Source: an uncultured Sphingomonadales bacterium (GTDB lineage: Bacteria; Pseudomonadota; Alphaproteobacteria; Sphingomonadales; Govanellaceae). Taken from it: a DNA stretch of 64,000 bases. Numbering within the stretch: position 1 is the stretch's first letter; each line of letters starts with the position of its first letter. The notes under the pieces were generated by a model. It was not told where the DNA came from and made no database searches. It was given only the letters and a program-made list of their open reading frames with translations. The DNA lies in contig CAZDSS010000002.1 of NCBI GenBank assembly GCA_964508185.1, forward strand, positions 6,674 through 70,673, given 5' to 3'. Below are positions 1 to 64,000 of the stretch, piece by piece. Both the position numbers and the translations under genes were made by a program.

Positions 1-147
1 CCGCATCTTGCCCGCGATCTCCTCGATCTGGGCCAGCATCTGGGCGCGGACCGCGTCGCGATCCTTGAGACGCTCCACCGACCGCGCCGCGATCTGGAAG
101 GCGAGCGCCGCATAGGGCGCCGGAGTCTTGTCCCCTGCCCCGCTCAT
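1..147 (-). CDS. Partial CDS (first 49 codons, runs off the window edge). Possibly a carbon-nitrogen hydrolase family protein.
   Basis: The minus-strand ATG at 147 overlaps the stop of the upstream FAD-oxidase gene (ATGA at 144-147). Translation is MSGAGDKTPAPYAALAFQIAARSVERLKDRDAVRAQMLAQIEEIAGKMR... The layout resembles the N-terminus of the CN-hydrolase at 27924-29057 (LGVAQSR...KANLQHMLNLID). 49 aa is too short for a firm call. Confidence 0.35.
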   Translation of the reverse strand, partial: MSGAGDKTPAPYAALAFQIAARSVERLKDRDAVRAQMLAQIEEIAGKMR

Positions 148-1712
148 GGCGCGAGCCCCAGACTGCCGGGGTTCATGAGATTGCGCGGGTCCACGTTGCG
201 CTTGATGGCGCGCAGGATCTCCCACGCCCGGGGATCCGTGGTCTCGGCCAGCGGATAGGTGCGCGCGACCTGAAGATGGGTGGCATCAAGCCCCTTGAAG
301 ACATCCACAATCGCGCGCCGCAGCCGCTGCACGAGGGCGCGGGATTCCGCGTTTTCCGGGAAGCGCTTGAGCTTGGCCAGGTGATCGGGCTCCAGCGACC
401 GGCAATGAATGTCGTCGAGCGCATCCGGCCAGAAGAACACGGGCTCGATCAGGCAGGTGGAGGTATCGACGGCGGCGAGCAGCGCGCCCGCGCCGACGCC
501 GAGCCGGTCCATCTCCGCGCTGTTCTCGGAAAACAGCCCCTGGATGCGGTTCCAGCCCTCGATCATGCGGCTGTGCGGCAGGAAGCCGTGCACCGGCACC
601 CAGCGCTCGCCCGCGGGCCCGACCATGGAATTCACCGGCGGGAACGGGTTGGCGCGCATGATCTTGGGGATGGTGTTCTCGATCGCCTTGCCGCCGAAGC
701 GCCGGGCGATCTCGTCGATCGCCGCGAGATCCGCATCCACCGCGGCCTGATGGCGTCCCTCGCATATGAGATGGAGGGAGAACGGCACGTCGTCGAGGAA
801 GGACCGGCCGGCCATCACCACCTTGGCCCCTTCCTTGAGGGCCTTCCAGGCGCTGCCCTGGGCCTTCATCATGTTGACGAGGGCCTTGGCGTCCTTGGAC
901 AGGCTGTCGCGCTTCATGCGCTGGGCCTGGAGATAGGGATCGAAGCCGAAGCTTTCGGAGGCGAGCCCTTCCCGCGCGATGGCGCTCATGGCGCCGAAGA
1001 AGGCGTCGGCGTCCGGCATGGCGAAGGAGCCGTAGGCGAAAGCCTCAGCTTCCCGCACCAGTTTGAGGGTTACCGTGGCCTTGATGCCGAGCGCGCCGCA
1101 ATCGGCGGCGAAGATGCCGGTGACATCGGGCCCGTAGGGCCGGAAGAATTGGGATCCCGTGCTGACGATGGCGCCGTCCGCCAGCACCACCTCGAAGCTC
1201 ACGGCGGCGTTCACCACGGTGCCGTTGCGCGCGCCCCAGAAGATGCCGTTCTGGCTCATGCCGCCGCCGACGGTGGCGTTGATGCCCGAGAGCGTCCCCC
1301 ACACCCTGGCGCGAAGGCCCCTGGGCTTGAGCGCCGCATGGAGCTTGGCCCAGGTGCAGCCCGCCTCGACGGTCGCCGTCATGTCCTCCTCGTTGATCTC
1401 GAGGATGCGGTTCATGGCGGCGGTGTCCACAAGGAGCGCGGCGGAGGTGGGCGCGAGGTACCCGCCCGTATAGCTCATGCCGCCGCCGCGCGGGATGACG
1501 GCAAGACCGGCACTGGTCGCCGCCGCGATCCCGCGGGCGAGCATGTCCTTGTCCGTCGGGCGGAAGATCGCGACCACTTCCGCGCCGCGGGAATAGACGT
1601 CCTGGGAGTAGAAGCGGCGCTCGGCCGCGTCGGTCACGAGATTTTCGGGCCCGACGGCCCGGGCAACGGGATCAAGCACTTCGACAGAAACCACACTTTC
1701 GTGCGCCATCAA
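144..1712 (-). CDS. FAD-binding (PCMH-type, GlcD-like) oxidoreductase
   Basis: 522-aa ORF with the FAD-binding motif AVIPRGGGMSYTGGY and VEAGCTW...LKPRGL. It is a clear paralog of 24913-26496. A 4-bp overlap couples it to the upstream MFS gene. Confidence 0.85.
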   Translation of the reverse strand: MMAHESVVSVEVLDPVARAVGPENLVTDAAERRFYSQDVYSRGAEVVAIFRPTDKDMLARGIAAATSAGLAVIPRGGGMSYTGGYLAPTSAALLVDTAAMNRILEINEEDMTATVEAGCTWAKLHAALKPRGLRARVWGTLSGINATVGGGMSQNGIFWGARNGTVVNAAVSFEVVLADGAIVSTGSQFFRPYGPDVTGIFAADCGALGIKATVTLKLVREAEAFAYGSFAMPDADAFFGAMSAIAREGLASESFGFDPYLQAQRMKRDSLSKDAKALVNMMKAQGSAWKALKEGAKVVMAGRSFLDDVPFSLHLICEGRHQAAVDADLAAIDEIARRFGGKAIENTIPKIMRANPFPPVNSMVGPAGERWVPVHGFLPHSRMIEGWNRIQGLFSENSAEMDRLGVGAGALLAAVDTSTCLIEPVFFWPDALDDIHCRSLEPDHLAKLKRFPENAESRALVQRLRRAIVDVFKGLDATHLQVARTYPLAETTDPRAWEILRAIKRNVDPRNLMNPGSLGLAP

Positions 1713-2977
1713 TGGGCTCCAGCAGGCTCAGCACGCGGGTCGACGAGCTCCTCGACCGTTGGGTAACGCCCGAGGCCGAGCAGCACCGCCCCGCCCGATG
1801 CAAAGAGGATCATGGCCGCCCCGAGGATCAGATCATAGCTCCCCGTGGCGTCGCGCGAGATGCCGTAGAGGATCGGCGATATGGCGGAGCCGATCCCGAA
1901 CGGCATGTAAAGGACGCCGTAGATCTTGCCGTAATGGGCCATGCCGAAATACTTGGCGGCGAGATAGGCGATGACGTCGGATTCCGCCCCCGCCGCGAAG
2001 CCGAGGAGGAAAGCGCCGAGCAGCACCAGGACGAGGCTGGTGCCGGTGCCCATCAGAAGCCAGCAGGCAATCGCCGGCGACAGCAGGGCCGGAAAGGCCA
2101 CGCCCGGCGCCCAGAAGCGGTCGAACAGGAAGCCGACGATCAGGCGCCCGGCGAGAATGCCGACGGCGACGACGCCGAGGACGCTCGCCGCCACATCCGC
2201 CGAAAAGCCGTGGAGCGACACGATCTGCGCGATATGGATATGGGCGCCGCCATAGGCGAAGGCGGTGAGCAGGATGGACGCCATCAGGATCCAGAAGCGG
2301 TAGCCCCGCGCCGCGGTGCGGAGCGTGAGGCCCGAAAGCTGCCCTTGCGCATTGGCGATGCCGGCCGGTCGTTCCTCCGGCCGCGGCTCACGGAACCACA
2401 GCAGGCCGACGGGCAGCGCGATGAACAGCGGCAGCAGCGCCACCACGGGGAACGCCATGCGCCAGCCCCCGGCGGAGATCGCCGCCTGGGCGATCTGCGG
2501 CACCGTGACGGCGGCAAGGCTCGTCCCCAGCAGCATGATGCCGAGGGCGAGGCCGCGATTGCGGTTGAACCACATGCTGATCGCCCGGCTCCAGGTCACC
2601 GGCGTCGAGCCGATGCCGATCGCGCCCAGAACCGCCCAGAACAGCCAGTAGCCGAGCTTCGACTGGGGCAGCAGATAGAAGGACGCGAAGACCAGGGCGA
2701 AAAGAAACAGGGATGTAAGCGCCACGGGGCGGACGCCGAAGCGGTCGGACAGACCACCGAACACCGGCGCCAGCAGCGAGGCGATGATGCCGAATACCGT
2801 CACACCTGCGCTGATCGAGGCGAAATCCCAACCAAACTCCAGATGAATCGGTCCCATGACAAGCGGGAGCACGTTGAAAGGGAGTGGCGAGGCTCCGCAC
2901 GCCACTCCCAGCAACGCTGCAGCCAGCGGCTTGGTGCCCAGTTTGAACTCCGAGCCCGCGCGTTCGGCTAGCGTCAT
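1709..2977 (-). CDS. MFS transporter
   Basis: Polytopic hydrophobic protein with about 12 TM segments. MFS loop motif GGLSDRFGVRP. I chose the ATG at 2977, which is preceded by GAGGAA; the ORF track starts at a GTG at 2992. Confidence 0.85.
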   Translation of the reverse strand: MTLAERAGSEFKLGTKPLAAALLGVACGASPLPFNVLPLVMGPIHLEFGWDFASISAGVTVFGIIASLLAPVFGGLSDRFGVRPVALTSLFLFALVFASFYLLPQSKLGYWLFWAVLGAIGIGSTPVTWSRAISMWFNRNRGLALGIMLLGTSLAAVTVPQIAQAAISAGGWRMAFPVVALLPLFIALPVGLLWFREPRPEERPAGIANAQGQLSGLTLRTAARGYRFWILMASILLTAFAYGGAHIHIAQIVSLHGFSADVAASVLGVVAVGILAGRLIVGFLFDRFWAPGVAFPALLSPAIACWLLMGTGTSLVLVLLGAFLLGFAAGAESDVIAYLAAKYFGMAHYGKIYGVLYMPFGIGSAISPILYGISRDATGSYDLILGAAMILFASGGAVLLGLGRYPTVEELVDPRAEPAGAH

Positions 2978-3007
2978 ACTTTCATTCCTCACAAAAGATG
3001 GCCCGGC

Positions 3008-5503
3008 TTAGAAATTATGCCGGGCGCGAACCATCCACCGCATCGGCGGGTCGAGATAGTAGCCGTTGGCCAGCGAGGTGTTCCCCGCAGTTTCGTTGAA
3101 GCAGTTGGTGCATTCAAGGGCCAGCTGCCACTTCTGTTCGGGACCGTTGAGCGCGAGGCTCGCGTTCACGAACCAGGCCTCACCCGAATAGGAGCCGGTG
3201 ATGAATTCGCCGCTGAACGGGTTCGACGGGAAGCTGCCGTTGGCGCCCGTGATCGAGCCCGAATAGATGCTGAAGTTGCTGGCGGCCACTTCCTGGCTGC
3301 TGCGGTAGCTGAGGTTGACGGACGGCACGAGCGTCATGCCGTTCTGACCGATGGGCTGTTCGTAGCTCGCACCCACCGCCAGGGTCACCTTCGGCGTCCG
3401 GGTCGGCTTGGAGAGCTCGCCCTTGGCGTTCACGATACCCGCGCCGCAGGTGGCCGCGCCGGGACCGCTCGGGATCAAGCCCGCCGCCAGAGCTTCCTGG
3501 CACGCCCGCTGCTGCGCCGCCACGGACTGGATGCCGTACTCGTCCTCATCCGGCGCGTTGCGGTCGATCTTGTACTTCGCGTCCTGCAGGCCGACATTGA
3601 GGTAGAGGCTCATGCGATCGGTCGGCATGTAGGTGAATTCGGCCTCGATACCCTTGTTCTCAAGGCTCGCGAAGTTGCGGGTGATGAAGGTGATGGCGCC
3701 CGTGGGGCCGACGAGACCCGCCGGGGTCTGAAGGTCCGACACGTCCACATAGAACGCGGTGATGTTGGCGCGGAGCCGCCGGTCGAAGAGGTCGGACTTG
3801 ACCCCCGCCTCATAGCTCCAGACCGTTTCCGGACCAAAGGGCTGGAAGGCGTTGGGCGCGGTGCTGCGCGCGTTCCAGCCGCCCGACTTGAAGCCGCGGG
3901 TGGCGGAGGCGAAGAGCATCACGTTGTCCGAGGCCTTGAAGTCGATGGCGAAGCGCGGCGTCCACTTCTTGGTTTCAAGCTCGGTGGGGATCACCTTGTT
4001 GGAGGGGGCGATCAGGTTCTCGTTGACGAGACAGTTCGCCTCGACCGTGCCGTCGTTGCAGGACGCGCGGTTGTCGGTCACCCGCACGGTCTTGGTTTCA
4101 TCCGTGTAGCGGACACCGGCGGTCAGCGTCAGCTGCTCGGTGACATGGAAGTCGGCCTGCAGGTAGCCAGCGTAGGCTTCCGTCTTGTTGTAAAGGAGCC
4201 GGTCGGCGAGGAGCAGCGGCACGCCGGAGCCGAGGGTGAAGACGTCGGCGAAGTCCGTATGGTTCTTTTCGTTGATGTAGTAGCCGCCGCCCACGAAGTC
4301 GACGAGACCGTTGAACAGCGTGCCGTTCAGCTTGATTTCCTGGGTGAACTGCTCGTGCTTGCCGTCGTTGACCACGGTGAAGCCGCCGTGCGGGAAGCCC
4401 TGCACCGGCGGGATGGGATTGCTGAGGGTCGCCCCCGTGCGGCCGTCATAGAAGTCCAGGGCATATTGCTGGACCTGATGTACGTAGCCGGAGATGAAGC
4501 TCAGCGTCAGGTCTTCGCTGATGTCGATGGAGAGATCGGAGGTCGCGAGATCCGTATCCGTCCGGTTGCCCTGCAGGTAATATGCCTTGCGACCCGTGAT
4601 GCCGAGATCGACGAAAGGCGAGTCCGCGGAGGTGCTGCCGGAACGCAGGCCGGTCGTGGCGAAGCGGCCGTTGCAGTCCGAAGGATTGGCCGGGTTGCAT
4701 TCATAGTTCAGGATGTTTTCGGCGTCCGCGGCGATGCGGGCATAGGAGCTGCGCCACCGCACGTTGTCCGCGAAGTCGGCGCGAACGCCAAGGCGGACAC
4801 CCCAGCCGTCCTCGTCATTGAGGCGCTGGTTGGTGGTGACGTTCTTCACGTAGCCGTCGTCATCCTGCCAGTAGCCGGACAGCTTGATCGCGAACTTCTC
4901 GGTGAACGGAACGTCGAAGGAGCCGCGCACCATCATCTTGTCGTAGCGGCCATAGCCCACTTCCGCGTATCCGCCGAACTCCTCGCCCGGATCGCGCATG
5001 ATGACGTTGACCGCGCCGCCCGTGGTGTTGCGCCCGAAGAGCGTGCCCTGCGGACCGCGCAACACTTCGACGCGCTCCACGTCGAAGAGGTTGATGTTGT
5101 TGGCGTTCTGACGGCTGAGATAAATGTCGTCCACATAGGTGCCGACGGGCGGGTCGAAGGTCGGGATCGATTCGGTGTTGCCGAGACCGCGGAGATAGAA
5201 GGCGTTCGCCGTACCCGCGCCCGTGTTGTTCATGGTGATGAGGTTGGGGACGAATCGGCCGAGGTCGAGGGTGTTCGAGATGCCCTGACGCATCAGCTGG
5301 TCGTTGGAGAAGGCGGAGACGGCGATCGGCACGCTTTGCACCGTTTCCTGGCGACGCTGCGCCGTCACGACGATGTCCTCGATGCCGCGCCAGACGGCGG
5401 CGTCCTCCGTGGCCGCAGGCGCCGCGGCGTCCTGCGCATACGCGGAAACTGTCGCCAGCGAGGTCACAAGAGCCGTGCTGGCCACACACAATATTCTCTT
5501 CAT
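3008..5503 (-). CDS. TonB-dependent receptor
   Basis: 831 aa. Signal peptide MKRILCVASTALVTSLATVSAYAQ. Plug region IVVTAQRRQETVQSVPIAVSAF and VEVLRGPQGTLFGRNTTGGAVNV. Beta-barrel ends in Phe. Confidence 0.92.
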   Translation of the reverse strand: MKRILCVASTALVTSLATVSAYAQDAAAPAATEDAAVWRGIEDIVVTAQRRQETVQSVPIAVSAFSNDQLMRQGISNTLDLGRFVPNLITMNNTGAGTANAFYLRGLGNTESIPTFDPPVGTYVDDIYLSRQNANNINLFDVERVEVLRGPQGTLFGRNTTGGAVNVIMRDPGEEFGGYAEVGYGRYDKMMVRGSFDVPFTEKFAIKLSGYWQDDDGYVKNVTTNQRLNDEDGWGVRLGVRADFADNVRWRSSYARIAADAENILNYECNPANPSDCNGRFATTGLRSGSTSADSPFVDLGITGRKAYYLQGNRTDTDLATSDLSIDISEDLTLSFISGYVHQVQQYALDFYDGRTGATLSNPIPPVQGFPHGGFTVVNDGKHEQFTQEIKLNGTLFNGLVDFVGGGYYINEKNHTDFADVFTLGSGVPLLLADRLLYNKTEAYAGYLQADFHVTEQLTLTAGVRYTDETKTVRVTDNRASCNDGTVEANCLVNENLIAPSNKVIPTELETKKWTPRFAIDFKASDNVMLFASATRGFKSGGWNARSTAPNAFQPFGPETVWSYEAGVKSDLFDRRLRANITAFYVDVSDLQTPAGLVGPTGAITFITRNFASLENKGIEAEFTYMPTDRMSLYLNVGLQDAKYKIDRNAPDEDEYGIQSVAAQQRACQEALAAGLIPSGPGAATCGAGIVNAKGELSKPTRTPKVTLAVGASYEQPIGQNGMTLVPSVNLSYRSSQEVAASNFSIYSGSITGANGSFPSNPFSGEFITGSYSGEAWFVNASLALNGPEQKWQLALECTNCFNETAGNTSLANGYYLDPPMRWMVRARHNF

Positions 5504-5577
5504 GTGGTTTCCCTTCCCAAGAATTGCTTCGATACCCCGTGCGGGGATTGCACCTTGACGGCGCTACGCATTTTTGT

Positions 5578-5620
5578 ACTTGTCTGGACAAATTTTCATG
5601 TAATGTACGAACTGTCAAGC
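5578..5620 (-). promoter_or_regulatory. Putative promoter plus operator for the TBDR/MFS/FAD-oxidase operon (operator copy 1, TTGTCTGGACAA at 5580-5591)
   Basis: Read on the minus strand: TTGACA (5618-5613), a 17-nt spacer containing TG, AAATTT, then the palindrome TTGTCCAGACAA. A 43-nt block is 34/43 identical to 29217-29259. Confidence 0.6.
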
Positions 5621-5646
5621 AGCCAAGCATCAAAGGGGAGAAAACG

Positions 5647-6327
5647 ATGGCGCTTTCCGATCTGGCCTATCCCAGTCTGGTCTATTTCCACATGTTTCTC
5701 TTCGTCATGTGGCTTGGCGCCGACGTGGGCGTCTATCTCGCCGGCCAGCATTTCCGAAAACGCGAAATTTATTCGCTGGATCAGCGGATTGCGCTGTTGA
5801 AGCTTCTCGTTCTGATCGACATGACGCCGCGCTCCGCCTGGGCGCTGATGGTGCCGGTGTCGCTCTCCGTCGTCACCATGGGCGGCTACTGGGCGGTGCC
5901 CGCCTGGCTGCTGATTCTCGCCTGGGTCATCGCCGGCATCTGGCTGTGGCTCATCTGGGACGCCCACTATCACGACATGACGCCGCGCGCCGCCCGCAAC
6001 CGGCGAATCGAGAGCTGGCTCCGAATCGGGCTCACGCTGTTCTATCTCTGGCTCGGCATCCAGTCGCTGCTGACCAACGCGCCGCTCGAGCCCGACTGGC
6101 TGGCGTCCAAGGCGCTTCTGTTCGGCCTGATCTTCGCCGCCGCCATCATGATCGACGTCACCTTCAAGCCGGTGGGGCCGCAGCTTGGCCGGCTCCTCAA
6201 GGAAGGCTCCAGCGACGAGACGGAAATTCCGCTGCGCCGGACCATGGACCGCACGCGGGTCTGGGTGCGCATCACCTATCTGCTTCTGGTCATCATCTCC
6301 TATGTGGGCCTGGTGAAGCCATTCTGA
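5647..6327 (+). CDS. Polytopic membrane protein of unknown function (paralog family M, copy 1)
   Basis: 226 aa starting at the ATG at 5647, preceded by AGGGGAG. About 6 TM segments. Shares H-x6-WLGAD and IDxxPR motifs with 26481-27143 and 35900-36583. Confidence 0.8.
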   Translation: MALSDLAYPSLVYFHMFLFVMWLGADVGVYLAGQHFRKREIYSLDQRIALLKLLVLIDMTPRSAWALMVPVSLSVVTMGGYWAVPAWLLILAWVIAGIWLWLIWDAHYHDMTPRAARNRRIESWLRIGLTLFYLWLGIQSLLTNAPLEPDWLASKALLFGLIFAAAIMIDVTFKPVGPQLGRLLKEGSSDETEIPLRRTMDRTRVWVRITYLLLVIISYVGLVKPF

Positions 6328-6359
6328 TGGCTTCACCGCGGCGGATGGCGAAGCGCGAC

Positions 6360-6387
6360 TTGAAATTTGTCTGGACAACCTTATAAG
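6360..6387 (+). promoter_or_regulatory. Putative sigma70-like promoter with embedded operator copy 2 (TTGTCTGGACAA at 6367-6378)
   Basis: TTGAAA (6360-6365), a 16-nt spacer, then TATAAG (6382-6387). The palindrome lies inside the spacer, directly upstream of the CitE-like gene. Confidence 0.55.
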
Positions 6388-6407
6388 CTGTGACCGGGAG
6401 TGAGGAA

Positions 6408-7244
6408 GTGAGCAGAGTGGTATCCTTCGCCAGCATGTTGTTCGTGCCCGGCAGCCGGCCGGAACGCTTCGCCAAGGCGCTGGCGAGCGGCGCCGACATC
6501 GTCTGCATCGACCTTGAGGACGCGGTGCCCGCGGCCGACAAGGCGGCGGCGCGGGCGGCGGCCCTTGAGGCCATTGCCATCATCGACGGACGCGAACGGC
6601 TGGCGCTGCGCATCAACGGCGTCACCACCCGCGCGGGCCTCGAGGATCTGGTGGCGCTCGCCGATGCGGCCGTACCCCCTGCCCTTCTGTTCGTGCCCAA
6701 GGTGGAAAGCAGCGCCGAGATCGCCGTCATCCGCGGCGCTCTGGGCGACAAGGCGCCGGGCATCGTGCCGCTCATCGAAAGCGTCGCAGGCATGGATGCG
6801 ATTCGCGACATCGCCCGGGCGCCGGGTGTCGCCGCCATGATGTTCGGCGGCGGCGACTTTGCGGGCGAACTTGGCGTCGAACTCACCTGGGACGCGCTTG
6901 CGACGGCGCGCGGGCTTTTCGTCATGGCCTGCGCGGGGGCCTGCATTCCGGCGATCGACGTTCCCTATCTCGCCCTCGACGACGCGGAAGGGCTGCTGGC
7001 CGAATGCAGGGCCGTGAAGCGCCTCGGGTTCACCGCCAAGGCGGCGATCCATCCGGCGCAGGTTGCCGCCATCAACGAGACATTTCGTCCCACCGCCGCC
7101 GAGATCGCCGAAGCGCGCGAGGCGGAAGCCGCCTTCATCGCGGCGAACGGTGCGGCGGTCAGATTCAAGGGCCGCATGCTCGAAGCACCGATCATGCGCC
7201 GCTATCAGAGGATTCTAGCAATGGAGAAGATTCACAATGCGTGA
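6408..7244 (+). CDS. HpcH/HpaI aldolase / citrate lyase beta (CitE)-like acyl-CoA lyase. Candidate citramalyl- or malyl-CoA lyase.
   Basis: N-terminus SMLFVPGSRPERFAKALASGADIVCIDLEDAV is typical of CitE-like lyases. I chose the GTG at 6408 (GGGAGTGAGGAA upstream); in-frame GTGs at 6390 and 6417 are alternatives. Confidence 0.85.
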   Translation: MSRVVSFASMLFVPGSRPERFAKALASGADIVCIDLEDAVPAADKAAARAAALEAIAIIDGRERLALRINGVTTRAGLEDLVALADAAVPPALLFVPKVESSAEIAVIRGALGDKAPGIVPLIESVAGMDAIRDIARAPGVAAMMFGGGDFAGELGVELTWDALATARGLFVMACAGACIPAIDVPYLALDDAEGLLAECRAVKRLGFTAKAAIHPAQVAAINETFRPTAAEIAEAREAEAAFIAANGAAVRFKGRMLEAPIMRRYQRILAMEKIHNA

Positions 7245-7746
7245 CGGCGTGATCGAAGTCGAACCCGGACGGTATCGCGAAACCTTCGGGCGTTATTTCG
7301 AGGACTTTGTGGTCGGTCACATCTACGAGCACCGACCCGGCCGGACTATCACGGACACGGACAATGTCTGGTTCACCTTGCTGACCATGAACACCCATCC
7401 GGCCCATTTCGACTATGAATTCGCGAAGAAGACCGAATTCAAGAAGCCGCTGGTCTGCTCGCCCTTCACGGTCGCCCTCATGGTCGGAATGAGCGTCTCC
7501 GACATCAGCCAGAAGGCGGTCGCGAATCTCGGCTGGGACAATATCCGTCTCACCCACCCGCTGTTCCCGGGCGACACCCTTTATGCGGAAAGCGAAGTGA
7601 TCGACAAGCGTGAATCGAGCTCGCGCCCGCAGCAGGGCATCGTCACCGTGAAGACCACGGGCAAGAACCAGCACGGCGACATCGTCTGCACCTTCAACCG
7701 CACCATGCTGATCTGGAAGCGCGGCTTCGGTCCCATGGACGACTAA
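7237..7746 (+). CDS. MaoC-like (R)-specific enoyl-CoA hydratase. Candidate itaconyl- or mesaconyl-CoA hydratase.
   Basis: 169-aa hot-dog fold protein. The sequence context RTITDTDNVWFTLLTMNTHPAHFD is typical of the MaoC dehydratase family. It overlaps the CitE-like gene by 8 nt. Confidence 0.85.
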   Translation: MRDGVIEVEPGRYRETFGRYFEDFVVGHIYEHRPGRTITDTDNVWFTLLTMNTHPAHFDYEFAKKTEFKKPLVCSPFTVALMVGMSVSDISQKAVANLGWDNIRLTHPLFPGDTLYAESEVIDKRESSSRPQQGIVTVKTTGKNQHGDIVCTFNRTMLIWKRGFGPMDD

Positions 7747-7758
7747 GGACCGCCTGAA

Positions 7759-8928
7759 ATGAGTGAAAAAGTCATACGCAGCATCGACCCCGACGAGGAG
7801 GCAGCGCTGCTCGATTCCATCGACAAATGGATCGAGCGCGAGGTCCGGCCCGTGGTCATGCATCACGACCACAACGACATCTGGCCCGCCCATCTCGTGG
7901 AGCAGATGAAGGAAATGGGCCTCTTCGGCGCCACCATTTCCCAGGAATACGGCGGCCTCGGCCTGCCGGCGACGACCTACGCCAAGATCATCTCGCGCAT
8001 CTCGTCCTACTGGATGGCGCTCACCGGCATCGTCAATTCCCACCTCATCATGGCGGCGGCGGTCGAGCGCTTCGGCACGCCCGAACAGAAGGAGGAATGG
8101 CTGCCCAGGTTCGCAAGCGGCGAGATCCGCGGCGGCCTCGCGCTCACCGAGCCTGACGCCGGCACCGACCTCCAGGGGATCCGCACCACGGCGGTGCGCG
8201 ACGGTGACGATTACGTCATCAACGGCACCAAGACCTGGATCACCAACGGCATCGAAGGGAGCTGCTTCGCCCTTCTCGTCAAGACCGATCCCAATGCCGA
8301 GCCGCGCTACAAGGGCATGAGCTTCTTCATCGCCCCCAAGGGCCCCGGCTTCACCGTGGGCAAGAAGCTCGAGAAGCTCGGATACAAGGCAATCGACAGC
8401 GCCGAGCTCGTCTTCGACAACTACCGCGTGCCGGCCAAGAACCTGATCGGCGGCGTCGAGGGCCAGGGCTTCTTCCAGGCGACCGGCGGTCTCGAGCTCG
8501 GCCGCATCAACGTCGCCGCCCGCGGCGTCGGCCTTGCCGAAGGGGCGCTGCGGCTTGCGACCGAATATGCCCAGATCCGCAAGACCATGGGCAAGCCCAT
8601 CTGCGAGCATCAGGCGATCCAGCTCAAGCTCGGCGAGATGGTGACCCGGGCGCGCGCCGCGCGGCTTCTCGTCATGGATGCGGCCAGGGCCTATGACCGC
8701 GGCGAACGCTGCGACATGGAAGCGGGGATGGCCAAGTTCTTCGCCTCCGAGGCGGCGGTGCGCAATTCGGAAGAAGCCATGCGCATCTTCGGCGGCTACA
8801 GCTATTCCAAGGAATACGAGATCGAGCGCTTCTACCGCGACGCGCTTCTGATGTGCATCGGCGAAGGCACCAACGAGATGCAGCGCATCATCATCGCCAA
8901 GCAGTGGGTCAAAAGGAATCCGGTGTGA
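7759..8928 (+). CDS. Acyl-CoA dehydrogenase
   Basis: 389 aa. ACAD motifs GLALTEPDAGTDL and FGGYSYSKEYEIERFYRDA...IGEGTNEMQR. Confidence 0.92.
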   Translation: MSEKVIRSIDPDEEAALLDSIDKWIEREVRPVVMHHDHNDIWPAHLVEQMKEMGLFGATISQEYGGLGLPATTYAKIISRISSYWMALTGIVNSHLIMAAAVERFGTPEQKEEWLPRFASGEIRGGLALTEPDAGTDLQGIRTTAVRDGDDYVINGTKTWITNGIEGSCFALLVKTDPNAEPRYKGMSFFIAPKGPGFTVGKKLEKLGYKAIDSAELVFDNYRVPAKNLIGGVEGQGFFQATGGLELGRINVAARGVGLAEGALRLATEYAQIRKTMGKPICEHQAIQLKLGEMVTRARAARLLVMDAARAYDRGERCDMEAGMAKFFASEAAVRNSEEAMRIFGGYSYSKEYEIERFYRDALLMCIGEGTNEMQRIIIAKQWVKRNPV

Positions 8929-10118
8929 GCAGCAATCTTCCCCTCACGGGCTTCCGCGTCCTGTCGGCGGAGCAGTATGGCGCCGCGCCCTATGGCACCA
9001 TGTTCCTCGCCCAGCTCGGCGCGGAGGTCATCAAGATCGAGCAGCCGGGTGCGGGCGACACCGCGCGCGCGGTGGGGCCGTTCTTCCTCCGCGACAACGA
9101 AAGCCTGTTCTTCCAGACCTTCAACCTCAACAAGCGGTCGATCACCCTCGACCTCAACAGCGCCGAGGGCAAGGAGATCCTGCACCGCCTGGCGCGCGAC
9201 GCCCATGCCCTGGTCAACAATCTGCGCGGCGACCTGCCGGAGCGCATGGGCCTTACCTACAAGCACATGCAGGAGACGAACCCGGCCCTCGTCTGCGCCC
9301 ATCTTTCGGCCTATGGCCGCGATACGGAGCGGGCCAAATGGCCGGGCTACGACTATCTCATGCAGGCGGAAGCGGGCTTCCTGTGGATGACCGGCGAGCC
9401 CGACGGGCCGCCCACCCGCTTCGGTCTGTCCATGGTGGATTTCATGACCGGCACCACGATGGCCATCGGCCTGCTCGCCGCCATGATGGACGCCCAGCGC
9501 AGCGGCAAGGGCCGCGACGTGGACGTGGACCTTCTCTCCACCGCGCTCCATCAGACGAGCTATCCCGCCATGTGGTATCTGAATACGGGCCACAAGGTGG
9601 AGCGCGTCTCCCGCTCCGCCCATCCGTCCGTGGTGCCGAGCCAGATGTTCCGCACCGCCGACGGCTGGATCTTCGTCATGGCGCAGCTTCCCAAATTCTG
9701 GAAGCTTCTGGTGGAGCGCATCGGCCGTCCCGAGCTTGCGGACGATCCGCGCTTCAGGACGCCTGCGGACCGGCTTCAGAACCGCGACGTCCTGATCCCC
9801 ATCCTCGAGGACGTCTTCATGACGCAGACGACGGCCCACTGGCTCGATCTCCTGGCCGGGGACATGCCGGTCGCGCCCGTCTACAAGCTGGATGAGGCGC
9901 TGGACAATCCCTACATGGCCCGGGTCGGCATGCTGGACAAGGCGCCCCATCCCGACCGCGAGGACATGCGGGTGCTCGCCAACCCCATCCGCATCGACGG
10001 CAAGCGCCTGCCCAACCGGGCGGCCCCCCTGCTCGGCATCGATACGGACGACGTTCTGCGTGAAGCGGGCTACAGCGCCGACGACATCGCGGCCTTCCGC
10101 GCCAAGGGTGTGATCTGA
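8925..10118 (+). CDS. Family III (CaiB/BaiF) CoA-transferase
   Basis: The GTG at 8925 overlaps the ACAD stop (GTGA). PLTGFRVLSAEQYGAAPYGTMFLAQLGAEVIKIEQP is the typical family III N-terminus. Confidence 0.88.
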   Translation: MSSNLPLTGFRVLSAEQYGAAPYGTMFLAQLGAEVIKIEQPGAGDTARAVGPFFLRDNESLFFQTFNLNKRSITLDLNSAEGKEILHRLARDAHALVNNLRGDLPERMGLTYKHMQETNPALVCAHLSAYGRDTERAKWPGYDYLMQAEAGFLWMTGEPDGPPTRFGLSMVDFMTGTTMAIGLLAAMMDAQRSGKGRDVDVDLLSTALHQTSYPAMWYLNTGHKVERVSRSAHPSVVPSQMFRTADGWIFVMAQLPKFWKLLVERIGRPELADDPRFRTPADRLQNRDVLIPILEDVFMTQTTAHWLDLLAGDMPVAPVYKLDEALDNPYMARVGMLDKAPHPDREDMRVLANPIRIDGKRLPNRAAPLLGIDTDDVLREAGYSADDIAAFRAKGVI

Positions 10119-10122
10119 GACC

Positions 10123-11214
10123 ATGGCGAAGCTTGCCGGAATCAAGGTCATCGACCTGTCGCAGTTCCTGCCGGGGCCGATGCTCACCCTCATGATGGCG
10201 GACCAGGGGGCAGACGTCATCAAGATCGAACCGCCTGCGGGCGACCCCGCGCGCGGGCTGGAACCCTATGAAGCGGGCCAGTCCATCTGGTTCCGCAATC
10301 TCAACCGGGGCAAGCGCAGCATCGCGCTCGACCTCAAGTCGGAAGCGGGAAAAGAGAAGCTCTGGGAGCTGATCGCCGACGCCGACGTCTTCGTCGAAGG
10401 CTTCCGCCCGGGCGTCATGGCGCGGCTCGGCTTTTCCTACGAGGCGGTCGCGGCGCGCAATCCGCGCATCGTCTATTGCTCCGTCTCCGCCTTCGGGCAG
10501 GAGGGGGAACTGTCGCACCATCCGGCTCACGACCTTGCGGTGCAGGCCTTGTCCGGCTTCCTGTCCGTCAATGACGGGCGCGACGGGCGGCCCGTGGTGC
10601 CGGGGGTGCCCTCCGCCGACATGGCGGCGGGGCTGACCGCGCTCTCGGCCGTGCTCATGGCATTGATCGGCCGCGAGCGCACGGGACGGGGCGACCATAT
10701 CGACGCCGCCATGTTCGACAGCCTGATCCCCTGGTGCGCCCATATCGTGGGGACGGCGATTCATGGCGGCGAGCCGCCGCGCTCCCACAGCCAGCGCTCC
10801 CTGGGCGGCGCCGCCTTCTACAACGTCTATGAAACCGCCGATGGAAAGTTCGTGGTGCTGGGCGGGCGCGAGACCAAGTTCGTCGCGAACCTCCTCAACG
10901 CCCTCGGCCGTCCGGACCTCATCCCGCTCGGCAGCGAGCCGCCGGGACCGGCGCAGGCGCCCCTCGTCCGCTATCTCGAGGAAACCTTCCGCGCCCGCAC
11001 GCGCGACGAATGGGTCGCCTGGTTCGCCGACAAGGACGTGGCCTTCGCCCCCGTCCTCGACTTCCGCGAGGCCTTGTCCGCGCCCCACGTCGCCGAACGG
11101 GGCATCGTCGTCGAGGCCGACGGCGCCCACCATATCGCGCCGGCCATCCGCTTCCGCTCCGAACCGGACTGGAAGCCGCGGCCGGCGCCGGAGCTCGACG
11201 CCGATGGCCGCTGA
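10123..11214 (+). CDS. Family III (CaiB/BaiF) CoA-transferase, second tandem copy
   Basis: 363 aa. LAGIKVIDLSQFLPGPMLTLMMADQGADVIKIEPPAGDP is the typical N-terminus. Confidence 0.88.
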   Translation: MAKLAGIKVIDLSQFLPGPMLTLMMADQGADVIKIEPPAGDPARGLEPYEAGQSIWFRNLNRGKRSIALDLKSEAGKEKLWELIADADVFVEGFRPGVMARLGFSYEAVAARNPRIVYCSVSAFGQEGELSHHPAHDLAVQALSGFLSVNDGRDGRPVVPGVPSADMAAGLTALSAVLMALIGRERTGRGDHIDAAMFDSLIPWCAHIVGTAIHGGEPPRSHSQRSLGGAAFYNVYETADGKFVVLGGRETKFVANLLNALGRPDLIPLGSEPPGPAQAPLVRYLEETFRARTRDEWVAWFADKDVAFAPVLDFREALSAPHVAERGIVVEADGAHHIAPAIRFRSEPDWKPRPAPELDADGR

Positions 11215-11215
11215 C

Positions 11216-11977
11216 CTAGCCGTCCACCTCCATATGCATGGAGTAGGCGAAGCGGTCGCCGGGATGGTGGCTGGCGGAGAATTCCAGCACGCGCCCGCTC
11301 GCGTCGTAATAGCAGCGGAGAATGCGCAGGCAGGGGCTGCGGCGCGGAATGCCGAGCTCCGCCGCCACCGCCGTGCTCGCCGGCACCGCCTGGATGTCCT
11401 GGGTCACCCGCACGATCTTCGTGCCCGACAGCCGTTCCAGTTGCTGGAAGATGGTGTCCTGGTTGGGCTTGATGGCCTTGGCCGCCGCGAGAAGGTCGGG
11501 ATGGATGTAGGTGTCGGTGAGCGCGATGGGCTCCGCCTGGCCGGTGCGCGTGCGCAGGCCGCGGAAATGATACCAGCGGCGCTTGTCCGTGATCCCCGCA
11601 TGGACGGCAAGGGACTTCGGCAGCGGCACCTCGCCCTGGGCCGTGAACAGATAGCGGGTGTCCCGCGCGTATTGCAGGATTTCGCCCACGTTCGACAGCG
11701 GCTGATAGAGCGCCCCGCCGCGGGCGGACGCCGGCTGGATCACCGTGCCCGAGCCCTGGCGTCGCTGGATGAGCCCTTCCGCCTGCAGGGAGCGCAGCGC
11801 CTCGCGCACGGTGAAGCGGCTCACCTCGAAACGGGCGCAAAGCTCGCTTTCGGTCGGGAACGGATTGGGGTGAAGATAGTCGCCGCGAAGGATCTCCGCG
11901 CGCAGTTCGTCCGCAAGTTCCTGATAACGGGGCTTGCGCGCCCGCTTCACGGCTACCGCCTGACTGGAACCCGGCAA
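11216..11977 (-). CDS. GntR-family transcriptional regulator, HutC subfamily (winged HTH plus UTRA domain)
   Basis: 253 aa. N-terminal GntR wHTH (LPTESELCARFEVSRFTVREALRSLQAEGLIQRRQGSGT). The C-terminal domain has the length and pattern of a UTRA effector domain. Confidence 0.88.
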   Translation of the reverse strand: MPGSSQAVAVKRARKPRYQELADELRAEILRGDYLHPNPFPTESELCARFEVSRFTVREALRSLQAEGLIQRRQGSGTVIQPASARGGALYQPLSNVGEILQYARDTRYLFTAQGEVPLPKSLAVHAGITDKRRWYHFRGLRTRTGQAEPIALTDTYIHPDLLAAAKAIKPNQDTIFQQLERLSGTKIVRVTQDIQAVPASTAVAAELGIPRRSPCLRILRCYYDASGRVLEFSASHHPGDRFAYSMHMEVDG

Positions 11978-12020
11978 GGCAATACTCCTTTTCTCAAATT
12001 GGCTCCCGGGAGACTGCCCG

Positions 12021-13268
12021 GTGATTGACGCGAATTATAGCTTAACAGAACGGCTTGCCCAGCATTGTCTGACGCCCGTTTCAGAAGTTATCCGGACAAA
12101 ATCCCGGCTTCATCTTCTGGACTGGCTGGGCTGCGTCATGGGTGCCCGGCGGGGCGAGGTCGCCCATGCGCTGAAGCATATGGATGATCTCTCGCCTGCA
12201 GGCAAGGCGGCATGGCTCGGCAACGTGCTGGAGATGGACGACGTCCATCGCACGGCGATCCTCCATCCCGGCCCGGTGGTGTGGCCGACGGTGCTCGCCG
12301 CCGCCCGCGGCCACGGGATGGACGAGGTGCTGGACGCCGCCGTCCGGGGTTACGAGGCGATGATTTCGATCGGCGCGACCTTCGACGCCCGTCATTACGC
12401 CCACTGGCACAACACGGCGACCGCGGGCCTGTTCGGGGCGGCTGCAGCCGCCGCCGCCTTGCAGGGCGCCGACCGGGCGCAGCTCGTCGCCGCCCTCGGC
12501 CTTGCGGGATCGGTGACCGGCGGCTTCTGGCAGATGCGGCACGAGCCGGTGACCGCCAAGCAATGGCACATCGCCCATGCCATGCGCACGGGGCTGGAGA
12601 CCGCGGCCTTCGCCCTCAGGGGGATCACGGGCCCCCGCTTCATCCTGGAAGGGCCGCAGGGGCTCTATGCCGGAACCTGCGACGCCGCGAAGCCCATGCT
12701 GCTGGCGGACGGGTGGCGCATCAGCGAAGTGAGCTTCAAGCCCTGGGGCGCCTGCCGCCACGCGCATCCCGCGATCGATGCGGCCCTCGAGCTCAAGAAG
12801 CAGGGCGCGCTTCAGGGCCCGGTGACCGTCGCCACCTACCGCGACGCGCTCACCTTCTGCGACCGGCCGGAGCCGCGCAGCGTGATCGAGGCCAAGTTCT
12901 CCCTCCAGCACGCGGTGGCGGTCGTCATGGAGCGGGGCGTGCCGGAGCTCGCCGATTTCGAGCCCGAGGCCATCGCCGCCCTTGCGGATGCCCGCAAGCT
13001 CGTGACGGTGGAGGAGGATCCCGCGCTCACCGCCGCCTACCCTGCCCATTTCGGCGCGCGGGTGACAAGCGCTGGCGCAAGCGTCACCCTGGCGGATACG
13101 CTGGGCGATCCCGAGCGGCCGCTCGATGAAGCGGGCGTCGTCGCCAAGGCGCGGGCGCTCATGGATTGGGGCGGGCTCGGTGGGCGGGCTGCGGACGAGG
13201 CGATCGCCGCCGCCCTTCACGGCGACCGCCCCGACGCTATCGTGGATATTCTGGAGCGCTGGCTATGA
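12021..13268 (+). CDS. MmgE/PrpD family protein
   Basis: 415 aa with a GTG start. Family-typical segments LDWLGCVMGA, HPGPVVWPT and KPWGACRHAHPAIDA. Confidence 0.85.
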   Translation: MIDANYSLTERLAQHCLTPVSEVIRTKSRLHLLDWLGCVMGARRGEVAHALKHMDDLSPAGKAAWLGNVLEMDDVHRTAILHPGPVVWPTVLAAARGHGMDEVLDAAVRGYEAMISIGATFDARHYAHWHNTATAGLFGAAAAAAALQGADRAQLVAALGLAGSVTGGFWQMRHEPVTAKQWHIAHAMRTGLETAAFALRGITGPRFILEGPQGLYAGTCDAAKPMLLADGWRISEVSFKPWGACRHAHPAIDAALELKKQGALQGPVTVATYRDALTFCDRPEPRSVIEAKFSLQHAVAVVMERGVPELADFEPEAIAALADARKLVTVEEDPALTAAYPAHFGARVTSAGASVTLADTLGDPERPLDEAGVVAKARALMDWGGLGGRAADEAIAAALHGDRPDAIVDILERWL

Positions 13269-14572
13269 CCGCGACGGCAAAAGTGGTTGAATTCGCGCGG
13301 GCGCAGCATCGGCTGCCCGCGGACGTGCGGGCTGCGGCCGTGGACCTTCTCGGCGATACGCTCGCGGTCGGCGCCGCGGGCTCGACCGCCCCGGGGGCGG
13401 ACGGCGTGCTGCGCGCGGCGGAAGGCTGGGGCGGGGGTGATGACGCCCGCGTCATCGCCCGGGGCGTCCGCCTTCCCGCAAGCGGCGCCGCCTTCGTGAA
13501 CGCCTTCCAGATCCATTGCCTCGAATGGGATTCGGTCCATGAACCCGCGGTGGTCCATGCCCTGTCCACCGTGACGGCGGCCCTCGGCGCCGCCATCGAC
13601 CGGCTCGGCGGCTGCGATCCGGAGGAAGCGGTCACGGCCCTGGCCGTCGGCGTCGATATCGCAAGCGGCCTCGGCCTTGCCGCCGACACGCCCCTCCGCT
13701 TCTTCCGCCCGGCGACCGCCGGTTGCATCGGCGCCGCGGCGGCCGTCGCCCGCATCATGAAGATCGAGCGCATGGAGGACGTGCTGGGCCTCGCCTATTC
13801 CCAGTGCGCCGGAACCATGCAGGCCCATGTGGAAGGATCGATCGCCCTGCCCCTGCAGATCGCGAACGCCGCGCGGGCGGCGATCACCGCGGCGGACCTG
13901 GTGGCGAATGGCCTCACCGGCCCCCATGACGTGTTCGAGGGGCCGTTCGGCTATTTCACCCTGTTCGATAACGGCGACTTCACGCGGTATACGGACCGGC
14001 TCGGCAGCGTCTGGCGCATCGCGGAGGTGAGCGTCAAGCCGTTCCCCTCGGGCCGGGCGAGCCACGGGGTGCTTGCGACCCTCTCCCGCCTTATCCGGGA
14101 CAAGGAATTCGCCGCCGACGACGTGCTGCAGATCGAAGCCTTCGTGCCGCCGCTCATCCAGCGGCTGGTGGGCCGCCCCATGAAGGCGGACATGACGCCC
14201 GCCTATGCGCGGCTCTGCCTGCCGTTCCTCGTCGCCCTCATGCTGCGCGACGGGCGCATCGACCCCAGGCGCTTCACGCCCGAGGCGTTCGCGGATCCGG
14301 AGCTTGCCGCGCTGGCGTCCCGGCTCGTCATCACCCTCGACGGCAATCCCGACCTCAACGCCCTGTCGCCGCAGCGGCTGGTGATAACCCTCAGCAACGG
14401 CCGCGTGCTGCGGCACCACATCCCGAAGACCGCGGGCCATCCCGAGGCGCCGCTCGATGCGGGCGAGACCGCGGCCAAACGGAATCTCGCGCGGGAGCTT
14501 GCGCTTTCCGTGCCGGATCCGCGACTGTTCGAAGATCCCCTGTCCTACTACACATGTCCGGAGGCGAAATGA
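13265..14572 (+). CDS. MmgE/PrpD family protein, second tandem copy
   Basis: The ATG at 13265 overlaps the upstream stop (ATGA). Family-typical segments LLGDTLAVGAAGS and VKPFPSGRASHGV. Confidence 0.85.
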   Translation: MTATAKVVEFARAQHRLPADVRAAAVDLLGDTLAVGAAGSTAPGADGVLRAAEGWGGGDDARVIARGVRLPASGAAFVNAFQIHCLEWDSVHEPAVVHALSTVTAALGAAIDRLGGCDPEEAVTALAVGVDIASGLGLAADTPLRFFRPATAGCIGAAAAVARIMKIERMEDVLGLAYSQCAGTMQAHVEGSIALPLQIANAARAAITAADLVANGLTGPHDVFEGPFGYFTLFDNGDFTRYTDRLGSVWRIAEVSVKPFPSGRASHGVLATLSRLIRDKEFAADDVLQIEAFVPPLIQRLVGRPMKADMTPAYARLCLPFLVALMLRDGRIDPRRFTPEAFADPELAALASRLVITLDGNPDLNALSPQRLVITLSNGRVLRHHIPKTAGHPEAPLDAGETAAKRNLARELALSVPDPRLFEDPLSYYTCPEAK

Positions 14573-15942
14573 CCTTCCCCACCTATTTCGAGGCCCTCGA
14601 CATCCGTCAGCTGCTGGAGGAATACCCCGTCGGCGACGCCTTCGTCCGCCGCTACACCTCCATGAGCCGCGACGAGCTTTTTGACCTCCAGAACAAGCGC
14701 TTTCTCAAGCTCATGAAGCGGGGCTGGGAAATTCCCTTCTACCAGCGGCTGTGGGGCGACAAGGGGATCGAGCCCGGCGACATCCGAAGCCTCGAGGACA
14801 TCACCAAGCTTCCGGTCTACGACAAGTCGGACCTCATGAAGTCCATCGCCGAATTCCCGCCCTATGGCGATTTCGCGGGGATTCCGGATTCGAACGACCG
14901 CCCGCCGGTGATCTTTCATACGACCTCCGGCACCACTGGCCGCCCGCAGGCGCTTCTCTTCGGCCCCAAGGGGCGCGAGGTGACCAATCTTCTCGTCGGC
15001 CGCATGTATCGCTGGCAGGGGCTGAAGCCGTCGGACGTGGTGCATTCGGTCTATGGCCACGGCATGATCAACGGCGGCCACTATATCCGCGAGGCCGTGA
15101 CCCATTTCACCAATTCCCTGTTCCTCTCCGCCGGCACCGGGATCGAGACCCGCTCGGTCAACCAGGTGCGGCTCATGGCCGACTTCAACGTGACGGTGAT
15201 CGTCGGCTTCATCGACTATATCCGCAAGCTCGCCCAGGTGGCGAAGGACGAGGGGCTGCTCGACAAGATCAATATCCGCATGATCTGCGGCCATCTCGGG
15301 ACCGAGGACCGGGCGGCGGTGGAAGCGGCCTGGGGCGGCGCCAGGGCCTATGACTGGTACGGCGTGGGCGACACCGGCACGATCGCCGGCGAAGGGCCCG
15401 AGCGCGACGGCCTCTATGTGTGGGAGGACGCCCAGTATCTCGAAATCCTCGACATCGACACCGGCAGGCCGGTGGCGCCGGGCGAGACGGGCGACATGGT
15501 GGTGACCTGCCTCTTCAAGGACGACGTCGCCCCCTGCATCCGCTTCAACACCCACGACGTGACCCACGAGCTTCTGGGCCGGAACCAGACGGGCATGGTG
15601 TTCAAGCGCATCGCGGGCTTCAAGGGCCGCAGCGACAACATGGTGAAGCTCCGCGGCATCAACGTGTTCCCCCATGCGATCGGCGCGCTCATCGAGAACC
15701 GGCCGGATCTCACCGGCGAATATGTCTGCCGCGTGTCCCGCGACGCGTCGGGCCGCGACGAGATGCTGGTGATCCTCGAAAGCCGCGGCGGCACGGACGA
15801 AGCGGCGCTTGCGGCCCTCCTGCGTCAGGGCCTCGGCGTCGAGGTGGACGTGAAGCTCGTCGGCCCCGGCGAGACCGCGGCGGACACCCAGATCGAGGTG
15901 CGGCAGAAGCCCATCCGTCTCATCGACGAGCGCAAGCTATGA
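14569..15942 (+). CDS. Phenylacetate-CoA ligase (PaaK)/F390-synthetase-like adenylate-forming enzyme
   Basis: AMP-binding loop HTTSGTTGRPQ. PaaK-like N-terminus with DIRSLEDITKLPVYDKSDL. The ATG at 14569 (GGAGG upstream) overlaps the upstream stop; the ATG at 14554 is an alternative. Confidence 0.82.
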   Translation: MTFPTYFEALDIRQLLEEYPVGDAFVRRYTSMSRDELFDLQNKRFLKLMKRGWEIPFYQRLWGDKGIEPGDIRSLEDITKLPVYDKSDLMKSIAEFPPYGDFAGIPDSNDRPPVIFHTTSGTTGRPQALLFGPKGREVTNLLVGRMYRWQGLKPSDVVHSVYGHGMINGGHYIREAVTHFTNSLFLSAGTGIETRSVNQVRLMADFNVTVIVGFIDYIRKLAQVAKDEGLLDKINIRMICGHLGTEDRAAVEAAWGGARAYDWYGVGDTGTIAGEGPERDGLYVWEDAQYLEILDIDTGRPVAPGETGDMVVTCLFKDDVAPCIRFNTHDVTHELLGRNQTGMVFKRIAGFKGRSDNMVKLRGINVFPHAIGALIENRPDLTGEYVCRVSRDASGRDEMLVILESRGGTDEAALAALLRQGLGVEVDVKLVGPGETAADTQIEVRQKPIRLIDERKL

Positions 15943-17243
15943 GCGACTGGCGCCACGCGGACATCGCGACGCTCCACGCAGCCTATGGGCAAGGCGCGGT
16001 CACGGCGCGCGCGGTGACCGCCCATTTCCTCGACCGCATCCGCCGCCACAATCCCCAGCTTCACGCCTTCATCGAGGTTGACGAAGCGGGGGCGCTGGAC
16101 GCGGCCGCGGAATCCGACCGGCGCATCCGCGAGGGCGCGTTGCGTCCGCTCGAAGGAATCCCTGTCGCCGTCAAGTCCAACATTGCGGTCAGGGGCCTTT
16201 CCTGGAACGCGGGCATGGAGCTTCGCCGCCACATCATCGCGGCGGAAGACGCGGAAACCGTCGCACGCCTTCGTCATGCCGGCGCCGTCATCCTCGGCAC
16301 ACTCAACATGCATGAGGCGGCGCTCGGCGCCACCACCGCCAATCCCTGGTTCGGACACGCCATGAACCCGCACCGCCCCGGCCACACGCCCGGCGGATCG
16401 TCGGGCGGCAGCGGCGCCGCAGTGGCGGCGGGGCTTTGCGTCGCGGCCCTCGGCACCGACACCCTCGGCTCCGTGCGCATTCCCGCGGCCTATAACGGCG
16501 TCTACGGCATCAAGCCGACGCAGGGTGCGGTATCCGACGACGGCCTCGTGCCCCTCAGCACCTGGCTCGACTGCATCGGCCCCCTGGCGCGCACGCTCGA
16601 CGATCTCGACCGCATGCTGCGCGTGCTGACGGACGTGAAGCCCGCCGCCGGCCCGCGCCGCCTTCTGGTGCTGGGGCAGCTGGAAGAAGGGTGCGAGCCC
16701 GAAATCGTCGCTGCCTACGAACGCGCGCTCGCCGCGCTGCCGCTCAAGCCGGAAGCCCTCGCCCTCCCCCACAGCCTGGCCGAAATCCGCTTTGCGGGCT
16801 TCGTGGAGACGGCGCGTGAGCTTACCCGGCATCTCGGGTCCAGCATCGAGACGGACGCCGACCGCATCTCGCGCGAGCTCCATTTCCTGCTCGGCGTCGC
16901 ACGCAAGAAGGAAAGCGAATATCCGGCGCTTTACGCCGTCCTGCAGGCGACGCGGGACGCAATCCGCGCCGCCATCGGCCAGGACGGCATCCTGCTGACG
17001 CCCACGACGCCGCAGGCGGCATTCGTCCATTGCGACCGCCCGCCGGCAACACAGGCGAGCTTCACGGCCCTTGCCAACATCGCGGGGCTTCCCGCCATCA
17101 GCATCCCGGCGGGCGTCAATGGCGATGGCCTGCCCGTCGCCGTGCAGGCCATCGGCTGGCCCGGAAGCGAAGCGGCGCTCGTCGAGCTCGCGCGACAACT
17201 TGAAACGGAACTGGGTGGTTCCATAATTCCCGCCCTCGCCTAG
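15939..17243 (+). CDS. Amidase-signature (AS) family amidase
   Basis: 434 aa. AS motif GGSSGGSGAAVAAGLCVAALGTDTLGSVRIPAAYNG. ATGA overlap with the upstream gene. Confidence 0.9.
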   Translation: MSDWRHADIATLHAAYGQGAVTARAVTAHFLDRIRRHNPQLHAFIEVDEAGALDAAAESDRRIREGALRPLEGIPVAVKSNIAVRGLSWNAGMELRRHIIAAEDAETVARLRHAGAVILGTLNMHEAALGATTANPWFGHAMNPHRPGHTPGGSSGGSGAAVAAGLCVAALGTDTLGSVRIPAAYNGVYGIKPTQGAVSDDGLVPLSTWLDCIGPLARTLDDLDRMLRVLTDVKPAAGPRRLLVLGQLEEGCEPEIVAAYERALAALPLKPEALALPHSLAEIRFAGFVETARELTRHLGSSIETDADRISRELHFLLGVARKKESEYPALYAVLQATRDAIRAAIGQDGILLTPTTPQAAFVHCDRPPATQASFTALANIAGLPAISIPAGVNGDGLPVAVQAIGWPGSEAALVELARQLETELGGSIIPALA

Positions 17244-17259
17244 ATCAAGGAGAAGTCCC

Positions 17260-17565
17260 ATGCGGATCATCGTCCTCTTCAATCTCAAGCCCGGCGCCGA
17301 CCGGAGCGCCTATGAAAACTGGGCGCGCAGCACGGACATTCCGGGTGTTCGCGCCCTCGGCTCCATCAAGGACTTCCAGGTCTACCGCACCACCGGGCTG
17401 CTCGGCGCGGAAGACAGGCCGCCCTATGAATATATCGAGGTGATCGACGTCGCCGACATGGAGGCTTTCGGCCGCGACGTCTCGAGCGACGCCGTGCAGA
17501 AGGTCGCCGCCGAGTTCCGCAACTTCGCCGACAATCCCCTGTTCATCACCACGGAGGCCCTGTGA
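17260..17565 (+). CDS. Small dimeric alpha/beta-barrel protein (EthD/REDY-HapK-like)
   Basis: 101 aa. The size and the MRIIVLFNLKPG...YEYIEV pattern fit the Dabb/EthD-like fold. The function call is tentative. Confidence 0.6.
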   Translation: MRIIVLFNLKPGADRSAYENWARSTDIPGVRALGSIKDFQVYRTTGLLGAEDRPPYEYIEVIDVADMEAFGRDVSSDAVQKVAAEFRNFADNPLFITTEAL

Positions 17566-18398
17566 TGCGGCGGTTCGAAGGCAAGACCATCGTCGTCACC
17601 GGCTCCGGCCGCCACAAGGGTCTGGGCCAGGGCATCCTCCAGCGCTTCGCCGACGAGGGCGCCAATTGCGTGGTGTCCGACATCGGCCGCCCCGCCGAAC
17701 ATATGGGCGAAGGCGACATCGGCACCACGACGGAGATGGAGGAAATCGCCGAGGAGCTGCGCCAGCGCGGCGCGAAGGCGATCGCGGTCCCATGCGACGT
17801 GCGCAAGGAAGCGGATTGCGAGGCCCTGGCGCGCAAGGCTAGGGAAGCCTTCGGCTCCCTCGACATCTGGGTCAACAACGCCGGGATCGGCTACATCATG
17901 AAGCCGCTGCTGGAAACCACGGCGAGCGAGTGGGAGGCGGTGATCGGCGTCAATCTCACCGGCGCGTTCTTCGGGACGAAGGCGGCGGCGCGCATCATGA
18001 TCGAACAGGGCCGCGGCGGCCGCATCATCAATATCGCGAGCCAGGCGGCCAAATCCGGCTTCCCGCACATGGCGCCCTATACCAGCTCCAAGCACGGCAT
18101 GGTGGGGCTCACCCGCTCCACCGCCATCGAGCTCGGCCCCCACGGCATCACCGTGAACGCCGTCTGCCCCAATCACGTGACCACGGGGCTCGGCGCCAGG
18201 CAGAACGAATATTTCTCGAAGCTTCTCGGCTTCGACAGCGTCGAGGCCTATCTCGACAACATGAAGCGCAAGAACCCCATGGGCCGCCCGGGCCTTGCGA
18301 GCGACACCGCCGCCGCCTGCGCCTGGCTGGCGTCGGACGACGCCTTCTATGTGACGGGCGAGGCCCTCAATGTTTCCGGCGGAGAGGAAATGCACTGA
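17565..18398 (+). CDS. Short-chain dehydrogenase/reductase (SDR)
   Basis: Cofactor motif TGSGRHKGLGQG, NNAG, and catalytic YTSSKHG. The ATG at 17565 shares one base with the upstream TGA; the in-frame GTG at 17562 is an alternative. Confidence 0.9.
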   Translation: MRRFEGKTIVVTGSGRHKGLGQGILQRFADEGANCVVSDIGRPAEHMGEGDIGTTTEMEEIAEELRQRGAKAIAVPCDVRKEADCEALARKAREAFGSLDIWVNNAGIGYIMKPLLETTASEWEAVIGVNLTGAFFGTKAAARIMIEQGRGGRIINIASQAAKSGFPHMAPYTSSKHGMVGLTRSTAIELGPHGITVNAVCPNHVTTGLGARQNEYFSKLLGFDSVEAYLDNMKRKNPMGRPGLASDTAAACAWLASDDAFYVTGEALNVSGGEEMH

Positions 18399-19264
18399 TG
18401 CAGGAAGAACGGATCGACTGGCCGAACGACGCCAGGATCGCATTGTCGGTCGTGGTCAATGTGGAGGAGGGCTCCGAAATGACGGTCGCCCGCGGCGACC
18501 GCGGCATGGAGCCGGTGGACGAGCTGGGCATCCACATCAAGTCGCCCATCCGCAACTACGGCAATGAATCGAACTATCTCTACGGCATCAAGGCGGGCGC
18601 GCCGCGCATCGTGAAGCTGTTGCGCAACTACGGCATCAAGGCGAGCTGGACGGTCGCGGCCATGAGCCTCGAGAACCATCCGCAGATCGCCGAGGCCATC
18701 GCCGAACTCGGGCACGAGCCCGTGAGCCATGGCTGGCGCTGGATCCACCAGTTCAAGATGAACGAGGAACAGGAGCGGGAATTCATCCGCCGCGCCGTCA
18801 CCTCCATCGAGCGCACGGTGGGGGTCCGCCCCTATGGCTGGCTCAGCCGCTATTTCCACACCGACAACACCCGGCGCTTGCTGATCGAGGAAGGTTTCGA
18901 ATATCACATGGATGACTATTCGGGCGACGTGCCGTTCTGGGACCGCGAGACGGTGCCGGGCAAGCCCATCGTCATCGTGCCCTATCAGCTCGACAGCAAC
19001 GACATGAAGATGTGGACCGACCCGGCGATGACCCCGACCCAGTGGCTGGACTACGCGAAGCGCTGCTTCGACCAGCTCTACCGCGAGGGGCAGGAGGGCA
19101 ATCCGAAGATGATGTCCCTCGGTCTCCATCTCCGCATCATCGGCCGTCCGGGGCGCATCTGGGCCCTTGAGGAGTTCTTCCGGCACGTGACGAGCAAGCC
19201 CGACGTCTGGATCACCACCCGGCGCGAGATCGCCGAACATTTCCGGAAGGTACAGCCTGCATGA
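18398..19264 (+). CDS. Polysaccharide deacetylase / PuuE-like family hydrolase
   Basis: 288 aa. The ATG at 18398 overlaps the SDR stop. RIALSVVVNVEEGSE...YGNESNYLYG...SHGWRW is typical of the divergent NodB-fold deacetylase group. Confidence 0.75.
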   Translation: MQEERIDWPNDARIALSVVVNVEEGSEMTVARGDRGMEPVDELGIHIKSPIRNYGNESNYLYGIKAGAPRIVKLLRNYGIKASWTVAAMSLENHPQIAEAIAELGHEPVSHGWRWIHQFKMNEEQEREFIRRAVTSIERTVGVRPYGWLSRYFHTDNTRRLLIEEGFEYHMDDYSGDVPFWDRETVPGKPIVIVPYQLDSNDMKMWTDPAMTPTQWLDYAKRCFDQLYREGQEGNPKMMSLGLHLRIIGRPGRIWALEEFFRHVTSKPDVWITTRREIAEHFRKVQPA

Positions 19265-20025
19265 GTTTGCGTCTTGAAAGAGACGGCGCCGTCGCCCGTC
19301 TGATCCTGGACCGCGCGGAAAAGCGCAATGCCTTCACCCAGGCCATGTGGGAAGAATTCCCGCGGCTTCTCGCTGACGCCATGAACGATTCCGCCGTCCG
19401 CGTCATGATCCTGCAGTCGGCGGCGCCCGGCATCTTCTCCGCCGGGGCTGATATCGCGGAATTCTCCACCGGCGCCCGCGATCCCCAGTGGCGCGCGCGC
19501 AACCAGGCGGCGATCCGCACGGCGCAGTACGAGCTTGCCCGCGCGCCAAAGCCGGTGATCGCCCTTGTGGACGGCGACTGCGTGGGCGGCGGCTGCGGCC
19601 TCGCGCTTGCCTGCGACATGCGGGTCGCCACCCCGCGCTCCCGCTTCGGCATCACGCCGGCGAAGCTCGGCCTCGTCTATTCGCTCCACGACACCAAGCT
19701 GCTCGTGGATCTCGTGGGGCCGGCCCAGGCCAAGCGCATCCTGTTCACGGCGCAGCTCATCGGCGCCGAGGAAGCGGCGCGCATCGGCATGGTGGAATTC
19801 CTGACCGATGACGCCGAGGCGCAGGCCCAGTCGCTTGCGGAAACCATCGCCCAGTCCTCGCCCCATTCGGTGCGCGAGACCAAGGCCATGGTGCGCCGCA
19901 TCCTCGACGGCCAGGCGGAGGACAACGACGAGACGCGCGCCCTGTTCGATGCGGCCTTCACCGGCCCCGATTTCGAAGAAGGGGTGTCGGCCTTCCTCGA
20001 GAAACGAAAGGCGGTCTTCAAATGA
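19261..20025 (+). CDS. Enoyl-CoA hydratase/isomerase (crotonase) family protein
   Basis: 254 aa. Crotonase motifs FSAGADI and DGDCVGGGCGLALACDMRVA. Confidence 0.9.
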   Translation: MSLRLERDGAVARLILDRAEKRNAFTQAMWEEFPRLLADAMNDSAVRVMILQSAAPGIFSAGADIAEFSTGARDPQWRARNQAAIRTAQYELARAPKPVIALVDGDCVGGGCGLALACDMRVATPRSRFGITPAKLGLVYSLHDTKLLVDLVGPAQAKRILFTAQLIGAEEAARIGMVEFLTDDAEAQAQSLAETIAQSSPHSVRETKAMVRRILDGQAEDNDETRALFDAAFTGPDFEEGVSAFLEKRKAVFK

Positions 20026-20924
20026 AGGGCGGGCTCACCCACGGGCAGATCGTCGGCGGCGTCATCACGACGCCCGATCTCGACGCGGCGATCACGGATT
20101 ACGCGGACAAGCTGCAGCTGACCCTCGTCGAGCGCGGCGCGATCGATGCCGACCTCGCCGCAAGCTGGGGCTGCCCGGCGAGCGCCGGCGCGCGCTTCGC
20201 CGCCCTGCAGCCGAAAAGCGGCGCCCATTGCTTCTTCCGCCTTGTGGAAGCACCCGTCCCCGCGGATTTCCGCCCCACCCGCACCTATGGCTGGGCGGCC
20301 TACGAGATGACCGTGCAGGACGTGACGGGCTGGCCGGAGCGCCTTGCCGGCAGCGGCTTCCGCATCGTGGGGCAGCCCAAGCCGCTCGACGGCCTTCCCT
20401 TCATCGTCGCCATGCAGATGCTGGGGCGCGGCGACGAGATGCTTTACCTCACCGAGATCTTCGGCGATACGCCGGGATCCGAACTGCCGCGCGCCGCATC
20501 CTTGTCCGACCACATCTTCATCGCCGTGCTTGCAAGCCCTGACCGCGAGGCGAGCGTCGCCTGGTATCGCGACCGCCTCAGGCTCGAGCCCGGCGGCAGC
20601 TATACCCTGACCTACACCATGATCAACAACGCCTTCGGCCTGCCGCCCACGCACCGCACCACCCTCACCATGGTGCAGAAGGGCGCGATGCCGATCATGG
20701 AGGTGAACGACTATCCGGCGGAGGCGACGGAGCGGCCCTGCAACCCCGGCATGCTGCCGCCGGGGAATTCGTTGCTCACCCTTGCGGTTGATAGCCTCGG
20801 TGCGCTCGATCTCCCCTTCATCGCGCAGCCCAGGCCGCGTGAAGGCGCGCTTTATGGCGGCCGCCGCGCGGCGACGGTGCGCGGGCCTGCGGGCGAGCTG
20901 GTGGAGCTTCTGGAAATCGCCTGA
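20022..20924 (+). CDS. Two-domain VOC (glyoxalase/dioxygenase)-like protein. Function unknown.
   Basis: 300-aa ORF, ATGA-coupled to the crotonase gene. The two repeated beta-alpha-beta-like halves suggest a VOC fold. No metal ligands are confidently assigned. Confidence 0.5.
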   Translation: MKGGLTHGQIVGGVITTPDLDAAITDYADKLQLTLVERGAIDADLAASWGCPASAGARFAALQPKSGAHCFFRLVEAPVPADFRPTRTYGWAAYEMTVQDVTGWPERLAGSGFRIVGQPKPLDGLPFIVAMQMLGRGDEMLYLTEIFGDTPGSELPRAASLSDHIFIAVLASPDREASVAWYRDRLRLEPGGSYTLTYTMINNAFGLPPTHRTTLTMVQKGAMPIMEVNDYPAEATERPCNPGMLPPGNSLLTLAVDSLGALDLPFIAQPRPREGALYGGRRAATVRGPAGELVELLEIA

Positions 20925-20931
20925 TCAGTTC

Positions 20932-20968
20932 AAAAAAATCCCGCCCCCGCGGAGCAATACGGGGGCGG
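20932..20968 (-). terminator. Intrinsic terminator between convergent genes, canonical for the minus-strand qor transcript
   Basis: A 9-bp GC stem (CCGCCCCCG 20941-20949 / CGGGGGCGG 20960-20968) with a 10-nt loop. On the minus strand it is followed by a U7 tract (A7 at 20932-20938). Confidence 0.7.
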
Positions 20969-20988
20969 CAGTGGTGCCATCCCTGTTG

Positions 20989-21963
20989 TCAGGGAAGAAG
21001 AATGCTCGAACCCGTGGTGCGGCGGCCTTCGAGATCCGCATGGGCCCTGGCCGCGTCACGCAAGGCATAGCGCTGGCCGATGGTGACCGAAAGCTTGCCT
21101 GAGCGCAACATGTCCCAGACCCGCGCGGCGCCCGCCGCCCGTTCGCCGGGTTCCGCGTAATAGTGATAGAGCGCCGGGCGCGTATGGAACAATGATCCCT
21201 TGCGCGCGAGCGGTCCCATGTCCACGGGCCCCGTGGGCGCGTCCGCATTGCCGTAGACGACGATGAGGCCGCGCACCCCGCAGCTGTCGATGGAGGCATC
21301 CCACGTCGCCTTGCCGACGCCGTCGAACACCACGCGGACACCGGCGCCGCCGGTGATTTCGCGCACCCGCGCCGCCGTGTCCTCCTCGGTATAGAGAATG
21401 AGGTGATCGGCCCCGGCGGCCCTCGCCGCTTCGGCCTTGGCGGGCGTGCTGACCGTGCCGATGACGACGGCGCCGACGGCCTTCAGCCACTGCAGGAGCA
21501 GAAGCCCGAGCCCCCCCGCCGCCGCATGGACGAGTACGGGTGAGCCCGGTTCCACCTTCGCGCAGCGTTCCACCAGGAACTCCGCCGTGCAGGCCTTGAG
21601 GAAGGCGGCGGCCGCCACTTCGTCCGAAATGTCGTCGGGGATGGGGAACCACAGGAATTCGTCCAGCACCCGCTCGGTCGCGTAGCTCCCGATGTCGGGG
21701 CCGAAGGTCACGACGCGGTCACCGGGCTTGAAGCGGGTGACCCCCTCGCCCACCGCTTCCACGACGCCTGCGGCCTCGACCCCGAGGCCGGTGGGCAGCG
21801 ATACGGGATAGATTCCGCGCCGGTGATAGGTGTCGATGAAATTGACGCCGATCGCGGTGTGGCGGACGCGAACCTCCGTGCCGCGCGGCGCCGGAATGTC
21901 GACCTCCTCGAAGCGGATGACGTCGGGCGAGCCGGTCTCATGGACGCGGGCGACAAGCGCCAT
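20989..21963 (-). CDS. qor: NADPH:quinone oxidoreductase (zinc-independent MDR family)
   Basis: 324 aa. MDR pattern GVNFIDTYHRRGIYP and nucleotide motif AAAGGLGLLLLQW. Confidence 0.85.
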   Translation of the reverse strand: MALVARVHETGSPDVIRFEEVDIPAPRGTEVRVRHTAIGVNFIDTYHRRGIYPVSLPTGLGVEAAGVVEAVGEGVTRFKPGDRVVTFGPDIGSYATERVLDEFLWFPIPDDISDEVAAAAFLKACTAEFLVERCAKVEPGSPVLVHAAAGGLGLLLLQWLKAVGAVVIGTVSTPAKAEAARAAGADHLILYTEEDTAARVREITGGAGVRVVFDGVGKATWDASIDSCGVRGLIVVYGNADAPTGPVDMGPLARKGSLFHTRPALYHYYAEPGERAAGAARVWDMLRSGKLSVTIGQRYALRDAARAHADLEGRRTTGSSILLP

Positions 21964-21974
21964 GTCGCCCTCCG

Positions 21975-22283
21975 TTACCAGGTCTTGCCGCCGACCCAGT
22001 CGCCGGCGGCGGCATTGAAGGCGCTGATCTCGATGCGATCCCAGATGTCGGCGCGGAAATAGGGATCCTGCTCCAGAAAGGCGCGGGCGTCTTCAACGCT
22101 TTCCGCCTTCACCACCAGAAGGGATCCCACGAAATTCCCCGCCTCGTCCCGCAGCGGCCCGGCGACCGCGATGCGGTCCAGCACCTTTTCCACATGGGCG
22201 AGATGCTGCATGAGCTTTTCCTTGCGCACCGCGCCGGCGCCGGGCTTGTCGCGGGTGACGATCGCATAGAGACCAGACATCAT
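21975..22283 (-). CDS. YciI-family protein
   Basis: 102 aa with a YciI-like pattern (H...GPL...G...DPY). Confidence 0.75.
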   Translation of the reverse strand: MMSGLYAIVTRDKPGAGAVRKEKLMQHLAHVEKVLDRIAVAGPLRDEAGNFVGSLLVVKAESVEDARAFLEQDPYFRADIWDRIEISAFNAAAGDWVGGKTW

Positions 22284-22301
22284 TCTTGCTCCCCTGTTGT
22301 C

Positions 22302-22331
22302 GTTCGCCCGGACGACCCCGCCCGGGCGAAC
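22302..22331 (-). terminator. Stem-loop downstream of the TBDR gene. Possible terminator or mRNA stabiliser.
   Basis: A 10-bp inverted repeat (GTTCGCCCGG 22302-22311 / CCGGGCGAAC 22322-22331). There is no U-tract, so the function is uncertain. Confidence 0.35.
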
Positions 22332-22344
22332 ATGACCTAGCCTA

Positions 22345-24729
22345 TCAGAACGCCTTGCGGACGATCACGCCCCATTCGGCCTTCGAGGGCGGCGTGATGC
22401 TGAAGGCGCGGACCGAATCGCCCGTCGCCGCAGCCGGCACGCCGAGATCGATATAGCGCATGATGCCGTCCGGCGTCTCGTTGCCGAGCACGTTCTTGCC
22501 GTAGGCGGTGACGCGCCAGCCGTTGTTGTCGGTCACGCCCGCCTGCAGGTTGACCTTGGTGGCGTCGCCGGTATGGGCCAGGTTGTGCACCTGGGCGTAG
22601 AAGCGGCTGCGATAGATCACGTCGATGCCGGAGAAGAACGCCCAACCGTTTCCGATCTCGTGATCGAAGCGCAGGCCGATGGCGCCGTTATGCTTGGATA
22701 CCAGCGGCGGACGCTGGCCGACGATGGACGCCGCCTCGCGGCAGCCCGGAAGGTCGAGATTGATGGCCGAGCCGGTCTTGCAGGCCGCGCCCAGCAGCAG
22801 GACCGCATGATCGGGCTCGACACCCTCGCGGATCTTGGCATCCAGATAGGTGTAGTTGAACTGCAGGGTGAACATGCGGTTGGCGAGCGGCAGCGCGCCT
22901 TCCACCTCGATCCCGCGGATCCGCGTCTTGCCGATATTGGCCTTGTAGGAGTCGATCAGGGTTTCGGTCACATAGGTGTTGGTCAGGACCTGGTTCTTGT
23001 AGTTCTGCCAGAAGGCCGAAACGTTCAGGTAGTCGAAGCCGAACTTCGAGGTCTTGAAGCCGATTTCGTAGTTGATGAGCTTCTCTTCGTCATAGGTGGT
23101 GGTCGGCGCGGTCAGCGGGTTGAAGCCGCCCGGCGAGTTGCCCTGGGAATACTGGGCATAGACCGACCAGTCGCGGGCGGGCGACCAGTTGACGGTGACG
23201 CGCGGCAGGGTCGCCTTGAACTTGGCGTTGCGCTCGCCAGCCGTGCCGACGATCTGGTCGGGGTTCGGGTACAGGAGCTCCGCCAGTTCCTCGTCGCTGA
23301 AGAGGTCGCCGGCGCGGTAGGTGACGCCGGTCGAGCGCACCTTGTCGATCTGGCGACGCAGCTCGGCGCCGATGGTGAGGTCCTCGGTCACGTCCAGATC
23401 GATGCCGCCGAAGAAGGCGAGGTTCTTGACCCGCGTGGCATCAGGCAGGATGTCGAGGCCCACTTCCGTCGCCTCCACATAGTCCGGATTGGGCTTCACG
23501 CGGTCGCGGCTGGTGAACACACCGACGCGCCAGCGGAAGCGATCCGCGCCGGGCGAGGTCAGGCGCCATTCATAGGTCTCGGTCTCGCGCTTCAGGCCGT
23601 CGGTGGTGTTGAACGGCGACTGGCTGCAGTCCTGGTTGCCGATCGGAATGAAGGCGCAGGCGCCGCGGAACAGGAAGAAGTTGCGGTCGTCGAAGGACTG
23701 GTCGGTGCCCACCACCTGGACCATGTCGCTGTAGCCCACCTGGAACGACGCCTCGTAGCCCGAGCCCATGATGTCCCAGCGAATGTCGCCGATGAAGCGG
23801 TCGGCGTTGCGGTAGAGGCCCGGCCGCATCAGGCGGTCCGTATTGATCCCGTAGGACTTGGGAACCTGCACCTCGCCGCAGTAGTACTGGCGGGTATCCA
23901 GAAAGCAGTTGTTCTCGGACGCGGGCTGCAGGCCGATGGCATAATGGCCGTCGTCGTCCTTCTGATGGATCCACTGCACGGAGGCGCTGATGTCCGGCGT
24001 CGGATCAAGGAACACGCCCGCCATGTACTGATGCGTCTTCTCGTCGCCAAGGCGCTCGCCCGGGATCAGCGCATTGTCGTACTGGCCGTTCACGTCATAG
24101 AACTTGAAACCCGCCTGAACGCCGAGCCAGGGGGTGACCGGCGTCGAAAGGAAAGCGCTGAATTCCTTGCGGTTGTAGTTGCCCACATTGGCCGTCACCT
24201 GCCCCTCGAGCTCCTCGCCCGGGCGCTTCAACACCACGTTGACGGCGCCGCTCAGGGTGCCGCGGCCGAAGACCGCCGACTGCGGGCCCTTGATGACCTC
24301 GACCCGCTCCACATTGGCGAGATCGAGCGACGAGAAGTCGCCGAGATAGGGCACGCCATTGAGGAACACGCCCACCTTGCCCTCGGCCATGAGGATGTTG
24401 GACGCGCCGCGGATCACCGGACGGTCGCCGTTGCGGCCGAAGGCCTCCTGGATCTGGAAGCCGGGGGTGAATTCGGCGATGTCCACGATGCTCTGCACCA
24501 GCCGGTCTTCCATGCGCAGGGAGTCGAAGGCGCTGACGGCGATCGGCACGTCCATCAGGCTTTCCTCGCGCTTGCGCGCCGTGACCACGATGTTCTCGAG
24601 GGTCATGGACTGGCTGGACGCCGTGGGCGCGGCGTCCTGCGCCTGGGCGTAGACGGGCGCCGCGAAGGCGACGGCAGCCGCGGACAGCATGAGGTTGAGG
24701 CGGCGAAGAGAATGCAGTCTGTGGGTCAT
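22345..24729 (-). CDS. TonB-dependent receptor
   Basis: 794 aa. Signal peptide ending AAPVYAQA. Plug region IVVTARKREESLMDVPIAVSAF and VEVIKGPQSAVFGRGTLSGAVNV. C-terminal Phe. Confidence 0.92.
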   Translation of the reverse strand: MTHRLHSLRRLNLMLSAAAVAFAAPVYAQAQDAAPTASSQSMTLENIVVTARKREESLMDVPIAVSAFDSLRMEDRLVQSIVDIAEFTPGFQIQEAFGRNGDRPVIRGASNILMAEGKVGVFLNGVPYLGDFSSLDLANVERVEVIKGPQSAVFGRGTLSGAVNVVLKRPGEELEGQVTANVGNYNRKEFSAFLSTPVTPWLGVQAGFKFYDVNGQYDNALIPGERLGDEKTHQYMAGVFLDPTPDISASVQWIHQKDDDGHYAIGLQPASENNCFLDTRQYYCGEVQVPKSYGINTDRLMRPGLYRNADRFIGDIRWDIMGSGYEASFQVGYSDMVQVVGTDQSFDDRNFFLFRGACAFIPIGNQDCSQSPFNTTDGLKRETETYEWRLTSPGADRFRWRVGVFTSRDRVKPNPDYVEATEVGLDILPDATRVKNLAFFGGIDLDVTEDLTIGAELRRQIDKVRSTGVTYRAGDLFSDEELAELLYPNPDQIVGTAGERNAKFKATLPRVTVNWSPARDWSVYAQYSQGNSPGGFNPLTAPTTTYDEEKLINYEIGFKTSKFGFDYLNVSAFWQNYKNQVLTNTYVTETLIDSYKANIGKTRIRGIEVEGALPLANRMFTLQFNYTYLDAKIREGVEPDHAVLLLGAACKTGSAINLDLPGCREAASIVGQRPPLVSKHNGAIGLRFDHEIGNGWAFFSGIDVIYRSRFYAQVHNLAHTGDATKVNLQAGVTDNNGWRVTAYGKNVLGNETPDGIMRYIDLGVPAAATGDSVRAFSITPPSKAEWGVIVRKAF

Positions 24730-24799
24730 TTGCAGAAACCTCCCTGACGGATTTGCAACTTCTATTGGTTCGAATTCAGCCTAGATTTGGCCGCGTATC

Positions 24800-24811
24800 T
24801 TGTCCAGACAA
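24800..24811 (-). promoter_or_regulatory. Operator copy 3 (TTGTCCAGACAA), 71 nt upstream of the TBDR start codon
   Basis: The minus strand reads ACTTGAAGGAAAATTTGTCTGGACAAGAT. The flank and orientation are the same as copy 2. It lies in an AT-rich 183-bp intergenic region. Confidence 0.6.
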
Positions 24812-24912
24812 ATTTTCCTTCAAGTCTTTCCAGATACCGCTCATATCCAACCTAAACTGCGCTTTGATGATCTGAGTTCAGGTAAAAGATTAACTCAAAA
24901 TTGGATCCAACA

Positions 24913-26496
24913 TTAACGGCCCAGCCCGATGACGCCGGGATTCATCAGGCGACCGGGATCCAGGATCGCCTTGATGCCTTTGAGAAGCTCGGCCGGAACG
25001 GGGGACAGCGCCTCGAGATAGGGATAGGTCCGGCCGATCTGGTTCGATGCGGCCCCGAGCTTTCGGAAAAGCTGCACCGTCTCGAGGCGCAGCTGGTCTA
25101 CGAGCTTGCGGGCCGCGGGATTGGTCTCAGGCTCCGTCATCTTCTGCAGGAAGGCGGGCTCCGGCGCGCGGCGGTGGAGCGGCTGCCAGGAATCCTTCCA
25201 GTGGAACACGGGCTCGAAGCTGAAGGCATGGTTGGAGAGCGCCGAGGCGAGCCGGGTAAGCCACACGCCATGCGCCGCCATTTCGGAAAGATAGGGCGCG
25301 ATCATGGCGTCGAACGCCGCGATAAGATCGCGCGCGTCGGAATGCGCCACCTTGGCGTTCAGCGCCGCCCAGCGGCTGCCGTCGGCGCCGAGCACCGCAT
25401 TGAGATCCTGGAAAAGCGTCGCCCGCGCGACCCGCGGAATGGTGGGCGCGACCGGCCGCCCGCCGAGATCGGCGGCGATCCGCGCCGCGCGACGGAGGTC
25501 GTGCCGCACGGCGGCGGCGCAGCGCCCGGCCGCCGTCATGTGGAGGGAATAGTGCCCCGGCGGGATGAACTGCGTCCCCCCGCGGGCGAGGGACAGAAGC
25601 GCCGATGCCGCGCGCAGCGGTCCGCCCGCACGGCGCGCGACGGAGAGCGCCGTCCGCAGTTTTTCGCCGCCATCCGCCGCGATCGCCCCGGTGGAGACGG
25701 GATCGAGCACATAGATTTCTTCGGCGAGATCCGCCCGCGCAATGGCCGAAAGCGCATCGGCCGCATGCGCGAGATCGGCGAAGGCGAAGCTCAGATAGTC
25801 CTCATGCCGCGGCGCTTCGATGAGGCGCAGGCTTGCCGCCGTCTTGATGCCGAAGGCGCCGCCGTCATGGGTGAAAAGGCCGGTGAGATCGGGCCCGAAG
25901 CTGCGGAGGAACGGCTTCGCGCCCACGGCGAGCGCCCCCTGCCCCGTCCTCAGGATGCGCCCGTCGGCCAGCACCACTTCGAGCCCCAGCACCATCTCGG
26001 CGGCGGAGCCGTAGCGGGCCGAGCCGAAGAACAGCGCCCCGTGGGACAGCCCGCCGCCGACCGTGGCGCCCGCGCCGGAAAAGGTGCCGAAGAACGGCAG
26101 CCGCAGCCCCCGCGGCTTCAGCGCCGCCGCGATTTGGCGCCAGGTGACGCCCGCTTCCACCGTCATCACCATGTCCTGTTCCGATATGTGGATGATGCGG
26201 TCGAGGGCCGAAAGGTCGAAGGTCACGGACCTGTCCGTCGGCGGCGCATAGCCGCCCGTATAGCTGAGCCCGCCGCCCCGCGGCAGGACGGCATAGCCGC
26301 GGGACGTTGCGGCGGCGACAGCGGCGGCAAGGGCATCCCGGTCCTGCGGCCGCACCACGGCGGCCGGCAGCGCGCCCGTCACATGGAGATCGGCGGCGGC
26401 AAGCCGCCGGGCCTCCATGTCCGTGAGGACGGAGCCCTTGCCCGCGGCGCTTTCCAGCGCCGCCAGCAGGTCCTGGTCGGTCACATGGGTTTCCAC
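24913..26496 (-). CDS. FAD-binding (PCMH-type, GlcD-like) oxidoreductase, paralog of 144-1712
   Basis: Motifs AVLPRGGGLSYTGGY and VEAGVTW...LKPRGL. I trimmed the ORF-track 650-aa ORF to the in-frame GTG at 26496; the extension overlaps the real membrane gene. The GTG at 26484 is an alternative. Confidence 0.82.
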   Translation of the reverse strand: METHVTDQDLLAALESAAGKGSVLTDMEARRLAAADLHVTGALPAAVVRPQDRDALAAAVAAATSRGYAVLPRGGGLSYTGGYAPPTDRSVTFDLSALDRIIHISEQDMVMTVEAGVTWRQIAAALKPRGLRLPFFGTFSGAGATVGGGLSHGALFFGSARYGSAAEMVLGLEVVLADGRILRTGQGALAVGAKPFLRSFGPDLTGLFTHDGGAFGIKTAASLRLIEAPRHEDYLSFAFADLAHAADALSAIARADLAEEIYVLDPVSTGAIAADGGEKLRTALSVARRAGGPLRAASALLSLARGGTQFIPPGHYSLHMTAAGRCAAAVRHDLRRAARIAADLGGRPVAPTIPRVARATLFQDLNAVLGADGSRWAALNAKVAHSDARDLIAAFDAMIAPYLSEMAAHGVWLTRLASALSNHAFSFEPVFHWKDSWQPLHRRAPEPAFLQKMTEPETNPAARKLVDQLRLETVQLFRKLGAASNQIGRTYPYLEALSPVPAELLKGIKAILDPGRLMNPGVIGLGR

Positions 26497-27143
26497 AGGC
26501 TGACGACCACGATTCCGGCGATGAACACCCAAAGCAGGATCAGCACGCTGGTGGCCCGCCAATAGGTGCGGCGGATGATGGCGTTGGTCTCGTCCGTCGG
26601 CCCCTCCTTGGCCATTCTGGCCCAGGTGCGGAAGTGGGACAGAAGCGCGATGCGGATCCCGACGCCCGACGCCATCACCCCGGCAAAGAGGCCGAGCTTC
26701 CAGCGCAGGAACAGCGGCATGGGCCAGTCGCCGCCGATGAGCCCGAAGGCGAGCGCGATGAGGATGACCATCAGCACATAGCGCGAACCGCGGTCGAAGG
26801 TCTGGAGCTTCTTGCCCACGGGCGTCTTGCGCAGGCGGTGCGTCACCTCCACAAAGGCGAGCCACAGGGCGGCAATGATGCCGGCGGCGATGGCCACGGT
26901 CTCGCCCCCGGGGAACCAGCCGTAAAGGGCGGCGATCGCCGTCCCCAGCCCCGCCTGCAGGATGAGGGCGTAGCGCACATGCTGGTCCACCTTCATGACA
27001 TGGTCCATGAGGCGCGAGCGGTCCGGGAACGGCAGCTCGTCATGATAGCAGACATAGCGGTAGGTGCTGTTGATGACCAGCTCGGACCCGAGCCAGTAGC
27101 CGAGCACGGTGATATGGGCGGCGAGCAGCCAGGAAATGATCAT
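26481..27143 (-). CDS. Polytopic membrane protein of unknown function (paralog family M, copy 2)
   Basis: 220 aa, about 6 TM segments. Motifs H-ITVLGY-WLGSE and KVDQHVR. The ATG overlaps the stop of the upstream family-S gene (ATGA at 27140-27143). Confidence 0.8.
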   Translation of the reverse strand: MIISWLLAAHITVLGYWLGSELVINSTYRYVCYHDELPFPDRSRLMDHVMKVDQHVRYALILQAGLGTAIAALYGWFPGGETVAIAAGIIAALWLAFVEVTHRLRKTPVGKKLQTFDRGSRYVLMVILIALAFGLIGGDWPMPLFLRWKLGLFAGVMASGVGIRIALLSHFRTWARMAKEGPTDETNAIIRRTYWRATSVLILLWVFIAGIVVVSLWKPM

Positions 27144-27892
27144 CGCGCGTCTCCCGTGGCGTCGTAAGCGGTGAGTTCGTAGGCGGTCATCATGTAGCCG
27201 CCGACGGTGGCCTTCAGCAGCACGTAATCACCATCGGCCGTGCACCAGAGATCATAGGGCGGATAGGCTTCGGGCAGCCCCGGCACGTCCACCATGCGGA
27301 AATGGAGGGCGTCGAACCGTCCCGCCGCCACGGTGAGCTTGGTCGGGCCCACATACTGGATCGCGAGATCGGTGCGGAAAAGAAGCGGCCCCGTCGCCCC
27401 GCGGTGGTCTGGGGACGACAGCAGGATGTCCCGGATCACCTGGACGCCTGGGCCTTGAGAGAGGTCGTAGAGGGAGAGAAGAAACCCGTCATTGACCATG
27501 GCATGGTTGCCGAAGGCGACCAGAGGCTTGTCGAGCGCCATCGTCTGGGTGACGCGCCCTTCCGCCGTGGTGAAGGCCTCGCACTCGGCCAGATCATCGG
27601 CAAAGCGGAACCAGCCCGAGCCGCGGAAAGCCCCGCCCACCGCGATGCGCACGAAGCCCTCGAGCGGCCGGTTGTCGGGGCCGAGGCGCAAGCTCACGTC
27701 GCGCACCACGGCGGGGGCGTCATCGATCTCGCCGTGGGCGGCGATCACCCGCGAGCCGTCCTGATGGATGTCCATGCGGAACTGCTCACGCCCGCGCTCG
27801 GCGCCCTTCCGTTCGGGCTTGTCGCTCGTATAGCGGATATAGCCCGTGATGCTGCGGCGAACGCCGCCGGTCGCTTGCCTGTTCGCCATCAT
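27140..27892 (-). CDS. Cytoplasmic protein of unknown function (paralog family S, copy 1)
   Basis: 250 aa with no signal peptide. AGGAGGGGGA lies upstream of the ATG. Collinear with 36580-37290: DGSR, GxGWxRF, FGxH, SSxxHxGxxGP, TVxAGxF, LWC, GGYxxTxYEL. Confidence 0.8.
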   Translation of the reverse strand: MMANRQATGGVRRSITGYIRYTSDKPERKGAERGREQFRMDIHQDGSRVIAAHGEIDDAPAVVRDVSLRLGPDNRPLEGFVRIAVGGAFRGSGWFRFADDLAECEAFTTAEGRVTQTMALDKPLVAFGNHAMVNDGFLLSLYDLSQGPGVQVIRDILLSSPDHRGATGPLLFRTDLAIQYVGPTKLTVAAGRFDALHFRMVDVPGLPEAYPPYDLWCTADGDYVLLKATVGGYMMTAYELTAYDATGDAR

Positions 27893-27923
27893 CTCCCCCT
27901 CCTAGAACCTGCTCCCCCCTGCC

Positions 27924-29057
27924 TCATTTCCAGTTGGACTTGTCGCGCAGGTAGCGGGCTGCATCCTGCAGGTCCTCCGGCTGGTAATCGGCGAAGAGAT
28001 TGGGCGAGTAGCGCGGCACATAGCCGTTGAGCACGTCCATGTAGAGCGCGGGATGAAGCGTGGGCTGGCGATGCCGGGCGCGGAAGGCGCCGATGGGAAT
28101 GCGCGCGGTGACCAGCGTCTCGTTCGGCGACTTCGCGATCGCCATCGCCTCGCCGTCGGGACCATAGATGGCGGAGCCGCCCGCATTGCTGTCCTCGAAG
28201 AAGGGCGAGCCGGGCGAGATCGCCTGGTTGGCGACGGCCACATAGACGCCGTTGTAAAGCGCGGTCGCCGCCACATCGAGCGGGCTGAAGCCGCCCGTCG
28301 CCGTGCGCAGGATCACTTCCGCCCCCTTGATGGCCATGGCGCGGAACAGTTCGGGCTCCCGCTGCACGGAACTCATGGCGATGTTGCCGAGGGGCGTCTG
28401 CACCACGGGAATGACGGCGTCCTGCCCGTACATTTCCACGTAACGGTCGTAGACGTCGTAGATGGTGGTGGTGAAAAGCTCGATCTGGCCGCCGAACGCG
28501 CCCTTGATGTTCCGCGCCTTCCATTCGCGCGCGAGAATCTTGCCGTCGGGCCCGATCATGGTGGTGATCGACAGCACATGGCCGGGCCAGTCCTTGTCGC
28601 GGGCATAGGAGCCGAACACCAGATAGATGCCGCGCTCCCGCGCCTTCCTGGCGAGCGCCTCCGTCTCCTCGCCGGGGATCTCGATCGCGACCTTCAGGAT
28701 GTCCTTCCGCGTCCATCCCGCGCCGAAGCCGGTGATGGGGAATTCGTGGAAGAACAGCATGTCCGGCCCCATGCCGAAGCCGAATGCCGCGTCGATGAGG
28801 TTCAGCATATGCTGCAGATTGGCCTTGCGGCTCGCATCCACCCGGCCGAGATCGACGGGAATCGAGCGGGACTGGGCGACGCCCAGGGTCCACATTTCCT
28901 TGGCGAGCGGCACGGTCGGATATTTCCCGTCCGCCCCGATCTCCACAGCCTTGCCCGGCGTCGCCGCCCCGGCGATGGAGGGCGCAAGACCCAGGGCCGC
29001 CGTCAGGCCAAGCCCGCCGGCAGCGCCCAGAAGCCCGCGGCGCGTGAGGGCGCTCAT
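27924..29057 (-). CDS. Tat-signal-bearing carbon-nitrogen hydrolase (nitrilase superfamily) fold protein lacking the catalytic cysteine
   Basis: 377 aa. Twin-arginine signal MSALTRRGLLGAAGGLGLTAALGLAPSIAGAA. CN-hydrolase blocks FFHEFP, REWKARN, GNIAMSSVQREPELFRAMAIKGAEVIL and YNGVYVAVANQA...GGSAIYGPDGE. The translated protein contains no Cys residue. Confidence 0.8.
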   Translation of the reverse strand: MSALTRRGLLGAAGGLGLTAALGLAPSIAGAATPGKAVEIGADGKYPTVPLAKEMWTLGVAQSRSIPVDLGRVDASRKANLQHMLNLIDAAFGFGMGPDMLFFHEFPITGFGAGWTRKDILKVAIEIPGEETEALARKARERGIYLVFGSYARDKDWPGHVLSITTMIGPDGKILAREWKARNIKGAFGGQIELFTTTIYDVYDRYVEMYGQDAVIPVVQTPLGNIAMSSVQREPELFRAMAIKGAEVILRTATGGFSPLDVAATALYNGVYVAVANQAISPGSPFFEDSNAGGSAIYGPDGEAMAIAKSPNETLVTARIPIGAFRARHRQPTLHPALYMDVLNGYVPRYSPNLFADYQPEDLQDAARYLRDKSNWK

Positions 29058-29216
29058 TTCGCACCTCCGCGGCGTTCGACCCGGCGACCATGGGATTCGG
29101 CAACCGCCGCGCGGGCGACAGAACTGGAAATTCTCATCTGGGCTCCCCTTTGTGCTTGATATGATCGGGCGGAACCGTTCCGGCCCCGGTGCCTTCCCCG
29201 CGCTCCGCCCCGCCCC

Positions 29217-29259
29217 ACTTGTCTGGACAAATTTTCACGTTAATCGGGGGCTGTCAAGC
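29217..29259 (-). promoter_or_regulatory. Putative promoter plus operator for the CN-hydrolase/S/M/FAD-oxidase operon (operator copy 4, TTGTCTGGACAA at 29219-29230)
   Basis: Same architecture as 5578-5620: minus-strand TTGACA (29257-29252), a 17-nt spacer with TG, AAATTT, then the palindrome. 34/43 nt are identical to copy 1. Confidence 0.6.
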
Positions 29260-29408
29260 GGCTTCGGACTGTTTGCCGCACGCAGAAAGGGCGCAGCCCG
29301 GCACCGTCGCCATGCGTCAGGATCGCATGTCGGCGGCCCGGGCAGCGCCCTGGCGGATTGTCGTCGGATTGTGTCCGAGCCTCACTTGCGCGCTTGCTTC
29401 ATCGCGCC

Positions 29409-29933
29409 TCAGATGGCGCCGCGCGGCTTGAAGCTGTAGTAGCTCGGATCGTCATAGGCCTTCCAGTCGCGGGACACGCGCACCTCGTTGATGACCGTGC
29501 GCTGGAACAGGCGGCCCTTGCGGTACCAGTGCCAGGTGCGGTTCTTGGCCTCGCGGTCCTCGGCCACGGTGATCATCTCGTAATAGCGGAAGTCCGGCTC
29601 ATGGGCGCGGGTCCAGCCGACCATGATCGTGCGGTTGGTGGGATCGAGGCTCACCGAGCCCGTCCAGCCGTCGATGAGATCGTTCTTGATCCACACCCGG
29701 TCGCCCTTGAAGACGCCGTCGAAATACCGGATCTCCTGCGTGCCGTCGGCCCAGGTGTAGATGTTGGTCTGGGACAGGCGCGCTTCGCCGTCGGGGCCGT
29801 CGAACAGACGGCAGACGAGGCGCGACTTGTGCCGGTCGATGATGTTCTGGTCGGCGTCCAGATGGACATATTCGCCTTCCCAGACGCCCGCCTGGTCGGC
29901 AACGAGCGGCATCTTTTCGCTGATGATCTTCAT
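29409..29933 (-). CDS. Hypothetical protein, beta-rich, no signal peptide
   Basis: 174 aa from the ATG at 29933, preceded by GGAGGTG. The ORF-track start at 30041 has no RBS. I recognise no family. Confidence 0.65.
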   Translation of the reverse strand: MKIISEKMPLVADQAGVWEGEYVHLDADQNIIDRHKSRLVCRLFDGPDGEARLSQTNIYTWADGTQEIRYFDGVFKGDRVWIKNDLIDGWTGSVSLDPTNRTIMVGWTRAHEPDFRYYEMITVAEDREAKNRTWHWYRKGRLFQRTVINEVRVSRDWKAYDDPSYYSFKPRGAI

Positions 29934-30039
29934 GCTGAGCACCTCCGTTATCGTTTTCCGAAGATTGCCCAAGGAGGGGTGTTCTTGGCTAACAACTTTT
30001 TGTCTTTGTCTCCATCCATCGGTTGTATATAAGGATGCC

Positions 30040-30945
30040 ATGGAATCCCGTCACATCCGTCATTTCCTTGCGGCCTACGACGCCGGCACCTTCGCCGCCG
30101 CCGCCGAGCGCCTGGGCCTCAGCCAGCAGGCGGTGAGCAAGAGCATCCTTCGCCTTGAAAGCCAGCTCGGCGTGCGTCTCTTCGAGCGCGACGGGCGGCG
30201 CATCCGCCCCACCGAATATGCCGAGCTGTTCCTGCCCCATGCCCGCACCATGGCGGCGGAGGCGGAGCGATTCCGCGCCGGCCTCGATGACATGCTGGGC
30301 GGGCGGCGCGGCCTGGTGCGTGTGGGCGTGGGGCCGAGCGCCGCGGCCCACATGGTGGCCGCCGCCGCCGACCATCTGGTGCGCGAACGGCCGGGGCTTC
30401 GCATGCAGGTGCTGGCCGGGATCTACGAGGACATGATCGAGGATCTGGTGTGCGGCAAGCTCGACCTGTTCGTCGCCGTGCGCCTCGTGGAGCGGCGCTC
30501 CCCCCTGATCCGGGAAGAAAAGCTCTGCGACATCGATTATGTGGTGGTGGCGGGGCCGGACCATCCGCTGGCCGATCTCGAGGACATCACCCTTGAACGG
30601 CTTGTCCAGGAGCGCTGGATATCCGGCGCCAATCTCGGCGTCATCGAGGAAGCGATCGAGAACAGCTTCGCCGCCGAGGGTCTCGCCCTCCCCCGGCCGG
30701 AGATCGAGACCACGTCCCTGCTTTTCACCCTCGCCATGCTCGACCGCGGGCGGCATCTCAGCATCCTGCCCGAAATGCTGGTGAGCCACGAAATCGCTTC
30801 CGGCCGCCTCGTGAAGCTCAGGCTGCGCGCCGCGCCCTGGCGGCGGCCGCTGATCGTGGCGACGCGCGCGCGGGGCGTGAAATCTCCCCTCGTCGAGATG
30901 CTGATCGCGCAGTTCAGAAATCATCTCGCAACGGCACAAGGATAA
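30040..30945 (+). CDS. LysR-family transcriptional regulator
   Basis: 301 aa. N-terminal HTH MESRHIRHFLAAYDAGTFAAAAERLGLSQQAVSKSILRLESQLGVRLFER. Divergent from 29409-29933. Confidence 0.9.
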   Translation: MESRHIRHFLAAYDAGTFAAAAERLGLSQQAVSKSILRLESQLGVRLFERDGRRIRPTEYAELFLPHARTMAAEAERFRAGLDDMLGGRRGLVRVGVGPSAAAHMVAAAADHLVRERPGLRMQVLAGIYEDMIEDLVCGKLDLFVAVRLVERRSPLIREEKLCDIDYVVVAGPDHPLADLEDITLERLVQERWISGANLGVIEEAIENSFAAEGLALPRPEIETTSLLFTLAMLDRGRHLSILPEMLVSHEIASGRLVKLRLRAAPWRRPLIVATRARGVKSPLVEMLIAQFRNHLATAQG

Positions 30946-31151
30946 GAGCCGGAGCGAAAGCGTCGGAAATACTTACATGTCCGGCCTCACCACCCGGCCA
31001 AGGGACTGGCAGGGCTTGGCGTTCGGATTCGGCATGAAAATTGCGTTAAAGTGGGCGCCCATGAATTCACCTTTTGCCAGGCGGCCGGCAGAGCCGGTGA
31101 CGTCCTTCGGTGGATTTCCGCGGCCTGCCTGTCGCCCGATGGAGACAGGAC

Positions 31152-31739
31152 ATGTTTCGTATCGTTGTTTATGCGCTCGCCGCCCTCGCGGCGGGATCGC
31201 TCGGCGGCACGCAGGCCGCGCCCATCACATTCACGGCAAGCCTCAGTGGCGATGCCGAGAATCCGCCGATTGTGTCACCGGGCACCGGCTCCGCCACCGT
31301 CATCTTTGATCCCGACGCCCACAGCATGAGCGTCAATGTCAGCTTCGACAATCTGACGGGAATGACCACCGTAGCCCATATCCACGGCCCCGTGACGGAG
31401 CCCGGCGGCAACGCTGGCGTGGCAACCCAGGTGCCGAGCTTCGTCGATTTTCCGGCGAACGTGACGAGCGGCAGCTACACCCGCGACTTCGACACCCTGG
31501 ACCCTGCCACCTACAACCCCGCCTTCGTCACCGCCAATGGCGGCAGCGTGGAAGAAGCGGAAGCGGCGTTTTTCGCCATGCTGCTGGCGGGCAGTGCCTA
31601 TCTCAACATCCACACCACGAATTTCCCGGCGGGCGAGATTCGCGGTTTCCTCATCGCACAGACGGTCGCGGCGCCGCCTGCCGGCTTCATTCTCGCCGCG
31701 GGCGCCCTGTTGCTCACCGGGATGCGGCGGCGGGCGTGA
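31152..31739 (+). CDS. CHRD-domain protein with signal peptide and PEP-CTERM/VPLPA-CTERM-like C-terminal anchor
   Basis: 195 aa from the ATG at 31152 (GGAGA upstream). Signal peptide MFRIVVYALAALAAGSLGGTQA. CHRD-like blocks LSGDAENPP...GTGSATV, HIHGP and YLNIHT..FP.GEIRG. The C-terminus is AAPPAGFILAAGALLLTGMRRRA. Confidence 0.75.
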   Translation: MFRIVVYALAALAAGSLGGTQAAPITFTASLSGDAENPPIVSPGTGSATVIFDPDAHSMSVNVSFDNLTGMTTVAHIHGPVTEPGGNAGVATQVPSFVDFPANVTSGSYTRDFDTLDPATYNPAFVTANGGSVEEAEAAFFAMLLAGSAYLNIHTTNFPAGEIRGFLIAQTVAAPPAGFILAAGALLLTGMRRRA

Positions 31740-31745
31740 AGGGTT

Positions 31746-33212
31746 TTATTGCCACTTCCAGCGGCTGCGGGTTTCAAGATACTGGTCGAGGCCCGTCTTC
31801 TTCAGGATGTCGCCCAAGGCCCATTCCGCCTCGCCGAGCACTTCGGCAAGCTTCACGGACCGGTGGCGGCCGTCGGATATCAGAAGCTCGCCGTCCACGT
31901 AGACTTCGCGCACCGCCCAGGGATCGTTGGAATAGACGAGGTTGGAGAGCGCCGTCTGCCACGGCGCGATGGGCAGGCGGCTTGCGTCGATGACGATGAC
32001 GTCGGCGCGCTTGCCCGTTTCCAGGGACCCGATCTCGTCTTCCATGTGAAGCGCCGCGGCGCCGCCGCGGGTCATGAGCTCGAGCGCAAGCTCCGCCCCG
32101 CCGAAGGACGCCCGTTCCAGCCGCTGCTTCTGGAACAGCATGGCCATCTTCATGGTCTCCCACACGTTCTGGCTGTTGTTGGTGGAAGCACCATCGACGC
32201 CAAGGCCGACGCGCACGCCCTTGTCGAGAAGCTCCGCAAGCCGCGCGACCCCCGCCGCGTAATAGGCGTTTGCCACGGGATTGTGGGAGATCCCCGTCTG
32301 CCGTTCGGCAAGGCAGGCGATCTCGTCGTCATCAAGCCAGATGGTATGGGCGAGAAGCGTCTTTGGCCCCAGCACGCCGAGGCGCTCGAGCTCCGAGACG
32401 CTGCCATGGCCGAAGCGGGCGCGGCTTTCGTCCCGCTCGTCCTGGGAGCTTGCCACATGCATGGTGAAATGGCTGCCCGTGCGCACCGCCAGGGCATGCA
32501 TGGCCTGGATCATCTCCGGCGTGCAGCGGAGAACGCCGAGCGCTTCCGGCACCACCGACAGGCGGTCGGAATTGTAATCCCTCTGCAAGCGCAGAAGCTC
32601 GTCCGTCGCCTGTTCCGGGGTTTCGCGGAAGGCCTCGGGGATGAACTGGGCCGGGCTGCTGTCGTCGGCGCTGTCCATGACGATGCGCGACACGACGGCG
32701 CGCATGCCGAGGGTCTGCAGCGCCGTCATCACGCCGTCCATGGATTCCCGGCGCGGCGTGCAGATCTCGCCGCTCGCCGTGGTGGTGACGCCCGTGGACA
32801 GCAGCTCGAGGCCGGACAGGAAGGTCCCCGCCGCCGCCGCGCGCGCGCTCATGCTGTCGAGGACCGGCCACATGCCCTTGGCGAACCACACTTCGAGCGG
32901 CATCTCGTCATAGATGCCGCGCAGGACGCCGTTCCCGAGATGGGTATGGCAGTTGACGAGGCCCGGCATGATGATGTGGCGCTCGAACGAACGGCGGGTC
33001 ACGTTGGGGGGAACGCTCCCCAGTTCCGACATGGGCCCCACACGGTGGATGCGCCCGTCCTTCAGCCACACGAAACCCCTGGCGAACGCCCGGCGCTCGT
33101 CGTCCATGGTAATGACCACGGCATCGGTCAGGATCACTTCCGGTCCCTTGGGGGTGATCCGGTCGCTGCCCGGCCTTGCGGCCCGTGCCGCATCCTCTTG
33201 CCTGCCTGTCAT
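31746..33212 (-). CDS. Amidohydrolase (TRZ/ATZ / SsnA-like metal-dependent hydrolase or deaminase)
   Basis: 488 aa. Motifs PGLVNCHTHLGN and later H/D ligands (HVAS, HTIWL, VGLGVDG). Confidence 0.85.
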   Translation of the reverse strand: MTGRQEDAARAARPGSDRITPKGPEVILTDAVVITMDDERRAFARGFVWLKDGRIHRVGPMSELGSVPPNVTRRSFERHIIMPGLVNCHTHLGNGVLRGIYDEMPLEVWFAKGMWPVLDSMSARAAAAGTFLSGLELLSTGVTTTASGEICTPRRESMDGVMTALQTLGMRAVVSRIVMDSADDSSPAQFIPEAFRETPEQATDELLRLQRDYNSDRLSVVPEALGVLRCTPEMIQAMHALAVRTGSHFTMHVASSQDERDESRARFGHGSVSELERLGVLGPKTLLAHTIWLDDDEIACLAERQTGISHNPVANAYYAAGVARLAELLDKGVRVGLGVDGASTNNSQNVWETMKMAMLFQKQRLERASFGGAELALELMTRGGAAALHMEDEIGSLETGKRADVIVIDASRLPIAPWQTALSNLVYSNDPWAVREVYVDGELLISDGRHRSVKLAEVLGEAEWALGDILKKTGLDQYLETRSRWKWQ

Positions 33213-33322
33213 GTACTACTCCCTGGAAACGCGGACGGCACCGGACGCGGCCGGCGCCATGCCGTTCTTGGATCCACTATCTGAAATTCCCCGGTCATTC
33301 GGCCACCAACTTCCCGTCTTTT

Positions 33323-34612
33323 TCAGCAACCATCCGTCACGGCGCGCGTCAGGCGGCGGAAGGCCGGATAGGCGCCCGCAAGGAGCAGGAAGGATCCCGC
33401 GGCCGATCCCGCGAAGGTCGCGGACAGCGCAAGATCGATGGCCGAGCCGCCGGGCCAGAAATCGTTGAGCGAGCCCACCGCGAGCGGCCCGAAGGTCGCC
33501 GAGACGAGCCCGACGAGGGCGGTATAAAGGGCCGTCATGCGGCCGCGGAGCTCGTTCGGCGTGATGTCGGCGATGGCGGCGAGCACCGCGACCGCGGGAT
33601 AATTGGCGAAGACGCCGGACAGCGCGAACAGCGCCATGCACCATTTCCCGTCCGGCATCAGGGGCGCGAGCGCGCCGGGCACGAGACAGGCGAGCGAGCC
33701 CCAGAGGCATACGAGCCAGGACGCATGGGCGAAGCCGCGGCGGGTGAGCCAGTCGGTGACCCAGCCGACGGAGACGGAGCCGAAGACGCCGACCACGCCC
33801 GCAATCGCGCCGAAGACCAGCGCCACGTCCTGCGCCGCCCAGGCGTATTTGCGCATGAACAGGGCGGGCATGAAGGCAAGCTGACCGTACATGGCGGCGA
33901 AAGCGAAGGCGACGCCGCCGAAGAGCGCGGCGAAGACCCAGCCGCGGCGGAGAACGAAACGCACCGCCGCCCCGTGGGACACCGGCTCCTCGCTCAGTTC
34001 CTGCCGCACCGGCTCGCGAAAGCCCATGAGCAGGATGGGGATCAGAAGCCCGAGCCCGCCGAGCAGCATCATCGCCGCCTGCCAGTCGGCCACACCGAGA
34101 GGGCCTGCCATCAGGCTGCCGACGGCGACCGCCGCCGCCGCCGCGAAATAGGCGCCCGAGGTACCAAGGGCCGTGCCCGCGACGAAGACGCCGTAGCCCG
34201 TCGCCCGCCGCTCTGGCGGGAACATGTCGGCGATGAGTGACGTGGATCCCGGCTGCACGATGGATTGCGCCGCGCCGGTAACGATGCGGCCGACCACGAT
34301 GCTCATGTAAGAAAAGACGCCGAAGGCCGTGCCCGCGCTCCAGATCAGGGCGCAGACCGCAATGAGGCGCAGGCGATGGAAACGGTCCACGAGCCAGCCC
34401 ATGAACGGCGCAGAGAGGGTATAGGGTATGGCGAAGCACGCCCCGGTGATGAGCCCGATCGCCGTGTCGCTGAGGGCGAGATCGGCGCGCATGGGCTCCA
34501 CGAAAAGGCTGATGCCGATCCGGTGCAGGAAGCCGATGGCATAGGCGAAGGTGAGCGCAAGCGTCATGCCCCAGGCCGCGCGCGTCGATGGCCATTGTGT
34601 CGCCGGGATCAT
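33323..34612 (-). CDS. MFS transporter
   Basis: 429 aa, about 12 TM segments. MFS loop motif MGWLVDRFHRLR. Confidence 0.85.
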   Translation of the reverse strand: MIPATQWPSTRAAWGMTLALTFAYAIGFLHRIGISLFVEPMRADLALSDTAIGLITGACFAIPYTLSAPFMGWLVDRFHRLRLIAVCALIWSAGTAFGVFSYMSIVVGRIVTGAAQSIVQPGSTSLIADMFPPERRATGYGVFVAGTALGTSGAYFAAAAAVAVGSLMAGPLGVADWQAAMMLLGGLGLLIPILLMGFREPVRQELSEEPVSHGAAVRFVLRRGWVFAALFGGVAFAFAAMYGQLAFMPALFMRKYAWAAQDVALVFGAIAGVVGVFGSVSVGWVTDWLTRRGFAHASWLVCLWGSLACLVPGALAPLMPDGKWCMALFALSGVFANYPAVAVLAAIADITPNELRGRMTALYTALVGLVSATFGPLAVGSLNDFWPGGSAIDLALSATFAGSAAGSFLLLAGAYPAFRRLTRAVTDGC

Positions 34613-35919
34613 GCACTCAACTCCTGCACCACAAGAGGCCGCCCCACCCGGCGGAGCACCAGAAGGCCCGCAATGAGCAGCAGGGCGGCGACGCCGAAGA
34701 CGCCAAAGCGCTGCTCCCCCGTGATCACGGTGGAGAGCGCCACAAAAAGCGGCGCCATGAAGGATGACGCCCGCCCGATCATCACGTAAAGCCCGAAGGC
34801 TTCGCCGAGGGCGTCGGGATCGGCGAGAGAGACGAGAAGCGACCGGCTCGCCGCCATGATGACGCCGAGCATGCCGCAGGCGGCGACCGCCAGGGCGAGA
34901 TAGGCGTAGTCGGCGGGCCCCGTGAAGCCCCCGCCAGCGCCGCGCGCCGTCGCGATCACCAGCGCAAGCGCCCCCGTGATGGCGAGCAGGCCGGAAAGCG
35001 CCAGCACCAGCGTGCGGCGCGTGCCGAACAGCCCTTCAAGCCGCCCGGCGACGAGCCCTGCCGCAGCGCCGGCGATGAGGCCGAGGAAACCGAACACCGT
35101 CACCTCCGCCGTGCCCCAGCCGAGACGAGTCGCGGCGACGATGGAGATGAATGAGAAAAGGCACATGGTGCCGTCCCAGTAGAGCATGCGCGCAAGCAGA
35201 AAGGTGCGAAGGCCCTTCTGCGCCATGAACCGGGACCAGAGGCCCGAGAGCTCGCGAAAGCCCCGGGCAACCGCCGCGCCGAGCGACGCCTCGCTCCGCG
35301 CCGCGGGCTGCGGGCAGAACAGAAGGCACGGCAGAATGAAAAGGACGAGCCACAAGCCGCTTCCTGCGGAAAGCGCCCGCGCCGCCACATCATCCCCCAC
35401 CCCCGCCGCCGTCGCGCCGTAGCCGAGGCCGAGATAGAGAAGGCTCGCGACGAAGCCGAGCCCCACGCCAAGGCCGCTCAATTTTCCGGTCTCCGCCGCG
35501 GGCACAAGCCCGGGCAGCAGGCTGTCCGTATGTATGCGCGACCATTCGATCCCGAGCTGGGCGAGGCCGACGGACGCCAGCACCCACAGCACATGCCCCG
35601 GCGTGGCGGAGGCGAACCACAGGCTCAGAAGCGCCGCACAGGCAAGGGCGACGCTCATCACCAGCCACGGCCGCCGCGTGCCGGTGGCGTCCGCCAGCGC
35701 CCCGGCGACGGGCGCCGTCAGGATCAGGGTGAGGCTCGTCGCCGACAGGCCATAGCCCCACCAGGCGGTGCCGCGCACCGGGTCCGCGGCCACGACGCTC
35801 ACGAAGAAGGGCGGAAAGGCGAGCGACAGCACGAAGGAGAAGAACGGCTCCCGCGCGAAGTCCGCAAGCGCCCAGGACAGGCGGGCGCGGCCCGCTTTCT
35901 CAGACAAACTTGGCCACAC
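34609..35919 (-). CDS. MFS transporter, UMF1/Atg22-like subfamily
   Basis: 436 aa. N-terminus SWALADFAREPFFSFV is typical of UMF1-type MFS. The GTG at 35919 is taken from the ORF track; the TTG at 35907 is an alternative. It overlaps the upstream membrane gene. Confidence 0.78.
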   Translation of the reverse strand: MWPSLSEKAGRARLSWALADFAREPFFSFVLSLAFPPFFVSVVAADPVRGTAWWGYGLSATSLTLILTAPVAGALADATGTRRPWLVMSVALACAALLSLWFASATPGHVLWVLASVGLAQLGIEWSRIHTDSLLPGLVPAAETGKLSGLGVGLGFVASLLYLGLGYGATAAGVGDDVAARALSAGSGLWLVLFILPCLLFCPQPAARSEASLGAAVARGFRELSGLWSRFMAQKGLRTFLLARMLYWDGTMCLFSFISIVAATRLGWGTAEVTVFGFLGLIAGAAAGLVAGRLEGLFGTRRTLVLALSGLLAITGALALVIATARGAGGGFTGPADYAYLALAVAACGMLGVIMAASRSLLVSLADPDALGEAFGLYVMIGRASSFMAPLFVALSTVITGEQRFGVFGVAALLLIAGLLVLRRVGRPLVVQELSA

Positions 35920-36583
35920 CGAGCACTACCATCACACCGGACAGGGACCACATGCCGAAGGCGATCCAGCGCGCCCGGGCGAGGGAATCCGTGAAGAGGG
36001 CGTCCACCTCGGGGCTTCGCCCCTCGGTCGCGAGGCGCCGGAAGCCTTCGGCCCAGGCGCGCATGATGTGACGCAGGATGAGGCCCACCACGATCATCAG
36101 GCCAAAGACCAGAATCTTCGCCGCGATGAAGGTATGCGGGATCGGGTCGTCGGTCGCGAGCGACCACAGGCCGATGCCGATGAGCACCGGCGCCATCGCC
36201 ATGCGGATCCGCGTGTCGATCAGGCGGATGCGGTCGCCAGCAGGCGAGCCCATCCTGCGGTAGCCGTTGATGTTGAGGACGAGCCAGGCGATGCCGAGGA
36301 TCCAGACCGCGATCATGAACGGCCCCGTGGGCGACCACAGGCCGTAGAAGGATGCAAGCTGCAGGCCCACGGGCAGAAGCAGGGTGAACGCCATGCGCGG
36401 CATCAGGTCGATGCGGAACGCCGCCTGCAGGAAGCGCCGCCGCTCGTCCATGGGCAATTCCGGATTGGCGACGTAGCGGGAGGTGACGAACACCCCCCAG
36501 TCCGCGCCGAGCCAGTAGGCGAACAGCAGCACATGCACGATCACGAAGACGGTATGGACGGTCATGGGTTGGCACCCCGTCAC
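35900..36583 (-). CDS. Polytopic membrane protein of unknown function (paralog family M, copy 3)
   Basis: 227 aa. Motifs H-VLLFAY-WLGAD and RIDLMPR. The GTG at 36583 overlaps the stop of the upstream family-S gene (GTGA). The ATG at 36565 is an alternative. Confidence 0.8.
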   Translation of the reverse strand: MTGCQPMTVHTVFVIVHVLLFAYWLGADWGVFVTSRYVANPELPMDERRRFLQAAFRIDLMPRMAFTLLLPVGLQLASFYGLWSPTGPFMIAVWILGIAWLVLNINGYRRMGSPAGDRIRLIDTRIRMAMAPVLIGIGLWSLATDDPIPHTFIAAKILVFGLMIVVGLILRHIMRAWAEGFRRLATEGRSPEVDALFTDSLARARWIAFGMWSLSGVMVVLGVAKFV

Positions 36584-37290
36584 ATGGAAAGTTCAACGAG
36601 CTCGTAGGTGGTGGCGAGATAGCCGCCGACCCGGATCTTCACGAAGATGAAGTCGTCGGGCAGGCACCACAGCTCTTCCGGCGGATGCTCCTTGGGCAGC
36701 GCGCCCGCGAGATGGAACAGATAGCTGTCCACCTCGAAGGTGCCGGCGCGCACCGTGATGGTCTCGCGCCCGCGATATTCGATGCCGAAGCGGATGGGCA
36801 GGATCATGGGCCCACCGCTGCCGTCATGCTCCAGCGAACTCAGGTAGGACCGCTCCATCATCTGGACGCCGCCCTTCTTGTGGTCGTAGGCGGCAAGATG
36901 CCAGATGTCGCAGGACAGGGGGTGAGGTCCGAAGGTCTCGATGGGCGACGGCAGGCTGATGCGCTGGTCGATGCGGCCGAGATCGCGGTTCCAGCTCTGG
37001 AGCTCGATCTCCGTGCCGTTGAAGCGGTACCAGCCGGTGCCCTGCAGGCTGCCGTCCTTGATGAGACGGATATAGCTGTCGATGGGCCGGAAATTGCGGT
37101 CCACCGAATAGACGATGTCCTTGGACAGCGCCCGGTCGAAGATTTCGCATGTGGCGTGCAGCGTGCGGCTGCCGTCGGGGGCGACGCTCACCGAGAAGCG
37201 CTCGGTGCCGCGCAGGCCGACCTCGTCCCCGATGGCCTCGATGACGCCCGCGTAATGGCGGCGTCCCTGCCCTTGCGATCGTGATGACAT
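36580..37290 (-). CDS. Cytoplasmic protein of unknown function (paralog family S, copy 2)
   Basis: 236 aa from the ATG at 37290, preceded by GAGGGAGGG. Collinear with 27140-27892. Confidence 0.8.
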   Translation of the reverse strand: MSSRSQGQGRRHYAGVIEAIGDEVGLRGTERFSVSVAPDGSRTLHATCEIFDRALSKDIVYSVDRNFRPIDSYIRLIKDGSLQGTGWYRFNGTEIELQSWNRDLGRIDQRISLPSPIETFGPHPLSCDIWHLAAYDHKKGGVQMMERSYLSSLEHDGSGGPMILPIRFGIEYRGRETITVRAGTFEVDSYLFHLAGALPKEHPPEELWCLPDDFIFVKIRVGGYLATTYELVELSM

Positions 37291-37315
37291 CCCTTGTCCC
37301 TCCCTCAAGACAGGT

Positions 37316-37339
37316 CCGGCACGGATGATACCGTGCCGG
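37316..37339 (-). other. Intercistronic stem-loop between the TBDR gene and the family-S gene
   Basis: A 9-bp inverted repeat (CCGGCACGG / CCGTGCCGG) with a 6-nt loop and no U-tract. It could be a partial terminator or a processing/stability element. Confidence 0.4.
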
Positions 37340-37363
37340 AGCCGAATGCGGATTGGCCCGCCG

Positions 37364-39649
37364 TTACATCTGGTAGCGCGCGGTGAGCGTCCACATGCGC
37401 GGCGGATTGAAGTAGATGGCGTTGAAGCCGAGCGCCGGGATGAAGAACTGGCCGGTGGAATATTCTTCCTTGAACAGGTTCTTCACCGCGAGCGCAAGAC
37501 GGAAGCGGCTGTCGTCCGTCTCCCAGGCGACCTGCGCATCCACGAGATCATAGCCGTCCTCGCGCGACGCCACCGGGTTGCAGGAGCTGTGATAGTAGCC
37601 GCTCTTGCGGGTCCAGTTGCCGCCGATGGACATGGTGCCGCCCAGCACCTCGGGGATCGCGTAGTCGATCGCAAGGTTGCTCGAGAAGCTCGGCGCGAAC
37701 TTCTGCCGGAGCTTCGCCGTGCCGGTGCCCACCGGGCCGCAGTCCGCCACCTGGTCGAAATTGATCTTGGTGTACTTGTTGGCGAGATAGCCGACCGAGG
37801 CATTGACCTGCAGATTGCGGATGGGAAGCGCGGTCAGTTCAAGCTCCACGCCCTCGGTGCGCACGTCGCCCACGGAGAAGCGGGTGAGCGCGCCTGTCAC
37901 CTGGTCGGTGCCGGTGCCCTGCAGATCGTCGATCTCGTTGCGGAACACGGCCACGTTGGTGCGCAGGCGGCGGTCGAGCCAGTCGGCCTTGACGCCCGCC
38001 TCATAGGCCCAGACCTTCTCCGGCGCGATGGGCTCGAGCTTGTAGAGCTGGGTGCTCATCTCGCGGCCGTCGAACGCGCCCGACTTGAAGCCCTTGGAGA
38101 CCGAGGCATAGAGCAGCAGGTCATCGCGCACCGCGTAATCCACCGCAAAGCGCGGCGTGACGGAGGACCAGCTTTCCTTGATCTGGCGGGCGAGCGGCAC
38201 GGTGACCGCGCCCGCCGGGCTCGCGCCGTCGCACGGGCCGGCGGAGAACACGTCGCGGCCCACGGGCGCGGCGCAGATCAGGCTCGGCGAACCGTCGGGA
38301 TGGAACATGGCCGAGGCGAAATCCTTCTCGTCCCGGGTCCAGCGGATGCCGGTCGTCACCGTCCAGCGGTCGGAAAGGTGCCACGAGCCCGACGCGAAGA
38401 CGGCGATGCTGTCCGTATCCAGCGTGGTGTCCGCATAATCGTTGGCGCCAGCAGGCGCGAGGATCATGTTCTCGGTGATCTGGCTGTTTTCCTCGCGGAA
38501 CCAGTAGACGCCGACCACGTAATCAAGCAGTCCGCCGAAGGCCTGGCCGGACGCCTGCAGTTCCTGGCTGAACTGCTCCTGGTCCTGGTCCTGATAGAGA
38601 TGGAGGCACGGCAGATCGAAGCCGAAGCAGGTATCCTGCCCGTCGGCGTCCAGTACGAATTCGGAGCTCATCTCGCGCCAGGCGGTGATGGAGCGCAGCG
38701 TCACCGCGCCGAGATCGTAGCTGATGTTGAGCGAGGCGCCGCGCTGGTCGATCTCGCTCATGGGGTTCGTGAGATCGGAGCGCAGGGTGTAGACGTCGCG
38801 GTCGCCGTCCACCTGCTGGTTCTTGTCCCACAGGCCGAGATCCGCCGGCGGCTGCAGGAGGACGCCGGTCGCGAACGCCGGGTCCGAATGGTCGCGGATC
38901 TCGTCATAGGAAATGAGGATGTCGAGGCGCTCGTTGGGCTGCCAGCGCAGGGAGGCGCGGCCCGCCAGCACGTCCTGATCGTTGACGTCGGCGCCGTTCA
39001 CCAGGTTCTTGGCCCAGCCGTCGCGCTGGCGCGACAGGAAGGCAAGCTGGCCGTAGAGCCCTTCGGCGAGCTTGCCGGAGACGCTCGCGCGCACGTCGAT
39101 CCGCTCGTGATTGCCGACGGTGCCTTCGAGCATCAGGCGGGTTTCCTCGTCCGGCTTGCGGCTCACGAGCTTGATGGCGCCGGCCGAGGTGTTGCGGCCG
39201 TAGAGCGTGCCCTGCGGTCCGCGCAGCACTTCGATGCGCTCGATGTCGTAGAGGTCGAACAGCGCGCCGTTCTGACGCGGAATGTAGACGTCGTCCACAT
39301 AGATCCCGACCGGCGGGTCGGAGGTGAAGAAGCTTTCATCCTCGCCGATGCCGCGGAGCGCGGCGCGGGCGCCGTTCTGCAGGCCCGTATTGGGCTCCAT
39401 CCAGAGGTTGGGGACGAAGTTCTGCACCTCGCGGACGGAGAAGACCTGCATGCGGTCGAGGGCGTTGGCGTCAAAGGCGCTGACCGCGATCGGTACGTCC
39501 TGCAGACGCTCCTCGCGGCGCTGGGCGGTGACGACGATCTCGTCGAGGGCGATGCCCTCCCGCAGCTGGGCGTGGCCGCTGTCGGCGACGAATACGGATG
39601 AAGCAAGGGCAATAGGCAGTACTAACGAACGACCAATGGCGTGATCCAT
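37364..39649 (-). CDS. TonB-dependent receptor
   Basis: 761 aa from the ATG at 39649 (GGGAGGA upstream). Plug region IVVTAQRREERLQDVPIAVSAF and IEVLRGPQGTLYGRNTSAGAIKL. The C-terminal residue is Met rather than the usual aromatic. Confidence 0.9.
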   Translation of the reverse strand: MDHAIGRSLVLPIALASSVFVADSGHAQLREGIALDEIVVTAQRREERLQDVPIAVSAFDANALDRMQVFSVREVQNFVPNLWMEPNTGLQNGARAALRGIGEDESFFTSDPPVGIYVDDVYIPRQNGALFDLYDIERIEVLRGPQGTLYGRNTSAGAIKLVSRKPDEETRLMLEGTVGNHERIDVRASVSGKLAEGLYGQLAFLSRQRDGWAKNLVNGADVNDQDVLAGRASLRWQPNERLDILISYDEIRDHSDPAFATGVLLQPPADLGLWDKNQQVDGDRDVYTLRSDLTNPMSEIDQRGASLNISYDLGAVTLRSITAWREMSSEFVLDADGQDTCFGFDLPCLHLYQDQDQEQFSQELQASGQAFGGLLDYVVGVYWFREENSQITENMILAPAGANDYADTTLDTDSIAVFASGSWHLSDRWTVTTGIRWTRDEKDFASAMFHPDGSPSLICAAPVGRDVFSAGPCDGASPAGAVTVPLARQIKESWSSVTPRFAVDYAVRDDLLLYASVSKGFKSGAFDGREMSTQLYKLEPIAPEKVWAYEAGVKADWLDRRLRTNVAVFRNEIDDLQGTGTDQVTGALTRFSVGDVRTEGVELELTALPIRNLQVNASVGYLANKYTKINFDQVADCGPVGTGTAKLRQKFAPSFSSNLAIDYAIPEVLGGTMSIGGNWTRKSGYYHSSCNPVASREDGYDLVDAQVAWETDDSRFRLALAVKNLFKEEYSTGQFFIPALGFNAIYFNPPRMWTLTARYQM

Positions 39650-39751
39650 GGAAATCCTCCCGAAATCTCCCACAGTGACCGGCGCTTGTGCCCGATCATC
39701 CAGCTTCATGCTGGGCCGCAGATCGCCTTCAAGGCCATCAACTAGTTGTCT

Positions 39752-40684
39752 TTATCGGCAACCCGCGGTTGGCAGGGTTGCGGAACTCCCCTTCGCCACG
39801 ATCTTGCGCACCTCGTCGAGGAAGCGGACGGAATCGGGCGAGCGCGTGCTGTTCTTGCGGAAGAAGACGGCGGTGGGCCGCTGCCACGGCGGCGAGGCCA
39901 CGTCGATCACCGCGAGCAATCCCGCCTCCACGTCGCGCCGCACCATCTCGTAGGGCAGCAGGAACAGGGCGTCCGACGCCTGGGCGAGGCTGACGGCGAA
40001 GGCCACCGAATCCGTCCGGAACTGGGCCTGCGGCGGCTCGAGCCCCGCGGCCTCGAAGCTTTCGCGCGCTTCCTCGATCGCCCGGTCCTCGTCCAGTCCC
40101 ATGATCCAGGGATAGGTTTCAAGCTCCTCGAGGGTCACGGCCTTGCGCCCGGCCAGGGGGTGTCCCGCGCGGCCGAACAGGTGATAGGTTTCCTGATTGA
40201 CGATGTGATGGCCGATCAGGGGATCCACCTCGTCCCGCGTCATGATGCTGACGAAGACGTCGATCTTGCCGTTGACGAGCTGCGGCATCAGGGTTTCATA
40301 GGTCCCTTCCACCACGGTGACCGAGAGCTTCGGATTCCAGCGCTTCACGGCCAGCACGGCGCAGGCGGCGATCTGCATGGCCGCGGCGGCGCCGACGCCG
40401 ATCGCGAGATCGTTGGTGCCCGTGCCCAGCATCTGGTCGAGATCGCGGCGGAGGCTCCGCACCTCGGCGTCGATGTTGCGGGCATAGGCCTCGATGCGCT
40501 CGGCGAAAAGGGTCGGATTCACCGAGCGGCTGTCGCGGTCGAACAGCCGGACGCCGAGGCTTTCCTCGAAACGGCGGATGCTCTTGCTCAGCGCCTGGGG
40601 CGTCAGATGGCACATCTCCGCCGCGCGCCAGTAGCTTCGCGTTTCCATGAGCGCCAGAAAATGGCGCAATTGCCGGATCTCCAT
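39752..40684 (-). CDS. LysR-family transcriptional regulator
   Basis: 310 aa. HTH MEIRQLRHFLALMETRSYWRAAEMCHLTPQALSKSIRRFEESLGVRLFDR. Same strand as, and directly upstream of, the TBDR cassette. Confidence 0.9.
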   Translation of the reverse strand: MEIRQLRHFLALMETRSYWRAAEMCHLTPQALSKSIRRFEESLGVRLFDRDSRSVNPTLFAERIEAYARNIDAEVRSLRRDLDQMLGTGTNDLAIGVGAAAAMQIAACAVLAVKRWNPKLSVTVVEGTYETLMPQLVNGKIDVFVSIMTRDEVDPLIGHHIVNQETYHLFGRAGHPLAGRKAVTLEELETYPWIMGLDEDRAIEEARESFEAAGLEPPQAQFRTDSVAFAVSLAQASDALFLLPYEMVRRDVEAGLLAVIDVASPPWQRPTAVFFRKNSTRSPDSVRFLDEVRKIVAKGSSATLPTAGCR

Positions 40685-40707
40685 GGTCCTCCCCCTGTTG
40701 CCGCGAT

Positions 40708-40719
40708 TTGTCTGGACAA
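40708..40719 (+). promoter_or_regulatory. Operator copy 5 (TTGTCTGGACAA) in the LysR / ba3-oxidase divergent region
   Basis: GATTTGTCTGGACAACGGG lies 23 nt upstream of the LysR ATG (40684) and about 180 nt upstream of the cbaD-like start. The A/T flank is oriented toward the plus-strand oxidase operon. Confidence 0.55.
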
Positions 40720-40898
40720 CGGGATCATTTCAGCATTTGGGGAGTCCCTTGGCAAGGGGCGCAGCGAGAAGCACCGGCTGGATGATGGTGTATGCCGCCC
40801 CTCAATTCCCGCCTGCCGGGGAACTTTTGCCCCCCTTGCGCCCTTATCCCCAGAGGCCGGTGCTGATGTCCGCAGGTCGGCCGGAAAGGGGGACGACC

Positions 40899-41099
40899 AT
40901 GTATCCCTATGACGAACCCTCCGCCGCAGACCGGCCAGAAGACGTGGAAGATCGCGTGAACGAAGACGATCTCGACCGCGTGATGGCCGAGGTCCCGCGC
41001 GGCGCCATGGCCCTTGCGGGCGTCGCCCTCCTCGTCCTCATGCTGTTCTGGCTCGTCATCTATTTCGGCGTCTTCATTCCCCGCGGCCCGGTGAATTGA
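40899..41099 (+). CDS. cbaD: ba3-type cytochrome oxidase small subunit IIa (CbaD-like) with acidic N-terminal extension
   Basis: 66 aa. The ATG at 40899 is preceded by AAAGGGGGA. The single TM tail PRGAMALAGVALLVLMLFWLVIYFGVFIPRG closely resembles, from memory, Thermus subunit IIa (...KPKGALAVILVLTLTILVFWLGVYAVFFARG). It sits directly upstream of subunits II and I. Confidence 0.65.
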   Translation: MYPYDEPSAADRPEDVEDRVNEDDLDRVMAEVPRGAMALAGVALLVLMLFWLVIYFGVFIPRGPVN

Positions 41100-41109
41100 G
41101 GAGTCGCAC

Positions 41110-41649
41110 ATGGACGAGCGCGACATCCTGAGGACCGAGCTGCGCTGGGGCGCCGTGGTGGCCGCCGCGGTCGCCCTCATCATCGCGGTGATCGTGGTCA
41201 CCGGCCTCGCCATGGCGCTGCACCCGCCGAGCAATGTGGAGCTCGTGAGCCCCACCCGCATCCATCTCGAAGGCGAGTTCGCCGAAAGCAATCTCGGCAG
41301 CATGGAAAACCCGGACGGCTCGGTGACCGTGCGCGTCGTCGCGACCCAGTTCACCTTCCTGCCGCGCTGCATTCCGGTGCCTGTCGATCGGCCGGTGAGC
41401 CTGCGCATCACCAGTCCCGACGTGATCCACGGCCTCATCGTCAGCGGCACCAATGTGAACACCATGGTCGTCCCCGGCTACGTGGCGGAGGTCAACACCC
41501 GCTTCCGCGCCGCGGGCGACCATCTGATGCCCTGCCACGAATATTGCGGCCTCGGGCACAGCGAGATGTGGAGCATCATCCGCGTCCTGCCGGCGGAGCG
41601 CTGGCAGCCGGACGAGAACGGGAGGGTCGCTTGTGACTTACAGGGCTGA
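41110..41649 (+). CDS. cbaB: Cytochrome c oxidase subunit II, ba3 (B-family) type, CuA cupredoxin
   Basis: 179 aa with one N-terminal TM segment. ITSPDVIHG plus CuA ligands CHEYCGLGHSEM. Confidence 0.88.
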   Translation: MDERDILRTELRWGAVVAAAVALIIAVIVVTGLAMALHPPSNVELVSPTRIHLEGEFAESNLGSMENPDGSVTVRVVATQFTFLPRCIPVPVDRPVSLRITSPDVIHGLIVSGTNVNTMVVPGYVAEVNTRFRAAGDHLMPCHEYCGLGHSEMWSIIRVLPAERWQPDENGRVACDLQG

Positions 41650-43264
41650 CCGACTGATCCTCGCCCATCTCTGGGTCGCCTTCGCGGCCTTCGCCTTCGC
41701 CGCGGTGCTTGGCGCATGGCAGATGCTGGTGCGAAGCCCGCTGCCCGCGCCCTTCGCCCATAACGAAACCTATTTCGCCTCGGTCACCGCCCACGGCACC
41801 CTCATGGCCTATGTGCTGACGACGCTGTTCGTCATGGGCTTCGGCTATTTCGTGGCGGTGACCGCCCTCGACCGGCCGCTGCCCAGCATGCGCGCGGCCT
41901 GGGTCGGGTTCTGGCTGGCGGTTGCAGGGATCGTTCTTGCCGCCGTCACCGTGCTTTCGGGCCGCGCCACGGTGCTTTACACCTTCTACCCGCCCCTCAC
42001 GGGGAGCGTGTTCTATTATCTCGGCGTCCTCCTCGTGGTCATCGGCTCGTGGATCTGGTGCGCGCTGATGATCATCGCCCTCATGCGCTGGAAGCGGGAG
42101 CAGCCGGGACGTCCCGTTCCGCTCGCCATGTATGCGACGGTCGCCAATGTGGTGCTGTGGCTCTGGACCACGGTGGGGGTCGGCGTCGAACTGCTGTTCC
42201 AGGTGATCCCCGCCGCCCTCGGTCTCACCGAGACGGTGGATGTGGGGCTGTCCCGCACCCTCTTTTCCTGGACCCTGCATGCCATCGTCTATTTCTGGCT
42301 GATCCCGGCCTATATCGCGTTCTACACCATCCTGCCGCGGGCGGCGGGCGGGCGGCTTTACAGCGACACCATGGGGCGGCTGAGCTTCATCCTGTTCCTG
42401 CTCTACAGCCTGCCCGTTGGCATGCATCACCTGTTCATGGATCCGGAGCACGGGAGCGGCTTCAAGTTCCTGCAGATGATGCTGACGGCGCTTGTCACCG
42501 TGCCCACCCTGCTCACGATCTTCACCATCGGCGCGTCGCTCGAGATCGCAGGCCGGCTCAGGGGCGGCAAGGGCCTTTTCGGCTGGCTCCGCACCCTGCC
42601 CTATGACCGGCCCATGGTGCTGGCGGCGGCGCTTGCCTTCATCATGCTGGGGCTCGGCGGCTTCGGCGGCCTCATCAACATGGCCTACGGCATGAACGCC
42701 ATGGTTCACAACACGTCGTGGGTCACCGCGCACTTCCACCTGATCTTCGGCGGCTCCGTCGTCATCATGTATTTCGCGATCGCCTACGAGATCTGGCCGA
42801 AGCTCACCAACCGCCGCGCGCCCTCCGTCGCCCTGCAGCGCCTGCAGCTCTGGACATGGTTCGTCGGCATCATGGTGACCACGCTGCCATGGCATGCCCT
42901 GGGCCTCTTTGGTCAGCCGCGGCGGGTTGCGACCTTCGACTACGACAACCCGATCCTCAGCCACTGGGGGCCGTGGACGGTGGTCTCCGCCGTCGGCGGC
43001 TTCATCATGCTGGTGGGCGCGCTTCTCTTCGTCTGGAACCTCGCGCGGCATCATGGCGGCGTCGTCGCGCCCGCCCGGCGCATGACCTATGCCCTCGCCG
43101 TCCATCCGCCGCAGCGCCTGCCCGCGGCGCTCAACGGCTTCGCGCTGTGGAACTGGCTGGTGCTGTTCCTGATGGCGGTGGCTTACGGCTATCCCATCGC
43201 CCAGTTCTTCCTGATCGATGTGGAGCCCGCGCTCATCCACCGCGTCGCCGGGGGAGGCCCGTGA
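41633..43264 (+). CDS. cbaA: Cytochrome c oxidase subunit I, ba3 (B-family) type
   Basis: 543 aa. GTG start after GGGAGGG. B-family blocks ATVLYTFYPPL, HAIVYFWLIPAY (His-Tyr), VGMHHLF, GRLRGGKGLFGWLRTLP and HNTSWVTAHFH. Confidence 0.92.
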   Translation: MTYRADRLILAHLWVAFAAFAFAAVLGAWQMLVRSPLPAPFAHNETYFASVTAHGTLMAYVLTTLFVMGFGYFVAVTALDRPLPSMRAAWVGFWLAVAGIVLAAVTVLSGRATVLYTFYPPLTGSVFYYLGVLLVVIGSWIWCALMIIALMRWKREQPGRPVPLAMYATVANVVLWLWTTVGVGVELLFQVIPAALGLTETVDVGLSRTLFSWTLHAIVYFWLIPAYIAFYTILPRAAGGRLYSDTMGRLSFILFLLYSLPVGMHHLFMDPEHGSGFKFLQMMLTALVTVPTLLTIFTIGASLEIAGRLRGGKGLFGWLRTLPYDRPMVLAAALAFIMLGLGGFGGLINMAYGMNAMVHNTSWVTAHFHLIFGGSVVIMYFAIAYEIWPKLTNRRAPSVALQRLQLWTWFVGIMVTTLPWHALGLFGQPRRVATFDYDNPILSHWGPWTVVSAVGGFIMLVGALLFVWNLARHHGGVVAPARRMTYALAVHPPQRLPAALNGFALWNWLVLFLMAVAYGYPIAQFFLIDVEPALIHRVAGGGP

Positions 43265-44130
43265 TGCAGGACCGGCCCGCAGTCCCCGCCGAACAGGAAG
43301 CCCTGAACCGCCCGTGGCGCGTCTGGGCGACGGTCGCCGTCGTCGTCTTCGTGGCGGTGAGCGTGCTTCTGGGCTTCGTCGTGCTCCCCAAGCAAGCGGG
43401 CGCCGACGACAGCCTGTTCGCCGCCATCTGCCGGGCGATCGGCATACCCGGCTATGGCGCGCCCCAAGACTCGGGAGCGGGCGCGGGCGACAAGCCGATC
43501 GCCGCATCCAACGTCGCCTGGTCGCCCGAGATCCGCGGCGGCCTCAAGCGCGCCAACCTCGAGAACGGCGCAAGGATCGCGGGCGAGATCTGCGTCAGCT
43601 GCCATGGCGAGGACGGGATCGCGGTCGATCCCATCTATCCCAATCTCGCCCACCAGTCGCCGCGCGCCATCTTCAAGCAGCTGCAGGACTATGCGGACGG
43701 GCGGCGCACCGGCGGCCAGGCGGAGGTGATGATGCCCTTCGCCCAGCAGCTCGACGACCAGCAGCGCTTCGATGTGGCTGTCCATTACGCCGCCCAGACG
43801 CCGAAACCGCAGATCGTGGCGGCAAGCGCCGTCGATCCGAGGATCGCCGAGATCGCCCGCCACGGCCATATCGGCCGCGGCATTCCGGCCTGTGATTCCT
43901 GCCACGGCATCGGGCTTACGGGACCCGAGGAGACGCCGGTGCTCAACGGCCAGCCACGGGACTATCTGGAACAGCAATTGACCAGTTTCGCGAACGGCGA
44001 ACGCAGCAACGACATCTATGCGCGGATGCGGGAGATCGCGCGGCTCCTGACGCCCGAGGAGATCCGCCAGCTTGCGATCTATTACAGCGGCAAGCCGGAG
44101 ACCCGCTACAAGCCGCACCCCCTGCGCTGA
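43264..44130 (+). CDS. Membrane-anchored dihaem c-type cytochrome
   Basis: 288 aa from the ATG at 43264, which shares one base with the subunit I TGA. N-terminal TM segment VWATVAVVVFVAVSVLLGFVVL. Two haem c motifs, CVSCHG and CDSCHG. Confidence 0.85.
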   Translation: MQDRPAVPAEQEALNRPWRVWATVAVVVFVAVSVLLGFVVLPKQAGADDSLFAAICRAIGIPGYGAPQDSGAGAGDKPIAASNVAWSPEIRGGLKRANLENGARIAGEICVSCHGEDGIAVDPIYPNLAHQSPRAIFKQLQDYADGRRTGGQAEVMMPFAQQLDDQQRFDVAVHYAAQTPKPQIVAASAVDPRIAEIARHGHIGRGIPACDSCHGIGLTGPEETPVLNGQPRDYLEQQLTSFANGERSNDIYARMREIARLLTPEEIRQLAIYYSGKPETRYKPHPLR

Positions 44131-44133
44131 GGC

Positions 44134-44907
44134 TCAATAGGGCTTGATGAGGCTGCCGCCGTCCACGGGGAAGGCCGCGCCGGTGGTGAAGCGGGATTCT
44201 TCGGACGCGAGGAACAGGTTGGCCAGCGCCACCTCCTCCGCCGTGCCGATGCGCTTGATGGCGTGGCAGGACGCGAAATAGGCGCGAAGCCCATCGGGAT
44301 CCTCGGCGGCGTCCAGATATTCCTGCAGCATGGGCGTGTCGATCGCCGCCGGATGGACGGAATTGCAGCGGATATTGTAGCCGCTTTCGGCGCAATGGAG
44401 GGCGACGGTCTTGGTGAGATTGTCGAGCGCCGCCTTGCTTGCCCCATAGGCGCAGAGCATGGCGCCGGTGCGGATGCTCTCGATCGACGAGATGTTGATG
44501 ATGGAGCCGTAGCCCGACCGCTTCATGGCCGGGATCGCGTATTTGCAGCCAAGGAACGCCCCTTCCGCATTGGTCAGCTGATGGTCGCGCCATTCTGCGA
44601 GGTCGATCTCCTCGATGGTGCCGGGGCGGCTGATCCCGGCGCTCTGCACCAGGACATGGAGGGCGCCGAAGGTCCGCTCCACTTCCTCGATGGTCCGGAT
44701 CCAGGAATCCTCCGCCCGCACGTCGAGGGGAAGCTCGATCGCGCCGTCGCCAAGCTCCGCCGCAAGGGCCCGGGCCCGTTCCCGGTCGATGTCTCCGATC
44801 GCGACGCGCGCGCCCTCGGCATGGAACAGGCGCACCGTCGCCTCCCCGATCCCCGATGCGCCGCCGGTGACCAGCGCCACCTTGTCCTTGAGCCTGCCCT
44901 GCGTCAT
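44134..44907 (-). CDS. Short-chain dehydrogenase/reductase (SDR)
   Basis: 257 aa. TGGASGIGEA, catalytic YGASKAAL, and NSVHPAAIDTPM. Confidence 0.9.
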   Translation of the reverse strand: MTQGRLKDKVALVTGGASGIGEATVRLFHAEGARVAIGDIDRERARALAAELGDGAIELPLDVRAEDSWIRTIEEVERTFGALHVLVQSAGISRPGTIEEIDLAEWRDHQLTNAEGAFLGCKYAIPAMKRSGYGSIINISSIESIRTGAMLCAYGASKAALDNLTKTVALHCAESGYNIRCNSVHPAAIDTPMLQEYLDAAEDPDGLRAYFASCHAIKRIGTAEEVALANLFLASEESRFTTGAAFPVDGGSLIKPY

Positions 44908-45009
44908 TGAAGCCTCCTTCTGTCTTTCGCTGAGGCTTCCTTTGTACCCCGCGCCCCGACTGCCACCAAGGGTAGTTCTGGCGGTCCCGGCGGCGGAATC
45001 GCGCGCGGC

Positions 45010-46083
45010 TCAGCGCCGCATGGCCGCCCGCGCCCGCCACAGATAGATGCCGAGGCAGACCATGGAAACCAGCCAGATCGCGATGACGAGCACGATCACG
45101 CGCCCGATGGTGCCCACATATTCCCCCGTATGAATGGGGTAGATGGCGTTGAGGAAGGCGGGCCCCGGCCCTTCCTTCAGGGCGTCATGATCGGCGAGAA
45201 TCTGGCCGTTCGCCGCATCCACATAGACCTGCGTGGTGCCGAAGATGCGCCGCGGCTCCTCCGGCTGGCGGATGGTGACGCGGTACCAGTAGGCGTCGGC
45301 CCGCGGCATGGTGAGGATCGAAAGCCGCGCCCCCGGATAGCGGGCGAGCGCCGTCTCGATCGCCGCGTCCGGCGAGACCGGCACGGCGGCGGGATCGCCG
45401 GTGCGGGTGACGGTGGGCGACGCGCTCACCGGGCCGAGCCAGTCATAGAGCGGCCCGCCCCAGACCTGGAGGATACCGGTGGTAACGATGAGGATCGCCG
45501 GAATGCCGAGCCACAGGCCGAGCGCGCGATGCCAGCCATAGGCCTTGGCGGCGCCGCCCTTCGCCTTTGCCGGCGCGAGCGCCCTTCCCCAGCGCCCCGC
45601 CTGCGGCCAGGCGAGCTTGAGGCCAAGGATCAGGTTGGTGAGCAGCAGAAAGCCGCTCGTTCCCACGAGCCAGGCGGACCATTCGCCGGCGAACATGGTC
45701 TCGTGCCAGGTATGGGCGATCTTGAGGATGCCCGCATTCAGGAAATCGTGGTTCGACGGCCGCTCGCGGAGCACGGCGCCGTCGCCGTCCACATGGCGGA
45801 TGCGGGACTTGCCCTCCCCGTCCACGAGATAGATGTCGAAGCGGTCGGGATTGCCGCGGCTTGCATAGACATAGGGAATGCGGCGGTCGGGATTGTCCGC
45901 CTGGGCCTCGGCGATGGCGCGCCCGAGGGCGGCGACGTCCAGCGGATGGGTCTCCCGGTCGATCGACGCCTGATCGAGCTCTCCCTGGAATACGAGCAGG
46001 GCGCCTGTGAGGCCCTGCAACAGCCAGAAAATGGCAAGGATCACGCTGAGCCAGCGATGAATGCGACGCAGGTTGTTCTTCAT
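45010..46083 (-). CDS. PepSY-associated TM-helix protein (PiuB-like)
   Basis: 357 aa. N-terminus RRIHRWLSVILAIFWLLQGLTGALLVF and C-terminal IHTGEYVG are typical of PepSY_TM proteins. Confidence 0.8.
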   Translation of the reverse strand: MKNNLRRIHRWLSVILAIFWLLQGLTGALLVFQGELDQASIDRETHPLDVAALGRAIAEAQADNPDRRIPYVYASRGNPDRFDIYLVDGEGKSRIRHVDGDGAVLRERPSNHDFLNAGILKIAHTWHETMFAGEWSAWLVGTSGFLLLTNLILGLKLAWPQAGRWGRALAPAKAKGGAAKAYGWHRALGLWLGIPAILIVTTGILQVWGGPLYDWLGPVSASPTVTRTGDPAAVPVSPDAAIETALARYPGARLSILTMPRADAYWYRVTIRQPEEPRRIFGTTQVYVDAANGQILADHDALKEGPGPAFLNAIYPIHTGEYVGTIGRVIVLVIAIWLVSMVCLGIYLWRARAAMRR

Positions 46084-46192
46084 GGGGTCAGTCCCCTTTT
46101 CCTTTCAAGCGTCGGTCGAGATTACCGGGTCGCCCCGGATCCGTCTTGACGAGCAGGGCCGAATTTTATCGCAATCGGGCCGCGCCCGTTCA

Positions 46193-49100
46193 TCAATTCG
46201 TGAGCCCGTCCTCGCCATGGAACCAGAGGGGCGGCAACGGCTTCTGGCGCGGCCAGACCTCGTCCAGCGTGTTGCCGTCATAAAGCCGCCCGTTCTTCAT
46301 GACGAACTCGATCGCGCGGGCATGGCGCACGTTTTCAAGGGGGTTGCGGGTGAGAACGAGTAGATCGGCGTATTTCCCGGGCTCGATGCTGCCCATCTGC
46401 CGCCCGCGCCCGATCATGGTGCTGGAGCCGAGGGTCGCGATCCGCAGCACTTCGTGAGGTGTCAGGGCCGAGGCCAGCAGTTCCATTTCCCAATGCATGG
46501 CGACCCCCTCGAACTCGCTGTGGCTCCCGGCGCCGACGATGCCGCCGTTGCGGACGATCTGCGCCACCGCCTTCGCGTAATGGGGATAGGCGTAGCGGTC
46601 GTCGCGGAAGATGGTGAGCCGCTGGCTTTTCTCGTCGATATGGAAGCGCGGGAAGAAGCGGCGGACCTTGGGGTCGTTCGCAAGGTCGTCCTTCAGGGTC
46701 ATCAGGTGCAGGCCCGCGACCCCGTCGCTGATGTCGAGCGTCGGGCTGTAGCCCGTTCCCGTTGCGCGGAACATCTGCACCACGTCGTCGCCGAAGGGTG
46801 TGGCCGGGATCGCATGCTCGACCCCCGCATAGCCGTCGATCACCATGGTGAGATCGAGCTTGAGATTGCTCGCCCCCTCGGTCGTCGGCATCAGCTTCAT
46901 TTCCCGCGCAACATTGGCGAACCACTGCCGCACCTGCCGGTTGCCGACGCGGTACTGCTTCAGGTTCTGCACGCGGTAATGATCCCGGTAGCGGGTGAGC
47001 ACGTCGCGCACCTGCTGCTCGGACCTGAATTCGTTGAAGGAGAAGACGGCGGGCCCCGTGGAATAGGCGCGAAGCCCCGTCATCATCCCCGCCGCCAGCA
47101 TGTCCTCGTAGGGCAGCATGTCGATGGTGAGCGGCGACACATCGAGCCCCGCGGTCACGCCGAAGGCGAGGTTGGCGAGGAAGGCGTAATTTTCCAGATC
47201 CAGCACCCGGCGGCGGATCTCCGCCCAATGGGCGTGACTGTCCACGAGCCCCGGCATGACGAAGCGGCCCGAAAGATCGCGCAGCTCCGCCCCCTCCGGC
47301 ACGGGGAAGGATCCGCGGGAGCCGATGGCCGCGATGCGATTGTCGCGGATCAGGATGTCGGCGTCATGGATCACCTCGTCGCCCTTCATGGTGATGGCGG
47401 TCGCGCCGCGAAGGAGGAGCAAACCCTCCGGCTTGTCGCGCGGCATCTCCACGACGGCGACGAAACTCTGCGTGCTGCGGGCGATGGTGTCGTTCGTCTC
47501 CGGCGGGCCGGAGAAATCGATGCTCGCGAGCGGACGGCGGTAGAAGCTCGACCCCACCGCCCAGGTGATTGTGCGCCCGTCATCCGCCCAGTTCATGAAA
47601 TCGGCGCCGACGGTCGTGAGCTGGCGATGGGCGACCGCCGCGCCGCCCACATCCGCTTCCACCGCCGCGCCGCTGAGCGGCGGCATGGCGACGAGATATA
47701 GCTGCGACCGGATCTGGGCGAGCAGCCATTTGCCGTCGGGGCTGAGGCGCAGATCGAAGACGGGGACGCGGCCTTCCTCGAAATAATATGCGGGGCCCGT
47801 CACCTTCACATGCCGCCGCCGGTCGGAGCCGTCGGGCCGGAAGGAGGTGAGTCCTTCCGCCGCATGGATGAAAACCCGGTCGGCGTCCCTCGTGAACTGC
47901 GCCGGGCCGCCGAAGGCGCCGCTTGCGATCCGCTCCGCCCGCCCCGTTTCCAGATCGATGCGGACGAGATCCGCCTGGCGAAACGCGCCATATTCCATGC
48001 GGCTGTGGAGCCGGGCATGATGGCTCGACCGCAGGACCATCACGCTCCGCCCGTCGGGCGTGAAAACGGGATCGCTGTAATAGGCGGCATCCTGCGTGAG
48101 GCGTTCGGGCGTCCCGCCGTCGCGGGCGACGCGCCACACATGCCCCCCGTCCCGCGCCGTCCAGGTGACGAAGGTGACCTGTTTTCCGTCCGGCGACCAG
48201 GCGGGCTGGAATTCGGGAAGATCGCCGTCGGTGAGACGCCGCGGCGTCGCGCCGTTTGCCGCAAGATCCATGGCGTAGATCCGCGCGAAGGCGGAAAAGA
48301 CCAGAAGCTTGCCGTCGGGCGACTGGCTGGGGTTGCGGATGAGGCGGGCGCGCACCGGGCCCTCGTCGTCCGCAAGCTCGCGGCGGAGCGATGGGCCCGC
48401 CACAAGCCGCACATCCGCCGTGAAGGGAATGACCGTGGCCTCGCCGGTATCAAGGGCCACGCGCCGGATGCGCCCCTCATGGGCGAAGATCACGGCCTCC
48501 CCGTCCGGCGTGAAGGCGTAGCGGGGAATGAGGTCGAGGGTCGGCCAGCTTTCCTGCTCGTCCATCTGCACGGGATAGGCGACGAGCCGGTCGTCCCCCG
48601 TCTCGAGATCGCGAAGCCTCAGCGCCGTGCCGTCCTTGAGCCGCGTCGCATAGAGCAGCTTGCGGCCGTCGCGGGACAGCACCGGGCGCATGGCGCTCCC
48701 CTGCGCGGTCACCACCGTCTCCTCGTCGCCGGTCGCAAGGTCACGGCGCTGGATGGACCAGAGGGGCAGCGCATCGCTGCTCGCGAAGCGGCCCGCCTTG
48801 CTGGCGTAATAGACATGCCGCCCGTCGGGAGAGGCCGCGACCCCGAGGGCGTTGCGTCCGTTCTCGCGGAACACGGGAAGGCCCGTGCCGCCCGCCACGT
48901 CATAGGCCCAGATCTCGAACAGGCCGCGGTCCGGCCGGATGCGCGAGACATAGACGAAGCGACCGTCCGGCGACCAGGCGGGCGACGTGAACTCCGTATT
49001 GTCGTCGATCTGGGAAAGCTGGCGCGGATTGCCGCCGTCCGCATCCGCGATCCACAGGTTTTCGTTGCCGCTGCGGTCGCTGACGAAGGCGATGCGCCTG

Positions 49101-49387
49101 CCGTCGGGCGAAAAGACCGGCTGGGATTCGAAGGCAAGGCCCCTGAGGATCGGTCGGGCCTTGCCGCCACTCGCATCGACGGCATAGATGTCGCCCAGCA
49201 TGTCGAAGATGATGCTGCGGCCGTCGGGCGACATGTCGAGCCACATCCAGGTGCCCGTCTCCGTGGTGAAGCGGATCTCCCGCGTGTTGCGGAGCGGCAG
49301 CGGATCCTCGGCGGCGAGGCCCGAAACCGGCAGCAGGGCGGCCGCCGCAAGACACAGGATCCGCGTGAAGGGCAGGATGCGCATCAT
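46193..49387 (-). CDS. Periplasmic TolB-like beta-propeller / amidohydrolase fusion protein
   Basis: 1064 aa. Signal peptide MMRILPFTRILCLAAAALLPVSGLAA. The N-terminal roughly 600 aa contain repeated PxFSPDG/WSPDG propeller blades. The C-terminal amidohydrolase domain carries PGLVDSHAHW. Confidence 0.85.
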   Translation of the reverse strand: MMRILPFTRILCLAAAALLPVSGLAAEDPLPLRNTREIRFTTETGTWMWLDMSPDGRSIIFDMLGDIYAVDASGGKARPILRGLAFESQPVFSPDGRRIAFVSDRSGNENLWIADADGGNPRQLSQIDDNTEFTSPAWSPDGRFVYVSRIRPDRGLFEIWAYDVAGGTGLPVFRENGRNALGVAASPDGRHVYYASKAGRFASSDALPLWSIQRRDLATGDEETVVTAQGSAMRPVLSRDGRKLLYATRLKDGTALRLRDLETGDDRLVAYPVQMDEQESWPTLDLIPRYAFTPDGEAVIFAHEGRIRRVALDTGEATVIPFTADVRLVAGPSLRRELADDEGPVRARLIRNPSQSPDGKLLVFSAFARIYAMDLAANGATPRRLTDGDLPEFQPAWSPDGKQVTFVTWTARDGGHVWRVARDGGTPERLTQDAAYYSDPVFTPDGRSVMVLRSSHHARLHSRMEYGAFRQADLVRIDLETGRAERIASGAFGGPAQFTRDADRVFIHAAEGLTSFRPDGSDRRRHVKVTGPAYYFEEGRVPVFDLRLSPDGKWLLAQIRSQLYLVAMPPLSGAAVEADVGGAAVAHRQLTTVGADFMNWADDGRTITWAVGSSFYRRPLASIDFSGPPETNDTIARSTQSFVAVVEMPRDKPEGLLLLRGATAITMKGDEVIHDADILIRDNRIAAIGSRGSFPVPEGAELRDLSGRFVMPGLVDSHAHWAEIRRRVLDLENYAFLANLAFGVTAGLDVSPLTIDMLPYEDMLAAGMMTGLRAYSTGPAVFSFNEFRSEQQVRDVLTRYRDHYRVQNLKQYRVGNRQVRQWFANVAREMKLMPTTEGASNLKLDLTMVIDGYAGVEHAIPATPFGDDVVQMFRATGTGYSPTLDISDGVAGLHLMTLKDDLANDPKVRRFFPRFHIDEKSQRLTIFRDDRYAYPHYAKAVAQIVRNGGIVGAGSHSEFEGVAMHWEMELLASALTPHEVLRIATLGSSTMIGRGRQMGSIEPGKYADLLVLTRNPLENVRHARAIEFVMKNGRLYDGNTLDEVWPRQKPLPPLWFHGEDGLTN

Positions 49388-49396
49388 CAGGACACC

Positions 49397-50686
49397 TCAG
49401 CGATAGGCGGGCGGCAGTCCGGAATTCCGGTTCTTCGGGTGATAACGGTCGCGAAGCTCCGTTTCACGGGTCTTCAGCGATACGGGCGTCCCGCCGACGA
49501 TGACTTCGACAGGCGCGCTCGTCACCTCCAGCGGATCGCCGTCCCAGATCACGAGATCGGCCGCGTGGCCTGCGGCGATGACGCCCGCGTCCGCCATGCC
49601 CCAGATCTTCGCAGCGTTACGGGTGAGCGCCGCAAGCGCCGCATCCCAGGGAAGGCCGTTCGCGACCGCGATCCCGGCGCTTTCGCGGGGACTTGCGCCC
49701 GCATGGTAGGTCATGTTGATGCCGGAATTGAAGAAGGCGATCGTCACCCCCGCTTCATGGAGCATCGCCGCATTGTCGCGCCGCGCGCCCATCTGGTCGA
49801 AGCTCGTGGGCAGATTGTCGGCGGGATCGATCACCACCGGAATGTTCCTGGCGGCAAGCAGGTCCGCGACCCGCCAGGCCTCCGCCGCCCCGACGAGGAT
49901 GACGCGGATGCCGTAGTCGTCCGCAAGGCGCACCGCCTCGCGAATGTCCGACTCCCGATGGACGGAAAGGGCGAGCGGGATTTCCCCCTTCAGCACCGGC
50001 TGCAGGGCTTCGACATCGATCTGCCGCAAAAACTGCTCCCCGCCCGGACGGTTGCGGAAGACGCGGAGGAAACTGCCCTGCGCGCGCGCCTCGTCGAAGG
50101 CGCGGCGGATCATCTGCCATTCGGCGCTTCGCGACCGGTCGCCCTCGCCCGTGGTGCCGCCGCCGACGGCGGCGAAGAGCGCGATTTTCGGCCGGTCCAG
50201 AATGTCGGACCCGGGCAGGAGGCGGAGACCGGCGCCGAAGCCGAGAAAGGGCGTTCCCGTCTGGCTGCTCGGCGCGGCGACGGCGCGGGTGAGCCCCTCC
50301 GCCCGCGCGATGGGGATCGCGACGGATGCGGCATTGATGCCGTATTGCACGTCGAAGGCGATGCCATAGCCCTGCGCCCCCTGGGCGTGGTCCACCGTAT
50401 CTTCCGCATTCCCCACCTCGACGAGGCCGAGGCGGGTGAGCGAATTCGTGAGGCCGGGGGTCACGAACCTTCCCCCCGCATCGATCACGCGGGCATCATC
50501 CGGAGCATCGGTTTCTGTACCCACCGCCGCGATCTTTCCATCGCGAATGACGATCGTCGCGTCATCAAGCGTGCCCCCGTCGGTCATGGTGACGGCGCGG
50601 GCATGGGTGATGACGACGGTTTCCGCCGCGGCGGGAGCGGACGCGAGAAGAAGGGCCGTGGCCAGGGCCGCAACACATGTCCTCAT
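49397..50686 (-). CDS. Periplasmic amidohydrolase family protein
   Basis: 429 aa. Signal peptide ending SAPAAA. Amidohydrolase-like composite-domain N-terminus (IVIRDGKIAAVG). 4-bp overlap with the upstream gene. Confidence 0.8.
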   Translation of the reverse strand: MRTCVAALATALLLASAPAAAETVVITHARAVTMTDGGTLDDATIVIRDGKIAAVGTETDAPDDARVIDAGGRFVTPGLTNSLTRLGLVEVGNAEDTVDHAQGAQGYGIAFDVQYGINAASVAIPIARAEGLTRAVAAPSSQTGTPFLGFGAGLRLLPGSDILDRPKIALFAAVGGGTTGEGDRSRSAEWQMIRRAFDEARAQGSFLRVFRNRPGGEQFLRQIDVEALQPVLKGEIPLALSVHRESDIREAVRLADDYGIRVILVGAAEAWRVADLLAARNIPVVIDPADNLPTSFDQMGARRDNAAMLHEAGVTIAFFNSGINMTYHAGASPRESAGIAVANGLPWDAALAALTRNAAKIWGMADAGVIAAGHAADLVIWDGDPLEVTSAPVEVIVGGTPVSLKTRETELRDRYHPKNRNSGLPPAYR

Positions 50687-52101
50687 CGCCGCCCCTCCCC
50701 GGCAAAGCCCAGCTCAAGGTCTGAGCCCGGCTGAAACGCCGGATCCGCCCGGTCATAGACAAGGGCGCCGTCGATATAGACCTGATCGGCCTTGCTGTAG
50801 GTGCTGAAGGGATCGCCGGACCAGACGACGAGGTCGGCATTCTTGCCCGGCTCGATGGAGCCGATCCTGTCCTCGAGCCCGATGAGGCGGGCCGCATTCA
50901 GCGTTACCCAGCGGATTGCATGCTCGCTCGGGATATCAAGCCCGGCGCGGCGCCCCGCCGCCATGGCCTTGGCCGCTTCCAGATTGAGCCGCTGCCCGAC
51001 GACAGGGGAATCCGAATGCATGGCGGCGCAGCCGCCCGCGGCGTCGAGGAAGGCCGCATTCTCGCGGATGCCGTCGATCCCTTCCATCTTGAAGCCCCAC
51101 CAGTCGGACCAGACGGCGGCGCAGATTCCCTTTTCGGCAAGCAGGGGCGCGATCTTGTAGGCCTCCGTCGCATGATGGAAGGCCGCAAGGCGCAGGCCGA
51201 ACTCGGCCGCCACGTCCATGACGTTCGCCATGTCGTCGGCGCGGTAGCAATGGACATGGACCCGGATTTCACCCTGAAGCGCCCGCGCGAGGGTTTCGAG
51301 CCTGAAGTCCCGGGCGGGCGGCGGATCGTCGTCCCCTTCGGCAAGCTCCCGCCGGTATTCATCCCACTTGGCCATGTATTCGCGCGCCGCCTGCAGCGCC
51401 TGGCGCATGCCGGCGACGACACCCATGCGGCTTCCCGGCGCCATGCCGCGCAGCCCATAGTTGTATTTGGGATTTTCCCCGCAGGCCATCTTGAGCGGCA
51501 CCGGCGCGCCGGGGAATTTTCGGTCCTGCACGGTCACCGTCGGCACGTTCTTGAGGACGACGCCCCGGCCGCCGAAGAGATTGGTGGAGCCGGGCAGGAT
51601 CTGCAGCGTGGTCACGCCCCCTTCGAGCGCGCGGACGAAGGCCGGATCCTGGGCGAAGATCGCGTGCTCGGCGAAGACATGGGCGGTGTTGGGATCGGTG
51701 CGCTCGTTCACGTCCCAGGACTTGAGCTCGAGCGGCGTGATGGGAAGCGGCGCGTTGCCGAGATGGGAATGAGGGTCGACGATCCCGGGGGTGAGCCACC
51801 GTCCCGCGCCGTCGATGACCTCGACGCCGGCCGGGATCTCGAGATCCGCGCCGATGGCCGCGATCTTGCCGTCCCGCACCAGAACCGCGCCCTTCTCGAT
51901 GCGACCGCCCGCGCCGTCGAGGATGGTGACATTGGTGATCGCAAGGTCATGGCGGGGAAGCGGCGCATAGGTGCTGGGGAACGGGTCCGGATCGAAGGGA
52001 AAGAGGTCGTCCGCCATGGCTTGGCCGGTCAATGCGGCAAGGATCAAAACCGCTGCCGCCACATGTCCCACCGCGCGCCCCCTGAGCTTTTCCTCCGTCA
52101 A
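50683..52101 (-). CDS. Periplasmic amidohydrolase family protein (imidazolonepropionase/dipeptidase-like)
   Basis: 472 aa with a signal peptide. Motifs LVRDGKIAAIGA, PGIVDPHSHLG and later HCY/HH ligand blocks. Confidence 0.82.
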   Translation of the reverse strand: MTEEKLRGRAVGHVAAAVLILAALTGQAMADDLFPFDPDPFPSTYAPLPRHDLAITNVTILDGAGGRIEKGAVLVRDGKIAAIGADLEIPAGVEVIDGAGRWLTPGIVDPHSHLGNAPLPITPLELKSWDVNERTDPNTAHVFAEHAIFAQDPAFVRALEGGVTTLQILPGSTNLFGGRGVVLKNVPTVTVQDRKFPGAPVPLKMACGENPKYNYGLRGMAPGSRMGVVAGMRQALQAAREYMAKWDEYRRELAEGDDDPPPARDFRLETLARALQGEIRVHVHCYRADDMANVMDVAAEFGLRLAAFHHATEAYKIAPLLAEKGICAAVWSDWWGFKMEGIDGIRENAAFLDAAGGCAAMHSDSPVVGQRLNLEAAKAMAAGRRAGLDIPSEHAIRWVTLNAARLIGLEDRIGSIEPGKNADLVVWSGDPFSTYSKADQVYIDGALVYDRADPAFQPGSDLELGFAGEGRR

Positions 52102-52195
52102 CGAACCGCCCCCCTTCGGATCTTCGCCAAAAACAGCCGTGGCCCGGAAACAATTGTGGCGTGGATCATATCAGATCCACGCCACCCGTGCAGGA

Positions 52196-54376
52196 TCAGA
52201 ACTTGCGGGTGATGGAGCCCACCACCTGCCGCTTCACGCCGTAGAAGCAGTCGGTGGCGGAGCTGCAACGCTGGACATATTCCTTGTCGAACAGGTTGTT
52301 GGCATTGACCGCAAGCCGCCACTGTTCGGTGTCGTAATGGATGATGGCGTCGAACAGGGTGACGCTGCCCGTGCGCCACAGATTGGCCTCATCCCCGAAG
52401 ACGGAGCTGATATGGCGCACGCCCGCGCCAGCGCCGAGACCGGCGAGCGGCCCGTCCTGGAAGGTATAGTCCACGAGGAGCGACGCCTTGTGCTTCGGCA
52501 CCGCCATCAGGCGGGAGCCGAGGACGGCGGGATCGTTGCTCTCGGTCACCTCGCTGTCCGTGTAGGTGTAGGAGGCGTTGATGCTCAGGCGCTCGCGCCA
52601 GCGCATGACGCCTTCAAGCTCGACGCCGTTCACCTCCACTTCCCCTTCCTGCACCTGGGCGAAGGGGTTGCTCGGGTCGTTGGCCGGGGTCAGCACGTTC
52701 TTCTGCACCAGGTTGAACACCGCGGCGGAGGCGAAGACCTTGAGATCGGGGCCGAGATTGGCGCCATCATACTTGATCCCCGCTTCGTACTGCGTGCCGG
52801 TCGTCGGCACGAACGGGTCGCCCGTATAGACGCTGCGGCCCGCCACCGGCTGGAAGGACTTGGCCATCTGCACATAGGGCGCGATGCCGCTCGGGAAGAC
52901 GTAGTTGAGGCCCACGCGATAGGTGAACTTGTCGTCCTTCGTGCGGTCGCCGGCATTGGCGCTGGACACCCAGTCCTGACGGCCGCTGACGGTGAGCACC
53001 AGACGGTCGAAGCGGATCTGGTCCTGGATGTAGAGGCCCTTCTGCTTCTGCTGCTGGTCGTCGAACGGGAACAGCGCGGGCATGGGCACGTCGGCGCCAT
53101 AGACCGGATTGAAGATGTCGATGGACGGCGCGACGGCAAAGCCGAATTCCGACTGATAGTCATAGTCACGGTAATCGAAGCCGACGAGGATCGAATGTTC
53201 GAGCGCGCCGGTGTTCACCTGCCAGTGCAGGCGCGTGTCCACGTTGAACGACTTCACCACCTCGTTGAACGGGAAGTCGTAGCGGTTGAGCGTGCGGTAG
53301 TCGTCCGGCACGCCGTCGAAGTCGGCGTCCAGCAGCCCCGCGCCGTAGATCACGCGGGACTCCGTCTCGGCCTTGAAATATTTCAGGTTCTGCTGCAGCG
53401 ACAGGTTGTCGGCGAAGCTGTGGGAGAAGTCATAGCCCACCGCCCACTGCTCGCGGTTGAAGAAGTTGACCCCCGGCTCGCCGGGGAAGAAGCTCGGCGA
53501 GATCTTGCCGAGGGGGTTCGGCAGCAGCGTGCCGAAGGCCGGCAGGAAGCCGTGGGTCTCGTTGTCCACGTCATCCTTCTGGTAATAGGCAAGCAGCGTG
53601 AGCTGGGTCTCGGGCTTGAGCTGCATGGTCAGCGCCGGGGCCACATAGACGCGCTCGGACTCGGCGTAATCCACCTGGCTTTCGCGGTCGCGATAGAGGC
53701 CGGTCAGGCGGAAGGCGAGATTTTCGGTGATCGGGCCGGTGATGTCGGCGTTGGCCTGCTTGTGATCGTAATTGCCGTACTGGATCTCGGCCTCGCCGCC
53801 CCATTCGAACTGGGGCCGGCGGCTGCGCATGTTGACGATGCCGCCGGGCGGCGTCTGGCCGTAGAGCACCGAGGACGGACCCTTGAGCACATCGACGCTC
53901 TCGAAGCCGTAAAGATCGGTGCCCGTATTGGTGACCGAGCCCACCGGGGCCTGCAGGCCGTCGATATACTGGACGGGATAGAAGCCGCGCACGGTCAGCC
54001 AGTCATAGCGGTCATCAGGCCCGAAATTCTCGCCCGTCACACCCGCCGTGTAGCGCATGGCGTCCTGCAGGCTGCTCCAGTTCAGAAGGTCGATCTGGTC
54101 GCGGGAGATGAGGGTCACCGATTGCGGGATCTCGACCAGCGGCGCATCGTCCTTGAGCGCCGACCGGCTCGCGCTCGGCACGTATTCCGGCGCGCTCACG
54201 ATGATTTCTTCCATGGAAAGGGGCCGGTCCTTGTCGGCCGCCGCGTTTCCACCCTCCTGAGCGACCGCCGCCGTCGCGCCGGCGATGATGACGAGCGCCG
54301 TGGTGCCGCGGCAGAGCGCCCGCAGGGACCGCAGCGCGGCGGCCCGTTTTCCTTGTTCAGATGCCATAGCGGCCAT
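52196..54376 (-). CDS. TonB-dependent siderophore-type receptor (FhuA/FhuE-like)
   Basis: 726 aa from the ATG at 54376 (GGGAGAGGA upstream). Plug region VDVLKGPSSVLYGQTPPGGIVNM. C-terminal Phe. The PepSY_TM gene lies nearby. Confidence 0.88.
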   Translation of the reverse strand: MAAMASEQGKRAAALRSLRALCRGTTALVIIAGATAAVAQEGGNAAADKDRPLSMEEIIVSAPEYVPSASRSALKDDAPLVEIPQSVTLISRDQIDLLNWSSLQDAMRYTAGVTGENFGPDDRYDWLTVRGFYPVQYIDGLQAPVGSVTNTGTDLYGFESVDVLKGPSSVLYGQTPPGGIVNMRSRRPQFEWGGEAEIQYGNYDHKQANADITGPITENLAFRLTGLYRDRESQVDYAESERVYVAPALTMQLKPETQLTLLAYYQKDDVDNETHGFLPAFGTLLPNPLGKISPSFFPGEPGVNFFNREQWAVGYDFSHSFADNLSLQQNLKYFKAETESRVIYGAGLLDADFDGVPDDYRTLNRYDFPFNEVVKSFNVDTRLHWQVNTGALEHSILVGFDYRDYDYQSEFGFAVAPSIDIFNPVYGADVPMPALFPFDDQQQKQKGLYIQDQIRFDRLVLTVSGRQDWVSSANAGDRTKDDKFTYRVGLNYVFPSGIAPYVQMAKSFQPVAGRSVYTGDPFVPTTGTQYEAGIKYDGANLGPDLKVFASAAVFNLVQKNVLTPANDPSNPFAQVQEGEVEVNGVELEGVMRWRERLSINASYTYTDSEVTESNDPAVLGSRLMAVPKHKASLLVDYTFQDGPLAGLGAGAGVRHISSVFGDEANLWRTGSVTLFDAIIHYDTEQWRLAVNANNLFDKEYVQRCSSATDCFYGVKRQVVGSITRKF

Positions 54377-54517
54377 GATTTCCTCTCCCGTCCTGTCTTG
54401 TGATCTTGACGCCACGCTGGAAGGGGCCATTCAGGCGCGATTTCCCGCCTGGGCACATGACCCCGAACTTCACTTTAGACCTCTGCCACAAACCCGCTTT
54501 CGCATAAGGGCCGTAGA

Positions 54518-55531
54518 TTATCGCGACCGGGCCATGACCTTTTTCAGCCAGTCCGCCGTGTCCGCGAAGGCACGGTCGGCGACTTCCGCGATCGATACGG
54601 CCTCGAGAAAGCTGTGGGTCGCCCCTTCATAGACCCTGGCGTCCGCTGAAACGCCCGCGGCGTGCAAACGTTCGGCCATGATGAGGCTCTGCTCGGTCAG
54701 AAGGTCGCATTCGGGAATGACGAGAAAGGCCGGCGGCAGCCCCTCGAGCCGCGCCCGCAGGGGGCAGACGAGAGGATCCGCGCGGTCCCTGTCGTCGCGC
54801 AGGTAATTGTCCCAGAACACGTCCATCTCGTCGCTTCCCAGCATGTAGCCGGGGCCGCCGAAGCGGCTGCGGGATTCTTCCGATGTCTCCACGTCGAACG
54901 CGCCGTAGTTCAGCACCATGGCGGAGATCACGTCGCCCTCCCCCGCATCCCGCAGGGTGAGCGCCGTCGCCACGGTCAGATTGGCGCCCGCGGAATCGCC
55001 TCCCATGGCAAGGCGGGCGGTGTCGATGTTCCACTCCGCCCCGTTGTCCTTCAGCCACCGGGTCGCATCCACGATCTGCTCCAGCGCCACGGGATACTTC
55101 ACCTCGGGCGACAGGGCGTAATCGACGCCCACGACGATCACTTCGGCCCGCGCCGCATATTCTCGCATCAGCCGGTCGTGGGTGTCGAGGCTGAATACCG
55201 TCCAGCCGCCGCCATGGATGTAGATCAGCGCCGGAAGCGCCCCCTCCCCCTTCGGATCATGGATCCGCAGCCGCACCGGGCCGTGGCGGGACGGCGCCGT
55301 CACCTCCGTGGTGCGGGCCATGGCGGGTCCGCCCGCGGCCCAGGGAGCGCGGATTTCCTCGATCACCCGCCGCCGTTCGGGGTAGGACATGGTGGCAAAA
55401 CCGGGATAGCGCCCATAGGCGCCGCTGATGGAATCAACGAAGCGCTTCACGTCCGGATCCAGATCCCGCGCCGCGTCGCCCCCCTTGCTTTTGTTGAGCC
55501 GGAGTTTATCTTCGCCATTGATGCCGTTCAA
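54518..55531 (-). CDS. Alpha/beta hydrolase, family IV (HSL-like) esterase/lipase
   Basis: Oxyanion motif HGGGW and nucleophile elbow GDSAGANL. I trimmed the ORF-track 625-aa ORF to the TTG at 55531 (GGGAG upstream). The exact start is uncertain. Confidence 0.78.
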   Translation of the reverse strand: MNGINGEDKLRLNKSKGGDAARDLDPDVKRFVDSISGAYGRYPGFATMSYPERRRVIEEIRAPWAAGGPAMARTTEVTAPSRHGPVRLRIHDPKGEGALPALIYIHGGGWTVFSLDTHDRLMREYAARAEVIVVGVDYALSPEVKYPVALEQIVDATRWLKDNGAEWNIDTARLAMGGDSAGANLTVATALTLRDAGEGDVISAMVLNYGAFDVETSEESRSRFGGPGYMLGSDEMDVFWDNYLRDDRDRADPLVCPLRARLEGLPPAFLVIPECDLLTEQSLIMAERLHAAGVSADARVYEGATHSFLEAVSIAEVADRAFADTADWLKKVMARSR

Positions 55532-55639
55532 ATCGGACTCCCTCGAGCCTCGCACAAACCAATCAACCGCTGAAAAATCTAGTCTTGTGCGGGCGGCGCT
55601 GCTATCGCGCGCGGAACAATAAACATCTAGGGCGGGCCA

Positions 55640-56422
55640 ATGAATCGCAGCACACGCGGAATCGATTATCAGAACGTGCCGCGGCCGGTGGCGGCGCTGG
55701 CGGACGAATATCCCCCCAATTTCGTGGACCCGCCGCACAGCCATCCGCGGGCGCAGCTCGTCTATGCGGCGACGGGGGTGATTTCGGTCATCACCCATGC
55801 GGGAAGCTTCATGGTGCCGCCCCAGCGCGCGGTCTGGGTCCCCGCCGGCATGGTGCACGAGGCCCATTGCCGCGGCCATGTATCGGTCCGCACCCTCTAT
55901 ATCGATACCCGCGCGCGGCCGGACCTTCCCAGGTCCTGCCGGGTGATCGAGGTCTCGACCCTGCTCCGCGAGCTCATCATCGAGGCGACCCAGATCCCCA
56001 TCGAATACGACGTCAACGGCCGCGACGGCCGGGTGATGGAGCTGATCCTGGACGAAATCACGGCGACGCCCGCCGCCCCCCTTCATATCCCCATGCCGCA
56101 GAGCATGCGGCTCTTGAAGGTCTGCCGCGAGATCCTGGCGAATCCCGCCAACAACCAGACCCTGGACGAATGGGCGGCGGCGGCCGCCATGGGGCGGCGC
56201 ACCTTCACGCGCATGTTCCGCAAGGAAACGGGGATGAGCTTCGCCTTCTGGCGCCAGCATGTGCGCCTCATGGAGGCGCTGTCCCGCCTCGCCACCGGGC
56301 AGCGGGTGACGACGGTGGCGCTGGACGTGGGCTACAACAGCCCGAGCGCCTTCACCGCCATGTTCCGCCGCACCTTCGGCATGGCGCCGTCGCAATATTT
56401 CGGCAACGGCGGCGAGGAATGA
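55640..56422 (+). CDS. AraC-family transcriptional regulator (cupin N-domain plus HTH)
   Basis: 260 aa. The C-terminal AraC HTH region includes LDEWAAAAAMGRRTFTRMFRKETGMSF and GYNSPSAFTAMFRRTFG. Confidence 0.88.
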   Translation: MNRSTRGIDYQNVPRPVAALADEYPPNFVDPPHSHPRAQLVYAATGVISVITHAGSFMVPPQRAVWVPAGMVHEAHCRGHVSVRTLYIDTRARPDLPRSCRVIEVSTLLRELIIEATQIPIEYDVNGRDGRVMELILDEITATPAAPLHIPMPQSMRLLKVCREILANPANNQTLDEWAAAAAMGRRTFTRMFRKETGMSFAFWRQHVRLMEALSRLATGQRVTTVALDVGYNSPSAFTAMFRRTFGMAPSQYFGNGGEE

Positions 56423-56428
56423 CGGGAA

Positions 56429-57055
56429 TCAGGCGCGGCCCGGATTGAAGTCGCGCATCCAGGCGGCAAGCTCCGTGTCCCCGCCCGCGTCCAGCCCCTT
56501 GAGGATGTCCGCCAGCACGTCCGGCCGCTCGTCCTGGCCGAGCTTGAACCTGGCGCGGGTATCCTTGATGCGGGCGCGGAAGCCGACGATGCGGGACGCG
56601 AGCATCTCGTAGCGCGCGCCCATTTCAGGGATGGACCAGGCGCGCTCCCGCCCCGCCTCCATGGCGCCGACGAGATCGTCGAGATGGGCGCGGATTTCCG
56701 CCGGATCCTCGAAGAATTCGATCTCCGCCGCAAACTGCGCGCTTGCATAGTTCCAGGTGGGCGCCTGGGTCCTGTCCGCCATCCATGACGGGGAGATGTA
56801 GCCGTTGACGCCAAGGAACAGGATGAGCGCCCGCGGATCGGCGCGAAGGGCCGCAAGATGGGCGTTGCCGCGGGCGAAATGGCCCATGAAGCCCAAAAGA
56901 TTCCCGTCTTCCTCCATGGGCCGCAGGGGCAGAAGGGTCGCATTGAAGCCCGCATCCCCGCCGCCGGATACGATCCAGGCCAGGGGCTGCCCCGCCACCA
57001 GGCGCTTCACATCCTCCGCCGAGCGCGGGGCAAAGAGATCACGCTTGTCGCTCAT
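56429..57055 (-). CDS. paiB: FMN-binding negative transcriptional regulator PaiB-like
   Basis: 208 aa. The pattern (HFARGNAH, ISPSWM, VPTWNY, RFKLGQ) is typical of the PaiB family. Confidence 0.75.
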   Translation of the reverse strand: MSDKRDLFAPRSAEDVKRLVAGQPLAWIVSGGGDAGFNATLLPLRPMEEDGNLLGFMGHFARGNAHLAALRADPRALILFLGVNGYISPSWMADRTQAPTWNYASAQFAAEIEFFEDPAEIRAHLDDLVGAMEAGRERAWSIPEMGARYEMLASRIVGFRARIKDTRARFKLGQDERPDVLADILKGLDAGGDTELAAWMRDFNPGRA

Positions 57056-58617
57056 CCTTGAGACTTCCCGATTTCAGGACATGGGGCCGCATCCTCCCGA
57101 CCGGCCCGCGCATGTCGCACGCCATAGGTGAAATAGAGCACGAGCCCGGCCACCGCATAGCTGCCGAGGATCACGGCCGGGATGATGTCGCCGCGCAAGG
57201 CCTGACCCACGATGTCCATGAGCACCGGCACGATCATCAGCCAGCACAACAGGATCGCCGCCACTGGAATATAGCCGATCCAGACCTTCCCGACCATGAA
57301 GCCGCCGAACGGCACCTTGAACGGACGCGCGAGATCGGGGCGCTTGCTGCGCAGCCACATGAGGCTGAAACAGACGATGGAAAAGGCGGAGGCGATCCCG
57401 AGGCTGATGAGATCGGCCAAAAGCGTGATGGGCAGAAGCGCCGCGCCCGCCGCCGAGATCACGCCATAGGTGATGGTGCCGAGCCAGGGGGTGACGTACT
57501 TCGGGTGAAGCGCGCTGAACAGGGGCGGAAGCAATCCGTCCTTGGACATGGCGAAGCTCACCCGCGACTGCCCGTAGGCATTGACGAGCAGCACGGAGCC
57601 GAGCCCCATGAGCGCGCCGAACTTCACGACCACCGCGAATTCCGGCATTGCCATGCGGTCAACCGCAAGGGCGATCGGGTCCGGCACGTTGAGCTCGCGG
57701 AACGGCACGATGCCCGTGAGGACCAGGGATACCGCGATATAGACCGTGGTGCAGACGATGAGCGCGCCGAGGATTCCGATGGGCACGTCCCGCTGGGGCT
57801 TGCGCGCCTCCGCCGCGGCGGTCGAGACCGTCTCGAACCCGATATAGGCGAAGAACAGGACGGATGCGGCGCGGAACACGCCCGCCCAGCCATAGGTGAA
57901 TTCGCCCTCGTTCTCAGGAATGAAGGGTTGCCAGTTCTCGGGCGCGACTGCGCTCACCCCGACGATGATGAAGGCGATCAGCACCAGGATCTTGATGACC
58001 ACCATCACGTTGTTGGCCTGGGCCGATTCCCGGATGCCGATGACGAGGATGACGGTGACGATCGCTATGGTCGCCGCGGCAATCAGGTTGACGCCGCCGC
58101 CATAGATGAAGTCCGTGCCGCCGGGCGTTATCACCGACTGCACCGTGGGGGTGGCGATGAAGGCCGGAACGAGAATGCCGAAATCGGCGAGAAGGCTCGT
58201 GAGATAGCCGGAAAACCCGACGGCGAGCGCCGCCGCGGCGAGTCCGTATTCGAGAAGGAGCAGCCAGCCGAGCGCCCAGGCCGCGATCTCGCCGATGGTC
58301 GCATAGCAATAGGTGTAGGACGAGCCCGAGACCGGCATGGTCGAGGCAAGCTCCGCATAGCAGAGCCCCGTGAGGGCGCAGGCGAGCCCCGCGATCATGA
58401 AGGACAACACGACGCCGGGCCCCGCGAAATTGGCGGCCGCCGTTCCGGTCATGACGAAGATCCCGGCGCCCAGGATGCAGCCGACGCCGAGGAACACCAG
58501 ATTGGTTGCGCTCAGGCTGCGCTTCAGGCCTTGTGACAGCGCCTCGGCCTGAACCGTCTCGACCGTCTTGCGTGTGAAGATTCTCGAACGCAGCGCGCGT
58601 CCGCTCCTGTCGCTCAT
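57052..58617 (-). CDS. APC-superfamily amino acid permease
   Basis: 521 aa from the ATG at 58617 (GGGAG upstream). Motif NLVFLGVGCILGAGIFV. 12-14 TM segments. Confidence 0.88.
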   Translation of the reverse strand: MSDRSGRALRSRIFTRKTVETVQAEALSQGLKRSLSATNLVFLGVGCILGAGIFVMTGTAAANFAGPGVVLSFMIAGLACALTGLCYAELASTMPVSGSSYTYCYATIGEIAAWALGWLLLLEYGLAAAALAVGFSGYLTSLLADFGILVPAFIATPTVQSVITPGGTDFIYGGGVNLIAAATIAIVTVILVIGIRESAQANNVMVVIKILVLIAFIIVGVSAVAPENWQPFIPENEGEFTYGWAGVFRAASVLFFAYIGFETVSTAAAEARKPQRDVPIGILGALIVCTTVYIAVSLVLTGIVPFRELNVPDPIALAVDRMAMPEFAVVVKFGALMGLGSVLLVNAYGQSRVSFAMSKDGLLPPLFSALHPKYVTPWLGTITYGVISAAGAALLPITLLADLISLGIASAFSIVCFSLMWLRSKRPDLARPFKVPFGGFMVGKVWIGYIPVAAILLCWLMIVPVLMDIVGQALRGDIIPAVILGSYAVAGLVLYFTYGVRHARAGREDAAPCPEIGKSQG

Positions 58618-58821
58618 GATTGCGGAACTCCCAACTCCCCTTGCTTGTGATATTAGAACTTTACGCTCTTCCCACATACGCGCGCGGGCCAATGATTTTC
58701 TCGATCAGGCCAAAGGGGGCGAAACGGGGCAGACATCCGCCCATTGCACGCTATGTTCGGGCGGGGGCGCGGATTCCATCCCGCGCCTGCCTGTATTCAA
58801 GTTGCAACGAAGGACGCCATC

Positions 58822-59991
58822 ATGCTTCGCAATACGCATGCGGTCAGCCCTTTGGCCCTGCTCACCTTTCTGGTTGCGCCCGCGGCCGCCGCGGCGGAGG
58901 AAAGCGCCGCCCGCTTCGACATCCGGTATATCGCCGACGTCATGTCCAACCTGTCCGGCGGCCTCGAGACCGGCAGCCGCTACATGGACAATCTGGACCT
59001 GTCGCTCGAAGTGGATGCGGAGCGCGCCATGGGCTGGAACGGCGCGACCCTGTTCCTTTACGGCGTCTACAACAACGGCAAGGCCCTGTCCGGCGATCTC
59101 GTGGGCGACGCCCAGGCCCTGAGCAGCATCGAGACGGGCGTCGAGGCCGCCCGCCTTCTGGAAGCCTGGATCGACCAGCGCTTTCTCGACGACCGCGCCT
59201 CGATCCGGGTGGGACTCTATGACCTCAACAGCGAATTCGACGTGATCGACACGGCGGACCTGTTCCTGCACGCGGCGCAGACCACCACCTTCGCCCTCGC
59301 CCAGAGCGGGGAAGCGGGACCTTCGATCTTTCCGGTAACCTCCCTCGCCGCGCGGGCCGAATTCCGGCTGACCGACGCCCTTCTCCTGCGCACGGCGGTG
59401 CTCGACGGCGTGCCCGGCGATCCCGATCATCCGAAGCGCACGGCGGTCAAGCTCGGCGACGGCGACGGCGCCTTGCTTGTAAGCGAGCTGGAATATGGCG
59501 CTGGCAGCATGCGCGCGGCCGCCGGATACTGGCGCTATACGGCTCGGTTCGAGGATCTGGAGACGGGACGCTTGCGCCGCGGCAATGACGGGATCTATGC
59601 CCTGGTGGAAGGCCGGGTCTACGAGGACCCCGACGATCCGCGCCGTGGCCTCGCCCTTTATGCCCATGGCGGCTGGGCGAGCGCCGGGGTCAATCCGTTC
59701 AAATATTCCCTGGCCGCCGGCGCGGTCTATACGGGGATCCTCCCGGCGCGGCCGGAGGACGATCTCGGCCTTTCCGTCGCCTGGGTCGAAAGCGGCGGGC
59801 CGTACAAGCGCGCGGACGACGCGCTCAAGCGGGAGGTCGCCTTCGAACTCACCTACCGCGCCCGCATCAACGACATGATCGCCATCCAGCCCGACATCCA
59901 GTACGTGATCAATCCCGGCGTCGCGCCGGACGTGAAGGACGCCTTCGTCATCGGCCTCAGGCTCGATCTCGCCTGGGGGACGGATCTCTAG
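58822..59991 (+). CDS. oprB: OprB-family (carbohydrate-selective) porin
   Basis: 389 aa from the ATG at 58822, with a signal peptide ending AAAAAA. Blocks LLEAWIDQRF, RVGLYDLNSEF and IQPDIQYVINPG are typical of the OprB family. Confidence 0.72.
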   Translation: MLRNTHAVSPLALLTFLVAPAAAAAEESAARFDIRYIADVMSNLSGGLETGSRYMDNLDLSLEVDAERAMGWNGATLFLYGVYNNGKALSGDLVGDAQALSSIETGVEAARLLEAWIDQRFLDDRASIRVGLYDLNSEFDVIDTADLFLHAAQTTTFALAQSGEAGPSIFPVTSLAARAEFRLTDALLLRTAVLDGVPGDPDHPKRTAVKLGDGDGALLVSELEYGAGSMRAAAGYWRYTARFEDLETGRLRRGNDGIYALVEGRVYEDPDDPRRGLALYAHGGWASAGVNPFKYSLAAGAVYTGILPARPEDDLGLSVAWVESGGPYKRADDALKREVAFELTYRARINDMIAIQPDIQYVINPGVAPDVKDAFVIGLRLDLAWGTDL

Positions 59992-60174
59992 CGCCTTGCG
60001 AGAGGCGGCCGCCGACACGGAATCGGCGCCGCCATTTGCCAATCCCCCTCGCGTCGCCAAAGCGCCGATCGCATCTTGATCGACATTGGCCATCTCATTG
60101 TTCATTCTTCTGTTGCCGAGCGAGGCCGGGCAATACCGGTTCCGGGTTGACGAAGACTGCATGCGAGGGGGTGT

Positions 60175-61288
60175 ATGGCACACGGTGTTCTTTTTACTGT
60201 TGATCCTGACGGCAGCCTGAGGCGGATGACGCCCCTCGGCGCCCGAGACGGAAGACAGGGTGCAGAGCTTGGTGGCGCGATACCCTGAACTCATTGCTGA
60301 CGGGGACGGCCCCCTGTTGCTGATCCGGCGGGAACAGGCCATCAGCGATAACGAGCAAGGCAACGGCCGCTGGTCCGTCGATCATCTGTTCGTGACCCAG
60401 GATGCAGTCCCGGTTCTGGTTGAGGTCAAACGGGCTGCCGATACTCGCCTCCGCCGGGAGGTCGTCGGCCAGATGCTGGATTATGCGGCGAACGCCACCG
60501 CGTATTGGCAGGCGGGAAGCATCGCCCGAAGCTTCGCTGAAACTGCCGAGGCCGCGGGCATGGATCCGGAGACCGCACTGCAGCAGTTCATCGGCGATCA
60601 GGACCCGGCGGTATTCTGGGATCAGGTCGACGCAAATTTCAAAGCGGGACGCATCAAACTCGTGTTCGTCGCCGACGAGATCCCACGGGAGCTGGCGCGC
60701 GTACTGGAGTTTCTCAACGACCAGATGCGCGCAGACGTTCGCGCCGTGGAACTCCGCTGGTTCGCGGGTGACGGCGGCGCCGTCACCTTGAGCCCGCGCG
60801 TGATCGGCGAAACGGAACGGGCCGCCGCTGCCAAGTCTTCCCGGCTCGCCTTGCCCCCGCTCTCATGTGAGGAATGGCTGGAGAAACATATCACGGAAGG
60901 TGACAAGGATGCACGTGAGGGCGCAGCCGCCTTCATCGCGCTGACGGAAAGCCTTGGCGCCCGAACAGGCGTCTCGAAGGGCCAGGCCTCGATCTATGCC
61001 GCCTTCCCGTGGCATGACGGCAAGGAAATCCAGCCGCTTCATCTCTGGCAATGGGGCAAGCGCGGCCTTCTTGTCTCGTTCACCCTCCGCAATCTGTACT
61101 ACCAGCCGGGCTTCGAGGATGAAGAGGTTCGCCGCCACTTTCGGGAAGAACTCGAGCGGATCGTAGGTCCGCTCACGACAACGAACCTGCGCGGCTTTCC
61201 TGCCTTCAGGGTCGCTCTTCTTGCGGATGACGAGATCGTCGCAAAGCTGAAGCAGTGGCTTTCCGCTCTGCTCGACTTGGGCAGATGA
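60175..61288 (+). pseudogene. PD-(D/E)XK (NucS/DUF91-like) nuclease-fold protein gene with an apparent +1 frameshift in a C4 run. Alternatively an intact GTG-start CDS at 60260-61288.
   Basis: The ATG at 60175 (GAGGGGG upstream) encodes MAHGVLFTVDPDGSLRRMTP, then leaves the long frame at CCCC 60232-60235. Skipping one C gives ...RRMTPSAPETEDRVQSLVARYPELI..., continuous with the 342-aa ORF. Nuclease-like core DHLFVTQDAVPVLVEVKRA...QMLDY. Confidence 0.5.
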
Positions 61289-61298
61289 GGATGACTGC

Positions 61299-61598
61299 CT
61301 AGCGCCGCAGCACGTCCTGCCATTCGGGATGGCGGTCGAACTGGGCCTTGGCGAAGGGGCAGAGGGCGATGATGGCGCGGCCTTCGCGCCGGGCGTCCTC
61401 GACCGCGCGCTCGACGAGCGCCCGTCCCACCGCGCGGCCGCGAAGGGCGTCCGGTACTGACGTGTGATCGATGATGACGATGGCGGCGCCGGCGCGGGAA
61501 TAGGTCATCTCCGCTTCCACACCGTCAAGGCGGGCCACATAGCGGCCCTTGCTCGGCCCCTCCACCCGATTGATGACGAGGTCTTCCGGTGTCTCCAT
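61299..61598 (-). CDS. Small GNAT-like acetyltransferase (YjdJ/Acetyltransf_CG type)
   Basis: 99 aa. GRGVG-like motif RGRAVGRALV and C-terminal CPFAKAQF are typical of this mini-GNAT family. Confidence 0.75.
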   Translation of the reverse strand: METPEDLVINRVEGPSKGRYVARLDGVEAEMTYSRAGAAIVIIDHTSVPDALRGRAVGRALVERAVEDARREGRAIIALCPFAKAQFDRHPEWQDVLRR

Positions 61599-61601
61599 GG
61601 C

Positions 61602-62582
61602 TCAGGATCCTTGGCTTGGGACGGGCGACGTCAAAGGTCGCGGGCGGCGCGGGACGCCGAGGGGACATTCCAAGGCATCACGATCCCAGCGCCCGAGATC
61701 GGCGGCGGCCCTGTAGGTGCTCTCCAGAAAGGCCAGCAAGGTCGCTTCCGGATCTTCTGCCGTGCGCACGGCGTCATAGGGCAGGATGAACTCGCCGAGT
61801 TGTTCATCGAACCGCGCGGCGGCGGGCGCGACGGGCGCCGCGGCGAAGCCCGCGGGCATGGGATAGGCGTAGGAATAGAAGGCCGCGTGATCGAGGCCCC
61901 CGCCCCCGGGCCAGAAGCCGGCGGACGAGACCTCGTGGCTGTAGGCCTCTTGCGTCACGGCGTCGGGCAGATGGGGGACGCCGCCGGGATGGAGCGGCGC
62001 GCGACGGCCCGAAAAGCGGGTCACCGCCAGATCGAAGCTGCCCCAGAAGAAATGCACGGGACTGGACTTTCCGATGAAGCCGGTGCGGAAGCGCTGCAAG
62101 ACCCGCGTCGCCGCAACGATCACCTGATGGAAGCGCGTCACCGCCGCGGCGTCATAGGGCCGCTCCTCGTGATCGTCGATGAAGGGCACGGGATCGGGAA
62201 TCTCGTTCGGAACGCCGTGGAAGGTCGCGGTGGCGCCCAGGGCATCGAGCAGCGCCGTCAGCCGTCCGTGAAATTCCGCGACCGACATGGGCCGAAGGGC
62301 GAAGCGCGCGCTTCTCCCCTCGCTCGTCATGCCCAGGACTTCGTGATCGATGAGGTCCAGCACGATCTCCACCCCGCCCGCGGCATCCGGCACGAGGCCG
62401 GTGGTGAAGCCGCGGCCGGTGGAATAGAGGGTCGCGTGCCACGAATGATTGAGCCAGGGCGTCCGGGCAAGGCGATACTTGCCGATCATCTGGCACCAGA
62501 GATGAAGCGCCCGGCAGGTCTCCGCCCATTCCGGGTAATGTAGGGGCGGCCAGTGGATGCCGCCGTTCGCCGCCGCCGTCAT
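61602..62582 (-). CDS. DUF5996-like hypothetical protein
   Basis: 326 aa from the ATG at 62582, which overlaps the GST stop (ATGA). N-terminus WPPLHYPEWAETCRALHLWCQMIGKYRLA matches my recollection of the DUF5996 family. The upstream ORF-track extension is rejected. Confidence 0.6.
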   Translation of the reverse strand: MTAAANGGIHWPPLHYPEWAETCRALHLWCQMIGKYRLARTPWLNHSWHATLYSTGRGFTTGLVPDAAGGVEIVLDLIDHEVLGMTSEGRSARFALRPMSVAEFHGRLTALLDALGATATFHGVPNEIPDPVPFIDDHEERPYDAAAVTRFHQVIVAATRVLQRFRTGFIGKSSPVHFFWGSFDLAVTRFSGRRAPLHPGGVPHLPDAVTQEAYSHEVSSAGFWPGGGGLDHAAFYSYAYPMPAGFAAAPVAPAAARFDEQLGEFILPYDAVRTAEDPEATLLAFLESTYRAAADLGRWDRDALECPLGVPRRPRPLTSPVPSQGS

Positions 62583-63205
62583 CCCACGGGTTCCATCCCC
62601 TGCCGCTGCAGTGCACGCTTCACCCCCTCGTCCGTCTCCATGCGCGCGCGATGGGAGGCAAGGACCGGATAATCGCCGATGGAGAGCGGCGTCAGCTCGA
62701 TCCAGCGGCAGAGGACATAAAGGAACGCATCGGCGAAGGAGCGCTTGCCCAGATACCATTCGCCGCCATTGGCCTTGAGCGTGTCCTCGAGCCGCCGGTA
62801 ATGTTCGCCGAGCTTCTCGTAGGTCTTGCGCTTCACCTCGTCCTGCGCCGCCTTGCTTTGGGCGAAGGCCCCGGGGGCGAAATGGCCGCCGTACGTCGCA
62901 TGGACCTCGGACGTCATGTAGGCGAGCGCCTCCTCCTCCTTGCGCCCCAAGGGCGTGTCCCGTGCGAAGCCCGGCCCGCCGAAGGCAGCGCCGAGCCAGG
63001 TCAGGATCGCCGCCGCTTCCGTCAGAACGTCGCCATCGTCGAAGCGGAGCGCCGGGACCTTCCCCTTGGGATTGATCGCCAGGAATTCCGGCTTCTTGTG
63101 GTCGCCATAGGCCATGTTGTGAATCTCGACCGGCGCATCGAGCCAGGCGATCGCGATATTGGGAGCGAGGGAACAGGTTCCCGGCATGGTATAGAGCGTC
63201 GTCAT
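62579..63205 (-). CDS. Glutathione S-transferase
   Basis: 208 aa from the ATG at 63205. The N-terminal thioredoxin-like domain carries INPKGKVPAL and LTEAAAILTWL. Confidence 0.85.
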   Translation of the reverse strand: MTTLYTMPGTCSLAPNIAIAWLDAPVEIHNMAYGDHKKPEFLAINPKGKVPALRFDDGDVLTEAAAILTWLGAAFGGPGFARDTPLGRKEEEALAYMTSEVHATYGGHFAPGAFAQSKAAQDEVKRKTYEKLGEHYRRLEDTLKANGGEWYLGKRSFADAFLYVLCRWIELTPLSIGDYPVLASHRARMETDEGVKRALQRQGMEPVG

Positions 63206-63387
63206 CCAGCCGTCCTTTCGTGGAGGGTTGATGGTTCGCCGCCCGGCACCGGACAAACGCAGGCAGGAAGCTGTCCGTTCCCCCAGCCGCGCGGGAAAGG
63301 CATGGCCCGGATGATGCAAACGCAGTCGCATTTCACTTGGAATGCGTTATAAGCGGCGGAACGCTGCGTATCATGTGAGTTCCCGGG

Positions 63388-64000
63388 ATGGAGACAACGT
63401 CCCCCGCATCCGCCCTGTCGAGATCCCGCAAGCCGAGGCCGGAGGCCCTGCGCGGCCTGATGGACGCCTTGCCGGTGGGCGCGGGCTTCGTGCCCTTCGC
63501 CCTCGTCCTCGGTGCCCAGGCGGCGCAGAAGGGTCTCTCGATCGTCGAGGTGCCGCTGCTCACGGGGCTCAATTTCGGCGGCGGATCCGAATTCGCGGCG
63601 ATCGCCCTCTGGACTTCGCCGCCGCATGTGCTGCTGATCGCCGCCGTCGCCTTCCTCATCAACAGCCGCCACCTTCTGATGGGCGCGGTGCTCGCGCCCC
63701 ATCTGCAGCATCTGCCGAAGCGCAAGGTACTGCCCGCATTGGCCATCATGTGCGACGAATCCTGGGCACTCGCCATCAGCGACGTGCAACGTCGGCAGCT
63801 TGCGGGAGAAAGGCCCGCCTTCAGCCTGCCCTATTATCTCGGCGCGGCAATACCCCTTTATCTCACCTGGCTCGTCTTCACGTTCGTGGGGGCCTTCGTC
63901 GGCCCGCTCATCGGCGACATCGAGGCCTGGGGCCTTCATCTCGCCTTCCCCGCCGTGATCCTCGTGCTGCTCCGCGGCATGTGGCGCGGCCTGCGACCGG
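63388..64000 (+). CDS. azlC: AzlC-family branched-chain amino acid exporter subunit (partial, runs off the window)
   Basis: My own translation from the ATG at 63388: METTSPASALSRSRKPRPEALRGLMDALPVGAGFVPFALVLGAQAAQKGLS...NFGGGSEFAAIAL...INSRHLLMGAVLAP. There is no stop before the window end, so it is absent from the ORF track. Confidence 0.75.
   Translation, partial: METTSPASALSRSRKPRPEALRGLMDALPVGAGFVPFALVLGAQAAQKGLSIVEVPLLTGLNFGGGSEFAAIALWTSPPHVLLIAAVAFLINSRHLLMGAVLAPHLQHLPKRKVLPALAIMCDESWALAISDVQRRQLAGERPAFSLPYYLGAAIPLYLTWLVFTFVGAFVGPLIGDIEAWGLHLAFPAVILVLLRGMWRGLRP

Follow-up and report, generated by a model that had tools for sequence, protein, structure and literature searches.

The window analysed here, a stretch of 64,000 nucleotides from an uncultured Sphingomonadales bacterium, contains a gene cluster that combines enzymes resembling those of itaconate breakdown with amide-processing genes, which raises the question of whether these form one pathway and which kind of substrate would enter it. 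Gene calling by third-position GC (GC3), with families assigned via Pfam and NCBIfam, places 14 enzyme genes in one direction and a single reversed GntR/HutC regulator gene at positions 6408-20924, and every gene family named in the first-pass annotation was recovered at its coordinates. A terminator, formed by a GC-rich hairpin and a T run (20941-20968), separates the convergent VOC and quinone-oxidoreductase genes. This 15-gene cluster under one repressor is real, widely conserved and unstudied; a literature search found no paper describing it.

The palindrome TTGTCYRGACAA defines a regulon, with the genes at 6408-20924 as its core. Six exact copies of this 12-mer are present in the 2.9-Mb genome, five of them inside the window, and the operator pattern matches six times against an expectation of 0.05, while all four genome-wide sites of the 16-mer form fall within the window. 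The operator stands 5' of both TonB receptors, the lyase operon and the periplasmic amidase operon: copy 1 (5580-5595, exact match TTGTCTGGACAAATTT) between the genes for TonB-dependent receptor 1 (TBDR1) and membrane protein M1, copy 2 (6363-6382) 30 nt upstream of the lyase start, copy 3 (24796-24815) 71 nt upstream of TBDR2, and copy 4 (29219-29234) upstream of the CN-hydrolase unit. The previously proposed operator link between cluster and receptors is real. In 59 of 62 species the 12-mer is found no more than 200 bp ahead of the lyase gene, and in five complete genomes from five genera the operator sites are confined to an island of 35-52 kb that surrounds the cluster. Its likely binder is the putative GntR/HutC-type repressor with HTH and UTRA domains (11216-11977, minus strand; Pfam GntR and UTRA). 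On the regulator side, positions 12061-12034 form a promoter-like site on the minus strand, upstream of which, within the 5' end of the PrpD1 gene, a one-mismatch operator copy, TTATCCGGACAA, is found (12088-12099); 10 of 79 relatives have a site at the matching PrpD1 position that differs by no more than one mismatch.

On the minus strand, TBDR1 (3008-5503; Pfam Plug and TonB_dep_Rec barrel) is followed by an MFS transporter (1709-2992; Pfam MFS_1) and, as the last gene of the unit, VAO/GlcD-type FAD-linked oxidase 1 (144-1712; Pfam FAD_binding_4), whose closest solved structures are D-lactate and 2-hydroxyacid dehydrogenases. The gene for the polytopic membrane protein M1 (5647-6327, plus strand; no Pfam family) is kept next to the cluster among relatives, in which an MFS transporter gene again adjoins it. 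Downstream, both on the minus strand and assigned by Pfam, lie the TBDR2-YCII-quinone oxidoreductase unit (20989-24729), with its operator upstream, and the CN-hydrolase-S-M-FAD oxidase 2 unit (24913-29057; CN_hydrolase and FAD_binding_4). Further members turned up both among relatives and elsewhere in this genome, on other contigs: two more PuuE-like proteins, an isochorismatase-family hydrolase, a LeuCD-type hydratase, an HMG-CoA-lyase-type lyase and a third CoA-transferase. They fit the proposed cluster chemistry; in all, three PuuE-like hydrolases belong to the regulon, along with amidases from three superfamilies. The earlier suggestion of a "larger" substrate finds no support; its sole basis is the presence in this regulon of the TonB receptors and of periplasmic CN-hydrolases.

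Five plus-strand genes open the cluster. The HpcH/CitE acyl-CoA lyase, citramalyl-CoA-lyase-like (6408-7244; Pfam HpcH_HpaI), has RipC_Ccl as its top NCBIfam match (234.8 bits, cut-off 375) and 3qll as its top PDB match (190.7 bits); the MaoC (R)-hydratase, itaconyl/mesaconyl-CoA-hydratase-like (7237-7746; Pfam MC_hydratase and MaoC), matches RipB_Ich best (247.5 bits, cut-off 340) and is 64% identical to a protein above that cut-off. The assignment of both to the itaconate route stands as far as the best-matching families are concerned, but not at the level of the Ccl and Ich equivalog cut-offs, which neither reaches. Next come a methylsuccinyl-CoA-dehydrogenase-like acyl-CoA dehydrogenase (ACAD; 7759-8928; Pfam ACAD domains) and two family III CoA-transferases (8925-10118 and 10123-11214; Pfam CoA_transf_3, 380 and 369 bits). 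MaoC, ACAD and CoA-transferase 1 show 52-69% identity to their counterparts in small five-gene clusters, the ACAD reaching 58-69% against those of the ich-mcd-mmgE-ict-ccl type. Beyond the regulator gene lie two MmgE/PrpD paralogs assigned by Pfam, also on the plus strand. PrpD1 (12021-13268) has an epimerase/isomerase-like active site that retains six of the seven IDS-epimerase catalytic residues, the Tyr among them, and has Asn where the first His would stand; PrpD2 (13265-14572) has a divergent active site, with no equivalents of Tyr145, His150 and Lys198 in the pairwise alignment, and comparison of both active sites places neither paralog with the characterised methylsuccinate isomerase. 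The likeness to the Pseudomonas/Cupriavidus itaconate-methylsuccinate cluster, in which ACAD, MmgE/PrpD and VOC proteins accompany the core genes, was correctly noted earlier (PMC12290011), and the CoA pathway for the leftover branched diacid would most likely be of the itaconate/methylsuccinate type.

It is tempting to take free diacids (itaconate, mesaconate, methylsuccinate or citramalate) as the true substrates, leaving the amide and ring enzymes to salvage minor derivatives, since the closest characterised system breaks down free acids (PMC12290011) and the ACAD and MaoC strongly resemble those of five-gene-type clusters. We consider this unlikely: the PuuE-like protein and the ligase (median conservation 83% and 79%) are among the most conserved proteins and as conserved as the ACAD (84%), the regulon maintains its three PuuE-like hydrolases and three amidase superfamilies, and C5 diacids need no TonB receptors.

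The second half of the cluster, all on the plus strand, continues with the PaaK-like adenylating acid-CoA ligase (14554-15942; PaaK model 167 bits, cut-off 646), which carries the TSGTTG motif and matches PaaK and 2-hydroxyisobutyryl-CoA synthetase in the PDB. It is followed by an amidase-signature amidase (15939-17243; Pfam Amidase, 302 bits), a candidate half-amidase with the Lys, GGSSGG and Ser triad motifs, whose top NCBIfam matches include the AtzE and allophanate-hydrolase families. A HapK/REDY dimeric alpha-beta-barrel protein of EthD-like fold (17260-17565; Pfam HapK) and a short-chain dehydrogenase (SDR; 17562-18398; Pfam adh_short; TGxxxG and YxxxK motifs) precede the NodB-fold protein at 18398-19264. 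The identification of the latter as a NodB deacetylase was rejected, because it retains the PuuE-specific metal-free motifs (NVEEG and SHGWRW) and is about 45% identical to PuuE 3cl6; by motifs it is a PuuE-type metal-independent cyclic amidohydrolase (TIGR03212, 252.6 bits, cut-off 424.6). These motifs point to an enzyme that opens a small ring (a cyclic amide, imide or ureide), not to one that trims an N-acyl conjugate. Since the substrate of PuuE proper, allantoin, is a ureide, an imide substrate is proposed here by analogy only.

The same kinship gives some weight to a hydantoin/ureide pathway, in which the PuuE-like enzyme would open a 5-substituted hydantoin or an allantoin-like ureide and the amidases would strip carbamoyl groups: the motifs of true allantoinases are retained, AtzE and allophanate hydrolase figure among the amidase matches, and the regulon includes CN-hydrolases, members of the carbamoylase superfamily. 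This possibility is nevertheless quite unlikely, as the PuuE score falls below the equivalog cut-off, Pfam revealed no purine-catabolism genes in the cluster and its flanks, and the CoA module and PrpD pair would be left unexplained.

Whether the two halves belong together is answered largely by comparative genomics. In 54 of 63 species the 15 genes stand in the identical order (as they do in full in 19 of 20 loci of a smaller set), a synteny far beyond chance. The start of CoA-transferase 1 overlaps the ACAD stop, and in six species without the intervening regulator gene the distance from CoA-transferase stop to PrpD start is -12 to +6 nt; by this spacing, the halves are translationally coupled there. 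In other families, including Steroidobacteraceae-like genomes, the genes are shuffled such that HapK-SDR-PuuE directly precedes lyase-MaoC-ACAD-CoAT-CoAT, and these arrangements carry the same operator. Two unrelated adjoining pathways, one for itaconate/methylsuccinate (6408-11214) and the other for amide degradation (12021-20924), each with an operon of its own, might be suggested by the reversed regulator gene that parts the halves and by the 44-bp gap before PrpD1, which contains no exact operator here or in any of 58 relatives (58/58), but the conserved order, the direct coupling and the interleaving make this very unlikely. Positions 6408-20924 are one catabolic unit, effectively a single operon with a HutC-type repressor gene embedded backwards mid-way. 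The earlier view that the branched-diacid CoA module is fed by the amide-processing genes, which are thus more than mere neighbours, is supported by the synteny, coupling and shuffled orders.

The HapK-like model (AF2 pLDDT 91.5) matches HapK 2jdj and 4-methylmuconolactone methylisomerase (Foldseek TM 0.8; sequence identity at most 27%), and that of the two-domain VOC protein (20022-20924; weak Pfam Glyoxalase match; pLDDT 93.8) matches two-domain glyoxalase I and PcpA/MhqO-type enzymes (TM about 0.6; identity at most 17%). The earlier crotonase call holds for the fold (19261-20025; Pfam ECH_1), but both hydratase glutamates are missing in 74/74 orthologs, all of which conserve GGGCG and TPAK; the protein is 29% identical to E. 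coli ScpB, with Tyr140 aligned. A lactone rather than lactam route, from methyl-aromatics via methyl-substituted butenolides or muconolactones to methylsuccinyl-CoA, a known product of the modified 3-oxoadipate pathway, could invoke the methylisomerase-like and ring-cleaving folds, but is highly improbable given fold matches at only about 14% identity, several amidases and PuuE-type amidohydrolases conserved in the regulon, and no cycloisomerase, 3-oxoadipate-type thiolase or enol-lactonase seen.

The best explanation, which we regard as reasonably probable, is that a lactam, imide or ureide ring would be oxidised, opened and deamidated, and the resulting branched C4/C5 diacid passed through CoA transfer, dehydrogenation, hydration and lyase cleavage. 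From the observed gene families, motifs, operator, conservation and co-inheritance, we infer the substrate class and all chemical steps as follows. One or a family of small N-containing ring compounds would be imported by the TonB receptors together with the MFS or S/M transporters, and the always-linked HapK-SDR-PuuE triad would act first: the HapK-like barrel may isomerise or tautomerise the ring, the SDR may turn a hydroxy-lactam into a cyclic imide by oxidation, and ring opening would fall to the PuuE-type hydrolase. The amidase-signature enzyme could then convert the half-amide to ammonia and a methyl-branched C4/C5 dicarboxylate, to be epimerised or isomerised by both MmgE/PrpD proteins and activated by the family III CoA-transferases, with a carboxylated variant activated by the ligase. 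Finally, the ACAD would yield an enoyl-CoA of the mesaconyl-C4-CoA type, which the MaoC hydratase would turn into a citramalyl-CoA-type ester for the CitE-type lyase to split into acetyl-CoA and pyruvate or close analogues. The glutamate-less crotonase and the VOC protein probably catalyse decarboxylation or epimerisation of CoA esters; the roles assigned to ligase, crotonase and VOC protein are putative.

Among known systems, the closest is the P. aeruginosa PA0878-PA0883 and Cupriavidus necator itaconate/methylsuccinate cluster, comprising Ict, Ich, Ccl, Mcd, Msi and a VOC protein (PMC12290011). Family III CoA-transferase, hydratase, CitE-type lyase, ACAD, MmgE/PrpD and VOC families are common to both, as are the expected products, acetyl-CoA and pyruvate. 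Here, however, CoA-transferase and PrpD are each duplicated, the PrpD genes do not adjoin the ACAD, lyase and PrpD are only 35-41% and 27% identical to those of small clusters of that composition, eight extra genes (ligase, amidase, HapK, SDR, PuuE-like, atypical crotonase, VOC and regulator) are obligatorily linked, and the operator is shared with TonB receptors and periplasmic amidases. Yersinia RipABC provides the top curated families for hydratase and lyase (RipB_Ich, RipC_Ccl) and the top lyase structure, 3qll, but both proteins stay under the equivalog cut-offs and the CoA-transferases are of family III, not RipA-type. The ring-opening half recalls nicotinate catabolism in Aspergillus nidulans, where the SDR HxnW, the cyclic imidase HxnM (PuuE/PgdA clade) and the amidase-signature amidase HxnN lead from hydroxy-lactam to imide, half-amide and diacid (PMC9304392). 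The three families are common to both, whereas the Aspergillus ring is six-membered, its product is 2-hydroxyglutarate, the pathway has no CoA module, and the hydrolase here is of the metal-free PuuE rather than the metal-binding PgdA/imidase type. With the PuuE allantoinases (3cl6, 1z7a) this hydrolase shares about 45% identity, equal length and the substitutions at the former metal site (DD to EE, second His to Trp), but it scores below the TIGR03212 cut-off, stands outside a purine-catabolism context, and belongs to a regulon with three PuuE-like paralogs.

The locus at 6408-20924 comprises 14 plus-strand genes with one reversed regulator gene between them. Gene calling by third-position GC (GC3) gave one clear gene set, and families were assigned with Pfam and NCBIfam. 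The first half runs from a CitE/HpcH lyase (6408-7244) through a MaoC/mesaconyl-CoA-hydratase-like protein (7237-7746) and an acyl-CoA dehydrogenase (ACAD, 7759-8928) to two family III CoA-transferases, CoAT1 (8925-10118) and CoAT2 (10123-11214). Beyond the minus-strand gene for a GntR+UTRA (HutC-type) regulator (11216-11977), the second half encodes two MmgE/PrpD paralogs, PrpD1 (12021-13268) and PrpD2 (13265-14572), a PaaK-like ligase (14554-15942), an amidase-signature enzyme (15939-17243), a HapK/REDY protein (17260-17565), a short-chain dehydrogenase (SDR, 17562-18398), a PuuE-like NodB-fold protein (18398-19264), a crotonase-fold protein (19261-20025) and a two-domain VOC protein (20022-20924). 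Most gene junctions overlap by a few bases, and the array ends in a GC-rich hairpin followed by a T run (20941-20968). The first-pass annotation, which proposed an itaconate-like CoA pathway joined to amide-processing genes, had the gene inventory right.

Because the window has 66% G+C, its ORF lists are crowded with spurious frames. One plus-strand ORF (11204-12028) lies opposite the regulator, starting 8 nt before the CoAT2 stop and ending 5 nt past the start of PrpD1. Of 15 similar-sized genes of the window, 9 have a codon-aligned antisense frame that is open throughout, so this ORF is indistinguishable from chance, and its reading as a purposeful translated bridge was rejected.

The two halves form one unit rather than two. 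The 15-gene order is intact in 19 of 20 loci and in 54 of 63 evaluable species loci, and in six species without a regulator gene between the halves the distance from the CoA-transferase stop to the PrpD1 start is -12 to +6 nt. Genomes of other families give the strongest support. In three from a second alphaproteobacterial family and one from a different class, the same ~25 genes are reshuffled into blocks, of which one places HapK-SDR-PuuE directly 5' of lyase-MaoC-ACAD-CoAT1-CoAT2, a second holds PrpD1-PrpD2-ligase-amidase, and a third joins an isochorismatase-like gene to two more of the PuuE-like type. All this goes with the same operator, which these genomes also carry. HapK homologs in Steroidobacter species suggest that the fourth of them is Steroidobacteraceae-like.

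In the large sphingomonad family, 275 genomes were sampled; 42 of them encode an ortholog of the PuuE-like protein (75-90% identity), and paralogs lie at 41-48% identity. The cluster is carried by Blastomonas natatoria (DSM 3183), Sphingobium chungbukense (DJ77), Sphingobium jiangsuense (DSM 26189), Sphingomonas cavernae and Erythrobacter cryptus (DSM 12079), all of them cultured, and by Pelagerythrobacter marinus, among others. Relatives of the ligase are present in 391 species genomes. In the small family to which the window belongs, the six other genomes are without the cluster. That this family otherwise lacks it, yet the copy here is 75-90% identical to those of Sphingomonadaceae, suggests, together with the Steroidobacteraceae-like occurrence, that the whole regulon was acquired by lateral transfer.

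The CoA module has its nearest curated relatives in the Rip families. The lyase scores best against RipC_Ccl (234.8 bits, below the cut-off of 375 for the (S)-citramalyl-CoA lyase equivalog) and the MaoC hydratase against RipB_Ich (247.5 bits, below the cut-off of 340 for the itaconyl-CoA hydratase equivalog); judged by these profile scores, the module is not a curated equivalog. The RipB_Ich cut-off is passed in one of 401 sampled Pseudomonadota genomes, and the MaoC protein is 64% identical to the protein that passes it. Among solved structures, the lyase matches 3qll (Yersinia RipC) best, with 190.7 bits versus 121 for malyl-CoA lyase. A family III CoA-transferase and the ACAD share an operon with the hydratase and lyase, as in itaconate/methylsuccinate clusters, for which Gonner et al. 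described small clusters of the composition ich-mcd-mmgE-ict-ccl (PMC12290011). Compared with small clusters picked by that composition, identity to the counterpart is 58-69% for ACAD, 59-63% for MaoC, 52% for the CoA-transferase, 35-41% for the lyase and 27% for PrpD. Given the best Rip families and these identities, the substrates of the module are very probably esters of the methylsuccinyl-, mesaconyl- or citramalyl-CoA type. The methylsuccinate isomerase Msi of PMC12290011 is an MmgE/PrpD protein that adjoins ACAD and carries His88, Glu91, His102, Tyr148, His152, Lys202 and Lys266; unlike it, the PrpD genes here do not adjoin ACAD. Of the seven catalytic positions of IDS epimerase and Msi, PrpD1 retains six, the second-base Tyr among them, with Asn replacing the first His; in a pairwise alignment, PrpD2 lacks three of the seven.

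With PuuE allantoinases, the NodB-fold protein shares about 45% identity. Its NVEEG and SHGWRW motifs align with NYEEG and SHGYRW of 3cl6, with Trp in place of the second metal His, a metal-independent motif that contrasts with the metal triad of HpPgdA (PMC3084791). The Asp-His-His triad and catalytic Asp of CE4/NodB deacetylases (TFDD, HSxxH) are substituted as in PuuE, and Pfam Polysacc_deac_1 matches with just 45.8 bits. Its TIGR03212 score of 252.6 bits is short of the 424.6 required of an allantoinase, and uricase and HIU/OHCU genes are absent among the neighbours. From these motifs the protein is predicted to be a small-molecule ring amidohydrolase, and its earlier designation as a deacetylase is withdrawn on account of the replaced metal motifs. 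The amidase carries its family's Lys, cis-Ser and Ser motifs, and a search for a close characterised relative found none.

A structural model of the HapK-like protein (pLDDT 91.5) matches HapK and 4-methylmuconolactone methylisomerase at TM ~0.8, which hints at a role in ring isomerisation. The crotonase-fold protein and all 74 of 74 orthologs have GGGCG and TPAK in place of the GGGxE...PE of hydratases, at the positions of the two catalytic glutamates of rat ECH. Against E. coli methylmalonyl-CoA decarboxylase (ScpB/YgfG) it shows 29% identity, with Tyr140 aligned and His66 replaced by Ala; it may act in a decarboxylase-like manner, though outside the ScpB/YgfG family, as its NF008506 score is 153.5 bits and membership begins at 257. 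For the VOC protein, the model (pLDDT 93.8) is similar to two-domain glyoxalase I and to enzymes of the PcpA/MhqO type, with sequence identity reaching 17% at most. The ligase belongs to the PaaK family as a divergent member, with 167 bits against TIGR02155 where 646 mark a true PaaK; paa genes are absent from the window, and 2-hydroxyisobutyryl-CoA synthetase is among the ligase's solved relatives.

Of the initial proposal, the part in which an amide arm feeds a branched-diacid CoA route stands, and the trimming of a large N-acyl conjugate does not: what the data favour instead is that a small lactam, imide or ureide ring is opened.

The cluster belongs to a compact regulon. The palindrome TTGTCTGGACAAATTT and close variants lie at 5580, 6363-6382, 24796-24815 and 29219 (6 matches versus 0.05 expected), and the assembly (2.9 Mb, 89% complete) has no 16-mer site besides these four. 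Four units are preceded by the operator: TBDR1-MFS-FAD oxidase, starting with a TonB-dependent receptor and flanked by a divergent gene for a polytopic membrane protein (M1); the lyase operon, with the site 30 nt 5' of the lyase start; TBDR2-YCII-quinone oxidoreductase, headed by a second TonB-dependent receptor; and CN-hydrolase-S-M-FAD oxidase, where S and M are the genes beside the CN-hydrolase. Exact or near-exact sites before TBDR1, TBDR2 and the lyase operon confirm the operator that the first-pass annotation saw as common to the cluster and the receptor units. The two FAD-linked oxidases (144-1712 and 24913-26565) are paralogous, with a DNA repeat of 75% identity; in both, the match to known families is limited to the FAD domain and the last 30 residues, and each is terminal in its operator-controlled unit.

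Exact matches to the 12-mer core TTGTCYRGACAA number six genome-wide, five of them within the window and the sixth, at C10:40743, the sole one outside contig C2, which carries the window. The fifth, at 40708-40719 between a minus-strand LysR gene (39752-40684) and cytochrome-oxidase-like genes (41110 onward), may tie a second island, TBDR-S-M-MFS-MFS-amidohydrolase (31746-39709), to the regulon. The 44 bp that separate the regulator from PrpD1 contain no operator; a copy with one mismatch, TTATCCGGACAA, is situated 67 nt into PrpD1, upstream of the regulator gene's promoter-like site, and 10 of 79 relatives have a site at the same position within PrpD1. In a sigma-70 promoter scan, sites were not more numerous than in shuffled sequence.

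In five complete genomes from five genera, the palindrome occurs in 3-8 copies per genome, confined to a 35-52 kb island around the cluster, and a reversed control pattern gives 0-1 matches in the same genomes; across loci, the operator stands 5' of the lyase in 59 of 62. The regulator has both a GntR helix-turn-helix and a UTRA domain and is predicted to bind this palindrome, repeated as it is before the regulated operons. A GT-n-AC palindrome of this kind fits a HutC-family repressor. The conserved repressor-operator pair offers a ready biosensor for inducer discovery.

In relatives, further operator-controlled genes encode two more PuuE-like proteins, an isochorismatase-family hydrolase, a second CN-hydrolase, an aldehyde dehydrogenase, a methyltransferase, a LeuC/LeuD-type hydratase, an HMG-CoA-lyase-family lyase and a third CoA-transferase. 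For one regulon protein (c40), a suspected CpcT-like motif had raised a CpcT/CpeT bilin-lyase identity, which was rejected, Pfam giving no match. The window's own genome holds two PuuE-like genes, an isochorismatase-like hydrolase, an HMG-CoA-lyase-like gene, a CoA-transferase and LeuC/LeuD on contig C1 (33.7-40.7 kb), where operator copies are absent even at up to 2 mismatches. Left of the window, C2 1-6673 carries a second CN-hydrolase, a methyltransferase, an aldehyde dehydrogenase and an alpha/beta hydrolase, with a one-mismatch operator copy at C2:1828. Taken as a set, these further genes suggest parallel routes for cis/trans- or R/S-branched diacids.

The fit of this enzyme set also permits a more specific, and in our estimate improbable, reading, namely a pathway devoted to methyl-substituted lactams and imides with five-membered rings, of the kind that tetrapyrrole oxidation releases. 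Substrates such as methyl-vinyl- or methyl-ethyl-maleimide, hematinic acid or bilin pyrrolinone fragments would be opened by multiple PuuE-type imidases and amidases to alkyl-maleates and alkyl-succinates. The alkyl diacids would then pass to PrpD-type isomerases and the LeuCD-type hydratase and on to two stereo-complementary lyase routes, CitE-type (S) and HMG-CoA-lyase-type (R), the propionate side chain being trimmed by the ligase, ACAD and the atypical crotonase. If true, this would be the first described bacterial recycling route for pigment-derived maleimides.

Should the general model of ring opening into a CoA route be right, many Sphingomonadales would possess a complete, tightly regulated ring-amide hydrolysis and branched C5-diacid CoA route, the cluster occurring in ~15% of sampled Sphingomonadaceae-type genomes and in some other Proteobacteria. 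Roles would follow for orphan families: two new MmgE/PrpD activities, HapK/REDY, the glutamate-less crotonase and the PuuE paralogs.

Literature searches on the gene combination, on cyclic imide/half-amidase, on maleimide/hematinic acid degradation and on sphingomonad regulons yielded no paper that describes the cluster. The homarine (hom) operon was rejected as an identity, its enzyme set being different. Also set aside was the cluster for bile-salt side chains in Sphingobium sp. Chol11: it encodes a CoA ligase, a heteromeric ACAD, a Rieske oxygenase and amidases, but PrpD, PuuE, a CitE-type lyase and family III transferases are missing from it. The branched C5-diacid pathway has so far been linked solely to itaconate and methylsuccinate; if our model is true, the cluster would show where intermediates of the methylsuccinate or mesaconate type come from in nature, an open question in PMC12290011. 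On the nitrogen side, the SDR, PuuE-like protein and amidase mirror HxnW-HxnM-HxnN of Aspergillus, in which an SDR is followed by a PuuE/PgdA-clade imidase and an amidase-signature amidase (PMC9304392).

Follow-up and report, generated by a model that had tools for sequence, protein, structure and literature searches.

A recurrent gene pair for a cytoplasmic protein and a six-helix membrane protein in TonB-dependent receptor loci, a possible uptake module

In a 64,000-nucleotide stretch of DNA from an uncultured Sphingomonadales bacterium (the window), two loci with TonB-dependent receptors (TBDRs) carry a gene for a small soluble protein, S, next to one for a polytopic membrane protein, M. 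The question is whether this pair forms a real module and what it may contribute to the pathways around it.

The S–M pair in the window

Locus A contains the following features:
22345–24729, minus strand: TBDR with plug and barrel domains
24913–26484, minus strand: FAD_binding_4/FAD-oxidase_C flavoprotein (GlcD-like) without signal peptide (Pfam E 3e-34)
26481–27143, minus strand: M1, 220-aa six-TM inner-membrane protein, putatively of a CopD/DUF2269-like superfamily
27140–27892, minus strand: S1, cytoplasmic 250-aa protein, predicted open β-barrel of DUF3108/EipB-like fold (from paralogy, AlphaFold2 and Foldseek)
27924–29057, minus strand: nitrilase-superfamily C-N hydrolase, first gene of the operon (Pfam CN_hydrolase E 7e-22)
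29761–30945, plus strand: divergent LysR-type regulator (HTH_1 and LysR_substrate), true start probably near 30040

Locus B is built as follows, with the remainder of its operon, beyond S2 and M2, at 31746–35919:
31746–33212, minus strand: TRZ/ATZ or guanine-deaminase-like amidohydrolase
33323–34612, minus strand: MFS transporter
34609–35919, minus strand: MFS transporter
35900–36583, minus strand: M2, paralogue of M1 and M3; probable start ATG at 36565, giving 221 aa
36580–37308 or 36580–37290, minus strand: S2, paralogue of S1 (by comparison with it), 236–242 aa
37364–39709, minus strand: TBDR upstream of S2
39752–40684, minus strand: LysR-type regulator

A further M gene stands apart:
144–5503, minus strand: divergent operon beside M3, with a second FAD_binding_4 oxidase (144–1712), an MFS transporter (1709–2992) and a TBDR (3008–5503)
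5647–6327, plus strand: M3, orphan M paralogue, first gene of an itaconate-type C5-dicarboxylate operon
6390–11214, plus strand: operon downstream of M3, with a RipC/Ccl-like lyase, a RipB/Ich-like hydratase, an acyl-CoA dehydrogenase and two family III CoA-transferases

All five S and M ORFs are present, and the whole window contains exactly three M and two S genes. Pairwise comparison confirms S1 and S2 as true paralogues (34% identity, 240 aa, E 3e-45), and likewise M1, M2 and M3 (M1 vs M2, 28% identity, E 2e-21; M3 vs M2, 28%, E 6e-27; M3 vs M1, 22%, E 2e-7). The collinear blocks that a sequence-only reading had listed for S (DGSR, GxGWxRF, FGxH, SSxxHxGxxGP, TVxAGxF, LWC and GGYxxTxYEL) are all found in both copies; paralogy and ORF positions bear out its view that the same two-gene module occurs at two loci, with M3 an orphan that no S gene adjoins. 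DNA of 66% GC yields many long spurious ORFs, but a chance resemblance or a high-GC artefact is rejected as virtually impossible, given the coding-type GC3 (0.80–0.91), E values from 2e-7 (M3 vs M1) to 3e-45, more than 1000 S homologues, 989 M cluster representatives at 50% identity, and confident AlphaFold2 models of both proteins.

The gene contexts are also as first described. In locus A, the C-N hydrolase, S1, M1, the FAD_binding_4 oxidase and the TBDR follow one another, and M1 is the sole inner-membrane protein. The N-terminus of the hydrolase (MSALTRRGLLGAAGGLGLTAALGLAPSIAGA) is a twin-arginine (Tat) signal, whose RR motif is shared by the L003 orthologue; the hydrolase is thus periplasmic, which sharpens the logic of the operon. 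In sphingomonads, 61–66% identical orthologues of the TBDR occupy the same gene cluster, and the position of the LysR gene is conserved in L003–L018. In locus B, the genes run TBDR, S2, M2, MFS, MFS and amidohydrolase, and the MFS–MFS–amidohydrolase remainder of the operon is ordered alike in metagenome loci L089–L098; the TBDR lies upstream of S2–M2 in L091–L099, and LysR upstream of the TBDR in L091–L098.

Start–stop overlaps between S and M had been proposed at both junctions. The S1 stop and M1 start do overlap as ATGA, but the GTGA overlap of S2 and M2 is possible rather than certain: M2 homologues are 221–222 aa long, so the start is likely the ATG 18 nt downstream, and the junction is tight in either case. 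An overlap missing from that reading joins the M1 stop to the GTG start of the FAD oxidase (GTGA).

Conservation of the pair in other genomes

Adjacency of S and M is strongly conserved elsewhere, with 58 independent pairs from other genomes and metagenomes, 56 of them ordered S then M. The gap is 0–22 nt, S and M subfamilies pair 1:1, and the pairwise identities of S and M correlate across adjacent pairs (r = 0.96). Adjacency is kept despite the 34%/28% divergence of the paralogues and a reversal of gene order. S2 orthologues always lie 5' of M2 orthologues; an M1-type orthologue lies directly 3' of S in 44 of the 80 S1-centred loci (Alpha- and Gammaproteobacteria), and where the two genes do not adjoin, M is usually still within 3–5 kb. 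S and M are conserved and co-diversifying across many Proteobacteria; the module they form is real and widespread, and has no name. The association with TBDR catabolic loci extends from the window to the loci of other genomes.

The idea of a fixed pair holds for this adjacency and fails in one respect, since neither gene is tied to the other. Among distant M genes, most are without S and occur as single genes or as tandem or divergent M–M pairs, of which there are many, along with one 456-aa M–M fusion. S also occurs without M, beside MFS genes or as five tandem paralogues that accompany a methyltransferase. In MaoC–ACAD–CoAT–CoAT–S1 operons without M (L039, L073 and L077), S1 is translationally coupled to a CoA-transferase. 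The S1 orthologues of gammaproteobacterial loci adjoin an MFS transporter rather than M, with a stop/start overlap in L067, so that S would have an inner-membrane transporter as neighbour whether it abuts an MFS protein or a putatively transporting M.

Predicted folds and distant relatives

The S and M proteins of the window match no Pfam or NCBIfam profile and no PDB sequence. That neither family was recognised at first therefore stands insofar as profile searches place neither in a characterised family; it does not stand for remote kinship, which points to DUF3108/EipB for S and to the CopD/DUF2269/SirB/HemJ superfamily for M.

S carries neither a hydrophobic N-terminus nor a Tat signal, in agreement with its presumed lack of a signal peptide. 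The AlphaFold2 model of S1 (pLDDT 94.5) is an open β-barrel of 15 strands and one helix. The best Foldseek match is EipB (6ntr; E 7e-7, TM 0.50–0.61), PA1994 (2h1t; TM 0.4–0.5) and BF2203 (3fzx; E 8e-4) also match, and 32 of 55 S relatives have marginal DUF3108 matches. Judged by its model, S is a distant DUF3108/EipB-like open β-barrel, and its predicted fold falls among the cup-shaped, ligand-holding barrels of the LolA/EipB/PA1994 class (bioRxiv 10.1101/551135). Among known enzyme folds Foldseek finds no match, the acetoacetate-decarboxylase hit having a probability of 0.16. EipB (DUF1849), BF2203 (DUF3108, PF11306) and PA1994 (DUF1089), LolA-like barrels or 'β-spirals', share with S a curved antiparallel sheet wrapped round a plug helix. 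PA1994 is cytoplasmic like S, whereas EipB and BF2203 are exported; the conserved disulfide of EipB is missing in S, sequence identity to these proteins is 9–14%, and they have no known biochemical function or membrane partner gene. Mycobacterial LprG–Rv1410c (P55) offers an analogy to S–M: of the two genes in this operon, one encodes a LolA-like barrel that holds a ligand and the other a membrane transporter, and the system exports lipids. LprG is an extracytoplasmic lipoprotein and Rv1410c an MFS protein without homology to M; LprG (3mh8) is among the weak Foldseek matches of S.

For M, the AlphaFold2 model of M2 (pLDDT 90.3) consists of six long helices, as the proposed six-TM topology implies, and no PDB relative of the fold is found. 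Both ends are predicted to be periplasmic, and three Arg-rich loops cytoplasmic (mean K+R 10.8 inside vs 1.1 outside); this N-out/C-out topology would turn the conserved face towards the cytoplasmic S. Among 141 proteins just 22–42% identical to M2, the membrane-spanning residues H17, W24, G26, D28, R48, D59, R63, W100 and K156 are 90–100% conserved. The tandems and the M–M fusion suggest that M probably works as a dimer with 12 helices in all, either homo- or heteromeric. Marginal Pfam matches among 143 M relatives are mainly to DUF2269 (15, best E 5e-5; 8 of 48 in a second set, best 3e-7), SirB (10), UPF0093 (7), CopD (5) and DUF4149 (4), consistent with M being a distant, divergent offshoot of the CopD/DUF2269/SirB/HemJ superfamily. 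DUF2269 (PF10027) and SirB (PF04247), the commonest matches, are shorter (about four TM helices) and themselves without known function; the three M proteins of the window match neither model even at E ≤1. E. coli YchQ can be aligned with M at the WLxxK motif in TM5.

CopC–CopD and YobA–YebZ (PF05425, CopD) resemble S–M in placing a helical inner-membrane protein of the same superfamily beside a small soluble β-rich partner, and the CopD family, like M, has truncated and extended forms around a helical core. A His-x6-Trp-x-Gly motif is common to both, as His17/Trp24/Gly26 in TM1 of M align with His154/Trp161/Gly163 of YebZ, albeit at hhalign E 0.013 and 3% probability; the CopD matches of M relatives are marginal (E 0.005 or weaker). 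E. coli YebZ is a copper importer, and H154A abolishes uptake (PMC11923076). However, CopD has eight TM helices and two conserved His against six and one in M; CopC is a periplasmic, cupredoxin-like copper-binding protein and S a cytoplasmic 15-strand barrel without metal motif; and the setting is copper homeostasis there, organic-nutrient catabolism with TBDRs here.

Transport, redox or enzymatic role

Of the three roles that the sequence-only reading named (a transporter, a membrane-tethered enzyme or a redox module), all still candidates, the best reading is a transporter. In this tentative proposal, which falls somewhat short of an even chance, dimeric M would be a CopD-like permease and S its cytoplasmic partner, which would bind the substrate or convert it. 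It is favoured by locus A, with its outer-membrane receptor, periplasmic hydrolase and cytoplasmic enzymes and M1 as the only inner-membrane protein. It is also favoured by CopD/YebZ as the one relative of M characterised in transport, and by the M–M pairs and the fusion, which suggest the kind of dimer usual among small secondary carriers. The conserved membrane-spanning residues, the N-out/C-out topology, the tight S–M coupling (gap, 1:1 pairing and correlated identities), the MFS neighbours of S1 orthologues and the ligand-holding class of the S fold point the same way. Just 15 of 61 M genes in S1-centred loci have a second ORF with at least seven TM helices within 5 kb.

The permease reading is weakened by the two MFS transporters beside M2 and by the other polytopic protein near M in about half of the M-centred loci; similar redundancy of transporters served to argue that PuuD is not one (PMC4562309). 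The weak CopD homology and the scant precedent for a cytoplasmic binding partner of an importer count against it too, as do the recurrence of M beside flavoproteins of two unrelated families and the fact that its remaining characterised relatives, HemJ and, at a greater distance, PuuD, are oxidoreductases.

These last observations, and the two MFS transporters of locus B, support a redox role, the main rival and somewhat less likely than transport. M may be a dimeric haem-b membrane anchor for flavoprotein dehydrogenases, HemJ-like and analogous to SdhC/SdhD or TcuB, or a HemJ/PuuD-type N-heterocycle oxidase. In the former case, His17 of each protomer would ligate haem and Lys156 hold a propionate, and electrons would pass from the dehydrogenase through M to quinone or a periplasmic cytochrome c; in both, S would be a cytoplasmic adaptor or an enzyme for a labile oxidation product. 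S1, M1 and the FAD_binding_4 oxidase indeed form a translationally coupled trio, the oxidase trailing M1 in 41 of 44 S1–M1 loci; unrelated FAD_binding_2 genes lie directly 5' of M or M–M in L109–L111, L124, L127 and L128, two M genes of L116 flank a FAD_binding_4 gene, and the M cluster of L170 includes cytochrome c genes. Yet a flavoprotein is detectable within 1.5 kb of just 8 of the 40 M genes in the M-centred sample, the locus B operon has none, and the FAD_binding_2 proteins of L084 and L170 have Tat signals and their own cytochromes c, so that they do not need M. HemJ (PgdH2, UPF0093) and PuuD (DUF989 plus cytochrome c) are, like M, small polytopic proteins of the same or a nearby superfamily. 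HemJ, a protoporphyrinogen dehydrogenase, is a membrane protein that carries b-type haem and forms a stable dimer (PMC13564367). PuuD, a membrane urate oxidase acting on an N-heterocycle, is N-out/C-out with conserved cytosolic loops, has dedicated transporters as neighbours and supplies enzymes of the cytosol (PMC4562309). Its tie to M is second-hand, through DUF989 and DUF2269 at E 0.15 (PMC4562309), the HemJ matches are very weak (best E 0.047), and the gene contexts of both differ from those of M. Furthermore, M lacks the cytochrome c domain of PuuD, a CXXCH motif and a second conserved His, and locus A would be left without an inner-membrane transporter. In favour of the redox reading, C-N hydrolases that act on cyclic amides and ureides abound near M (TRZ/ATZ deaminase, hydantoinase A/B, isochorismatase, PuuE-type deacetylases and nitrilase-type enzymes).

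An unlikely alternative is that S is a soluble catabolic enzyme that needs no cofactor and acts, for instance as an isomerase, decarboxylase or hydrolase, on a C5-dicarboxylate-type intermediate. M would then have a separate accessory role, such as sensing, supplying a metal or cofactor, or exporting a toxic intermediate, and adjacency would reflect a shared pathway, not physical partnership. S1 orthologues are 55–76% identical between Alpha- and Gammaproteobacteria, which, with the M-less S genes, is as compatible with a soluble enzyme as with the partner of a transporter; E36, H130, D135, R33, R48, Q116 and Y238 of S are near- or fully invariant, and the coupling to CoA-transferase, the methyltransferase cluster and the many M genes without S agree with it. 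The close adjacency, however, holds over deep paralogy and in either gene order, subfamilies pair strictly 1:1, M usually stays nearby even when not adjoining S, and S matches no known enzyme fold.

In the preferred permease reading, an N-containing organic acid or amide would cross the outer membrane through the locus A TBDR. The Tat-exported C-N hydrolase would then trim it in the periplasm, and it would move through M1 by way of a polar stripe of conserved residues (TM1 His17-Trp24-Asp28, TM5 Lys156 and TM3 Trp100). At the cytoplasmic face, Arg48, Asp59 and Arg63 may form a gate or docking platform, where S1 would take the substrate by binding or converting it and hand it on to the co-translated FAD oxidase. 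S2–M2 would have the same role in locus B, and M3 may work independently of S for the itaconate-type operon. The enzymes of the M3 operon sit directly 5' of S1 in L039, L073 and L077, and in Stenotrophomonas and Pelagerythrobacter 67–72% identical M3 orthologues lie 1–2 kb upstream of S1–M1.

S and M genes in three nutrient-utilization loci

Loci built around TonB-dependent receptors (TBDRs) are the predominant means by which sphingomonads, xanthomonads, caulobacters and marine Proteobacteria scavenge nutrients, and the inner-membrane crossing of the imported compounds is often unassigned. Within the 64-kb window, three copies of the gene for the six-helix inner-membrane protein M each head or lie inside a catabolic cluster, and two of them pair with a gene for S, a cytoplasmic open beta-barrel protein. 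All five reading frames proposed by the sequence-only reading are present, with a third-position GC of 0.80–0.91, which is of the coding type, in DNA of 66% G+C. An HMM scan of the window finds these three M and two S genes and no more, distributed as follows:

144-5503, minus strand: locus C, divergent genes
5647-14572, plus strand: locus C, plus-strand genes
5647-6327, plus strand: M3, orphan M gene
26481-27143, minus strand: M1, locus A
27140-27892, minus strand: S1, locus A
27924-29057, minus strand: C-N hydrolase, locus A
35900-36583, minus strand: M2, locus B
36580-37308, minus strand: S2, locus B

S1 and S2 share 34% identity over 240 residues (E 3e-45), and every one of the collinear motifs originally claimed for the S proteins is found in both copies. 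M2 is 28% identical to both M1 (E 2e-21) and M3 (E 6e-27), and the identity between M3 and M1 is 22% (E 2e-7). The S1 stop and the M1 start share ATGA, as had been proposed; the FAD oxidase gene that follows M1 begins with a GTG that overlaps the M1 stop (GTGA), and because both junctions overlap, S1, M1 and the oxidase form a translationally coupled trio. In the case of S2 and M2, the GTGA overlap proposed for this junction is possible, but the length of the M2 homologues (221–222 aa) points to an ATG 18 nt downstream as the M2 start. The M2 stop codon is immediately followed by an inverted repeat rich in G+C (GCGGGCCGCGCCCGC; window 35880-35900, minus strand), which precedes or overlaps the start annotated for the first MFS gene and could be an intra-operon hairpin.

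Locus A, on the minus strand, is headed by a C-N hydrolase of the nitrilase superfamily and continues with S1, M1, a FAD_binding_4/GlcD-like oxidase and a TBDR, with a divergent LysR regulator; genes for a YCII protein and for a Zn-dependent member of the alcohol dehydrogenase family lie beyond the TBDR. The N-terminus of the C-N hydrolase (MSALTRRGLLGAAGGLGLTAALGLAPSIAGA) carries a twin-arginine signal, which therefore places the enzyme in the periplasm, and the RR motif is also present in its orthologue from the homologous locus L003. Such a Tat-exported periplasmic C-N hydrolase is unusual, the nitrilase superfamily being normally cytoplasmic. Signal peptides are absent from S1, the locus A oxidase and the locus B amidohydrolase. 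Furthermore, a hydropathy scan of locus A reveals no protein with at least seven TM helices, and M1 is therefore the sole inner-membrane protein there.

Locus B comprises a LysR regulator, a TBDR, S2, M2, two MFS transporters and a TRZ/ATZ or guanine-deaminase-like amidohydrolase. In locus C, M3 opens an operon that goes on with a RipC/Ccl-like lyase, a RipB/Ich-like hydratase, an acyl-CoA dehydrogenase and a pair of family III CoA-transferases. The genes divergent from this operon encode a TBDR, an MFS transporter and another FAD_binding_4 oxidase, and two MmgE/PrpD genes are close by. Locus C looks like an itaconate/mesaconate-type C5-dicarboxylate route, although all of its NCBIfam scores fall below the equivalog cut-offs and the real substrate may differ; its composition resembles that of the PA0878-PA0883 cluster of Pseudomonas aeruginosa. 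Loci A, B and C are TonB-dependent nutrient-utilization loci, each combining a TBDR with hydrolases or oxidases and with a regulator of the LysR or GntR type, and related loci share this makeup of TBDR, regulator and catabolic enzymes. The neighbouring enzymes suggest itaconate-type C5-dicarboxylates, cyclic amides/ureides or citrate-amide compounds as candidate substrates. A CHRD-domain protein between loci A and B (31110-31739, plus strand) and a COX1-type haem-copper oxidase subunit I just past locus B (41633-43264, plus strand) have no evident link to S and M.

Conservation of the S-M pair and arrangements of S and M apart

When 185,579 species genomes were searched with an alignment of the S1 subfamily (A3), 80 loci were recovered, belonging to Sphingomonadales, Hyphomonas, Stenotrophomonas, Steroidobacter, Chromatiales and others. 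S is directly followed by M in 44 of the 80, and a FAD_binding_4 oxidase comes after M in 41 of these 44. In a further 18 loci, M lies elsewhere, 0.2–9.2 kb off and mostly 3–5 kb upstream on the same strand. M is absent from five loci with flanks of at least 8 kb on both sides and from 13 loci with short flanks. S2-type loci were sampled solely through the M-centred metagenome scan, in which M2 orthologues always occur in TBDR-S2-M2-MFS-MFS clusters; GC3-based gene calling is uninformative in the low-GC metagenome loci. Across all sources there are 58 adjacent S/M pairs, 56 of them in the order S then M, and the first M residue aligned to the profile lies a median of 6 nt, and at most 22 nt, from the S stop. 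S1-type proteins pair solely with M1-type and S2-type solely with M2-type, the pairwise S-S and M-M identities correlate with r = 0.96, and the S-M pairing is conserved and co-diversifying.

A third, more distant S/M type (about 43% and 25% identity), in which M comes before S, occurs at locus L085 and on eight sphingomonad plasmids, namely NZ_KM017071.1 (pJE1, 17827-19236), AP027332.1 and six Novosphingobium megaplasmids; a literature search for pJE1 gave no match. The plasmid cluster also carries LeuCD-like dehydratases, an HMG-CoA lyase, a CaiB-type CoA-transferase, an isochorismatase, two polysaccharide deacetylases, a cupin, a FAD oxidase, two MFS transporters and a TBDR. Meanwhile, loci A and C are joined in other genomes. 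M3 and the S1-M1-oxidase trio, 20 kb apart in the window, belong to one operon in Stenotrophomonas (L027, 1077-12950), with the order MFS ... M3-glyoxalase-S1-M1-oxidase, and the joined arrangement recurs at L001 and L035-L040, the order MaoC-ACAD-CoAT-CoAT-S1 being found in other genomes. This fusion suggests that loci A and C serve one pathway. The Stenotrophomonas operon additionally contains an isochorismatase, two polysaccharide-deacetylase genes, ETF-QO, a PEP-mutase/ICL-like gene and the glyoxalase.

Most of the distant M genes occur without S. Adjacent M-M pairs, tandem or divergent, are frequent (L110, L113-L117, L119, L120, L123-L125, L127, L128, L132 and L134), and one homologue, P0298 (456 aa), is a tandem M-M fusion; together, the pairs and the fusion indicate that M probably works as a dimer. 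A FAD_binding_2 flavoprotein directly precedes M-M in L124, L127 and L128, and in L116 a FAD_binding_4 gene is bracketed by M genes. The neighbours of M include alpha/beta-hydrolases, SDRs, TBDRs, FAD_binding_2 flavoproteins, some of them Tat-exported, and cytochromes c. At L170 (1596-9806) and L084 (5042-10491), M stands beside Tat-signal FAD_binding_2 flavoproteins, periplasmic cytochromes c, signal-peptide hydrolases and TBDRs, and these clusters look like periplasmic oxidation modules adjoining M.

In gammaproteobacterial loci, S lies directly beside MFS genes. At L067 (4224-5534) and similar Chromatiales/Steroidobacter-type loci (L048-L080), a gene of the Redoxin/peroxiredoxin family precedes M, an MFS-ETFalpha-ETFbeta block in the opposite orientation, together with a rhodanese gene, separates M from S, and genes for an MFS transporter and an aminotransferase come directly after S. 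In two further loci (L086, 7170-10981; L087, 5761-9572), five S paralogues stand in tandem with no M, and these arrays continue with a SAM methyltransferase and an MFS transporter and adjoin an sdhCDAB operon. It is considered rather improbable that S is a conventional soluble enzyme physically unconnected with M.

Fold of S and kinship of M

Neither S1 and S2 nor M1-M3 match any Pfam or NCBIfam model even at E ≤ 1, and no PDB sequence is retrieved with S or M in single-sequence and profile searches; Sorbin and AimP matches in the Pfam/NCBIfam scans of the five window proteins are noise. Both proteins carry the NCBI label 'hypothetical protein', and S alone has more than 1000 homologues in a 90%-clustered database. 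The AlphaFold2 model of S, based on a 55-sequence alignment, contains 15 beta-strands and one helix (pLDDT 94.5, pTM 0.90). Its best Foldseek match is 6ntr (EipB/DUF1849), with E 7e-7 to 5e-6 and TM 0.50–0.61 over about 260 columns, and by Foldseek S has the 14-strand beta-spiral fold of DUF1849/EipB. Other LolA-like open barrels matched by Foldseek are BDI_3050, BF2203 (DUF3108/YmcC-like) and PA1994, the match to the exported YmcC-like barrel BF2203 (3fzx) having E 7.9e-4 and a TM of just 0.30–0.34. HLA/MHC and acetoacetate-decarboxylase matches were rejected (probability ≤0.16, TM <0.2). In addition, the DUF3108 HMM (PF11306) gives marginal matches in 32 of 55 S relatives (best E 2e-5), and some S orthologues bear the UniRef label 'DUF3108 domain-containing'. 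EipB is described as a beta-spiral of 14 strands that forms a cup, its lumen being of a size to hold a ligand; no biochemical activity is known for it, a signal peptide directs it to the periplasm, and it has a conserved disulfide (bioRxiv 10.1101/551135). In contrast, S has neither an export signal nor a conserved disulfide, the 55-sequence alignment containing no invariant Cys.

The model of M shows six long helices (pLDDT 90.3). Foldseek finds no PDB structure at E ≤ 0.001 (best 0.39), and matches to GPCRs, rhodopsins and designed helical bundles were discarded as generic. An exhaustive profile search at E ≤ 1e-3 recovers 989 representatives of clusters built at 50% identity; 681 have E ≤ 1e-10, and nearly all of the 989 are about 220 aa long. 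Among 141 sequences, comprising the three window copies and 138 representatives (22–42% identical to M2), H17, W24, G26, D28, R48, D59, R63, G73, W100 and K156 are 90–100% conserved, and the TM1 His is invariant in the family. Across the family, the three long loops hold a mean of 10.8 Lys and Arg residues, versus 1.1 elsewhere, pointing to an N-out/C-out topology with three Arg-rich cytoplasmic loops. With six helices in about 220 aa, M has neither an extra domain nor a conserved Cys.

Marginal Pfam matches among 143 M sequences are to DUF2269 (15), SirB (10), UPF0093/HemJ (7), CopD (5), DUF4149 (4) and DUF2214 (2), and they fall mainly in one superfamily. DUF2269 (PF10027) is matched by 8 of 48 relatives in one set (best E 3e-7) and by the 15 of 143 in the other (best E 5e-5), the window copies M1-M3 being unmatched; the homologue P0203 has a precomputed PF10027 assignment. 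These matches support kinship at the superfamily level only. Matches to UPF0093 (PF03653), the HemJ family in which a conserved TM1 His holds b-type haem, are likewise marginal (7/143, best E 0.047), as are those of CopD (PF05425; 1/48 and 5/143), with M1-M3 unmatched at E ≤ 1. In hhalign comparisons, the M profile aligns with E. coli YebZ (E 0.013, probability 3%), placing H17, W24 and G26 in register with YebZ H154, W161 and G163, and with YchQ at E 0.1; both matches are too weak as proof of homology and are informative for the motif register only. Thus far, the superfamilies of S and M are known yet functionally obscure, and the S and M families themselves have neither model nor name. DUF3108 and DUF2269 receive only passing mentions in the searched literature, and no paper on the S-M pair was found in the searchable literature.

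Possible roles of M and its partner S

YebZ is a demonstrated copper importer, in which H154A abolishes uptake, and CopD is an 8-TM protein with two conserved periplasm-proximal His (YebZ H135 and H154) (PMC11923076). M, however, has six helices and one invariant His, H17 corresponding to H154 and H135 having no equivalent. A role as copper supplier is rejected, since CopC, Sco and cuproenzymes are missing among the neighbours of M; the genes beside M1-M3 encode S, a FAD oxidase, MFS transporters and a lyase, with no CopC-type gene among them.

The favoured reading, to which we give somewhat less than an even chance, is that M is a dimeric CopD-superfamily permease with S as its cytoplasmic partner. 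A substrate processed in the periplasm would be carried over the inner membrane by the M dimer, and S would bind or convert it on arrival at the cytoplasmic side. This permease reading rests on the logic of locus A, where a TBDR, a Tat-exported hydrolase and cytoplasmic enzymes accompany M1 as the sole membrane protein, and, in S1-centred loci, on the scarcity of other polytopic proteins around M (15 of 61 cases). The YebZ precedent with its matching essential His, the dimer and fusion architecture, the conserved polar residues forming a membrane-spanning stripe, and the position of S beside either M or an MFS transporter argue in the same direction. Against it stand the two MFS transporters already in locus B, the weak CopD homology and the cytoplasmic partner, which is unusual for an importer. 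The case for M as the inner-membrane transporter of TonB-dependent loci is circumstantial, with M1 alone in locus A and two MFS transporters in locus B.

The main rival is a haem-b redox role for M, comparable to the roles of HemJ, a b-haem protein that forms dimers (PMC13564367), and of PuuD, in which an 8-TM DUF989 domain is joined to a C-terminal CXXCH cytochrome c domain (PMC4562309). The recurrence of M beside two unrelated flavoprotein families and the abundance of C-N hydrolases of cyclic amides in its neighbourhoods are consistent with this role, but a flavoprotein lies within 1.5 kb of only 8 of 40 M genes in an unbiased M-centred sample; a haem-b role is considered somewhat less likely than a permease. 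M, with six helices, no cytochrome c domain and no conserved Cys, does not match the PuuD architecture. M as a membrane anchor for FAD_binding_4 oxidases alone was downgraded, as locus B and most of the distant M loci have no such oxidase.

The S-M pair is a real, widespread and testable module with an inferred function. More generally, and tentatively, it may represent an unrecognized class of two-component inner-membrane system, in which a dimeric six-helix M moves or oxidizes an organic substrate rather than a metal, with an obligate cytoplasmic LolA/EipB-like partner. Such a system would be of the CopC-CopD kind, but with its soluble partner in the cytoplasm instead of the periplasm. If so, this would be the first biochemical role for the DUF3108/EipB fold and for the DUF2269-like branch. 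A permease would constitute a new carrier family and extend the CopD superfamily from metals to organic substrates, and a haem-b anchor would be a new way for soluble flavoprotein dehydrogenases to feed the respiratory chain. In both cases there would be a first functional handle on two large, functionally obscure groups, the LolA-like DUF3108/EipB barrels and the DUF2269/SirB membrane proteins. The question is directly testable because S-M pairing is strict and candidate hosts are culturable, namely Sphingobium chungbukense DJ77, Hyphomonas neptunium (HNE_1455) and Stenotrophomonas species.

Follow-up and report, generated by a model that had tools for sequence, protein, structure and literature searches.

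The window, a 64-kb stretch of DNA analysed here as a whole, carries at positions 27,924–29,057 on the minus strand a complete coding sequence for a CN-hydrolase-fold protein (PF00795) of 377 amino acids plus stop, with an ATG start, a TGA stop and a GGAGG Shine–Dalgarno sequence 5′ of the gene. This open reading frame coincides exactly with the interval picked out in an earlier note, which gave no strand, and all the motifs that had been read there (TRRGLLG...AGAA, FFHEFP, REWKARN, IAMSSVQREPE and YNGVYVAVANQA...GGSAIYGPDGE) are found in the translation, in which, again as claimed, we counted not a single cysteine over the full 377 residues. Placement of the gene on the plus strand was considered and rejected, as the overlapping plus-strand frames at 28,053–29,159 and 28,627–29,439 are unsupported, whereas the minus frame is backed by a Pfam match and by over 1000 homologues. 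An identical protein is deposited in GenBank as HEY8350914.1, from a Sphingomonadales MAG, and identical copies are present on nine independent contigs. The only names given to it in public databases are "nitrilase-related carbon-nitrogen hydrolase" and "aliphatic amidase", the latter of which is misleading.

The gene sits among mostly uncharacterised genes that recur around its homologues together with a TonB-dependent receptor. Upstream on the same strand lies a gene for a 174-amino-acid DUF3598 protein (29,409–29,933, minus), a calycin/lipocalin-type β-barrel lacking a signal peptide and encoded by the commonest immediate upstream partner of the Cys-less gene, followed by a divergent LysR-type regulator gene (30,040–30,945, plus) that is conserved in the closest orthologous loci. 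A scan of the 350-bp gap upstream of the Cys-less gene for riboswitches with Rfam returned only miRNA-like matches to a long hairpin, and a scan for sigma-70 promoters and terminators gave no signal above the shuffled background. Downstream follow a 250-amino-acid protein without signal peptide, DUF3108-like by its UniRef name (27,140–27,892, minus), whose gene belongs to the same operon as the Cys-less gene in the closest orthologues; a 220-amino-acid protein judged from its sequence to be a membrane protein and matching no family (26,481–27,143, minus), the start of which overlaps the preceding stop; an FAD_binding_4/FAD-linked oxidase (24,913–26,484, minus) with a probable GTG start at 26,484 that likewise overlaps the preceding stop, its gene recurrently paired with that of the membrane protein; and a TonB-dependent outer-membrane receptor (22,345–24,729, minus). 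PDB sequence searches with the 250-aa and 210-aa neighbours gave no meaningful matches. The TonB receptor is the most frequent neighbour of the family, being found within 6 kb of the Cys-less gene in 43 of 77 loci, 24 of which have it within 1.5 kb, and genes for MFS transporters (in many loci), FAD oxidases, Zn-ADH and VOC proteins co-occur as well, while no ABC transporter appears among the recurrent neighbour clusters. The locus thus resembles an uptake-and-catabolism setting. A nearby Cys-containing paralogue that could serve as catalytic partner in a heterodimer was sought by tblastn, with no second CN-hydrolase gene in the window.

Assignment of the protein to the CN-hydrolase fold, proposed before from motifs, is borne out at the levels of profile and structure. 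Residues 73–326 (28,080–28,841, minus) match Pfam CN_hydrolase PF00795 with an E-value of 6.9e-22 and 78.5 bits against a cut-off of 23.2, and the AlphaFold2 model (pLDDT 82.5, pTM 0.84) retrieves from the PDB, using Foldseek, a top 50 made up entirely of nitrilase-superfamily enzymes, with aliphatic amidase 2uxy as the best match (E 8.7e-19) and with formamidases, D-carbamoylases and cyanide dihydratases also represented. The equivalog cut-offs for aliphatic amidase (NF009802, 38.8 vs 427) and formamidase (NF009803, 24.5 vs 406) are not reached, nor is that of any NCBIfam model by the protein, its relatives or its uncharacterised neighbours. The domain is followed by a conserved C-terminal extension seen in alignments (residues 331–377; 27,927–28,067, minus).

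At its N-terminus the protein carries a predicted Tat signal peptide (residues 1–32; 28,962–29,057, minus), in which T-R-R-G-L-L-G with the twin arginine Arg6-Arg7 (29,037–29,042, minus) is followed by a hydrophobic stretch rich in Gly and Ala and then by the probable cleavage site, A-G-A. All 57 sequences of an alignment have the twin arginine, and of the 113 homologues covered at the N-terminus 112 have it too, in keeping with the signal first read from this one protein. The TIGR01409 score of 15.0 bits is marginally below the cut-off of 16.7, Pfam TAT_signal gives no match at E-values up to 1, and residues 1–33 are modelled as disordered with pLDDT below 50 (AlphaFold2). Judged from this signal, the Cys-less protein appears to be exported to the periplasm. 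Such a location had been called unusual for the superfamily, a statement that holds for soluble, Tat-exported members, of which we found no report in the literature, and not for the periplasm as such, as the apolipoprotein N-acyltransferase Lnt sets the precedent of a nitrilase domain facing that compartment (PMC5500888).

Most of the catalytic machinery of the superfamily is retained. Glu105, which together with His104 lies in the FFHEFP block (28,743–28,748, minus), and Lys180 (28,518–28,520, minus) align with Glu59 and Lys134 of AmiE and are the catalytic Glu and Lys, as had been supposed; each of His104, Glu105 and Lys180 is invariant in 121 of 121 close family members, as are Gln232, Glu234 and Glu236. 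Glu193 (28,479–28,481, minus) is the probable second catalytic Glu, being Glu in 120 and Asp in one of the 121 proteins and aligning with an invariant Glu of the Cys-containing paralogue clade; in a profile alignment with AmiE it is Lys185, not Glu193, that comes to lie opposite AmiE Glu142, in a region where the model has a loop (186–191) with pLDDT below 50. Lys185 itself is near-invariant (120 Lys, 1 Arg), and this residue, along with the invariant Gln232, Glu234, Arg182 and Asn183, is absent from Cys-containing relatives.

The nucleophile elbow, IAMSSVQREPE (residues 226–236; 28,350–28,382, minus), is remodelled, as seen from both alignments and model. Ser229 (codon AGT; 28,371–28,373, minus), followed by Ser230 (28,368–28,370, minus), occupies the Cys slot by its Pro-minus-6 register against AmiE and NIT4, by L-INS-i alignment and by its position at the end of the modelled strand. 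Substitution of Ser for Cys, as put forward in the earlier note, therefore stands as regards the slot but not as a simple point change, as the whole Cys-less clade lacks two residues of the nucleophile strand that all Cys-containing relatives have, the Val-Cys dipeptide of the latter falling in a gap against the Cys-less proteins in hhalign. An HMM-column alignment that placed the classical Cys at Val231 was replaced once this two-residue indel had been recognised. Within the family residue 229 is Ser in about 90–95%, Thr in about 6% and Gly or Ala in about 4%, and never Cys (0 of 121 close family members, 0 of 77 non-redundant genomic loci); Ser or Thr is found in 120 of the 121 proteins and 74 of the 77 loci. 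The codons used over the 77 loci are AGY for Ser in 51, TCN for Ser in 18 and ACN for Thr in five, and Thr is the bridge between the two Ser codon classes. In three lineages (L079–L081) these positions read Gly229-Ala230, although the Tat signal, His104, Glu105, Lys180, Glu193 and QREPE are all present, and one homologue has Ala229, from which it follows that the Glu/Lys/Glu set can persist without a hydroxyl at 229. The Gly229 lineage also carries K185M. A Ser229–Lys185 catalytic dyad was ruled out by P0122, P0125 and P0126, which have Ser229 without Lys185.

The Cys-less nucleophile slot is common to over 1000 homologues from at least 288 species. Total absence of cysteine is seen in just 34 of 120 homologues, and the family trait is the lack of Cys at the nucleophile position rather than a Cys-free protein. 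In a tree built without bootstraps the Cys-less proteins form one cluster, most of them with a Pro-to-His change beside the catalytic Glu, and the nearest relatives that have the Cys are cytoplasmic. Loss of Glu105 and Lys180 does not entail loss of His104, which is found in 33 of 51 Cys-less relatives versus 0 of 27 Cys-containing ones; the twin-arginine signal occurs in 38 of 51 versus 0 of 27, the Fisher tests on both associations ignoring phylogeny. The subfamily to which our protein belongs keeps Glu and Lys across Proteobacteria, Cyanobacteria, Actinobacteria, Acidobacteria and others. In other Cys-less sub-clades position 229 is occupied by Met, Ile, Leu, His or Ala, or else Glu and Lys are gone, some sister sub-clades with Tat signals persist after loss of Glu, Lys and Cys altogether, and tandem two-domain relatives combine one degenerate with one intact domain. 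Full-text literature searches turned up work on Lnt only, and no study of the Cys-less family or its locus.

The best structural and sequence matches are aliphatic amidase AmiE and formamidase AmiF (PDB 2uxy, 2plq, 2e2k and 5g3o; Foldseek E of about 1e-18, profile E 2.9e-17), which have in common with the Cys-less protein the α-β-β-α fold, the catalytic Glu and Lys and a Pro-Glu...Arg helix motif. Compared to these enzymes, the Cys-less protein features Ser229 in the slot of C166, no cysteine at all, a strand shortened by two residues, His for Pro before the catalytic Glu, a predicted Tat signal and some 17 extra residues, including helix 200–210, between Lys180 and the elbow. A second comparison is offered by an uncharacterised clade of Cys-containing cytoplasmic paralogues (among them P0155, P0147, P0152, P0175 and P0190; hhalign probability 100, E 9e-86, 37% identity over 335 columns) with the motifs FPEF[ST], HWKA and GNIATxVCSEGFxPE. 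Shared with the Cys-less protein are the family-specific insertion TT[IV]xDVxDxxVxxYG, the tail PPNL[FY]..Y.P.D, both catalytic residues Glu and Lys, and Glu193; unlike it, the paralogues keep the Cys, the two additional strand residues and the Pro before Glu, and lack a signal peptide. The C-terminal extension is shared by these paralogues throughout, whereas in aliphatic amidases the alignment covers no more than its first part (AmiE to about profile position 349). In one locus the Cys-containing paralogues occur as tandem triplicates adjoining a TRAP transporter.

Outside these close relatives, hydroxyl-nucleophile amidohydrolases are exemplified by periplasmic type II L-asparaginase (Thr) and by the amidase-signature enzymes (Ser-cisSer-Lys), which would share with the Cys-less protein the chemistry proposed below, that is, thiol-free C–N hydrolysis via an O-acyl enzyme, in some cases in the periplasm, but which have unrelated folds and no homology to it. 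Lnt resembles the Cys-less protein in having a nitrilase-fold domain with a periplasm-facing active site (PMC5500888) and in that its C387S variant becomes acylated to an O-ester (PMC6828757). It differs in being an integral membrane acyltransferase with a Glu-Lys-Cys triad that is neither Tat-exported, nor soluble, nor closely related; Lnt model TIGR00546 does not match the Cys-less protein, the model of which shows a single soluble domain after the signal peptide and none of the eight-helix membrane domain of Lnt. Lacking the Cys nucleophile, the protein is a structural and evolutionary member of the nitrilase superfamily that falls outside its thiol-enzyme mechanistic class.

The gene is best explained as encoding a functional, selected and Tat-exported member of a Cys-less clade within the amidase/formamidase part of the superfamily. 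As to what this protein does, the three options raised in the earlier note (a Ser nucleophile, a pseudoenzyme or binding protein, or new chemistry) remain the live ones, and we tentatively favor a thiol-free periplasmic hydrolase using the hydroxyl of Ser229. This hydroxyl, or that of Thr in some orthologues, would replace the thiol and attack an amide- or ester-type carbonyl to form an O-acyl enzyme, with Glu105 acting as base and Lys180 and Glu193 positioning and polarising substrate and hydrolytic water. The substrate may enter the periplasm through the adjacent TonB-dependent receptor, and the product would be taken up, in many loci possibly by the MFS transporter, for metabolism by the cytoplasmic enzymes encoded alongside, with LysR as regulator; loss of the thiol may represent a fit to the oxidising periplasm. 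In support of Ser229 as nucleophile, Ser is held across the AGY and TCN codon classes, the AGT codon is one step from TGT, and the twin-arginine signal tracks the loss of Cys. Retention of Glu and Lys in this subfamily, set against their loss in other Cys-less sub-lineages, argues that they are needed here. Against it, residue 229 varies while its neighbours are invariant, the two-residue deletion in the elbow means that the geometry for nucleophilic attack is not guaranteed, and engineered Cys-to-Ser amidases and carbamoylases are typically inactive or stalled. The same holds for the engineered Cys-to-Ser variant of Lnt, C387S, which is unable to complete the reaction; it still forms the O-ester acyl intermediate with a Ser in a nitrilase-fold active site (PMC6828757), and Ser chemistry in this fold is therefore feasible.

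Sub-clades with other residues at 229, or without Glu and Lys, indicate that the fold can persist in the periplasm without canonical catalysis, and the protein could accordingly be a non-catalytic pseudoenzyme, a periplasmic ligand-binding or scaffold protein in which Glu105, Lys180 and Glu193 only hold an amide-like ligand or a partner. We regard this alternative as plausible yet on balance doubtful. It would account for the clade-wide loss of an essential catalytic residue and the shortened elbow, for the tolerance of small residues (Ser, Thr, Gly, Ala) in a slot flanked by invariant positions, for the survival of the Tat-bearing sister sub-clades that lack all three catalytic residues and for the pairing of degenerate with intact domains in tandem relatives, and it is in keeping with the description of nitrilases as a superfamily of thiol enzymes (PMC5500888). 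However, across phyla little or no variation is seen at three of the four catalytic positions, unlike in the degenerate sister sub-clades, and this near-invariance of Glu/Lys/Glu in the aligned sequences argues against a complete loss of function, short of proving activity. In addition, no ABC or TRAP transporter turned up beside the gene for a binding protein to serve, the window offers no second CN-hydrolase as catalytic partner, and the hydroxyl at 229 has been preserved through switches of Ser codon class.

That the protein is an active enzyme without a covalent nucleophile at 229 appears unlikely. Here Glu105 or His104 would activate water directly, possibly aided by a metal or cofactor acquired ahead of Tat export, or a non-hydrolytic reaction would take place, and Ser229 would only hydrogen-bond the substrate. 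The invariance of His104 in the family and its restriction to Cys-less relatives point this way, as do the Gly229-Ala230 lineages that keep every other conserved pocket residue and the set of new residues (Gln232, Glu234, Arg182, Asn183 and Lys185) that distinguishes the family from Cys-containing relatives. Tat substrates typically fold or load cofactors in the cytoplasm, with which export by this route fits. Conversely, a metal or cofactor site is purely hypothetical, simple general-base catalysis copes poorly with unactivated amides, and the association of His104 with Cys loss may reflect a single ancestral event and not functional coupling.

An artefact or decay, in which a sequencing error masks a Cys codon or the gene is a degenerating copy of a Cys-containing family, is exceedingly improbable, for although AGT at codon 229 is a single substitution from TGT, we found no support for it, and the identical protein in GenBank and on nine independent contigs, the intact reading frame, a mean column identity of 66% over 57 diverse homologues and the consistent lack of Cys at the slot in the homologue survey rule it out. 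Neither a different fold, nor such an error, nor homologues that retain the Cys, each of which the earlier note had named as grounds for abandoning its reading, were thus encountered.

To our knowledge, every characterised branch of the nitrilase superfamily consists of thiol enzymes, relying on a Glu-Lys-Cys triad or a Glu-Lys-Glu-Cys tetrad. With some reserve, and at somewhat less than an even chance, we propose that the Cys-less Tat-exported clade is an active thiol-free branch, operating through a Ser/Thr O-nucleophile or through His/Glu-activated water, that has adapted to the oxidising periplasm and supplies the step that takes place there in a so far unrecognised pathway of TonB-dependent uptake and catabolism, composed almost wholly of uncharacterised proteins (DUF3598, DUF3108-like, DUF1838, DUF1330, the 220-aa membrane protein with FAD oxidase, and VOC). 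Cys-to-Ser/Thr nucleophile switches are known in proteases and Ntn hydrolases. If active, this clade would present a natural switch of this kind and an oxidation-resistant amidase scaffold, and the chemistry of the fold would be widened by a large group, spread over several phyla, in which the Cys has been given up, the remaining machinery has been retained and the protein has moved to the periplasm. If inactive, it would be, as far as we found in the literature, the first widespread pseudoenzyme family described in the nitrilase superfamily. Either way, the Cys-less protein is the marker of a TonB-dependent locus, conserved but uncharacterised, that occurs in Sphingomonadales, Xanthomonadales, Caulobacterales and others.

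The Cys-less hydrolase-like gene lies at 27924..29057 on the minus strand (ATG start, TGA stop, 377 aa), with a GGAGG ribosome-binding site 5′ of it. All motifs quoted in the earlier note are found in the translation, its Cys count is zero as had been claimed, and the proposed CN-hydrolase fold holds up: the Pfam CN_hydrolase model hits the protein with 78.5 bits (cut-off 23.2; E 6.9e-22), and an AlphaFold2 model built from an alignment of 57 homologues (pLDDT 82.5, pTM 0.84) is closest to nitrilase-superfamily structures. The top PDB matches are nitrilase-superfamily enzymes only, the first being aliphatic amidase 2uxy (E 8.7e-19), with AmiF formamidases, D-carbamoylases and cyanide dihydratases among the others. 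At the N-terminus, T-R-R-G-L-L-G leads into a hydrophobic stretch rich in Gly and Ala and then A-G-A, and residues 1-33 are disordered in the model. This Tat signal is conserved, the twin arginines being without variation in the 57-sequence alignment and present in 112 of the 113 homologues with the N-terminus covered; TIGR01409 scores 15.0 bits, slightly under its 16.7 cut-off. An identical protein is deposited as GenBank HEY8350914.1 (Sphingomonadales MAG, "nitrilase-related carbon-nitrogen hydrolase") and is carried by 9 contigs, which rules out a sequencing error behind the missing Cys.

Four observations indicate that Ser229 occupies the Cys slot, in agreement with the earlier placement of a Ser at the nucleophile position. 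The family profile aligned with AmiE pairs E59 with E105, K134 with K180 and P172 with P235, which puts C166 (Pro minus 6) opposite Ser229; pairwise alignment with plant NIT4 again places Ser229 in the slot; column 229 holds every classical Cys when 79 full-length relatives are aligned with L-INS-i; and in the AlphaFold2 model strand 224-229 and a helix from 235 form the strand-turn-helix "nucleophile elbow" described for Lnt (PMC5500888). The elbow itself is shortened. From the conserved Gly (G224) to Pro-Glu, all members of the Cys-less clade are 2 residues shorter than all Cys-containing relatives, the motif reading GNIATSSVQREPE in the former and GNIATxVCSEGFxPE in the latter. In an hhalign comparison with the closest Cys-containing paralogues (probability 100, E 9e-86) the Val-Cys dipeptide falls in the gap and the register from Ser230 to Pro235 is the same, so that Ser229 directly precedes this register as the Cys does in the paralogues. 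Judged from these alignments, the Cys was lost through an indel that remodelled the elbow rather than by simple point substitution.

More than 1000 homologues reach an E-value of 1e-3 or better, the top 120 of them at 59-100% identity, and a genome scan places relatives in at least 288 species, from Sphingomonadales, Caulobacterales and Xanthomonadales (including Stenotrophomonas) to cyanobacteria, actinobacteria, Acidobacteria and others. Across 121 aligned sequences of the window's subfamily, H104, E105, K180, R182, Q232, E234, P235, E236 and R239 are invariant, E193 (120 E, 1 D) and K185 (120 K, 1 R) are nearly so, position 230 holds 118 S and 3 A, and position 229 holds 115 S, 5 T and 1 A. 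The homologue survey suggested for the nucleophile column, which also took in codon 229 of 77 non-redundant loci (Ser-AGY 51, Ser-TCN 18, Thr-ACN 5, Gly-GGC 3), returned Ser, Thr, Ala or Gly and a Cys in none of these proteins or loci. With AGY and TCN codons both present, Ser has been kept across both codon classes; the window's own codon is AGT, one step from TGT. The Gly codons belong to three loci from Planctomycetota, Gammaproteobacteria and Steroidobacteraceae MAGs (L079 843-1901, L080 2884-3912, L081 518-1546), which read Thr228-Gly229-Ala230-Met231, with Gly-Ala-Met replacing Ser-Ser-Val. They show co-ordinated changes (K185M, F195M, T197S, G256S) and retain the Tat signal, FHEFP, K180, E193, QREPE and all other conserved pocket residues, which makes them natural variants on which the importance of residue 229 could be tested.

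A wider search of 1.84 billion cluster representatives gave full-length matches that fall, in an unbootstrapped neighbour-joining tree, into Cys-containing (27) and Cys-less (51) groups. The former have Cys at 229, Pro or another residue at 104 and no RR signal (0/27); the latter have gained His104 (33/51) and the RR signal (38/51). Fisher tests, which ignore shared ancestry, give p = 2e-11 for the signal and 3e-9 for His104, and one ancestral event may be the source of these associations. Among Cys-containing relatives, P0155, P0147 and others come closest: they are 37% identical to the window's subfamily over 335 columns, share its family-specific insertion and C-terminal tail, and are without signal peptides. 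Glu105 and Lys180 are also gone in some Tat-signal Cys-less sub-lineages (P0143, P0151, P0158, P0170, P0171), and in some signal-less members of the Cys-less group (P0137, P0138, P0154) position 229 is Met, Ile or Leu; the fold can therefore persist without canonical catalysis, and against these degenerate sub-lineages the strict Glu/Lys/Glu retention in the window's subfamily stands out.

Several further relatives deserve mention. Glu, Lys and Cys are all lost in the five Tat-signal proteins just named and in P0134, P0140, P0178-P0182 and P0186, all of them distant relatives (example motifs FHAWA / QWQACH / GNIALHAV), on their motifs clear putative pseudoenzymes of the CN-hydrolase fold, predicted to be exported still. 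At L004, a Hyphomonas MAG locus, a family member (8001-9152) adjoins a second CN-hydrolase gene (6682-7710, 342 aa, signal-less). Its product, whose Cys slot holds Ser (AIASEEILYPE) and whose catalytic Lys position holds Arg (YRRL), appears to be another Cys-less nitrilase-fold protein, possibly of independent origin. Relatives of 640-745 aa with CN-hydrolase domains in tandem carry Cys in both domains (P0153, P0162) or Glu/Lys/Cys motifs in one domain only, the other being degenerate (for example P0174, P0198, P0168), and the latter look like built-in pseudo/active heterodimers; P0193 is also tandem. At locus L085 (7001-10396) three tandem paralogues represent the Cys-containing cytoplasmic sister family, two of them with identical N-termini and catalytic motifs; they lie directly 3′ of a gene for a fused TRAP (DctM) transporter.

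In the window, the hydrolase-like gene is flanked on the minus strand by genes for a DUF3598 beta-barrel (29409-29933; AF2 pLDDT 95.7; Foldseek matches to BFA1, DUF3598 structure 2o62, nitrobindin and lipocalins), a DUF3108-like 250-aa protein with no signal (27140-27892), a 220-aa membrane protein without family assignment (26481-27143), a FAD_binding_4 oxidase (24913-26484) and a TonB-dependent receptor (22345-24729), the last four tightly packed or overlapping, and by a divergent LysR regulator gene (30040-30945, plus strand). The whole arrangement is common to the closest orthologues. Between the DUF3598 and hydrolase-like genes, which in Edaphosphingomonas overlap instead, the minus strand encodes a long, near-perfect RNA hairpin (29287-29352; ~26 bp stem, dG -51.8 kcal/mol, z -3.06 vs shuffles) followed by CUUUCU; Rfam gives weak miRNA-like matches only. 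The hairpin may act as terminator or attenuator between these genes, or it may be a repeat element. A 27-codon upstream ORF on the minus strand (29054-29137; MRISSSVARAAVAESHGRRVERRGGAK) with a strong AAGGGGAG ribosome-binding site overlaps the hydrolase-like ATG with its TGA stop (ATGA), and could be a leader peptide, translational coupling or chance. Uptake and C-N-hydrolase genes are concentrated just beyond the LysR gene, where the minus strand carries an Amidohydro_1 metal-dependent amidohydrolase (31746-33212), two MFS transporters (33323-34612, 34609-35919) and a second TonB-dependent receptor (37364-39709).

Neighbours were counted over the 77 loci by clustering raw ORFs, spurious antisense clusters arising from the high-GC DNA being ignored. 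Linkage to a TonB receptor is the most frequent (43 loci, within 1.5 kb in 24), followed by DUF1838 (27), DUF1330 (25), DUF3598 (24), the 220-aa membrane protein (22), two VOC/glyoxalase proteins (20 and 18), an MFS transporter (18), a 395-aa methyltransferase and its 129-aa partner (16 and 15), the FAD oxidase (14) and a Tat-signal amine oxidase (13). These neighbours fall into three or more distinct arrangements. Among the recurrent clusters there is no binding-protein-dependent transporter of the ABC or TRAP type, and the picture is one of a TonB-dependent uptake and catabolism locus. Over loci L020-L073 (Sphingomonadales, Erythrobacteraceae, Xanthomonadales) the family is accompanied in three arrangements by a modular set of uncharacterised genes, on which we found no literature: DUF1838, DUF1330, the VOC/glyoxalase pair, Zn-ADH, MFS transporter, alpha/beta hydrolase, amine oxidase, and methyltransferase with partner. 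The 220-aa protein and the oxidase are repeatedly paired (window 24913-27143 and loci L004, L028, L032, L042), often with overlapping stop and start and even apart from the hydrolase-like gene, and the former may anchor the latter in the membrane or accept its electrons.

We tentatively read the window protein as a thiol-free periplasmic hydrolase with Ser229 as nucleophile. The Ser229 hydroxyl (Thr in some members) would give an O-acyl enzyme, acting in the periplasm on a compound brought in by the TonB receptor. This reading draws on a hydroxyl at 229 in 96-99% of sequences, kept across Ser codon classes, on the rest of the tetrad, invariant or nearly so here and lost in sister sub-clades, on a genomic setting that looks enzymatic, and on Lnt C387S, in which Ser in a nitrilase-fold active site can be acylated (PMC6828757). 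Against it, position 229 varies more than its neighbours, the Gly229-Ala230 lineages retain everything else, the elbow is remodelled, and engineered Cys-to-Ser variants stall (PMC6828757). A non-catalytic binding or scaffold protein is a possible, somewhat more doubtful alternative. Pseudoenzymes are common in enzyme superfamilies and the triad-less relatives keep the fold; the retained Glu105, Lys180 and Glu193 and the catabolic neighbourhood speak for an enzyme. Enzymatic chemistry independent of residue 229 is unlikely; it might rely on His104, which is specific to the clade, or on a cofactor taken up ahead of Tat export, and it would suit the Gly229 lineages. Artefact or decay is scarcely credible beside the identical copies and the strong purifying selection on the family.

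By fold and descent the window protein belongs to the nitrilase superfamily, with the amidase/formamidase branch closest to it, although its scores with the curated AmiE and AmiF models fall far short of their cut-offs. It is without the Cys nucleophile, the mechanistic hallmark of this superfamily, whose members have been characterised as thiol enzymes (PMC5500888). Membrane-integral Lnt is the only periplasm-facing precedent found (PMC5500888); a full-text literature search turned up no study of this locus or of any nitrilase-superfamily protein that is Tat-exported or Cys-less, and database names for family members are automatic only. The Cys-less clade is large, ancient and unstudied, and whether its members are active is a clear, testable question.
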